A stretch of DNA of 32,000 nucleotides, taken from NCBI GenBank assembly GCA_029862745.1, contig JAOTWS010000004.1, positions 105,314 through 137,313 of the forward strand. The letters run 5' to 3'. Position numbers and translations under genes: made by a program. Origin of the DNA: Nitrosopumilus sp. (lineage in GTDB: Archaea > Thermoproteota > Nitrososphaeria > Nitrososphaerales > Nitrosopumilaceae). The notes beneath the pieces are model-generated. The model searched no databases and was not told the origin of the DNA. It worked only from the letters and a program-made list of their open reading frames with translations. This document shows positions 1 through 32,000 of this stretch, piece after piece (within the stretch, counting starts at the first letter, position 1; every line of letters begins with the position of its first letter).

Positions 1-2
1 AT

Positions 3-440
3 AATCGGGGATTTTCTATAAATGGAATTCACATCGATACAAAAATTGCTTTTGATAAAGATGGGTTTAATAAAAAAGGATACAACAGAGATGGATTTAA
101 CAAAGATGGGTATGATAAAAAAGGATACAACAGAGATGGATTTAACAAAAACGGGTTTAACAAAGATGGGTATGATAAAGATGGGTATGATAAAAAAGGA
201 TACGACAAAGATGGGTATGATAAAGATGGGTATGATAAAGATGGGTATGACAGTAATGGGTACGATAGTAATGGGTACGATGAAAATGGATATGATTTAG
301 ACAGGTACGATGAAAATGGATATGATAGTAACGGATATGACAGACTAGGATATGATCACCTAGGTTACGACAAAGAAGGATACAACCAAGAAGGATACAA
401 CAAATTCAATAAAAAGAAAAACGAAGTACACAGTGATTAA
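3..440 (+). CDS. 3' end of a gene truncated by the window edge; the C-terminal domain is built from 23 tandem pentapeptides x-G-[YF]-[DN]-x
   Basis: Frame 3 is open from nt 3 to TAA 438-440. It has no start codon inside the window, so it is absent from the ORF track. It translates as NRGFSINGIHIDTKIAFDK, then DGFNK KGYNR DGFNK DGYDK ... LGYDK EGYNQ EGYNK, then FNKKKNEVHSD*. The track ORF 22..300 is the same repeat read out of frame. Confidence 0.6.
   Translation, partial: NRGFSINGIHIDTKIAFDKDGFNKKGYNRDGFNKDGYDKKGYNRDGFNKNGFNKDGYDKDGYDKKGYDKDGYDKDGYDKDGYDSNGYDSNGYDENGYDLDRYDENGYDSNGYDRLGYDHLGYDKEGYNQEGYNKFNKKKNEVHSD
60..404. repeat. 23 tandem copies of a 15-bp unit (typical unit GAT GGG TAT GAT AAA), with higher-order ~45-bp duplications near 73-165
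   Basis: I counted codon by codon from nt 60. Every fifth codon position keeps GGR, TAY/TTT and GAY/AAC. The array degenerates toward its 3' end. Confidence 0.9.
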
Positions 441-613
441 GATCGGGAGACTTTTTGGTAGCTATTGCAGTCAAGCGTTATTTTCACAATACGTCAAACT
501 ATCTAAAATCAATTTCGAATTGCCATCATCTTCTTCTGGAGCCTCAATTATTATAATTTAACAAAAATCAGAAATTATCAGTCATGAAATTATCAAATAT
601 ATCTATCAGTTGA

Positions 614-838
614 TTATTTCTTGAATGGTCTTATTGCCTTGTAAGTTCCATCCTTTAGCTGTATGAATAGCGGAGGATATCCCTTTAGGTTTCCACGCCT
701 ATATGATGAGAAAACCTTTCTGAATGTGCCTTTATTTTTTGGTCTGCAAATAGTAACTGCCTGAACTGGAGTGAATGGCTCTTTTAGCTTTTTTGAGGTT
801 ATTGCCTTTACTACTTTGGAGTATACTTGTGGTGCCAT
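614..838 (-). CDS. Small basic hypothetical protein (74 aa)
   Basis: ATG ORF from the track. It is Lys/Arg-rich. Its tail ...LKDGTYKAIRP weakly resembles the G-x-Y-x-L end of winged-helix modules. No recognisable family. Confidence 0.35.
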   Translation of the reverse strand: MAPQVYSKVVKAITSKKLKEPFTPVQAVTICRPKNKGTFRKVFSSYRRGNLKGYPPLFIQLKDGTYKAIRPFKK

Positions 839-1134
839 TGTATGATGTTTGAATAATCTTCAAGTTAATATCAATTTGGTTGTAATATACCAAGAGAATC
901 ACCCATATTTGGAATTATTTTTAATTTCGTCAGTTATTTGAAGGCATAATGATATTCATCTACATTGTACAATGTTTCAGTTAAATGATTCATTTCAACA
1001 AAGCCCATCCTGGTACGATAACAACATCAGAAAATAAATTAAGATAATTTTTGATCTGAGGTTATCTTAAAAAAATACTTGAACTGTAATAAATTACAAC
1101 AATGATACTCCAATCCATTAGATGGGATAGATTT

Positions 1135-4100
1135 CTAAACTACAAATGCCAATACATTTTCTCTTTGTTCTTCTTGGTCTATATGAGATTCTAGTATTTC
1201 TTTTATTCTATAACTAGTTGACCAACCATGATACGCTGCAAATCCCATTTCTTTCCATTTTACCATGTTCTTCCTTGCAGCTTCTGGATGGGATGCAAGC
1301 TCGCTAGCTGATTCTATCTCCACTGATATTGCCTTGTCAGTCTCGTAACTGTACGCAATCAAGTCAGTTCTGTCCTCATCTTTTTTTACTGTCTGGTCTG
1401 CAATTGTTATGAAATATTTCTTTTGCAGATAGCTGTTCACTGCCTTTTTTGTAATATATGAAATGTCATCAGCTGAGCCAATCTTGATGCTATCAAATGT
1501 AAAATATTTAGATTTTGTATCCTCTGATAAAACATATTTTGTATTTCTGTTGTTCTCATCTACTACATCTAGTATCTTTTTTTTAACCATGTCATGTAAC
1601 ACATCAGACACATCATCTCTCTGGTTTGCATTTAGTTTTTCAGTAATTTGTCCCAGCTGGAGAGATACTGAATTGTTTTGGTGTAATAACAACATTATTT
1701 TCCATTGTATGTGTTCTGGAAGCGGTACAGTGATGTATCTCATCCATTTTATTGATTCAGTTTGTGCCTCTGATAATATTGATGTGGATTGTTTAACAGT
1801 ACTGTACTTTCTCTTTTGAGATGCGATAAATTCTTGTAATTGCTCATCAGTGTTTGCTATCTCAGGTGGTATTGGTAGCCAGAACTGTATTGGAGTTGAC
1901 TGTTCTTGTCCTGCTGTGACCCTCATCTTGTATGTCCAGTGAAAATCCTCTTGTGAGGCCATCTGTTGTGTTAACTCTTTTGAGAACTTTGTGTCCCATA
2001 TGCTGCCCAATCTTGATGCATCCTTGCTTGAGATTTGTCCTGCAAATTGAGTGCCTGAATTTCCGACAATCTCTTCTAGTAGTTTGTCATCGATTTGTGC
2101 CATGGTCTGGTGAGCCAATAACAGTCCTAGGCGATATGATCTTGCCTGCGATAGTATCAAGGGTAAAATCTGCAAATCCTTTACAATTTGGAATTCATCC
2201 AGAGCTAGAATCACTTGGCCTCTGTCATCTTCTTTTGTGTTTGATGCTCTTTCTAGTATTGTAAACCATAGTTTTATGACAAAAGCTTGAATTGCTAATG
2301 GTTGTATGTGATGAGCCAGATTCAATGTAGATATTCTAACTATTGTGTAGTGACCAGGCCGTATCAACTCCTCAAAGGATACTGTACCATGTCTTTGGCA
2401 GAATACTTTTTTTAAAATTGGATCAGTTGCAAACTGTTCTACTCTATTTAGTAACGGAACAAAGGAATCAGGTTTTAGTGATGCAATAGATGAGAGTGCT
2501 TGCTTTAGATCATCGCCTGGCATTCCTAAAGCCTTGAACATTGTTTGTAGATATTTTACTCCCTCATCTTGCAGCTGGATGATAATATCATACATGTCAA
2601 TAAATGTTGGAGAGTCATTTTTGTAATACATGTAAAATAATAAAACGCGAAATATTCTTTCCATCTGGACAAAGATCTGTTGTTGTCCGTACCATTCCTT
2701 TACCATTTCTAAAAAATATCCTACATAGCGTGATACCATCTCATCTCTTTTTCCTTTGGAATATTTTGGTAACTCAAGTGGATTAATTGAGAATCCAGTA
2801 TCTAATGGTTCTAAATAATGGATCATGCCACTATTCATTGAATTGCCATTGCACTGCTGGATGAACTTTATAGAATCCTCACCCTTGGGATCAAGATAGA
2901 TGAAGCTGTTTGGAAATACTCCATTAAGATTTGCTTCTTCGAGATGCTTTGCAATCACTCTGATTAATGATGTCTTTCCGCTGCCAGTTCCACCAACACA
3001 GTAGATGTGTCGTGAAAAGTCAATTGGCGATATTATTGCTGATTGTTCCTCAACTAGATTGCATTGTTTACCGTAAGAGATTTTTTTAGACTCTTCAAAA
3101 TATCCAATGTTAAATCCTGTCTTGTTTACAAGTTTTGATGGCAATGATACGTTTCGTGTAGTTTGGATGTTTCTTGTGGTGATTGGATTTGGCAGATGAA
3201 CAAACAAAGACAGTTCATTTGGATTCAAAATAAGAAATGGCATTGGTTTTCTTTTCTTGTATTGTGCTGCAAGTATAGTTTTTTTAAAATAATCTTTTAT
3301 AGATTGCATCATGAATTTTTTAGGATTTGGAATTAATCTAAAATCAAACATTGAGAGTCTTGGATAGTTCTTTTTTGTGTGGTTTATGGTAATTGGCGAG
3401 CCTGACTTTTTGTATTTTGGATGATAAAATGAATTGTATCTGTAGAAATACTGTGTTAGATGGTCATGTTTTGATCTTATCTGATCAAAAGACAAACGAG
3501 GTTTATTATTATTATTATCATCTTTTGATTGTATCAATCCACGAATACTCAATACAATCTGTGTGTTCTGTGTCTTTTCTCTAGTGTCTTTTAGCAGATC
3601 CTTGTAGTTGTTGTAAAAGTCTAAACCATTTTCTGGATTCTCATATGATTGTGTATTTGTAATGTCATCTATCCATGTTCTATAGTTTTTACTTGTGATA
3701 TTTTTGATTCTTGAATTTAATCTTCTTTGATGGTGTCTAAGATATGAGATGAAATTGTATGGTTCAAAGACAAACTGAATCCATGCGTTCTCATAGAGTT
3801 GAATAGAGTTTGATAAATTTGTAATCAGCTGATGATGTTGTTGTTGATTTGTTGCACTAGTATCCAGCATAGTTGAATAATGCCCATGTTGTAGTGATAC
3901 ATCAAATATTTCATAAGATGATTTTTGTGGAGAGAACCAATCAGGTGTGGTCTCTTGTTGAGATACAAAAGACACATTTGGATAAACATTCTGAAATGAA
4001 ATTTTGTAGTTTGCTAAATCTAATTTGTTTTGGGCAGATAAAACATACTTTAGCTGCTTGTTTTTTCCATCCCACCAGACCTCAAATGATCTAATGACTT

Positions 4101-4275
4101 CAGGTGCAGATGAAATCAATCCAGGAATTGTTTGGATTGCAGATTTTACATCCATAGATATTGGAACTTTTAGGGAACAACAAGAGACGTTAGAGTTTGA
4201 CTGTCCCAGAAAATTCCTTGTTTTGTCTAGTGAACCTAGTTGCTTTTCTTGTGATAATGACCAGAATTTGCCCAT
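1135..4275 (-). CDS. HerA/FtsK/VirD4(TraG)-superfamily P-loop ATPase, 1046 aa, with an uncharacterised N-terminal ~420 aa and a C-terminal wHTH plus Hjc-like PD-(D/E)xK-like module
   Basis: Walker A is CVGGTGSGKTS (aa 426-436, nt 2968-3000). Walker B is VILALDEFQ (aa 688-696). ARSYRLGLLLAHQTMAQI matches the R-x-[YF]-G...Q-x-x-x-Q motif of HerA/TraG-D_C families. LILNPNELSLFVHLP is typical of DUF87/TraG-like ATPases. The C-terminus DLIAY...AISVEIES resembles the Hjc pattern D-i-i-A...i-E-v-K-s, but with E in place of K. Confidence 0.8.
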   Translation of the reverse strand: MGKFWSLSQEKQLGSLDKTRNFLGQSNSNVSCCSLKVPISMDVKSAIQTIPGLISSAPEVIRSFEVWWDGKNKQLKYVLSAQNKLDLANYKISFQNVYPNVSFVSQQETTPDWFSPQKSSYEIFDVSLQHGHYSTMLDTSATNQQQHHQLITNLSNSIQLYENAWIQFVFEPYNFISYLRHHQRRLNSRIKNITSKNYRTWIDDITNTQSYENPENGLDFYNNYKDLLKDTREKTQNTQIVLSIRGLIQSKDDNNNNKPRLSFDQIRSKHDHLTQYFYRYNSFYHPKYKKSGSPITINHTKKNYPRLSMFDFRLIPNPKKFMMQSIKDYFKKTILAAQYKKRKPMPFLILNPNELSLFVHLPNPITTRNIQTTRNVSLPSKLVNKTGFNIGYFEESKKISYGKQCNLVEEQSAIISPIDFSRHIYCVGGTGSGKTSLIRVIAKHLEEANLNGVFPNSFIYLDPKGEDSIKFIQQCNGNSMNSGMIHYLEPLDTGFSINPLELPKYSKGKRDEMVSRYVGYFLEMVKEWYGQQQIFVQMERIFRVLLFYMYYKNDSPTFIDMYDIIIQLQDEGVKYLQTMFKALGMPGDDLKQALSSIASLKPDSFVPLLNRVEQFATDPILKKVFCQRHGTVSFEELIRPGHYTIVRISTLNLAHHIQPLAIQAFVIKLWFTILERASNTKEDDRGQVILALDEFQIVKDLQILPLILSQARSYRLGLLLAHQTMAQIDDKLLEEIVGNSGTQFAGQISSKDASRLGSIWDTKFSKELTQQMASQEDFHWTYKMRVTAGQEQSTPIQFWLPIPPEIANTDEQLQEFIASQKRKYSTVKQSTSILSEAQTESIKWMRYITVPLPEHIQWKIMLLLHQNNSVSLQLGQITEKLNANQRDDVSDVLHDMVKKKILDVVDENNRNTKYVLSEDTKSKYFTFDSIKIGSADDISYITKKAVNSYLQKKYFITIADQTVKKDEDRTDLIAYSYETDKAISVEIESASELASHPEAARKNMVKWKEMGFAAYHGWSTSYRIKEILESHIDQEEQRENVLAFVV

Positions 4276-4602
4276 GTGAAATCAAAATAGTATGATAAAT
4301 TTTGATAAAAGGACAACCTCCTAAAATATTCAGCAAAGTTTGTTAAACATACTCAGGCGTAAATTGCTAAATTAATTATTTATTTCTCTTCAGATTCATC
4401 GGCATTACTAATCTTTTTTTCAATGTTCTAGAGATGATGATCTCATTTTTTAAAATTATTTGGGAGAAATGAATTAGATTATGTAAAAAGCCCTTGAGAG
4501 TTGTCTAACTAGTTGGATTCCATTACATAAGATTCAAGGTATTAGAAAATTCGACATATCACAAGTACAAACACAATACACGTAATTGCAAAACAAAGAT
4601 AA

Positions 4603-4737
4603 TTATGGAATAGTAAGAGGATTCAATTCACACTTACATGCTTCTCTTTTACCACACCTAGGACAATTACAATCACAGTTTAGAAGAGGCGCCATACATT
4701 GGGAGCATTGTGTGTATTCTGCAAAATCATCTCTCAA
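4603..4737 (-). CDS. Possible 44-aa Cys-rich zinc-ribbon-like mini-protein (TTG start; internal ATG gives 30 aa)
   Basis: My own translation is LRDDFAEYTQCSQCMAPLLNCDCNCPRCGKREACKCELNPLTIP*. It has 9 Cys, including CxxC and CPRCG knuckles. It lies antisense to track ORF 4586..4777, which has no motif content. Confidence 0.25.
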   Translation of the reverse strand: MRDDFAEYTQCSQCMAPLLNCDCNCPRCGKREACKCELNPLTIP

Positions 4738-4978
4738 ATCAATCCCTCTAACAATAAACTACAATGATAGAACTTAACTAGAACATAATATTTCTTAAAA
4801 TTCATTAAAATTTTAAATAATTTTTAAACAGACGTTTATTTGTCATTACATTATCAGAAAATTGATGATTGAATTCAGAAATCATTTTTTTGATTTCATT
4901 AGAAATTTCCATAATCTACATCATGACGTTATCAATCATCTCGGTTAACTTTAAGTGTACAGTAAATTGTAGTTACTC

Positions 4979-5857
4979 ATGGGACAGCTAAACATTGCTG
5001 TAATTATAAAACTGGAACCCGATTTTTCAGAGGGAAATGTTAGTTACAATCCAGATGGCACATTAAACCGAGCTGAGACTAAAAATACTTTAGGTCCTCA
5101 TAGTGCAATAGCTGCACACGCAGCATTTTTTGGTAGAGTGATGTATGATGCAAAGGTTTCAATTGGAACAATGGGACCACCCATTGCTGATTTGGCACTT
5201 AAACAAGCTCAACAGATTTCTGATGCTGAAGAACTTCATCTGTATAGTGATAGATTGTTTGCAGGAGCTGATACGTTAGGTACTGCAGAAGTTTTAAAGA
5301 CTGGAATACATAAAATGAAAGAAAAAATGGATATTGTTTTTTCAGGGCATAGAGCTTCAGATGGAGAAACTGGACAAACTGGACCACAAACTGCATGGAA
5401 GTTAGGATTTACTTTTCTGGGAAATGTAATTAGTTATAGTGTTAATATGGAAAATAGAACAATTCGTGCAAAACGTTTGATCAGCTTGCAGGGCAGTTCG
5501 GATATTATTGAAGAAATCGAAGCGCCTCTTCCTGTATTCATATCAATAGATCCTACATACAAGTCTAATTTTGGTAAAGTATCTCAAAGACTTGCATTTC
5601 ATAAATATAAAAAAGAAGCAGCAACTCGAGCTAATAACTATAAAGAATATTTTAAAATATTTAATGCTAAAGAGTTAGGAGTAGATGAAACTCTAGTTGG
5701 ATTACCTGGTTCTCCAACTATTGTATACAAAGTTGAAAGAGTTCCAAAGTCTACTGCTACCAGACATGCAGAAGTAATTGATGGTTCAAATCTAGACCAA
5801 ATTAAAAAAGTGGTGACACAAATGAAAGAGGCGTTAAACGCCATGGTGATTAAATAG
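4979..5857 (+). CDS. etfB: Electron transfer flavoprotein beta subunit (EtfB/FixA)
   Basis: 292 aa. The N-terminal IAVIIKLEPD..., the TLGTAEVL and the SGHRASDGETGQTGP regions are typical of ETF-beta. It sits directly upstream of ETF-alpha with a 1-nt stop/start overlap. Confidence 0.9.
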   Translation: MGQLNIAVIIKLEPDFSEGNVSYNPDGTLNRAETKNTLGPHSAIAAHAAFFGRVMYDAKVSIGTMGPPIADLALKQAQQISDAEELHLYSDRLFAGADTLGTAEVLKTGIHKMKEKMDIVFSGHRASDGETGQTGPQTAWKLGFTFLGNVISYSVNMENRTIRAKRLISLQGSSDIIEEIEAPLPVFISIDPTYKSNFGKVSQRLAFHKYKKEAATRANNYKEYFKIFNAKELGVDETLVGLPGSPTIVYKVERVPKSTATRHAEVIDGSNLDQIKKVVTQMKEALNAMVIK

Positions 5858-7041
5858 TGGAAGAAAAATTTAGGCACCTATATGTTGTAATAGAACATGA
5901 AGGAGGGGAATTTCTTCCTGTTAGTCTTGAGATGGTTGGAGAAGCAAGGCGCCTCATAGACAATTTTAATTTGAAATATTCTTCAAAGGAAAAAGTGGTT
6001 GCAGTAATGTTAGGACATAACATAAAAAATGTCTCAAAAAAACTAATAGAATATGGTGCCGATGCTGTAATTTACTCTGACAATCCAGAATTAAAAGATG
6101 TTAGAAATACAATTTACACCAAAGTCATCAGTCAGATTGCACAAGACACTAAAACTTTAGGCGAGGTTGAATCAGAATATGCATCCGAAATACAGAGACC
6201 ACGATACATGTTCTTTGCCGCAGATAGCATTGGTAGACATCTCTCATCTACTGTTTTAACTGAACTGGAATCAGGTTTGGCATCTGATATTAACCAACTA
6301 GTAATTGAAGATATTGAAATGTCTCACCAACAAAAAACTGGAGGAAAAAAAGAAATTTATGCAAAGACTCTAGAAATGTACAGGCCTGACTTTTCTGGAT
6401 TTTTATGGACTACAATTTTATGTCTAGATAATCGTAATCCAGCTTTTCCAAGATATTATCACCCACAATCTTGTAGTATTATTCCTGGAGTTTTTGAATC
6501 ACTTAAACCAGATTCATCTCGTGATGGAAAGATAATTGAATTCATTCCAAATATAGATGCACAAGATCTAAGAGTCAAAATACTTAGCCGTCAAGTTATT
6601 GAGAGTGAAGTTGATTTTGAGACTCCAAGAACAATTGTAAGTTTTGGCAGGGGGATTAAAGAAGAACCAGAACAAAATATCAAACTTGTAGAACAATTGG
6701 CAAAAGAACTAAACGCAGAGATAGGAATCACTTTACCAATATCAAAAAAACCATTCCCAATAAATTCGAGTTTGGATGCAAAATACATGATTCCAGACAG
6801 AGTGATTGGAACTAGTGGACACAAAACAAGTGCCATGCTTTACATCGCAGTAGGAGTTAGTGGGGCGATGCAACATGTGTGGGGAATGAAAGACTCTGGA
6901 TTTGTTGTAGCAATTAATCCTGATGAAGATGCGCCAATTAAAAATGAATGTGATATTTTCATTAAGGGAAGGATGGAAGAGGTGATTCCACTATTAATTG
7001 AAGAGATAAAAAAACAGATACAAGTTGTGGAGACTGTCTAA
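5857..7041 (+). CDS. etfA: Electron transfer flavoprotein alpha subunit (EtfA/FixB)
   Basis: The C-terminal FAD-binding signature is LYIAVGVSGAMQHVWGMKDSGFVVAINPDEDAPI. The GTG start overlaps the etfB TAG. Confidence 0.9.
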   Translation: MEEKFRHLYVVIEHEGGEFLPVSLEMVGEARRLIDNFNLKYSSKEKVVAVMLGHNIKNVSKKLIEYGADAVIYSDNPELKDVRNTIYTKVISQIAQDTKTLGEVESEYASEIQRPRYMFFAADSIGRHLSSTVLTELESGLASDINQLVIEDIEMSHQQKTGGKKEIYAKTLEMYRPDFSGFLWTTILCLDNRNPAFPRYYHPQSCSIIPGVFESLKPDSSRDGKIIEFIPNIDAQDLRVKILSRQVIESEVDFETPRTIVSFGRGIKEEPEQNIKLVEQLAKELNAEIGITLPISKKPFPINSSLDAKYMIPDRVIGTSGHKTSAMLYIAVGVSGAMQHVWGMKDSGFVVAINPDEDAPIKNECDIFIKGRMEEVIPLLIEEIKKQIQVVETV

Positions 7042-8926
7042 TTTGGAAAAGTATGATGTAGCAATTATTGGCGGAGGATCTGCAGGACTTGCTGCACTAA
7101 AGCAATTATCCAATCTTGGAAAGCAAGCAATTCTATTAGAAGCAGGCTCTGAGGTTGGTACAAAGAACCTTTCTGGCGGAATTCTTTACTCAAAAAAACC
7201 ACAGAAAGGCACAGTGACAAACGTTGAAGAAATATATGAGAATTTTCTAGATGATGCTCCTTTTGAGCGTAAAATCACAAAATACATTTTACATTCAACA
7301 TCAAAAGACAAGGTTTACTCTATGGACCTCACAGCAGCTCACGAATATCAATCAAATTTTGGTTACTCTGTTTTACTAAACAAACTTAATTCATGGTTTG
7401 CAAAACAAGCAATAGAAACGGCTGAGAAACTTGGGGGTGGAGTTATTCCGGGAGTTCATGTCAAATCAATTTCTTGGAATGAATTAGGCAACGCGATAAT
7501 TCAAACTGATGAGTTGGATGATTTTGAAGTAAAGGCAGTGATTGCTGCTGATGGTGTAAATTCTGAAATAGCAGACATTGTTGGCGCAAGACCAAAGTTT
7601 ACACCTACTCAATTGTATCAAGGAGTCAAAGTAATTATAAAACTGCCTGAAGAAATTATTGAAAAAAGATTTGGAGTTTCATCAGATGAAGGTGCGGCAC
7701 ATCTCTTTGCAGGAGATATTACACTAAATCATATTGGAGGTGGATTTCTCTATACAAATTCTGACACACTTTCAGTTGGAGCAGTATACCACTATCACTC
7801 ACAGTTAGAAAATCCAACTGAGCCATGGGTATTGATTGATGCATTATTAAAAAATCCAATGATTAGTGAATTTATCAAAGATGATGTTCCAATAAAATCA
7901 AAAATAGATAAAAGCTTGCCACAAGAAGAACAACTTCGAGTTCGTTTTGCAGTTGCAAAACAAATTAAAAACTGGAATGAGATACGTTCATCATATTTTT
8001 CTTCTAGCGGGAAGAAACGTCTGATTGATTCAGGAAAATACAAGTCTGATGAGGACATTAAAACTAGATTAACTGAAATTGAAGACCAATTGAGAAGTTT
8101 AGGAGTATCTTTTGGTTCGGATTATGTTGAAGCAGAATATGGTGCAAAATTAGTTCCAGATGGGAAGAGATGTAGAATGCAAAAACCCTTCTTCAAAAAT
8201 ATTTTATTTGTAGGGGATGCAGCAGGTAGGGGAATTTTTGTAGGTCCAAGAATTGAGGGTCTTAATGTAGGAATTGATGATGGTGTAAGAGCTGCTAATG
8301 CTGTTGCACGAGCAATTGACAAAAATGATTTCTCTGAAAATTCTCTGGGCGAGTATTACTCTAAGGAGACAGAAAATAGTCCATATACTACAGATATGAA
8401 GCAGATCGATAAGAATTACCTAAAGATTTTCCTTGATGCAGCAAAAGATGTTCCAAAAGATATTATCGGTGCACGCTATGGGCCTATCTTGAAAATGATG
8501 TCAAGTGGAAAACTTTTAGGTATTACGGTCAAATTTGCAAATATTCTAGGCTATGAGAAACTGCTTCCAATGATAGAGTCAGAGGACACATACGTCAAAA
8601 TTCCAATTCAACTAGCTGAACGTTTAGGTAAAACTGTATCGCAATCTTATTCTCCAAGCATTCAATCAATTGCAGATAGAATTGGGAATCTAAGTTACAA
8701 TGATGATCATTTATCTCACATTAAGATACTAAATCCTAAAAGCGAATTTATAAAAAAAATGGTAACTCTTTGTCCTGCAAAATGTTATACAGAAGAGGAG
8801 GAGGAGGGGGGCGGAGGAAATGTCATCATTCAACATGAAGGATGTGTAGATTGCGGAACTTGTTCACAGGAAACAGAATGGAGACACCCTCGTGGAGAAA
8901 AAGGAATTCATTACAAATACGGCTAA
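7025..8926 (+). CDS. fixCX: ETF-quinone oxidoreductase-like flavoprotein fused to a ferredoxin-like FixX domain (FixC-FixX fusion)
   Basis: The N-terminal dinucleotide fold is YDVAIIGGGSAGLAAL. ILFVGDAAG is the FixC GDAAG motif. The C-terminal CPAKCYT...HEGCVDCGTCS is FixX-like. The start could be TTG 7025 or TTG 7043. Confidence 0.85.
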   Translation: MWRLSNLEKYDVAIIGGGSAGLAALKQLSNLGKQAILLEAGSEVGTKNLSGGILYSKKPQKGTVTNVEEIYENFLDDAPFERKITKYILHSTSKDKVYSMDLTAAHEYQSNFGYSVLLNKLNSWFAKQAIETAEKLGGGVIPGVHVKSISWNELGNAIIQTDELDDFEVKAVIAADGVNSEIADIVGARPKFTPTQLYQGVKVIIKLPEEIIEKRFGVSSDEGAAHLFAGDITLNHIGGGFLYTNSDTLSVGAVYHYHSQLENPTEPWVLIDALLKNPMISEFIKDDVPIKSKIDKSLPQEEQLRVRFAVAKQIKNWNEIRSSYFSSSGKKRLIDSGKYKSDEDIKTRLTEIEDQLRSLGVSFGSDYVEAEYGAKLVPDGKRCRMQKPFFKNILFVGDAAGRGIFVGPRIEGLNVGIDDGVRAANAVARAIDKNDFSENSLGEYYSKETENSPYTTDMKQIDKNYLKIFLDAAKDVPKDIIGARYGPILKMMSSGKLLGITVKFANILGYEKLLPMIESEDTYVKIPIQLAERLGKTVSQSYSPSIQSIADRIGNLSYNDDHLSHIKILNPKSEFIKKMVTLCPAKCYTEEEEEGGGGNVIIQHEGCVDCGTCSQETEWRHPRGEKGIHYKYG

Positions 8927-8927
8927 T

Positions 8928-9602
8928 CTAGACTTTAATTTTTAGCATTTTTAATTCATTATAGGCTTCTTTCATTTTAATGTAAAAATCTTTGACAGTT
9001 GGAGGAAAAATAGAAAATGCAATATAAAATTCCTCAGCTTCACTAATGTATCTAGAGACTTTTATCGAGTTAGGATTTTGTGAAATAAATTTCATGTTGT
9101 TTATCCTGTCACAGAGTTTTATAATCTTGACATCATAATCTGATTTTGTAAGTTCAATACAATAGTCTAAAAATCTTGCAGAATTTTTTTCAGATTCATT
9201 CTTGCCAGTATAGTTTTCCAATGGTTTAGTTTTCAAAGTATGACTTACATTGTATACATATTCCCCAAATCTGTGTCTAAAATATGCATCAAAGCCATAA
9301 GATTTTGAAGCATACACGTCTAAAATTTTCTCATCGTCTTCCATTATATCATGTAAAATAGATGAAACAATTTGAAGAGATGTAAGTAATCTATTAGTTG
9401 TATTATAATGACGGATCACATCAATTGTCACAGGCCAGATGTGAGTTTCAAGAAAAGATGATTTTTTATCCTCTCGCTTAAGATTTGAATGTACTTCCTC
9501 AGCCAAGTCTATGGCATTTTGAATAAAACTATCTACTTGCATGTGAGATTCATTTTCGATTACATTCAAAAGATCTTTTTTTGTTGCAGAATTAATTTTC
9601 AT
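8928..9602 (-). CDS. HD-domain phosphohydrolase (SpoT/RelA-hydrolase-like HD_4 type)
   Basis: H...THIWPVTIDVI followed by SSILHDIMEDD matches the H...HD...ED pattern (aaLLHDvvEDt) of (p)ppGpp-hydrolase-type HD domains. Confidence 0.65.
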   Translation of the reverse strand: MKINSATKKDLLNVIENESHMQVDSFIQNAIDLAEEVHSNLKREDKKSSFLETHIWPVTIDVIRHYNTTNRLLTSLQIVSSILHDIMEDDEKILDVYASKSYGFDAYFRHRFGEYVYNVSHTLKTKPLENYTGKNESEKNSARFLDYCIELTKSDYDVKIIKLCDRINNMKFISQNPNSIKVSRYISEAEEFYIAFSIFPPTVKDFYIKMKEAYNELKMLKIKV

Positions 9603-9895
9603 AATACCTATATTACAACATCATTGAAAAACATGATCTTGTAGACATTAACGTCTAGCCCTTAGATAGGAATCTCCAATTTTGAAAGCGGCTAGATATG
9701 TTTAGTGGGGGTTTTATATTGATAATTTAGTATTTTTCAAAAGGAAATTTTACCTAATGTTAGAAAACATTACTCTTTGGAATTTCACTTGAAGAAATTA
9801 AACGGTTTTAAACTAATTTTGCAAAATTTGTCTTCTACACCAGCCTTAAGAAATTTTTTGTCTGCTCTTTGTTGGCTTGTAGTGTGTATGATTTA

Positions 9896-10459
9896 TTATT
9901 TTCTTCTCAAAACTGCATAGATAGAGTCATCTTTTTGATTCTCAGTGTAAACTTTTAATTCTAATATTTCAAAATCAGGCTCAAAAAGTTCCCTCAAAGA
10001 ATCCAACTCATAATATACAAACAACAACCCTTCGAAATTCTCAGTTTTGTTACCTTTCCAAAAAGAATGAAATAATATTCCATTGGGATTAAGAAGGTCT
10101 TTTTGTTTTTTAAGAGATGTTTTCAAGTCATCAGTTCTCAAGTGATGTAAAACCTTGTTAGAGTATATGCAATCAAAAGTTCTCTCGGTAAGAAGAGTCA
10201 CTGCATCCAGTTTTAACAAGTCAGCATTTTGATTTTGTTTTCTGTATCTATCCAAGAAAATTTGTGAGTTATCAGAGCCTGTAGCAGCAAAAGTTTTACT
10301 CAATATATCCAAGTCTTTTCCAGGACCCATTCCAAGCTCCAACACAAAAGATTTCTCAGGTAGAAATTTGTGTAAAATTTTAATCAGTTCTGCCCCATCA
10401 AATCCTTCTACCATTTTTACATATTCGTCTACGCCTTTTTCAGTATCAAAAAATCCCAT
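9896..10459 (-). CDS. Class I SAM-dependent methyltransferase
   Basis: Motif I is VLELGMGPGKDL. An acidic post-I residue (GSDNS) and a motif II-like FDCIYSNKVLHHL follow. 187 aa. Confidence 0.8.
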   Translation of the reverse strand: MGFFDTEKGVDEYVKMVEGFDGAELIKILHKFLPEKSFVLELGMGPGKDLDILSKTFAATGSDNSQIFLDRYRKQNQNADLLKLDAVTLLTERTFDCIYSNKVLHHLRTDDLKTSLKKQKDLLNPNGILFHSFWKGNKTENFEGLLFVYYELDSLRELFEPDFEILELKVYTENQKDDSIYAVLRRK

Positions 10460-10515
10460 AGTTTTTGGTTATAATGATTAGAAGTTTATAGCTAGCTTTT
10501 GTGTCAGGATTTATT

Positions 10516-10630
10516 TGATGATGATGATTTAGATTAAGATTTAGAGTTTGAATCTATTTTAGATATTAAATAAGAATAGAAAAAACATGTAAAAACTAGG
10601 AATCTTTGAAAATAGGAATCATCATCATCA
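10516..10630. repeat. 14-bp inverted repeat made of (ATG)n/(CAT)n tracts flanking an ~87-nt spacer
   Basis: TGATGATGATGATT (10516-10529) is the reverse complement of AATCATCATCATCA (10617-10630). TAGGAATC is duplicated inside the spacer (10597-10604, 10613-10620). Confidence 0.6.
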
Positions 10631-10642
10631 TGATGGTTAAAA

Positions 10643-10756
10643 TTAGCAGTTACATTTACTAGATTTATTTAATTTAGAATTGTTGCATATTTTACAGTCT
10701 AGCAAACATTTGTCTTCAGGACAATAACCACAAAATTGCATTTTCTTCATCTTCAT
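10643..10756 (-). CDS. Unannotated 37-aa, 7-Cys mini-protein, stop/start-coupled to the HxlR regulator gene
   Basis: My translation is MKMKKMQFCGYCPEDKCLLDCKICNNSKLNKSSKCNC*. Its ATG (10756-10754) shares one nucleotide with the regulator's TGA (10758-10756), giving TGATG. It is below the 60-aa track cutoff. Confidence 0.35.
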   Translation of the reverse strand: MKMKKMQFCGYCPEDKCLLDCKICNNSKLNKSSKCNC

Positions 10757-11133
10757 CATTTCTTTGACCATTTTCTCATCCATTCAAGCAGACCAGTAAT
10801 GGATTCGATTAACTCTTGACCTTTTTTGGTTAGCTTGTATTCTACTCTTGGTGGAACCTCTGCAAATGTTTTTCTTTCCAATATTCCCTCAGATACTAGT
10901 TCAGATAACCTTGTAGATAGTGTCCTACTGCTAATTCCTTTAAGTGATTCTTTGAACTGCTTGTGTCTTACTGGTTTTGTCGTACAGCAAAGTGGAAAGA
11001 GAATCTCAAGTGTTGCCCTTTTTGTGATCAGTTCCCTGATTGTAAAAGTCTCTTTTAATAATTTTGAAGCATCATATCCTGCAAATTCACAATTGTTTTC
11101 AATTACTGCCAGCTTTTTTCCTTTAGTTTCCAT
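10756..11133 (-). CDS. HxlR-family winged-helix transcriptional regulator
   Basis: RHKQFKESLKGISSRTLSTRLSELVSEGILERKTFAEVPPRVEYKLTKKGQEL is the canonical HxlR wHTH. It is divergent from arsM. Confidence 0.85.
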   Translation of the reverse strand: METKGKKLAVIENNCEFAGYDASKLLKETFTIRELITKRATLEILFPLCCTTKPVRHKQFKESLKGISSRTLSTRLSELVSEGILERKTFAEVPPRVEYKLTKKGQELIESITGLLEWMRKWSKK

Positions 11134-11196
11134 AATTGCACTAACTGTAATGGGTTCTACTTGACAACTTTAATAGTTTACCTAGTAAACCATAAC

Positions 11197-11955
11197 ATGG
11201 AAAATTCAATTAAAGAAGACATTAAAAAAAGATATTCCAAGATAGTAGTATCTGGAAATGACAGTTGTTGCTGTATGCCAGGAGAATGCAAACCAGGAGA
11301 TTCTCCAGTTGATGCAACAAAGTTGATTGGCTATGACCAAAAGGATCTTGAATCAATACCCCAAGAAGCAATTCTAGGCGTGGGGTGTGGTGCACCAATT
11401 AATCATGCCAGTCTAAAAGAAGGAGAAATCGTAGTTGATTTGGGTTCAGGGGCTGGAATTGACATATTCCTAGCTGCAAAAAAAGTAGGAAGTTTTGGAA
11501 AGGCAATTGGAATTGACATGACAGACCAAATGCTAGATAAAGCAAGAGAGAACGCAACAAAGGGAAACTATTCCAATGTTGAATTTAAAAAAGGAGACAT
11601 TGAAAAGGCAATTCCGTTAGAACACAATTCAGTTGATGCAGTGATTAGTAATTGTGTGATCAATCTTACAACAAACAAGAAAAATGCATTCAAAGAAGTC
11701 TTTAGAATCTTAAAAAAGGATGGAAGGATGGTGATTTCAGACTTGATCACAGATGTAGAATTACCTCCAGAGAAAGTCAATTCAGATCAATGGTGTGAAT
11801 GCATTGATGGAGCACTCACAAAAGAAAACTATCTTTTTTGCATGAGACAAGCTGGATTTGAGAAGATCAAAGTTTTAGAAGAGAGAGCATACATGCAAGG
11901 AGAAAATATCAATGGCAGAAAAATTACTAGTCTTATAATTAAGGCAGTAAAATAA
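11197..11955 (+). CDS. arsM: Arsenite S-adenosylmethionine methyltransferase (ArsM-like)
   Basis: IKKRYSKIV...SCCCMPGEC is the N-terminal Cys cluster, followed by LGVGCGAPI and [13 protein letters not shown] (motif I). I prefer ATG 11197 (MENSIKED) over the track's TTG 11161, because it leaves a 63-nt divergent promoter. Confidence 0.8.
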
Positions 11956-11971
11956 TTTTCATGAAACAAGA

Positions 11972-12385
11972 ATGAAAAAAATTCTTTTTGTCTGTGTTGA
12001 AAATGCAGGTAGAAGTCAGATGGCTCAAGCATTTTTTAAAAAATATCTGCCATCAGAGTTTCAGCCAATCAGTGCAGGAACAAAGCCTGCAGCAAAAGTA
12101 AACTTAATTGTAGTGCAAGCAATGAAAGAAGTTGGAATTGACATTGAGGACAACTCTCCTCAAAGCATCTCACAGCAGATGATTAATGAGACAGAGATTG
12201 CAGTTAACATGGGATGCATTGACAAAGAGTCATGTCCTGCATTATTTTTAAAAAATGTGCAAGACTGGCAGATATCTGATCCGAAAGGAAGATCAATTGA
12301 GGAAGTAAGGGCAATTCGTGACCAGATAGAGCAAAAAGTAAAAGATCTCATAGTTTCTGTGACTAGAAAAAAAGAATCTATTTGA
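11972..12385 (+). CDS. arsC: Arsenate reductase, LMW-PTPase family (ArsC)
   Basis: The N-terminal ILFVCVENAGRSQMA is the C-x5-R-S P-loop. 137 aa, immediately downstream of arsM. Confidence 0.8.
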   Translation: MKKILFVCVENAGRSQMAQAFFKKYLPSEFQPISAGTKPAAKVNLIVVQAMKEVGIDIEDNSPQSISQQMINETEIAVNMGCIDKESCPALFLKNVQDWQISDPKGRSIEEVRAIRDQIEQKVKDLIVSVTRKKESI

Positions 12386-12618
12386 TTATCAGCACAGGAA
12401 CCTTTGAACTATGCACTATTGTATTTGATACGCTTCCAAGAAGCATATTTGTTTTATCGTCCATGTTGATAGCAACAGGAATAAAAAAGATGGAAAAGCA
12501 TCCTAATGGGGAAGAAAATATTCTTTTAGATTTTATGTTAATCTCTTAATTTTAAATAATAATAGCAATAGTAGTAAAATAATCTTGTATCAATTATAAA
12601 TTAATTTTATAATCTAAA

Positions 12619-13296
12619 TTAAGAAAATATTGTATTCAGAATTTCAGGCAATAACAGTAGTAAAACTATTCCAATCATCATAAACACTACAAATGGTGGT
12701 GTATTTTGCACAAATCCTCCAGCTTGAGAGATTTCTTTGTTTCTTGATAGTATCACAAATGATTTTTGGTTTGGTAAAACTGAGTAATACTTTTCAGAGG
12801 ATATAACAAATTTCTCGTAACTTCGTTTTCTATGAATGCAAAAAAATGCAAAGACCTTTCTGTATAATGGCTCTTTTACAAAATCACCAAATAGTTTTCT
12901 TTTTGATATTAAATCTGCTACATTCAGTGTCACACTGTATATTGTAACTACAGATACTGCAAGAACCAAAGCCAATAAAGTAGCAATTATTGGAACCATC
13001 ACAAACTCGTAATGAACTGGTAGTATCACACTAACAGAAATTATACCAAACAGATCTGCCATTCCTACAAACTGTAGCCTGTACAAAACAAAACCAAAAA
13101 AGCATGAGGTTACAATTGTCACTCCATGGTATGCTGAAAACTCTTGATAGTCAAAGAGATACATCACTCCACCTATACTGACACCAACAATCCAGATAAC
13201 ATCAGGAACTTTTCTTGATTTATAGTCAAAAATAGATGCTATGCCAAACATTACTAGTATCAAAACTATTCTCAGTTGGAGAAACTCCACAACCAT
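12619..13296 (-). CDS. A24-family membrane aspartyl peptidase (archaeal prepilin/preflagellin peptidase-like)
   Basis: Polytopic membrane protein. The first Asp context is IASIFDYKSRKVPD. The second is VGMADLFG, which resembles the GxGD/GGADAK motif of FlaK/PibD. Confidence 0.6.
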   Translation of the reverse strand: MVVEFLQLRIVLILVMFGIASIFDYKSRKVPDVIWIVGVSIGGVMYLFDYQEFSAYHGVTIVTSCFFGFVLYRLQFVGMADLFGIISVSVILPVHYEFVMVPIIATLLALVLAVSVVTIYSVTLNVADLISKRKLFGDFVKEPLYRKVFAFFCIHRKRSYEKFVISSEKYYSVLPNQKSFVILSRNKEISQAGGFVQNTPPFVVFMMIGIVLLLLLPEILNTIFS

Positions 13297-13355
13297 CCAT
13301 CACAAATAGAATAAAACCAAAAAAGGATCCAATCAAAGTGGCATTTTTTGACACT

Positions 13356-13988
13356 CTAATTGGGTCCTTGCAATATACCACTGACATTAAAATTATTATT
13401 TTCAATTGTATGGCAAATGCATTTTTCATAAGTATCACTGCACCACAAAAATAATGATTCAAGATCTTTGTGATACTTTTTTAGAAATGCAATCATGGGG
13501 TTTGTCATTTTGATAAAATCCCCAGACACATACACTAGGTTTCTTGACGTCAAATGTTTGAGGGATTTTGAAATGTTTTGTCTGTGATATATTGCAATAT
13601 ATGTAAAATTCTCATCATAATCTTTCTCGTAACATTGCCTAAATGATGAAAACTGGTAAAAAAATTCTGGGTTGGAGTTGACCCTGTGATAAACTTCAGC
13701 CAATAAACATAATGACAAAAAAGATAATCCATCAAGCCTCTGACAAATGACAAACCACCTACCCTTTTGAGTAATAGAGTAGATTCCTCTGCCTTCTGAC
13801 TCGAGATATCCAGAATATTTCAGTTCTAGGACTATTTTTTTGGTGTATCTATACTGCTTTTTGCTCATTTTTGAAATCTCAAGAAGAGAGAATCCTGAAA
13901 TATCATATGACGATTCAAGAATTTTTGCCCCTGTAGAGTTTCTCTTTATGTTGCATCTATACAATAATAGATCTAGATTATTTTGCAA
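13356..13988 (-). CDS. Hypothetical protein with two predicted winged-helix (MarR-like) modules
   Basis: FSLLEISKMSKKQYRYTKKIVLELKYSGYLESEGRGIYSITQKGRWFV and NISKSLKHLTSRNLVYVSGDFIKMT look like wHTH recognition helix plus wing. It starts 3 nt after the upstream gene's stop. Confidence 0.5.
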   Translation of the reverse strand: MQNNLDLLLYRCNIKRNSTGAKILESSYDISGFSLLEISKMSKKQYRYTKKIVLELKYSGYLESEGRGIYSITQKGRWFVICQRLDGLSFLSLCLLAEVYHRVNSNPEFFYQFSSFRQCYEKDYDENFTYIAIYHRQNISKSLKHLTSRNLVYVSGDFIKMTNPMIAFLKKYHKDLESLFLWCSDTYEKCICHTIENNNFNVSGILQGPN

Positions 13989-13991
13989 GTT

Positions 13992-15125
13992 TCATGAGGC
14001 ATTCCAGAATACCGTATATCTCCGTGTTGCGTCTTTCTGGGAATCTACAAATGCTTTGAGGCAGTCAACACCTGTGATGTTTTTATGTCTGATTTGATCC
14101 TCCATTTCAAGAAAATTTACTACATCTAGTGGTATGGAATAAAGTTTCTTTGATGGAATGTGGCATGTCTTTATGATTTTTTTGTTTGCTGATGTATCTA
14201 TTTTTGATACTGTGCCCGTTTTTTTATCTACTAGAATTTCTGGGTTTCCTTTCTCATCTGGGATGACTAGCATATTTGGAATGGCCTCAAGAATTTCTCT
14301 AGTCTTTTTTGATGATGATGATGTTTTTGGTTTTTTGTTTTGATGTAATGATGATTCTTTTATTTCTCCTAGCTTCTCAGATGATATAAATTGTGCAACA
14401 GTTGATTTGTCTTGCCTATATTCTGTACGAGTTGCATTTTGTCTTATCATTTGAGTTATAGAATCAATTTGTTCAGGCGTCATCCAGAAAAATCTTGAAT
14501 CACTTTTTGGTCTTAGATCAGATGCAATAAAGTGTATCAACTGAAGTTGTTGTGATTCATCAGAGATTCGAGATATCTTTTCTAGAACATAAATTGGAGT
14601 GCTTGCCTGGATTGCAGTTAGTCCTTTTCTCTTTGAGAGTTCTGTTACTAGTTCTTCTAGCTTTGAGATTGCAGCTTCTGAGATACGATTAGTTGCCATC
14701 AACAACCTGCAATACAGGAGTTTGTCTATTCCCAGAATTTTTAGAACTGTAACCTTGTCTGTTTTTAATTTCTCTTGGAGTGAATCAACTAGATTGTAAA
14801 CTAGTGGTGTGTTGAGTATATCACTAGATAGTATATCACAAAAATGCTGTACTAAAACATCTGAGAGATTTTTAAACTCTTCAATGGTACATTGTACATT
14901 ATTTTTTGATTGCTTGCATCCAAGAACTACATCATAGTGATTTATGGCATATAATTTGTCATTTACTTTTCCTAGTCTAACTATTGGAAGGTTTTTGGTT
15001 TTCATTGATGAGTATTTTAAAATATTTGTCTCCATCACAATTCCAATATTTTCTGAAAGCAACACAATTGAGTCAGGAGAAATGGTCTGAATCATATTTT
15101 GAGTTGAGATGTTTAATTCAAACAC
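13992..15125 (-). CDS. Hypothetical 377-aa protein; the N-terminal region resembles a ParB/Srx-fold domain lacking the GxxR box, followed by HTH-like helices
   Basis: LPIVRLGKVNDKLYAINHYDVVLGCKQSK fits the ParB-N pattern P-i-x-V...y-x-i-i-x-G-x-x-r-x-x-A, but without the conserved Arg. The Lys/Ser-rich linker is KKPKTSSSSKK. Family assignment is tentative. Confidence 0.45.
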   Translation of the reverse strand: MFELNISTQNMIQTISPDSIVLLSENIGIVMETNILKYSSMKTKNLPIVRLGKVNDKLYAINHYDVVLGCKQSKNNVQCTIEEFKNLSDVLVQHFCDILSSDILNTPLVYNLVDSLQEKLKTDKVTVLKILGIDKLLYCRLLMATNRISEAAISKLEELVTELSKRKGLTAIQASTPIYVLEKISRISDESQQLQLIHFIASDLRPKSDSRFFWMTPEQIDSITQMIRQNATRTEYRQDKSTVAQFISSEKLGEIKESSLHQNKKPKTSSSSKKTREILEAIPNMLVIPDEKGNPEILVDKKTGTVSKIDTSANKKIIKTCHIPSKKLYSIPLDVVNFLEMEDQIRHKNITGVDCLKAFVDSQKDATRRYTVFWNAS

Positions 15126-15841
15126 CTCAGTCTTGCCATCTCTGTTGCCTTTTTGGCCAGGGTCTTGTAATCTGAGTTTGGAAATGACTCTATTAGCATA
15201 TTCATATAATTTCTAGAATTTTTCTGTAATGTAGATACATCAGAGATATCATACTGATTTTGTGCCTGTTTGATTGATAAATTCAGGTAAAATCTCATCT
15301 TTACCTCCTTTGAGGTAAATGCTGAAGAATTAGTCTTGAATTGTATCCCTCTAGGGCCTGATGCGTTTTTTACACCAAGGCTGCAGCAGACAATATTTTG
15401 GACCATATTTTCATCATATGGAATTGCATTGTTTTGTAGAGTCTGGTATATTGCACGACATATCTTTTTTGCCTTTGTCAGATTTGTGGTATCATGGCAA
15501 AATAATTTCCAGGAATCCTCTGAGATGGTACTGGTAAGGGATAGTTTGCGGCATACATCAGAGAATGCCAAGAGGGAATCTGACTCTGTATGGAATTTTG
15601 TAGATGTTATCATCATTTGCTCATCACGTGGATCCCCACCTACTTGCTTTCTTTGATGGAGGTTAAGATTTGTCTTGCAGAGCATCTCGTGTGGTACTGT
15701 TTGCTCTATATTGTATGATGATTCATTGTTTGGTAGAACCACACCACATGTTTTACAGACAGTTTCGTTTTCAAACGGGAGAAAAATAATTTCCGGTTTT
15801 GCACAATAACAATTTTGTGCAGAAATTAAATTTTGTCTCAT
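15113..15841 (-). CDS. Truncated TFB/TFIIB-like protein (zinc ribbon plus about one cyclin-like repeat, 242 aa)
   Basis: NCYCAKPEIIFLPFENETVCKTCGVVL is a TFIIB-type Zn ribbon (C-x-C...C-x2-C-G-x-V), followed by helical cyclin-like sequence. It overlaps the next gene's start by 13 nt. Confidence 0.55.
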   Translation of the reverse strand: MRQNLISAQNCYCAKPEIIFLPFENETVCKTCGVVLPNNESSYNIEQTVPHEMLCKTNLNLHQRKQVGGDPRDEQMMITSTKFHTESDSLLAFSDVCRKLSLTSTISEDSWKLFCHDTTNLTKAKKICRAIYQTLQNNAIPYDENMVQNIVCCSLGVKNASGPRGIQFKTNSSAFTSKEVKMRFYLNLSIKQAQNQYDISDVSTLQKNSRNYMNMLIESFPNSDYKTLAKKATEMARLRCLN

Positions 15842-15955
15842 AATTTGGCCCCATGTAATTGATTAATAAGGTTATTAGAGAAAAAATATTTTTGTGATTA
15901 TTATTTCATCATCCTATGTAATATTATAAAACCTGAAATTTAATTGAAACAAATT

Positions 15956-16096
15956 CTATTTCTTTGCCAATAGTTCTTTTAGAGAATCTATTAACTCATT
16001 ACAATTTTTTAGACATTCAGTGATGTAATCAACAAATCTAAGATATTCTTTTTCAGATTCTTCTAAAGATTTACGACAGCCGTCATGTTTACACGA
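15956..16096 (-). pseudogene. Start-less 46-codon helical ORF beginning exactly at a repeat boundary (possible 5'-truncated gene remnant)
   Basis: The minus-strand frame reads SCKHDGCRKSLEESEKEYLRFVDYITECLKNCNELIDSLKELLAKK*. There is no ATG/GTG/TTG between the upstream TAG (16097-16099, inside the 30-bp repeat) and the stop. Confidence 0.25.
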
Positions 16097-16122
16097 CTAA
16101 AACGGAGGATTTCTATTTTTAT
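16093..16122. repeat. Copy 1 of an imperfect 30-bp direct repeat (ACGACTAAAACGGAGGATTTCTATTTTTAT)
   Basis: 26/30 identical to 18336-18365, with a 16-bp perfect core GGATTTCTATTTTTAT. It lies 35 nt downstream of the stop of the minus-strand symporter gene. Confidence 0.7.
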
Positions 16123-16157
16123 CGACAAAGAGTAAAAATCAACATTATTCTGTTCTT

Positions 16158-17438
16158 TTAATCCCGCGTTATTTTGTCAAATACACAACAGGCGGTAAGA
16201 TCTCCCGTAACATTTACCATAGTTCTAATCATGTCCAAAATTCTATCTACAGAAATCAACAACAAGATTCCAACAGGAGGAATGCCTACAGTAATCAGTA
16301 TGGTGGACAAGACGATTACTCCTGCGCCAGGTACAGCAGGGGTTCCAATAGAAGCCAAAAGAGAGGCTATGATTATCACCAATATAGATATCATACTTAA
16401 TTCGATTGCAAAAAGCTGTGCCAAAAAGAAGACAGCTATAACCTGGTATAGCGCAGTTCCATCCATATTCACAGTAGCTCCTAAAGGAATAACAAATTTT
16501 GAAACTCTAGTATCTATTCTCAGATCATCTTCTGCAGTCTTTAATGTTATTGGCATTGTAGCCATGGAACTGGCTGTTGAAAAAGCCAACGTTTGCGGAT
16601 TACGGAATTTCGAAAAGGTAGAAGATATTGATCTTTTTGCTACGAATTTTAAGAACAATGTGTATACCAGTAACATAATTCCAAGACCTAGAACAACGGT
16701 TCCCATGTATGCCCCCAATCCAACCATTGTTCCCACACCAACTGTTGCAACCATTCCAACAATCAATCCAAAAACTGCAAACGGTACAATCTTCATAGAA
16801 ATCAAAAGAATGTGCAGTGTAATTTTTTGGATTGATTCTAGTACACCTAGCAATGGCTTGATTGATTCTTTTGGAAGAACTGCCATGGATAGACCTACAA
16901 TGAGTGCCATCACCAAGATGCTAAACATTTGCCCTTCAAGATACGAAGAAATAGGATTTTTTGGAATTATATTGGATACGGCATTTGGAATATCATCTAA
17001 TGAAAAGCCATCTTTGATTTGTAGATCATCATCTGAAAGATCATGAGATTCCTGAAGAGAAGTAAGATCAAGAATACTACCTGGAGAAATAATTGATGCA
17101 AGAAACACAGCTACAAGTATTGCGATTGTAGTAGTGATCACAAAGTAAGTGCCGACACCCAATCCTAGAGTTTTTAGTTTATCTTTTGCTCCCAGATTAG
17201 TAATAGCCACAACAATAGAGGCAAAAATTAGCGGGACAATAATCATTTGAATTATACTCAAAAATATGTTGGCAGGAATTTTCAGATAGGATGATAAAGA
17301 ATCTAAAGCGTTATCATCTATCCCAACACCTACATCATCACCTAAAACTAATCCCACACAAAGTCCTATGAGTAAAGACAATACAACCTGAAGCCACAAA
17401 TTCTTGAAAATATAATTTTTAAACATCATTTTATTCAC
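16158..17438 (-). CDS. Dicarboxylate/amino acid:cation symporter (DAACS / GltP-GltT family)
   Basis: Family signatures are PLGATVNMDGTALYQ and VDRILDMIRTMVNVTGDL. 426 aa, polytopic. Confidence 0.9.
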   Translation of the reverse strand: MNKMMFKNYIFKNLWLQVVLSLLIGLCVGLVLGDDVGVGIDDNALDSLSSYLKIPANIFLSIIQMIIVPLIFASIVVAITNLGAKDKLKTLGLGVGTYFVITTTIAILVAVFLASIISPGSILDLTSLQESHDLSDDDLQIKDGFSLDDIPNAVSNIIPKNPISSYLEGQMFSILVMALIVGLSMAVLPKESIKPLLGVLESIQKITLHILLISMKIVPFAVFGLIVGMVATVGVGTMVGLGAYMGTVVLGLGIMLLVYTLFLKFVAKRSISSTFSKFRNPQTLAFSTASSMATMPITLKTAEDDLRIDTRVSKFVIPLGATVNMDGTALYQVIAVFFLAQLFAIELSMISILVIIIASLLASIGTPAVPGAGVIVLSTILITVGIPPVGILLLISVDRILDMIRTMVNVTGDLTACCVFDKITRD

Positions 17439-17659
17439 TTTAAAACTAATTTTATGTTAAAATTTCTCTGAAAAATTCTAGACATGTAGAAATAAAACAC
17501 GCCTTCCATAAAAGGGATTAAATCCAAAGTAGGCACACGAACAAAGGATTTTTCAAGAGAATCATTTGTTATATTTTTTTGATTTACGTTCTTTCTCAAT
17601 TAGATCCCATGCTTTTTTTAGTTTCAGTAGATTGTAATGATTTTTTCTACCTTTTAGAG

Positions 17660-18241
17660 TCAATAGGTATTAAATGAAGAAGGATATCCAGTTATGATTT
17701 CATGCAATGGTTTGATGAGTTTACTAAAATCTACTGAAGGTTTTTGAATTTTAGGTTCATTTGTGATAGGATCAAAATCAATATATGAACTAGCGAGTCG
17801 TATGTCATGACCTTGTTTTCCAGTATTCTTTAATTCAATTTCTTTTTTTATAATATTTGAAATTGTTGACAGATCAAGTGAATAATCAAATCCACTATAT
17901 CCGCCTAATAACAAATCTTCTGCCATTTCATCTGCTAGTTCATCACTTCCATCTAGTTCAATCAATGAAACTGCCTTTTCCATTTTTGTTAAATGTGAAT
18001 AGATACCATCTTTAGAGGATAGGAGAATTTTTGAATTACTCTGTTCTATTTTATCATAAATGATTTTTGCCTTTCCAATCTCTTCCATCGCAAATTCAAT
18101 TGGGATTGCCAAATGGTCTGTTCTATTATTTGAAACATACATGTCAGCATCATTAAGATATGACCATGCATTATCAAGACACATTGTAATAGCTTTTTCT
18201 GCTTGTTCTCGAGTCAATTCATACGTAGTTTTGTTAGTCAT
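17660..18241 (-). CDS. AbiV-like HEPN-domain protein (abortive-infection family)
   Basis: CLDNAWSYLNDADMYVSNNRTDHLAIPIEFAMEEIGKAKII matches the AbiV N-terminal pattern (n-A...L..dA..L......A..la..a.EE.GKa). SHLTKMEKA and IRLASSYIDFDP then match H..K and R...lYvD. I prefer ATG 18241; the track uses TTG 18286. Confidence 0.55.
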   Translation of the reverse strand: MTNKTTYELTREQAEKAITMCLDNAWSYLNDADMYVSNNRTDHLAIPIEFAMEEIGKAKIIYDKIEQSNSKILLSSKDGIYSHLTKMEKAVSLIELDGSDELADEMAEDLLLGGYSGFDYSLDLSTISNIIKKEIELKNTGKQGHDIRLASSYIDFDPITNEPKIQKPSVDFSKLIKPLHEIITGYPSSFNTY

Positions 18242-18335
18242 TATAGATTTAGATAAAAAAAATTCGTTATAATGATTCTCTAACAAATCATAATCTACGT
18301 AATTACCTAGACATCATTCTAACATAGCACAATTT

Positions 18336-18365
18336 ACGCCTAGAAAGGGGGATTTCTATTTTTAT
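18336..18365. repeat. Copy 2 of the imperfect 30-bp direct repeat (ACGCCTAGAAAGGGGGATTTCTATTTTTAT)
   Basis: See copy 1. It lies 26 nt downstream of the methyltransferase stop and upstream of the AbiV-like gene. Confidence 0.7.
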
Positions 18366-18391
18366 TCTTTATCAATAAACTCGTTCACACT

Positions 18392-18856
18392 TTATTTCAC
18401 TCTGTCTTTTTTAAAAACAATCCAGCAACTTGGATACGGTGCCACATTGCAAGTTGGAATACCTGATTCATCTAAAAATCTAATTCTGCCCTTGATAAAG
18501 TGAATACTAGATTTACCTTCCACAAATTTGTGCCACCAAATAGTGTCTGTCTTGGAATAAGTCAAAATCAGGCAAGACACATTGTTTCTTGTGTGTTGCA
18601 AATATGCAAATTCCATAAACTCTGAGACTCGTGAATATGGTGGATTCATAAAAAAATCTTGAGTTATAGAATATTCAAAACAATTCTGTTCTTTTGTGAT
18701 GTAATTTGGTAAGACATGGTTTACGTCACTTGCACATATATCAATTTGTGGATAAATGTCATGTTTTTTGCAGATATTTTGAAACAATTCCTTGGGAGTA
18801 CCATACTCATCTTGAACATTAATAAAATGAAGATGCTGGACTGATCTTGGATTCAT
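18392..18856 (-). CDS. Phage-type DNA N6-adenine methyltransferase-like protein (Dam PF05869-like, NPPY)
   Basis: QIDICAS...FFMNPPYSRVSEFMEFAY...LILTYSKTDTIWWHKF...IHFIKGRIRFLDESG follows the lDPCA / NPPY / gRi.F layout of phage Dam enzymes. ATG 18856 overlaps the upstream TGA (ATGA). Confidence 0.6.
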   Translation of the reverse strand: MNPRSVQHLHFINVQDEYGTPKELFQNICKKHDIYPQIDICASDVNHVLPNYITKEQNCFEYSITQDFFMNPPYSRVSEFMEFAYLQHTRNNVSCLILTYSKTDTIWWHKFVEGKSSIHFIKGRIRFLDESGIPTCNVAPYPSCWIVFKKDRVK

Positions 18857-19131
18857 TTTTGTTTGTCCCGTCTTTTGTGACGAACTCTTCTTCCACAACA
18901 TATGCAACATATTCTATATTCATCATCATGATCAAACCACACCCTACAATAACTGCAAAACCTCAATCCTAATTCATATTTTTTTTGTCCCCACTTTGTC
19001 TTGATTGCATATCTTGTACAGATTCCACGACAAGAACCTCCTGCAAGCAATCCTGTGCAACCTCTGCCATTTTTTGGTGGTCTATTCTTACAAGTAACAA
19101 CAAAAGACCTTTCAAGGTATGATTCTCTCAA
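18853..19131 (-). CDS. Cys-rich zinc-finger protein with a basic tail (92 aa)
   Basis: It has several Cys pairs (CSYCRVWF...RICCICCGRRVRHKRR). Its stop overlaps the methyltransferase start. Confidence 0.5.
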   Translation of the reverse strand: MRESYLERSFVVTCKNRPPKNGRGCTGLLAGGSCRGICTRYAIKTKWGQKKYELGLRFCSYCRVWFDHDDEYRICCICCGRRVRHKRRDKQK

Positions 19132-19299
19132 TTTTCAGCCTCCAGAGTTACTAATTTTTGTCTGGTATGACAAGTTTTGAGTGAGGTAAATTGGTAACTG
19201 ATGGTTCTTACTTTTTTTTCTACTAGAAAGACTAAGTAAAGAGAAGAGAAGTTCCAGGAAAAAAGAAACTTGACAAACTTGGTTACTGAGCTACTAGTA

Positions 19300-21498
19300 T
19301 TATACATCAAAGTCTTTTAGCCTCCCTTGGATGTGTTGTTTTTTTAATTCAATGTCAATCCAGAACTTTTTGTTGATTCCACTAGTATCCTTTCTCTGAT
19401 CAGTTTCGTAATATTCACCAAATATCATTCCAAACTTTTTGATTGTAACTAATGGAATTTCATTATCTATGCAAAAATCACAGTACCTTGAATAGACCTC
19501 ACGCTTTGATACCATAGAGCCTTCCTTTTCAATTACAACTTCATTGATGAACTGTATTACAGGATCACTGTGATGGTTCCATTGTTCGCGCAGTTTCTCA
19601 ATGTTGTCTTCATACTTGAATCGTCCACGCTCTGAAAGATTTTGTGCAATTAACACAAGTAGTGAGAAGACTCTGTCTTTTTCTTTTTTGTTTTGGGTTA
19701 ATTCATCTCTTAATTTTGGATTCTTTTCATCACCCAAGAACTGTCGTTTCCATTCAACAATTACAAATCTTCTAAAAAAACCATCAGACTGATCATGAAC
19801 ATAAGGAAACCTGTTTGCAGAAAATATCAGTTTAGTGTATGGCCTGAACTTGAATGGATGTCGATGTTTCTTTTCAGCAGTTATAGAGTCCCCTGATATG
19901 ATAATTTTTAGATTACCTGTCTTTTTTAGCTCGTTGCTTTCAATGTCTGCAAAGACATTTGCCATCTTACCAAACAGCTCAGCCTTTGAGAATCGTTCTA
20001 GCTCAATGTCATGTATGGTAATATTTGAGACATTTTCTGCACCCAAAATAGATTCAATATAGTCTAGTAGTACAGATTTACCATTAGAACCTGATCCAAT
20101 AAACATGAATGCTTTATCAAACTGTTTTTTTATGATACAGCATGCCATTATTTCAAGTACCGTAAAGAATTGTTCTCTGTCTAGTGTATCATTAATTGTA
20201 AAGCATGATGTAAGATATTTCAGAAATAGTGTGTCTTTCAAATATGATAAAATGGAATCAACGTCTATCTTTGTAATATCCAATGGATGGTACGATACTG
20301 GCAACATCACACAAGACAAATTTGATGGTGAGTGCTCTTGAGTTTCCAGTGTTTTTAGGTTCAAAATGCAGTTTTGAACAGTGATAATGCCAGGATCCGA
20401 GTCAAACTTTTCCCTATCCTCATAGTTTATGGCCTTTATCTTGTTGATTACCTCGTGTCGCTCTGTGGTGCAGCAGTTTTCTATCCACTTTTCACATTCT
20501 TCTTTGATTAGCGGTTCTGCAACGTTTGGCTGATATATCATTCCATTATACCATAACAGATCATCTGAGTCTCGCAGACACTTGAAGTGATTTGTTTTTT
20601 GTATTGTTGATACAGTGATTTCAACTATATCTTTAGGATTCTTTTTGTTGTTGTCCTCTTCTTCTATTGATTTGAAATATTTTTGTTCAGGATCATTTAG
20701 ATTCTTTTGAAACTGTGAATGCGCATCATTTACCCAACGTTCTACTTCAACATTTCCATGTGGAGGGTTACAAGAATTGTTTATCTTTATTGCCTCATGT
20801 AAGATATCTTCGTATTGCCAGTTCATGTGGAATCGTCGTAATGCCAGCTTGAATCCATTGTTGTATCTTTCACCTGCAGACCAGTTACCCTTTTCAAGTT
20901 CAGATGTTGGAATGATTATGTGGTGACCGTTTCCATTTGTCTGGTGTTTGGGAGTCCATCCATTGTTTTTTAGTTTCTCAATTAGTTGTTGACCTGTTGC
21001 ATTTACATCACAAATTGTAGTGGTGTTTGAAATTATTGTATATTTTTTTCCAGTTAAGACATAGTTTCCTGACTCGTCTTTATCATAGTGATTACTTGAT
21101 GCGCCAACAACATACGCACCGTTACTTTTTACCTCCATGCTGTATGGACCTTTTGAGAGAAAGGTGTTTGCCTGGTTTGGTAGTTGATTTATTTTAAAGT
21201 AAACGTGGTATCCATCACCTGTTCGCACCACAAGTGTTTTGTTGAGAACATTGTCTTTCATCATGTTTATCTCACCAATATCATCACAGTTATCAAAGTC
21301 TAGTACGATTAGATTGCCTGAAATTTTCCCAAGAATTACTGCAAAGTCTTGATCATCTGGAATTTCACCAGTAAACATTTCATACTGGTATTTGCTCCAA
21401 CCAGTCCTGATGTTCAGCGCTTTGCCAGATCCCTTTGGAATTGGAACAATGTTGATTCCCTGCTTTTTGTAAATTTCTTTTATTGTAATATCACTCAT
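19300..21498 (-). CDS. Replication protein: archaeo-eukaryotic PrimPol domain fused to a D5/P4-type SF3 helicase (732 aa from ATG 21498)
   Basis: PrimPol motifs are LIVLDFDN (DxD), VVRTGDGYHVYF (sGxGxH) and MEVKSNGAYVVGASSNH. Helicase motifs are the Walker A FMFIGSGSNGKSV, Walker B-like ANVFADIES, IISGDSITAEKKHR and DGFFRRFVIVEW (P4-primase C-terminal family). The start MSDITIKEIYKK overlaps the upstream stop (ATGA). Confidence 0.9.
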   Translation of the reverse strand: MSDITIKEIYKKQGINIVPIPKGSGKALNIRTGWSKYQYEMFTGEIPDDQDFAVILGKISGNLIVLDFDNCDDIGEINMMKDNVLNKTLVVRTGDGYHVYFKINQLPNQANTFLSKGPYSMEVKSNGAYVVGASSNHYDKDESGNYVLTGKKYTIISNTTTICDVNATGQQLIEKLKNNGWTPKHQTNGNGHHIIIPTSELEKGNWSAGERYNNGFKLALRRFHMNWQYEDILHEAIKINNSCNPPHGNVEVERWVNDAHSQFQKNLNDPEQKYFKSIEEEDNNKKNPKDIVEITVSTIQKTNHFKCLRDSDDLLWYNGMIYQPNVAEPLIKEECEKWIENCCTTERHEVINKIKAINYEDREKFDSDPGIITVQNCILNLKTLETQEHSPSNLSCVMLPVSYHPLDITKIDVDSILSYLKDTLFLKYLTSCFTINDTLDREQFFTVLEIMACCIIKKQFDKAFMFIGSGSNGKSVLLDYIESILGAENVSNITIHDIELERFSKAELFGKMANVFADIESNELKKTGNLKIIISGDSITAEKKHRHPFKFRPYTKLIFSANRFPYVHDQSDGFFRRFVIVEWKRQFLGDEKNPKLRDELTQNKKEKDRVFSLLVLIAQNLSERGRFKYEDNIEKLREQWNHHSDPVIQFINEVVIEKEGSMVSKREVYSRYCDFCIDNEIPLVTIKKFGMIFGEYYETDQRKDTSGINKKFWIDIELKKQHIQGRLKDFDV

Positions 21499-21641
21499 CT
21501 TCTTGAGATCTTCTCCCTTGAGCAATTGCATCCTGCAACAAAGCAGCCATACCAGGAACACGAATCAAGACCACATCTCATGCAGACTCCAATTCCCACA
21601 TCTTTTGTAAAACCATTAGCACATCTGCACCTTTTCTTCAA
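21495..21641 (-). CDS. 48-aa Cys-rich mini-protein (TTG start), coupled at both ends
   Basis: (M)KKRCRCANGFTKDVGIGVCMRCGLDSCSWYGCFVAGCNCSREKISRR*. TTG 21641 overlaps the upstream TGA (TTGA), and its own TGA overlaps the replicase ATG (ATGA). The track's longer 72-aa version would overlap the upstream gene by 76 nt. Confidence 0.4.
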   Translation of the reverse strand: MKKRCRCANGFTKDVGIGVCMRCGLDSCSWYGCFVAGCNCSREKISRR

Positions 21642-22195
21642 GATGTAACCTCCTCCAGTTTCTCTTTTAGCAAGAATATCCGAAATCCATTCCTGGAGAT
21701 AATACCAGTACACCTCATACAGTAAAACAAGTCAATTGGCCGTCTACCCAGTTTCTGATATGCTAGTTTGTATGCAACCTCATTGCAATGTGTACACAAT
21801 ACATGTTTCCTATGATCTTCTTTTTTGTAGGTGCATTTCCCACACTTGCCATACAGTCTCCAGCATAATGCAGCAGTGTTGTTACTTGTGTTACCACACT
21901 CAGGACATTTTTGTACATTGTAATAATCTGGATTACTTCTCTTGGCACAGTTTACACATTGTCCCCATAAATCCCATGATTTACCATATCTCTGGCTGAC
22001 AACTCCGCAACTAATGCATGTGCGATTCATTTCTTTTTCCATATCTCTGCAAAACATGAATTGCATATTGCAGGTGTATTGTATGTGAAAATCTCTTTTT
22101 TGCAAGACATACAGAATATGGTTTTGATGCGACTCAATTATCAGGCATCTCCCATATTCTAAATTCGGATATCTTTTGATGTGTTGTATCATCAC
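21638..22195 (-). CDS. Multi-zinc-finger protein (185 aa, many CxxC pairs)
   Basis: CISCG...CVNCA...CPECG...CGKCT...CTHCN...CMRCTG gives at least six CxxC knuckles. GTG/ATG start at 22195/22192. Confidence 0.55.
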   Translation of the reverse strand: MMIQHIKRYPNLEYGRCLIIESHQNHILYVLQKRDFHIQYTCNMQFMFCRDMEKEMNRTCISCGVVSQRYGKSWDLWGQCVNCAKRSNPDYYNVQKCPECGNTSNNTAALCWRLYGKCGKCTYKKEDHRKHVLCTHCNEVAYKLAYQKLGRRPIDLFYCMRCTGIISRNGFRIFLLKEKLEEVTS

Positions 22196-22273
22196 TGCAA
22201 TTGAATCGATCCATTTTGCAATACAATACGTCTTGTTCCCTCACACAAAACTCACACATACACAATCCCAATC

Positions 22274-22432
22274 TTATTCGCTCTCCTCTGAAAAAATTAC
22301 CTCATTATGATGATGACTAGACAAGTCATCTTCTAGAAATGATGTACCGTGTCTTTGTAGTTCTTTAATGGAAAAATAGTTTGAATTGTACCTTGCACAA
22401 TAATTACAAAACATACATCTTGCAAGAATCAT
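22274..22432 (-). CDS. Unannotated 52-aa Cys/His mini-protein
   Basis: My translation is MILARCMFCNYCARYNSNYFSIKELQRHGTSFLEDDLSSHHHNEVIFSEESE*. ATG 22432 overlaps the upstream gene's TGA 22431-22429 (ATGA). Confidence 0.4.
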   Translation of the reverse strand: MILARCMFCNYCARYNSNYFSIKELQRHGTSFLEDDLSSHHHNEVIFSEESE

Positions 22433-22668
22433 TGTGAGGCAACCTCTACAAACTTGTCATCTGTTTTTTCTTCATTGATTATATTTTCATTAAAGTCCCA
22501 AAACTTTATTCCAAGTTTTTTGGGATCATCATCATCATGTAAATTGATAATCTGCGAGACTTCTTCTATTGTTTTTTCTTCGATAAACTTTTGCCAGTAT
22601 GCATTTTTTCTATATGCAATACAATCTGCATGACCACAACTCTCATCATGAAATTCTTTTATTGTCAT
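22429..22668 (-). CDS. Hypothetical acidic protein (79 aa from ATG 22668)
   Basis: MTIKEFHDESCGHADCIAYRKNAYW... is preceded by GGAGAAG. The track start at 22716 adds an unlikely hydrophobic leader. Confidence 0.45.
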   Translation of the reverse strand: MTIKEFHDESCGHADCIAYRKNAYWQKFIEEKTIEEVSQIINLHDDDDPKKLGIKFWDFNENIINEEKTDDKFVEVASQ

Positions 22669-22822
22669 GATATGATCTTCTCCTTGTTTGAAACTTTTGA
22701 AAAATAATAGATACACTTGTTTTTGATAAATTTTAAACCGAGTTTACAAACTAGTTTTGAAATGATACCATCCATGAATTGGACTTTGATAGTTGGAATA
22801 CAACAACAATAACAAGGAAAAG

Positions 22823-22981
22823 TCATTGCTTGTTTTCCTCACTTAACAATTGCAGCAGATACTTGTATGCATCATCAGTGAATCTTGAATAACTAGAGTA
22901 CTGCTTTCCATCTCCAACAAATCTGCAGGCTTGTCTCTTCCAAAACTCTGAGACCTTAACTGGAACTTGGTTGTTAACCAT
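22823..22981 (-). CDS. Unannotated 52-aa ribbon-helix-helix (CopG/Arc-like) candidate regulator
   Basis: MVNNQVPVKVSEFWKRQACRFVGDGKQYSSYSRFTDDAYKYLLQLLSEENKQ* has a beta-strand/helix/loop/helix layout. It is transcribed divergently from the repeat-rich spacer. Confidence 0.4.
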   Translation of the reverse strand: MVNNQVPVKVSEFWKRQACRFVGDGKQYSSYSRFTDDAYKYLLQLLSEENKQ

Positions 22982-22982
22982 T

Positions 22983-23060
22983 GGTTACCTTTTAGGTACC
23001 TCAAATATTAAAGAGTTACTGATTAGGTACCTGTATAGTTACTTGATGGTCACCTTTAAG
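22983..23060. promoter_or_regulatory. Divergent control region with four GGTNACC/GGTACC palindromic cores and nested direct repeats (candidate operator array or origin)
   Basis: The cores are GGTTACC 22983-89, GGTACC 22995-23000, GGTACC 23026-31 and GGTCACC 23048-54. TTAGGTACCT occurs twice (22992-23001, 23023-32). AGTTACTGAT (23014-23) pairs with AGTTACTTGAT (23037-47). GGTYACCTTTWAG occurs twice (22983-95, 23048-60). Confidence 0.45.
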
Positions 23061-23148
23061 TAATTCAGTGCTCTAGACTAGCCATGCCATTAGAACAAAC
23101 AGGAGTAAAAACAAGAATGGTCAGAAAATCAAAAAAGAAGATGGGATA

Positions 23149-23532
23149 ATGCCAACAGACGAGACAATAAACCAAGCACCTGTAAAGATAGACAAGATCC
23201 TAAAGGAAAAGATACAGGAATGGGTCAAGACAGAGCAAGCTCATAACCTTGGATTTTATTCACTAGCAGAGTTTGTTACAAAGGCTTCAATGGAGGCATT
23301 TGAAAAATATGCAAAAACAAACGACAACCCAAAAAGATTTTTCATGCCAAATAATGAAAACCATTTACTGGATCTTGATTTGGATTTTTATCTAGAATCA
23401 GGAAAAGTTGTATGCGTTACATGTGAATCAGAAGACTGCATTCATATCAAAACAATCCAAACTGATAGAGTTGTAAAAAAACACATATCAAAATTTCTCA
23501 AATCAGTCAAGAAGAAAAGAAAGGATCAATAA
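23149..23532 (+). CDS. RHH-domain DNA-binding protein with a C-terminal Cys/His cluster and basic tail (127 aa)
   Basis: PVKIDKILKEKIQEWVKT...GFYSLAEFVTKASMEAFEKY is an RHH layout. It is followed by VVCVTCESEDCIH and the basic tail KSVKKKRKDQ. Confidence 0.5.
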   Translation: MPTDETINQAPVKIDKILKEKIQEWVKTEQAHNLGFYSLAEFVTKASMEAFEKYAKTNDNPKRFFMPNNENHLLDLDLDFYLESGKVVCVTCESEDCIHIKTIQTDRVVKKHISKFLKSVKKKRKDQ

Positions 23533-24443
23533 GTGGGATCACCCCATGGACTTTTAGTTAGTATAGGTGCAACAAATTTAATAATCAAACCTATGAGACC
23601 TGCCAATCCTATTCCTGTTGCTGCCTGAGTTGTAGTATCTTTTTGTATCGACTCTACATATTGCTCTATAATGTTTGGTGCAGCAATAATAACATCTGTC
23701 TTTTCTTTTCTGTCTGCTGTAAGTATACCATACCCTGCATCCTTTTTGTTTTGTTTCCAGTCCTCATCAGTGTATTCAAAGTAGAACAAATCCAAACCTA
23801 GCTTGTTTATCTCTCCAATGAATTGTAATTGCTCTGTTTTTGAAGACTCTATAGTAGACCAACCTGTTTCATATACAATATGCTTGTAGGGATATCTCTG
23901 GGTTAGCAATTCATTTATTTTTTGAATCTTGTTTGCAGAATCTGCTGGAGTAATCTCATCTGTAAAAACATCAGTAAAGATAAAGTCTACTGACATGGCC
24001 AATTCAGGATTATCAAGCCAAACCTTTGGATTACTCAATGTTGTGATTGGAATATCAGTCAACTGCTTTGCCTCTCTTATTTTGGAGATTAACTGCTCTT
24101 GGTTGATGGTTAGATCTTTTGAATTAATTATTATGGACTCTATGGTTCCAGGATATTTTGCATCAAGTGATATGACTTTTGAGACATCATCTGTCTCAAC
24201 TGATAATTTCAAATCATAGATATGAGCGTATTTTAGTATGGGCTCCAAATTAGAGTCTGAGTATACTCTGAGTTTACTGGACATTTTTGATAATACCTCC
24301 ATGTCCTCTCTTATCTGCTCATTTGATGGGAGAATCCCTTCTGGAGATTGACCTGTTCTAAATGGGGAATAGGAATAATTCTCAGCGTATACTGTAGAGA
24401 TAACAACACTAGACAGTAATAGAGCAGCAAGAAGAATTCTCAC
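23526..24443 (-). CDS. Secreted, C-terminally membrane-anchored GH17-like glycoside hydrolase (beta-1,3-glucanase-like TIM barrel)
   Basis: The signal peptide is MRILLAALLLSSVVISTVYA. VYETGWST matches the GH17 catalytic E-T/S-G-W-P-S box, and FYFEYTDEDWKQ matches f-F-E-a-F-D-E-x-W-K. The C-terminal TM segment is GIGLAGLIGLIIKFVAPIL. Confidence 0.55.
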   Translation of the reverse strand: MRILLAALLLSSVVISTVYAENYSYSPFRTGQSPEGILPSNEQIREDMEVLSKMSSKLRVYSDSNLEPILKYAHIYDLKLSVETDDVSKVISLDAKYPGTIESIIINSKDLTINQEQLISKIREAKQLTDIPITTLSNPKVWLDNPELAMSVDFIFTDVFTDEITPADSANKIQKINELLTQRYPYKHIVYETGWSTIESSKTEQLQFIGEINKLGLDLFYFEYTDEDWKQNKKDAGYGILTADRKEKTDVIIAAPNIIEQYVESIQKDTTTQAATGIGLAGLIGLIIKFVAPILTKSPWGDPTY

Positions 24444-24527
24444 TATATGAGAATAGCAACATTATTGCTAATATGATTTGCCTATCTTAAACTCTCAACT
24501 GGGATCCAGTCAGGAATTATCTCTTTA

Positions 24528-24915
24528 TCATACATCTCTGAAAAAGGTCTTCTTCTTTTGGTGTTCTTGTTTTTCTCTTTGGAGATATAGTCGATCTGTT
24601 TTGTCCTTCATCATTCCATTCCTGCATGTTTTCTTGCAGATTCTAATGTATGAGATGATGACATATTCTTCTACTATTCTTTGAGCATCTTTTGCGTCTG
24701 AATTGTGACACAAGTGAGATTGAGTCTAGCTATGCATGTGCAAAAACATCTTTTCTGCAATGGTGGGTAAAATCCCCTACAAGACTCAAGTGCAGTCTTT
24801 CTAGATTCAAGATGTATTTCTCAAGTTTTGTAAAAACCAAAAACCTCTCAAGATATTGGCATGGTTACTTCTCTGTGACCTCAGATTTCTGCTTGCCAAG
24901 AAAATCTTGATAATA
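24528..24915 (-). pseudogene. Decayed tyrosine-recombinase (integrase)-like remnant, interrupted by two stops and at least one frameshift
   Basis: The minus-strand frames read YYQDFLGKQKSEVTEK * PCQYLERFLVFTKLEKYILNLERLHLSLVGDFTHHCRKDVFAHA * LDSISLV, then with a frame shift LCHNSDAKDAQRIVEEYV.... THHCRKDVFAHA resembles box II (H-x-x-R-h-x-f-A-x-h), and L-C-H-N-S...Y resembles the lGH...Y catalytic tail. The match was made by eye only. Confidence 0.35.
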
Positions 24916-25006
24916 TCATTTCCTAATACATGTAAAATTAGTACAAGTTATTATACAAGCCATGCATGGCCTAAGAGATATAAAGACACATTATTAATTT
25001 CAGGCA

Positions 25007-25180
25007 ATGAATCCAAAGCAGACGTTTAGGAACATGGTCAATACTATGAAAATGGCCAAAAAACCTGATAAAGATGAGTATCAACAACATCTTAGGCTTG
25101 TATTATTGGGAATAGCTGGAGTAGGAGCTATAGGTTTTACAATACAGTTTGTCTTTTCGGTATTAACATTTGGTAGGTAA
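25007..25180 (+). CDS. secE: Protein translocase subunit SecE / Sec61-gamma (57 aa, below the track cutoff)
   Basis: My translation is MNPKQTFRNMVNTMKMAKKPDKDEYQQHLRLVLLGIAGVGAIGFTIQFVFSVLTFGR*. It has a basic N-terminus and a single C-terminal TM segment, and holds the canonical position just upstream of spt5/nusG. Confidence 0.75.
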   Translation: MNPKQTFRNMVNTMKMAKKPDKDEYQQHLRLVLLGIAGVGAIGFTIQFVFSVLTFGR

Positions 25181-25185
25181 AAAAA

Positions 25186-25641
25186 ATGTCTGAGGAAATA
25201 AAATCACACTTGTTTGCAATTAGAACTACAGGAGGCCAAGAGAAAGTAGTAATGAGATTATTGGAGGCAAAAGCAAATGCAAATCAAGTTAATATTCAAT
25301 CAGTTTTACTAGTTGACAATCTAAAAGGATATGTCGTAATTGAAGCAGTAAATCCTAGCGATGCATACATGGCAGTAGAAGGAGTCAGACACATCAGAGG
25401 TCAGCTAAGAGGCGAATTAGAATTCAAAGACATTGAAGGATATCTTATCAAAAAATCAACAGTTTCACAATTAGCAGTAGATAATGTAGTAGAGATTACA
25501 GGAGGTCCATTCAAAGGAATGAAGGCAACAATTACTAGAATAGATGTTGACAAAGAAGAGGCAACCGTAGTTTTACTAGATGCATCATATCAATTACCAG
25601 TAACAGTAGACGCAAACTACCTAAAGCTAAGTGAGGCTTAG
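25186..25641 (+). CDS. spt5: Transcription elongation factor Spt5 (archaeal NusG)
   Basis: The NGN domain is LFAIRTTGGQEKVV...GYVVIEA. The KOW motif is VVEITGGPFKGMKATITRID. It follows secE and precedes rpl11. Confidence 0.9.
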   Translation: MSEEIKSHLFAIRTTGGQEKVVMRLLEAKANANQVNIQSVLLVDNLKGYVVIEAVNPSDAYMAVEGVRHIRGQLRGELEFKDIEGYLIKKSTVSQLAVDNVVEITGGPFKGMKATITRIDVDKEEATVVLLDASYQLPVTVDANYLKLSEA

Positions 25642-25676
25642 CAAGGATTAAATTTTTCATACTAGAGTGAATAATC

Positions 25677-26156
25677 ATGGGAGAACAAAAAATATCATCA
25701 CTTGTAACTGGAGGAGGAGCATCTGCAGGTCCACCATTGGGTCCAGCATTGGGTCCTCTTGGAGTCAACATTATGGAAGTAATTCAAGCTATCAACGATA
25801 AAACTAAAGATTTTGAGGGAATGAAAGTTCCAGTAACAGTAATTGTTGATACAGATACAAAAAAGTATGAAATTGAGATTGGTATTCCTTCAGCTGCGGC
25901 ACTCATCATGAAAGAGGCAGGAATCTCAAAAGGCTCAGGTGCATCAGGTACAGAGTGGGTAGGAGATGTTACACTAGATTCAGTTATCAAAGTAGCAAAT
26001 ACAAAACTTGACAAATCTTATGCTACATCACTAAAATCAGTAGCAAAGACCATCATTGGTACATGCTTAGCATTAGGAGTTAAAGTGGAAGGAAAGACTC
26101 CAAAAGAGATTACAGCTGAGATCAATGAAGGCAAATGGGATACAAAATTTGCTTAA
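25677..26156 (+). CDS. rpl11: 50S ribosomal protein L11
   Basis: GGGASAGPPLGPALGPLGVNIMEV is the L11 signature. Confidence 0.95.
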   Translation: MGEQKISSLVTGGGASAGPPLGPALGPLGVNIMEVIQAINDKTKDFEGMKVPVTVIVDTDTKKYEIEIGIPSAAALIMKEAGISKGSGASGTEWVGDVTLDSVIKVANTKLDKSYATSLKSVAKTIIGTCLALGVKVEGKTPKEITAEINEGKWDTKFA

Positions 26157-26168
26157 TTAGATAATTAA

Positions 26169-26624
26169 TTAATGAATTAGATAAACAGGATCCTTGTTTG
26201 TTTTTTGCAGTTCTACAAAAGTCTCAGAGTTTTGTACACCTTCAATTTTACCAATTTTTTCAATTACAATAGAGTGAAGTTCTTCAAGGTCCTTTGCATA
26301 AACGTGAATCATAATATCAAATCTTCCTGTCACCTCAGAAATTGAGACTACCTCTATAACCTCTAAGAGTTTTTTATGAATCGAGTCCTTAAACTTTGGA
26401 TCTCGATTTACTCCAACAGTAGCCTTAACGCCTATTCCCAAAAGAGAGTCATCTATCTCTATTGTGAATTTCTTGATTAGTTTTTTCTTTAGCAGTCTTT
26501 TGATTCGGCTATACAGCACAGAGGCATTGACTCCTAGTTTTGCAGAAAGCGTAGGTACAGTAATAGAGCCATCACGTGTTAGTTCAAAAAGCAGTTTCAT
26601 ATCTAATTCATCGAATCGGTGCAA
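26169..26624 (-). CDS. Lrp/AsnC-family transcriptional regulator
   Basis: The N-terminal HTH is DELDMKLLFELTRDGSITVPTLSAKLGVNASVLYSRIKRL. The C-terminal RAM-like domain is VTGRFDIMIHVYAKD. Confidence 0.85.
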   Translation of the reverse strand: MHRFDELDMKLLFELTRDGSITVPTLSAKLGVNASVLYSRIKRLLKKKLIKKFTIEIDDSLLGIGVKATVGVNRDPKFKDSIHKKLLEVIEVVSISEVTGRFDIMIHVYAKDLEELHSIVIEKIGKIEGVQNSETFVELQKTNKDPVYLIH

Positions 26625-26790
26625 GATATTAGAAAAAGTTGATTATGATTTAATATATGTAGGTTTTGAGCAAAAGCCATTTGAATTTTTAAATATTTTA
26701 CTAAAAAAATGTAATTTCTTAGAATTAATGATCGAACAAAATCACAATCTCTAAACGATTTTAAGTAGGCTTTCTAAAAAAATCTTCGTA

Positions 26791-27453
26791 ATGATTACAG
26801 AGTCTCAGCTAGTTGATATGATTAAAAAGGCAAAAAGTGCTACTAAACAAAAAAAGTTCAAGCAATCAATTGAGTTAATTATGAGTTTCAAAGATATTGA
26901 TGTAAAAAAGGGATTTGCCATCAATGAGGTAATTCAACTGCCAAAGACAGATTCTCCTGCAAGAGTATGCATTATTGCCACAGGAGATATGAGTGAAAAG
27001 GCAAAACAAGCAAAGGCAGATACTGTTATTGGAACGGCTGAACTAGAAAAGTTTGGAGCAAACAAAAGAGAGTCCAGGAAATTTATCAACAAGTATGATT
27101 TCTTTTTGGCAGACACTAAAGTAATGCCAGTTGTTGGTAAGACTTTGGGTCAACTTTTAGGTCCAAGGGGAAAGATGCCAACACCGGTTCCATTTGATGC
27201 ATCAATTGAGGCTTTCATACAAAGATTTAGATCATCAATTAAGGTTAGAACCAGAGCATCATTGTCAGCATCATGTAAAATTGGTGATGAGTCAATGGAT
27301 GATGCAGATTTGGCAATCAATGCACATGCAATAATTAGTGCAATTGAGAAAAAACTACCAAACGGTGAGAAGAACATGAGAAGAATTATCATAAAAACTA
27401 CAATGGGCAAACCAGTTAAACAGATTCAAGAGGTCAAGAAGAGACATGCATGA
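26791..27453 (+). CDS. rpl1: 50S ribosomal protein L1
   Basis: FKQSIELIMSFKDIDVKK, FLADTKVMPVVGKTLGQLLGPRGKMP and similar stretches are typical of L1. Confidence 0.95.
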   Translation: MITESQLVDMIKKAKSATKQKKFKQSIELIMSFKDIDVKKGFAINEVIQLPKTDSPARVCIIATGDMSEKAKQAKADTVIGTAELEKFGANKRESRKFINKYDFFLADTKVMPVVGKTLGQLLGPRGKMPTPVPFDASIEAFIQRFRSSIKVRTRASLSASCKIGDESMDDADLAINAHAIISAIEKKLPNGEKNMRRIIIKTTMGKPVKQIQEVKKRHA

Positions 27454-28312
27454 GAATAGAACAGAGTATCCAAAAAGAAAGACTCAGATGTATCAGAATC
27501 TGCAAGAACTTCCAAAAAAATACAAAGTAGTTGCAATTATCAAAATGGACAAGGTACGTTCATCACAAATTTTACCATTAAGAAAAACTCTCAAAGGCGA
27601 AGTACAGTTTGTAAGTATCAAAGACAAGGTTGCACAATTAGCACTAAACAAATTAGATATTCCAGGAATCAAAAAGATTGCTGAAGACTTGAAAGGACAA
27701 TGCATGTTCATGTTTACAAACATGTCACCATTCAAACTCAATGTTTTACTAGCTAAAAATAAAATCATGATGGCTGCAAGAGGTGGAGACGTTGCAAGCA
27801 TTGACATTGTAGTACCTGCAAAGAACACAGGTATTGCACCAGGTCCAATGCTTACAGAATTCAAAGAGGCAGGCATTCCAACTAAGATTGATCAAGGAAC
27901 AATTTGGATTTCAAAGGAGAGTACTCCAGTTGCCAAAGGCGGTGTAATTAATGAAAAACTAGCTTCACTTTTAGGTAAACTAGACATCAAGCCAGTAGAG
28001 GCAGGAATTTCACTTTATTCAGCATTAGAAGACGGAGTAAAGTATGCCGGCGAAGAGATGGTAATTGATGTCAAGAAAGTAAGAGAGCAGTTCTCACAAG
28101 CACACCAAGAAGCAGTCTCACTATCTATTGAGGCAGCATATGTCACAGCAGAGAACATTTCACTAATTCTCAGCAAAGCAGCAGGACATGCCCGCTCATT
28201 ATCTATTGAATCAGCATTTATGACAGACGAGACAAAAGAGCAAATTTTGCAAAAAGCAGATGCTCAAGCAAGAGCAGTTGCAGCACAAGCTAAAGATTAC
28301 ACACCAGCCTAA
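27446..28312 (+). CDS. rpl10: 50S ribosomal protein L10 / acidic protein P0
   Basis: The order L1 then P0 supports the call, as do VRSSQILPLRKTLKG...VSIKDKVAQLAL and ARGGDVASIDIVVPAKNTGIAPGP. It overlaps the L1 stop by 8 nt. Confidence 0.9.
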   Translation: MHENRTEYPKRKTQMYQNLQELPKKYKVVAIIKMDKVRSSQILPLRKTLKGEVQFVSIKDKVAQLALNKLDIPGIKKIAEDLKGQCMFMFTNMSPFKLNVLLAKNKIMMAARGGDVASIDIVVPAKNTGIAPGPMLTEFKEAGIPTKIDQGTIWISKESTPVAKGGVINEKLASLLGKLDIKPVEAGISLYSALEDGVKYAGEEMVIDVKKVREQFSQAHQEAVSLSIEAAYVTAENISLILSKAAGHARSLSIESAFMTDETKEQILQKADAQARAVAAQAKDYTPA

Positions 28313-28956
28313 GAAGAAGACTCTCGTACCCTTGGAAGATTCCACTTGTACCTCATTGCAAGTAGTCTAATTCCAGTGGTAACAACTATTCCAATAATTG
28401 ATGAGACTTGAGCATCAACACCAGATGACAAGACTGCAAAGAATATCACAATACCTACAATTGATGCAACAGCATACACTTCTTTTACAAATACAATTGG
28501 AATCTCTCTGACAAAGACATCTCTGAGAATTCCACCACCTATTGCAGTAATCATTCCTGCAAACAACATTGGAAGAAACTCCAATCCAACTATTTGATGT
28601 GCAATTGATGCACCTAAAATTGAAAACACACCTAAACCAATGGCATCAAAGACCAACCATACGCTCATCTGTTTTCTTAGCTTGGCATAAAGAAAGAACA
28701 TTACAACTCCAACTATAACAGTCAGGCTAACATAGATTGGATCAGAAAACGCTGCAGGGAATCGCCCAAATATCACATCGCGGGTTATTCCACCTGCAAC
28801 TCCAACTACAGTTGCCAAGACAGTTATTCCAAAGATGTCTGCCTTGTGTGAGATTGCTTTAGAAGAGCCAGTTACTGCAAATGCAATTGTTCCCAAATAG
28901 TCCAATATGCTAAGAAATCCATCAATTGGAAAAAAAGAAGAATCTGCTGCCATCAA
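28309..28956 (-). CDS. TRIC / UPF0126-family membrane protein (two glycine-transporter-like repeats)
   Basis: GTIAFAVTGSSKAI...VVGVAGGITRDV and its internal repeat ITAIGGGILRDV are UPF0126 hallmarks. Confidence 0.75.
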   Translation of the reverse strand: MMAADSSFFPIDGFLSILDYLGTIAFAVTGSSKAISHKADIFGITVLATVVGVAGGITRDVIFGRFPAAFSDPIYVSLTVIVGVVMFFLYAKLRKQMSVWLVFDAIGLGVFSILGASIAHQIVGLEFLPMLFAGMITAIGGGILRDVFVREIPIVFVKEVYAVASIVGIVIFFAVLSSGVDAQVSSIIGIVVTTGIRLLAMRYKWNLPRVRESSS

Positions 28957-29035
28957 ATGCAGACTAGGCTGTATTGTTAATTAAGAGTTGATAAAAAATA
29001 TTGAACAAAATTAGATTGGAAAAAAGTAAAGTTGT

Positions 29036-29347
29036 TTAGCCAAATAATGAAGACAATCCTTCCATGGCTGCTTCTTCGGTTTTACCCATATCTTTTGGTT
29101 CCTCTTTCTTTGCTTTATCACCACCGGCTGCTTCAGCTGCTGCGGCTGGTGCAGCTGCTGCTGCGACTGCTACAGGTGCAGCTTTTACTGCCTCATCGAT
29201 GTTTACATCAGCTAAGGCTGCAACTAGTGCTTTAACTTGGGCTTCATTAACATCTGCTCCAGATGCTTTGACAACTGAGCTGATATTTGCCTCGTTAACT
29301 TCTTTGTCTAGCTTGTGAAGAAGTAAAGCAGCATAAACATATTCCAT
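29036..29347 (-). CDS. rpl12: 50S ribosomal stalk protein P1 (L12e)
   Basis: [11 protein letters not shown]..., an Ala-rich hinge and the C-terminal [13 protein letters not shown] are the archaeal P1 signature. Confidence 0.9.
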
Positions 29348-29414
29348 TATATCGAGTTTTTCTTACTGGATAATATAAAACTATGGAGAACTTACGCCTG
29401 AAAAAAATTTAAAA

Positions 29415-29924
29415 TCAGTTTAGAATTTTGAGACTTCTGCAAACAGCGTATAGTGTTCGCTTTAAAGTTGGATCTACCAAAGTATCCATTCGGTGTTTTA
29501 AAACTCGCTTTGCCTCATCCCTTTCAGTCCCAGGTGGCAATGACAAAACAGTATTGATGAATTCTGGTAAAGACTCTCTAATCCACCCATCAAGCATTCC
29601 ATAAATTTTGGGAGGAAGTATATCACATTTGTCAACATCAAGATCTAAAATATCTGTAAAGTTTTCATGCTCTACTCTATACACTAGAGCCAAAACAACA
29701 TTATCAGGAGTTGGATTCTCTAGGATTTCTCGTGAACGCTCCCCTGTTTTTCCTTGAGTAATTTTATTTTTCAGACCAACAGGATTAACGATAACACCAT
29801 TAACACCTACTTTTCTTCCATCAATGCCAGTTACCACACCAAAGATAAAGTCCTTAAACTCGCCATTTTTTTTGACTGAGAATATCTGAGTTCCTTCTTT
29901 CAGAGAAGGTTTTCTTCCAAACAT
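29415..29924 (-). CDS. Hypothetical protein (169 aa)
   Basis: Clean ATG ORF with no overlapping alternative. No recognisable motif. Confidence 0.5.
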   Translation of the reverse strand: MFGRKPSLKEGTQIFSVKKNGEFKDFIFGVVTGIDGRKVGVNGVIVNPVGLKNKITQGKTGERSREILENPTPDNVVLALVYRVEHENFTDILDLDVDKCDILPPKIYGMLDGWIRESLPEFINTVLSLPPGTERDEAKRVLKHRMDTLVDPTLKRTLYAVCRSLKILN

Positions 29925-30225
29925 AAGTAGGTTGAATAGTGTATTCTATTTATTCCTGCCCAATAGGACATAATTCCGGCAAATCATATTAATGCACAAC
30001 AATACCTAAACTCATTGGAGCATAAAAAATTCCAAAGAGATTTTTCTGAGTTGAAATATTTTAACTCCTAGTGATTTTTCATATAGCCTGGTATAGTAAA
30101 TTTACAGATACAGAATTATTATTTTTTTATTATATCAAGTATGAAAAAATTATGTTTTTCGTATTGTATGAATACGATGCAAGAAGAAGAATAACAATAA
30201 TAACGACTACAGCACTTTATTAGCA

Positions 30226-31104
30226 TTGGATGAGAGTGCATATTCCAAAGAATTTCTAAACGAAGAGACAACAGTTAAGCGACGAGAGGAGATTGTAGAG
30301 AACTTTCTTAAACTAGATGTTGAAAAAATCACTTCCAGATGGAAAGAATATTTTGATATAGATAACAAAGACAGAGAGAAATTCTGGGAGAAGCTAAACG
30401 AACTACAGTCAAAATCCAAATTCATTAACACTGCAAGACATCTTACAAACACTCAAAAAATTGATGTATACAACAAGACTCCATTAAAGTATCAAGATGT
30501 TTTTGTAAAGGAAGTAATTCCAGATATCAGTACTACCAAGTCTGCAAAAAAGCCCTTGATTACAGTAATTGCAATTTATCTAATTGCATTCATGATTGTT
30601 AATTTGGTATTTTTGTTACCCATTGTTACAGTTGACATTCCAAAAGAAGAGATTCTTGTGATAAATAACATGACTTCTCAGATTGCACTAGTTCCATCAG
30701 ACGGCACAGTAACTTACAACTTTGGATTATTGGATGGCAAAACATTTGACATTGACACTCACTTTATTTTCCTAGTTGTCTTGGCAGGATCCTTAGGCGC
30801 ATTAATTCACGGATTGGCCAAGATTTCACAAAACACACAGGAAGGCTCAGTTAGAAACAGAGATACGCTGTGGTATGTAGGAAGACCATTTTTGGGTGCT
30901 GCACTTGCAATTGCAGTATACATGACACTTCGGGGTGGACTGCTTACCACATCAAATATTGAAATCCTCAACCCATATGGAGTAACTGCATTATCTATCA
31001 TAGTAGGACTATCAACAAAACAAGTAACACAAAAGCTAAAAGATCTGCTAGATTCGGTATTTCCTACAAAAAATCCAGATGAAGATAATAGTAAGGAAAA
31101 ATGA
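30226..31104 (+). CDS. Hypothetical membrane protein: charged N-terminal ~120 aa, then about 4 TM segments
   Basis: TTG start. The TM candidates are LITVIAIYLIAFMIVNLVFLLPIV, FIFLVVLAGSLGALIHGL, PFLGAALAIAVYMTL and YGVTALSIIVGL. Confidence 0.55.
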   Translation: MDESAYSKEFLNEETTVKRREEIVENFLKLDVEKITSRWKEYFDIDNKDREKFWEKLNELQSKSKFINTARHLTNTQKIDVYNKTPLKYQDVFVKEVIPDISTTKSAKKPLITVIAIYLIAFMIVNLVFLLPIVTVDIPKEEILVINNMTSQIALVPSDGTVTYNFGLLDGKTFDIDTHFIFLVVLAGSLGALIHGLAKISQNTQEGSVRNRDTLWYVGRPFLGAALAIAVYMTLRGGLLTTSNIEILNPYGVTALSIIVGLSTKQVTQKLKDLLDSVFPTKNPDEDNSKEK

Positions 31105-31346
31105 GTTTTACAGTACTGAGATAAAATATTCATTTCTTGGATTGGCAAAGAGTATGATGATACAGACTTGCAGCAGAGAAGAGATTAGGAAAATAATAGT
31201 AATAATAAATTATTAATTTTATTATTATTATTGCCAAAATAAAAAAAGTACACAACAGAATTGATAATCAAAAAATAATTATTTCAAATTATTTAGCATA
31301 TTATTAATCGACAATTCTTAATATTGGGTCAAATGAGCCTTCATCG

Positions 31347-32000
31347 TTGGATAAAAAAGAGATTCTAAAAGAATTTTCATCAAATCCGGATAGATACTAT
31401 AAGGTAAAGTTGTTTGAAGAGCAAGGATTTCTCAGAAAGTCCTGCTCAAAGTGCGGCAGATTCTTTTGGACTCTAAATGCTGAGCGAGACTTGTGTCCTG
31501 ATGATGCAGATGACACGTATTCATTTATTGGCGATCCGCCAACAACCAAAAGATTTGACTACACACAGGCATGGAAGCAAGTCGAAGAGTTTTTTGTAAA
31601 AAACGATCACACATCAGTTAGCAGATATCCTGTTGTATGTAGATGGCGTGATGACTTGTATTTTACAATTGCATCAGTTGTTGACTTTCAAAGAGTAATG
31701 GGCTCAAAGGTAGTCTTTGAATTTCCTGCAAACCCACTAGTGGTCCCACAAACTTGCCTGCGTTTCAAAGATTTAGAAAATGTAGGAGTAACTGGTAGAC
31801 ATTTTTCAAGTTTCTGTATGATAGGACAGCACAGCATTCCAGAGGGAGACAAAGGATATTGGAAAGACAAGTGTGTTGATTTGGATTATAGATTACTTAC
31901 TGATCAGTTTGGAATTAAAAGAGAAGAAGTAGTTTTTGTAGAAGATGTTTGGGCAGGTGGTGGCTCTTTTGGTCCATCACTAGAGTATTTTGTCAGAGGT
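31347..32000 (+). CDS. alaS: Alanine--tRNA ligase, N-terminal part (runs off the window)
   Basis: The frame is open from 31308 to the window end, with a likely TTG start at 31347. My translation ...YYKVKLFEEQGFLRKSCSKCGRFFWT...RYPVVCRWRDDLYFTIASVVDFQ...PQTCLRFKDLENVG...EDVWAGGGSFGPSLEYFVRG matches archaeal AlaRS. It is not in the track because no stop is reached. Confidence 0.85.
   Translation, partial: MDKKEILKEFSSNPDRYYKVKLFEEQGFLRKSCSKCGRFFWTLNAERDLCPDDADDTYSFIGDPPTTKRFDYTQAWKQVEEFFVKNDHTSVSRYPVVCRWRDDLYFTIASVVDFQRVMGSKVVFEFPANPLVVPQTCLRFKDLENVGVTGRHFSSFCMIGQHSIPEGDKGYWKDKCVDLDYRLLTDQFGIKREEVVFVEDVWAGGGSFGPSLEYFVRG

Follow-up and report, generated by a model that had tools for sequence, protein, structure and literature searches.

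Thaumarchaeal integrative-conjugative elements (ICEs) have as their published signature a TFIIB gene that directly precedes ParB, together with a prepilin peptidase and VirD4 (Krupovic 2019, PMC6563490); some of them encode primpol-S3H replicases, and dctA symporters and multicopper oxidases are described among their cargo (PMC6563490). The element described here, found in a 32-kb stretch of Nitrosopumilus DNA (the window), is of a kind already known from ammonia-oxidising archaea and covers most of the window, including a symporter initially regarded as a 'core' gene. It is very likely a single integrated ICE-type thaumarchaeal element, reaching from position 614, at least, to ~24961, of which the region first flagged would be the replication/regulation arm. 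The flagged 7.5 kb is mobile DNA, and only the replication end of a larger, conjugative-type element. The initial annotation was thus right in proposing integrated, non-viral DNA with a PrimPol-helicase replicase, and wrong about its extent, class and novelty: the gene set had been considered not recognisable, while the combination TFIIB/ParB/prepilin peptidase/VirD4 is the published ICE signature (PMC6563490), and the set is therefore recognisable.

The window element shares with NCAV2-E1, NitIsl-E3 and NitNCS1-E3 (PMC6563490) a TFIIB homologue followed by a ParB-like gene and a ~200-aa gene, a prepilin peptidase, a VirD4/TraG ATPase, metabolic and transport cargo, and the lack of a relaxase; a primpol-S3H replicase is common to NCAV2-E1, NitIsl-E3 and the window element. 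It differs from these ICEs in the size of the backbone (~25-27 kb, where the published median is 64 kb) and in the length of TraG (~1050 aa, against ~425-445 aa in the NCAV2 elements), and searches revealed neither an integrase nor att repeats nor a tRNA for it. VirB4, VirB6 and pilin genes were recognised neither in the window nor in its relatives, so that TraG and the published signature are what point to a putative conjugative function. The host is a marine Nitrosopumilus, whereas ICEs named in PMC6563490 come from Nitrosocaldus and Nitrosotalea, and other ICE name prefixes in that paper suggest Nitrososphaera hosts.

Primpol-S3H cryptic integrated elements (NitKor_MY1-E1, NitAQ6f-E4; PMC6563490) are similar by description, in having a fused primpol-S3H and a small size; many small unknown ORFs, RHH/CopG-type regulators, methyltransferases and dctA-type symporter cargo are also listed for this class. 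Compared by class description, the window element differs from both in possessing the ICE-defining TFIIB/ParB/prepilin-peptidase/TraG module.

Sulfolobus conjugative plasmids of the pNOB8 type have a VirB4/TrbE homologue and SSV-type integrases, and differ there from the window element. They and their integrated copies resemble it, again by description, as archaeal conjugative elements that combine a TraG/VirD4-like ATPase with ParB-type partitioning and an integrase and that lack a relaxase (general background and PMC6563490).

A backbone shared by related Nitrosopumilus elements

One collinear backbone is common to four related Nitrosopumilus element lineages, in the order small ORFs, PrimPol, Zn92, Dam, TFIIB-like, ParB-like, ~210-aa, prepilin-peptidase-like and ~1050-aa VirD4/TraG ATPase genes, the TraG part being counted where the sequence of the relative reaches that far. 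Collinear homologues of 11-12 window genes were found in the related loci L173, L174/L180, L175 and L183-L185, with identities of 62-90% for PrimPol and 61-85% for TraG; a sister element likewise carries AbiV and the GH17-like gene. In three of the four lineages (L173-L175), those whose upstream side is visible, an intact tyrosine integrase matching PF00589 is located ahead of the small ORFs; that of L173 adjoins tRNA-Pro(TGG), the same target as that of the published PrimPol-bearing ICE NCAV2-E1, which likewise has a tyrosine integrase. The window contains all backbone genes but the integrase, from 614 to 22453, followed by a lineage-specific end up to ~24961 (Table 1).

Table 1. Features of the element in the window, by position, with the evidence for each
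Feature	Position	Strand	Evidence or remark
74-aa ORF, last backbone gene, beyond TraG	614-838	-	L180 homologue 76% identical, same position after TraG
VirD4/TraG-like coupling ATPase, 1046 aa	1135-4275	-	PF12696; full-length homologues
8.3-kb block, variable prepilin-peptidase-to-TraG interval	4979-12385	.	Pfam
Prepilin-peptidase-like (A24) membrane protein, 225 aa	12619-13296	-	PF01478 E=2.7e-4, below cut-off
Conserved backbone gene, 210 aa	13356-13988	-	Collinear homologues, 41-89% identical
ParB-like protein, 367 aa	13992-15095	-	Assigned by position
TFIIB-like protein, 242 aa	15113-15841	-	TFIIB Zn-ribbon PF08271, below cut-off
Insertion of ~1.7 kb with DAACS/SDF symporter, only in window element	15905-17630	-	Comparison with L183
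Casposon-end-like R1 (TSD-like + TIR-like), 3' of symporter	16093-16138	-	NitNF5-C2/NitNF5-C1 published ends
AbiV-like HEPN	17660-18286	-	PF18728, TIGR04498, both over cut-off
Casposon-end-like R2, 3' of Dam: leader GTTT, TSD-like ATTGATAAAGAAT, then TIR-like	18336-18380	-	
Dam-type orphan N6-adenine methyltransferase	18392-18910	-	PF05869 E=1e-20; phrog_111; PADLOC orphan-MTase
Cys-rich 92-aa protein (Zn92)	18853-19131	-	
PrimPol + D5_N + SF3 helicase replicase, 732 aa	19300-21498	-	PF09250, PF19263, TIGR01613
Small Cys-rich ORFs (72, 185, 45, 52 aa)	21495-22453	-	End of backbone common to relatives
Lineage-specific regulatory end: 95-, 53-, 52-aa ORFs (-), operator-like array, 127-aa ORF (+)	22429-23532	.	
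GH17-like (clan GH-A) TIM-barrel, predicted secreted and C-terminally anchored, 305 aa	23526-24443	-	
Non-coding stretch, 517 bp, up to conserved secE promoter junction	24444-24961	.	

Read leftwards from secE on the minus strand, the element would be made up of a secreted GH17-like enzyme, a divergent promoter with GGTNACC-type operators between two small putative regulators, a series of small Zn-finger ORFs, the PrimPol-SF3 replicase, the Cys-rich 92-aa protein with the orphan Dam methyltransferase, a cargo spot occupied by AbiV and a dicarboxylate/amino-acid symporter, the TFIIB-like/ParB-like/210-aa/prepilin-peptidase-like module, another, 8.3-kb cargo spot and the VirD4/TraG-like ATPase. 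Elements of this kind would excise and then replicate by PrimPol-S3H, with partitioning via ParB, transcription using their own TFIIB, and cell-to-cell transfer through a TraG-dependent apparatus. Because neither integrase nor VirB4 is present in the window or in 10 kb more to the left, the window copy is most likely fixed in place, or mobile only with the help of a sister element; its cargo (symporter, AbiV, methyltransferase) would still be expressed.

The genes of the element are intact and under purifying selection, with dN/dS values of 0.07-0.33 for ten genes compared between the window and sister copies, and full-length backbone genes. The locus had been called decayed, a term which fits the missing integration module and not the remaining backbone.

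The TraG arm, the 8.3-kb block and the TFIIB/ParB module

The TraG of the window matches PF12696 (TraG-D_C, E=1e-6, 29 bits against a cut-off of 22) and reaches the cut-off for PF10412 (20.5 bits); it is 61% identical over its full length to TraG of L173, and 85% to that of L174/L180. The left boundary of the element may lie outside the window, and the strain variant L177 carries 9 kb of extra sequence at 430-440.

Evidence for the TFIIB-like gene comes from PF08271 matches in all 5 family members (best E=0.0017), with homologues 36-93% identical. The ParB-like gene lies directly downstream, as in published thaumarchaeal ICEs (PMC6563490); its homologues are 39-87% identical, the only HMM match is to ParBc_2 (E=0.16, in one family member), and its AlphaFold model is not usable (pLDDT 38). 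For the 210-aa protein, weak PADLOC winged-helix/AbiEi-like matches suggest a possible winged-helix similarity. The prepilin-peptidase-like gene has collinear homologues, 48-72% identical, in L173-L175 and L183. The TFIIB, ParB and prepilin-peptidase assignments all fall under HMM cut-offs, which would count against the single-element reading.

Pfam matches identify ETF beta and alpha, a FixC-like FAD oxidoreductase, an HD protein, two SAM methyltransferases, HxlR and an LMW phosphatase in the 8.3-kb block, which would be either cargo or host DNA that was captured; other genes occupy the interval in L173, L174, L175 and L183. If it were host DNA between two remnants, the block could speak against a single element. 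Rearrangements among related elements in one chromosome might have produced a patchwork of at least two remnants (PrimPol/TFIIB/ParB, and a separate TraG), with host genes at 4979-12385 between them. The housekeeping-type genes of the block and its lower GC3 (0.24, against 0.30 in both backbone arms) are in keeping with such an origin, as are up to three TraG paralogues on other chromosomes, a broken dtdA-like synteny, assembly breaks at ~12363-12503, and a 1.3-kb patch at ~90% identity within otherwise identical sequence in L176. Yet the order PrimPol, prepilin peptidase, TraG, on one strand, is the same in L173, L174 and L175, where the prepilin peptidase-TraG interval is variable too (0.15 kb, 3.4 kb and 2 kb), and the two arms are alike in composition (GC/GC3 0.348/0.301 and 0.345/0.298). 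A patchwork is on balance unlikely.

The replication arm and the secE junction

HMM searches and inspection of the translations bore out much of the gene content initially proposed for this arm: the NPPY phage-type methyltransferase (Dam, with the motif FMNPPYS), the AbiV-like HEPN protein (PF18728 E=2e-8, 35 bits against a cut-off of 27.1; TIGR04498 30.3 against 27), and the PrimPol+SF3 replicase (PrimPol + D5_N + DUF5906/P4-primase C-terminal), which scores 34 bits with PF09250, 84 with PF19263 and 170 with TIGR01613 and contains the motifs VLDFDN, TGDGYHVYF and GSGSNGKS. The five or so Cys-rich proteins correspond to at least five small ORFs (92, 72, 185, 45, 52, 53 aa), four of which are conserved in related elements. 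Homologues of Dam and Zn92 are found in L173, L175, L183 and one IMG/VR contig; those of the replicase number 115, the closest one, 90% identical, being on a Nitrosopumilus chromosome.

In its helicase half, the replicase shares 38-39% identity with ORF21 of a Nitrosopumilaceae spindle-shaped virus (five genomes), and a defective provirus of such a virus might be envisaged: no capsid, portal or terminase was found in the window, as had been noted, and these viruses have none that is recognisable; moreover, the PrimPol, Dam, Zn92 module is common to the IMG/VR contig. The viral protein, however, is devoid of a PrimPol domain, the 34-kb virus genome BK067790 matches no other window protein, and the TraG, TFIIB-like and ParB-like genes indicate a conjugative or plasmid-type element, so that a provirus is extremely improbable.

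Homology to L173-L175 stops at ~22453. Beyond, the repeat-laden divergent promoter proposed initially is located at 22982-23148, with an operator-like array of five sites (GTTAACC/GGTTACC/GGTACC/GGTACC/GGTCACC) at 22973-23054. The two small putative regulators had been read as RHH proteins, a reading which comes from sequence pattern and is unverified: neither HMM nor PDB sequence searches gave a match for this fold. The 127-aa protein has a homologue in L184, 43% identical, which adjoins a GH17-like gene and is divergently oriented to it. The assignment of the GH17-like protein, for which the Pfam search gave no match, was upheld by an AlphaFold model with a (beta/alpha)8 barrel (pLDDT >=70 in 165 of 305 residues, the barrel core), whose closest fold in the PDB is that of the GH17 glucanosyltransferase 4wtp (E=6.9e-9, TM 0.58/0.65); the motifs ETGWS and FEYTDEDW are conserved. 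Its homologues are at the same place in L184 and directly after a tyrosine integrase in L181.

The last 517 bp show no integrase signal and no Rfam match. Homology to 80 related genomes begins at ~24962, and the right junction of the element is the secE promoter. In keeping with the initial proposal, the region is missing from related genomes: at 75 of the 76 informative Nitrosopumilaceae species loci, its place just before secE is taken by a conserved 258-aa gene. The conserved block usually preceding secE does not reappear on the other visible side; a simple insertion is therefore not tenable, and a rearrangement must be assumed. A search for an empty site and for a circular or episomal form, both suggested initially, found neither.

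The symporter insertion and the casposon-like ends

In the sister element L183, TFIIB directly follows AbiV, and homology to it ends at ~17630 and restarts at ~15905. The DAACS/SDF symporter (16158-17429, PF00375 E=2e-110), whose homologues elsewhere are 80-91% identical and have unrelated neighbour genes, is thus a cargo insertion of ~1.7 kb inside the backbone, and not a flank. An AbiV homologue, 68% identical, lies between Dam and TFIIB in L183 and L185, and AbiV would be either an accessory or a defence gene of the window lineage.

These data bear on the original proposal of a self-contained ~7.5-kb cryptic integrated plasmid between a chromosomal symporter and secE, with an integrase decayed at 24478-24946. 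Its replicase, methyltransferase and AbiV are real, the region is absent in other species, and assemblies of other samples break at 17373-17547. Nevertheless, the backbone extends leftwards past the symporter, where four genes at 12619-15841 and TraG at 1135-4275 are collinear with their homologues in related elements, and the symporter is inserted relative to L183 and has different neighbours in every relative. In addition, neither Pfam, in the three minus-strand frames, nor tblastn with five related-element integrases detected anything at 24478-24946; immobility of the copy by itself is probable, an integrase pseudogene as its cause is unsupported. The 14/19 similarity between the flanks is at chance level: when the two intergenic regions are shuffled, 95% of the trials reach it. 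A plasmid bounded in this way is very unlikely, and the ICE-type reading is preferred.

An unexpected observation is that AbiV and the symporter are bracketed by two matches to the ends of family-1 casposons (NitAR1-C1, NitNF5-C1, -C2; PMC6563490, PMC8464041), the target of which is experimentally defined (PMC8464041). The leader-TSD-TIR junction is reproduced at both sites, one of them reading GTTT ATTGATAAAGAAT AAAAATAGAAATCCCCC, against an experimentally defined GTTT ATTGATAAAGAGT then AAAAATAGAATCCCCCC. Unlike family-1 casposons, the window has no Cas1 casposase and no PolB, the TIR-like copies are in tandem, 2.2 kb apart, instead of inverted, and the target lies inside a mobile element and not at the ef-2 3' end. 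The TSD 21-mer of R1 has 2 mismatches (chance expectation 0.01 matches), that of R2 a single mismatch to NitAR1-C1, and a motif homologous to R2 is also located 3' of Dam in L183 and L185.

Backbone, cargo and extent of the element

A protein search with the replicase returned 115 homologues, and the neighbourhoods of the closest were inspected. Related Nitrosopumilus loci, L173 (on a chromosome; replicase identity 90%), L174/L180 (82%) and L175 (63%), share one gene order. It starts with a tyrosine integrase, small ORFs, PrimPol, Zn92 (a Cys-rich 92-aa protein) and a methyltransferase, of Dam type in L173 and L175 and of N6/N4 type in L174; it continues, sometimes after a PDDEXK nuclease, with genes of 246-269, 370-429 and 208-239 aa, and ends with a gene weakly matching Peptidase_A24 (217-232 aa), a variable stretch and a TraG/VirD4-like ATPase of about 1050-1090 aa. 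Homologues of the four middle genes, at 36-70% identity, were located by tblastn in the window as the TFIIB-like, ParB-like, 210-aa and prepilin-peptidase-like genes listed in the table. Farther left lies a TraG homologue, identical to that of L173 at 61% over its full length and to that of L174/L180 at 85%, which scores 29 bits against TraG-D_C (PF12696; cut-off 22) and stands at the cut-off for PF10412.

In an even closer sister element (L183-L185), whose PrimPol, TFIIB-like and ParB-like proteins are 83%, 93% and 87% identical to those of the window, the order runs from a GH17-like gene through a divergent homologue of the 127-aa gene, small ORFs, PrimPol, PDDEXK, Zn92 and Dam to three ORFs, AbiV, the four genes from TFIIB-like to prepilin-peptidase-like, and a multicopper oxidase. 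The GH17-like, 127-aa and AbiV genes therefore belong to the lineage of the window element. The shared backbone extends from a 74-aa ORF, with a homologue of 76% identity in L180, to about 22453, and a lineage-specific end reaches 24961. The initial annotation had described a self-contained plasmid of 7.5 kb, with the symporter as core flank; this is contradicted by the collinear backbone, which exceeds the proposed bounds and runs on left of the symporter to 614. That the region is instead a patchwork of separate element remnants is regarded as a minor alternative, of low probability.

Features of the element and of its casposon-end-like sites, in window coordinates
Feature	Position	Remarks
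74-aa ORF	614-838	left end of shared backbone
TraG/VirD4-like ATPase	1135-4275	
Prepilin-peptidase-like gene	12619-13296	
210-aa gene	13356-13988	
ParB-like gene	13992-15125	
TFIIB-like gene	15113-15841	
Casposon-end-like site 3' of symporter	16093-16138	matches NitNF5-C2 and NitNF5-C1
Symporter	16158-17429	
AbiV-like gene	17660-18286	minus strand
Casposon-end-like site 3' of Dam	18336-18380	reads GTTT ATTGATAAAGAAT AAAAATAGAAATCCCCC
Dam-type methyltransferase	18392-18910	minus strand
PrimPol-S3H replicase	19300-21498	minus strand
Divergent intergenic region	22982-23148	
GH17-like gene	23526-24443	minus strand
Right junction	~24961	secE promoter

The symporter itself proved to be cargo inside the element. 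When the AbiV-to-TFIIB interval of L183 is aligned to the window, homology ends near 17630 and starts again near 15905, so that the segment of about 1.7 kb with the symporter is an insertion; symporter homologues in other genomes (80-91% identity) have unrelated neighbours on both sides. The interval between the prepilin-peptidase-like gene and TraG varies as well. In L183 it opens with a copper oxidase; its length is 0.15 kb for L173, about 2 kb for L175, 3.4 kb for L174 and 8.3 kb for the window, where it holds ETF/FixC-like, methyltransferase, HxlR, HD and phosphatase genes. The GC3 of this 8.3-kb block is 0.24, against 0.30 in each backbone arm, and the block may be either cargo or captured host DNA. 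The element family combines a conserved backbone with two hot spots for cargo; among the cargo seen are transporters, genes for defence and for redox functions, and copper oxidases.

Few archaea of the ocean are as abundant as marine Nitrosopumilus, and little is known of how these exchange genes. The present locus, taken with over 100 homologues of PrimPol and some 140 of TraG (at most three TraG homologues on one chromosome), suggests that a family of compact conjugative-type elements is common in this genus.

Two strain differences were observed at the left end. At 430-440, just past the 74-aa ORF, the L177 strain has an extra 9 kb (L177 12075-21133) with 13 ORFs, one containing a cupredoxin domain and 12 without Pfam match, which could be a part of the element lost from the window's variant. 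At 42-401, a 15-nt unit resembling GGGTATGATAAAAAA is repeated in tandem about 24 times and encodes a 5-aa repeat, within a 241-aa ORF cut off by the left end of the window. This stretch is the only strain-variable part of the left 14 kb (53 mismatches in L178).

Gene content and class

The replicase, the AbiV-like gene and the methyltransferase read from the sequence were confirmed by profile searches. The 732-aa replicase, called from its motifs, scores above the cut-offs of PF09250, PF08706 (D5_N), PF19263 (DUF5906) and TIGR01613, and has the P4-family architecture of a Prim-Pol (AEP) domain, a D5_N linker and a SF3 helicase with Walker A motif. The AbiV-like HEPN gene matches PF18728 (35 bits; cut-off 27.1) and TIGR04498 (30.3; cut-off 27), with no match in PADLOC, and the Dam-type methyltransferase, with a FMNPPYS motif, scores above the curated HMM cut-off. 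The Cys-rich small ORFs are seen in the translations, four of them being kept in related elements, and the repeats of the divergent intergenic region correspond to five related sites at 22973-23054 (GTTAACC, GGTTACC, GGTACC, GGTACC, GGTCACC). The two RHH regulators proposed to face it found no match in Pfam and PDB sequence searches.

The 305-aa GH17-like protein has no Pfam match and only seven homologues. An AlphaFold model, built on the alignment of these homologues, is a (beta/alpha)8 barrel, whose best PDB fold match is the GH17 glucanosyltransferase 4wtp (E=6.9e-9), followed by clan GH-A enzymes including GH2; by sequence, the PDB search gave a weak match to GH17 6fcg (E=0.28). The motifs ETGWS and FEYTDEDW are conserved among the homologues. 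Since fold match and motifs agree, yet Pfam is empty, the GH17-like label appears reasonable for the modelled protein, short of proof of GH17 membership; the protein perhaps acts on the cell envelope. In another Nitrosopumilus contig (L181 1-2040), which also carries a weak terminase (GpA_ATPase) match, a homologue 72% identical lies directly after a tyrosine integrase; the GH17-like gene thus recurs at the ends of different mobile elements of Nitrosopumilus.

The backbone was compared with published thaumarchaeal ICEs, which carry VirB4 and VirD4 ATPases and a prepilin peptidase, with no relaxase (PMC6563490). Described as specific to these elements is the coupling of a TFIIB homologue to a ParB-like gene, which it directly precedes; primpol-S3H replicases are found in NCAV2-E1 and NitIsl-E3, and the cargo includes multicopper oxidases and dctA symporters (PMC6563490). 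The window element likewise has a VirD4/TraG-family coupling ATPase and is missing at the same site in related genomes, and the order and sizes of its 242-, 367- and 210-aa genes match those in NitNCS1-E3 and NCAV2-E2. In the relative L173 the integrase adjoins tRNA-Pro(TGG), which is the target of NCAV2-E1 (PMC6563490). An integrase together with flanking att direct repeats, often in a tRNA gene, is typical of the class; L173-L175 have this feature, and in the window copy it was not found.

The TFIIB Zn-ribbon was matched in all five family members below cut-off (E=0.0017-0.003), while ParBc_2 was matched in one of five (E=0.16), the ParB-like call being otherwise positional; a single-sequence AlphaFold model of the ParB-like protein had a pLDDT of 38, and a PDB profile search confirmed neither ParB nor TFIIB. 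The prepilin-peptidase-like gene matches PF01478 at E=2.7e-4 (21.8 bits, below the cut-off of 26.5), as weakly as its L174 counterpart. VirB4/TrbE ATPases occur in "most" published thaumarchaeal ICEs (PMC6563490), whereas a Pfam search for VirB4/TrbE/CagE gave no match in the window, the 10 kb further left, L173-L175 or L180, and no VirB4 was recognised elsewhere in the family. The element is therefore placed as working like the thaumarchaeal ICEs and most probably belonging to them, as a compact version that lacks a recognisable VirB4. The cryptic-plasmid assignment was thus replaced, TraG and the collinear ICE-type backbone pointing to an integrative-conjugative class. This class has been described since 2018-2019 and its classification is unaltered. 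The mobile element is real, as an integrase-less ICE-class copy, with extent and class misjudged at first reading.

A spindle-shaped provirus is very unlikely: compared with a spindle-shaped virus, the window proteins have nothing in common with those viruses beyond the helicase half of the replicase, and this hypothesis was rejected. A 40.7-kb contig of a viral collection (IMGVR_UViG_3300022690_002568, L192 7967-12130) carries Dam with three tandem Zn92-like genes and a full-length PrimPol-S3H of 34% identity, TFIIB, ParB and TraG genes being all absent; in this case the replication module moves between different element types.

Casposon-end-like sequences

An imperfect direct repeat of 30 nt occurs at 16093-16122 and 18336-18365, about 35-45 nt past the stop codons of symporter and Dam. 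The two copies agree at 26 of 30 positions, and by chance no such repeat is expected. Taken with the 20 nt or so before it, each copy matches casposon ends that are listed for family 1 of Nitrosopumilus (PMC6563490, supplement). The NitAR1-C1 counterpart of the site 3' of Dam is made up of the leader GTTT, a 13-bp TSD defined by experiment, ATTGATAAAGAGT, and the TIR (PMC8464041). With 1-2 mismatches, the published TSD 21-mer is found at two places in the window, where 0.01 would be expected; GTTTATTGATAAAGAAT may be a candidate integration target for a Nitrosopumilus casposase. RNA folding of the 30-nt repeat was no better than that of shuffled sequences.

AbiV and the symporter lie between the two sites, which share TSD-like and TIR-like sequences with family-1 casposons; inverted TIRs, Cas1 casposase and PolB are absent here. 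Two ends of a single casposon were considered and rejected, since the TIR-like copies have the same orientation and are flanked by the TSD and its reverse complement, and since neither Cas1 nor PolB was found in the window. The simplest guess is a casposon insertion into the cargo spot long ago, followed by decay and recombination. On an improbable further reading, a working family-1 casposase target (GTTT and 13-bp TSD, one mismatch) would follow Dam, AbiV and symporter would have been gained by casposon insertion or by casposase- or TIR-mediated recombination, and a Cas1-family integrase would so act as a cargo-capture device in a conjugative element. Casposon capture keeps some small likelihood because the motif 3' of Dam is kept in the sister element L183 (4350-4367) and the casposase tolerates substrates of 7 nt to 4 kb (PMC8464041); the tandem ends and the missing Cas1 and PolB argue against capture in simple form. 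The presence of casposon-end-like sequences within the element points to an interplay of two mobile-element classes.

The secE junction and the state of this copy

Spt5 loci were scanned in one genome per species, yielding 80 Nitrosopumilaceae loci, 76 of them informative, with enough upstream sequence. In 75 of these a divergent 258-aa gene, read as a putative DtdA-like gene, lies within about 40 bp of secE and is followed by a conserved gene run, in place of the element, as expected for an island absent from related genomes. The genes of the flagged region and of the left half of the window were found in none of the 80 loci. Homology of the relatives to the window starts at about 24962, the start codon of their 258-aa gene. 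This gene and its followers are absent both from the window and from the 10 kb further left; with the displaced genes found on neither side, the secE junction is not a plain insertion. The sole other species lacking the 258-aa gene upstream of secE (L023 1-9825, NZ_OY734802.1) has in its place small ORFs of no assigned function and a MarR regulator; its chromosome carries elsewhere the closest PrimPol element, L173, and three TraG paralogues.

An empty site was not obtained. Exact-protein look-ups with replicase, symporter, Spt5 and TraG returned 7-14 contigs, all of the same arrangement; the left flank of the window was present in none of the 80 species of the Spt5 scan, and scanning metagenomes for the symporter yielded homologues of 80-91% identity in unrelated neighbourhoods. 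GC lies at 0.30-0.39 across the window, with no step at the flagged region, and composition shows no clear difference from the flanks. The arrangement is constant in the source population, where all contigs have the element at the same place: ENA metagenome contigs are 100% identical to the window (e.g. ERZ27296367 k141_357013 over 12363-32000), ERZ27296337 k141_155223 and GCA_029882175.1 are 99.97-99.995% identical, and a contig 95% identical across secE-L11 has the junction region in common with the window as far back as 24713.

No integrase was found in the window or in the gene lists for 10 kb further left. A decayed tyrosine recombinase had been placed at 24478-24946; three-frame translations gave no Pfam match, PF00589 included, and tblastn with five related-element integrases, one of them directly upstream of a GH17-like homologue, detected no similarity, so that this pseudogene was dropped. 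The 14/19 similarity between the proposed flanks is reached by 95% of shuffles. Terminal repeats are lacking between 300-1134 and 24444-25006, the window holds no tRNA-Pro fragment, ARAGORN found no tRNA in the window or 31 relatives, and Rfam gave no match at gathering or permissive thresholds. A search for episomal forms in IMG/VR (protein and profile), plasmid and phage collections gave shared replication modules only. Backbone genes are full-length, with dN/dS against sister copies from 0.07 (PrimPol, TraG) up to 0.33. Since integrase and att are missing, the copy probably cannot excise alone, yet it is no decaying wreck, its genes being intact in length and dN/dS low; of the proposed immobilised and decayed state, the missing integrase stands and the decay of other backbone genes does not. 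The copy illustrates fixation beside essential genes, and disturbance of an otherwise very stable synteny.

Assemblies of other samples break at module junctions, namely at 430-440, about 12363-12503, 17373-17547 and 24708. A contig otherwise identical over 13 kb (L176 1-1280, window 13000-14278) has a 1.3-kb patch of about 90% identity, with 136 differences, spanning the 210-aa and ParB-like genes, which suggests recombination with a sister element; breaks and patch together suggest ongoing recombination among sister elements.

On the other side of secE, at 26763, between the AsnC-type regulator and L1 genes, a contig (L086, L090) is identical until there and then has different genes, and several species (L004, L026, L060, L072, L076) have insertions of 1-8 kb between L11, AsnC and L1; this interval looks like a second variable spot of the ribosomal-protein neighbourhood. 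A thaumarchaeal secE-spt5-L11 cluster, with a Spt5 96% identical to that of the window, was also met in a 1.04-Mb scaffold titled 'Candidatus Rhodobacter oscarellae' (L028, NZ_LFTY01000001.1), which is probably mislabelled or mis-binned archaeal DNA.
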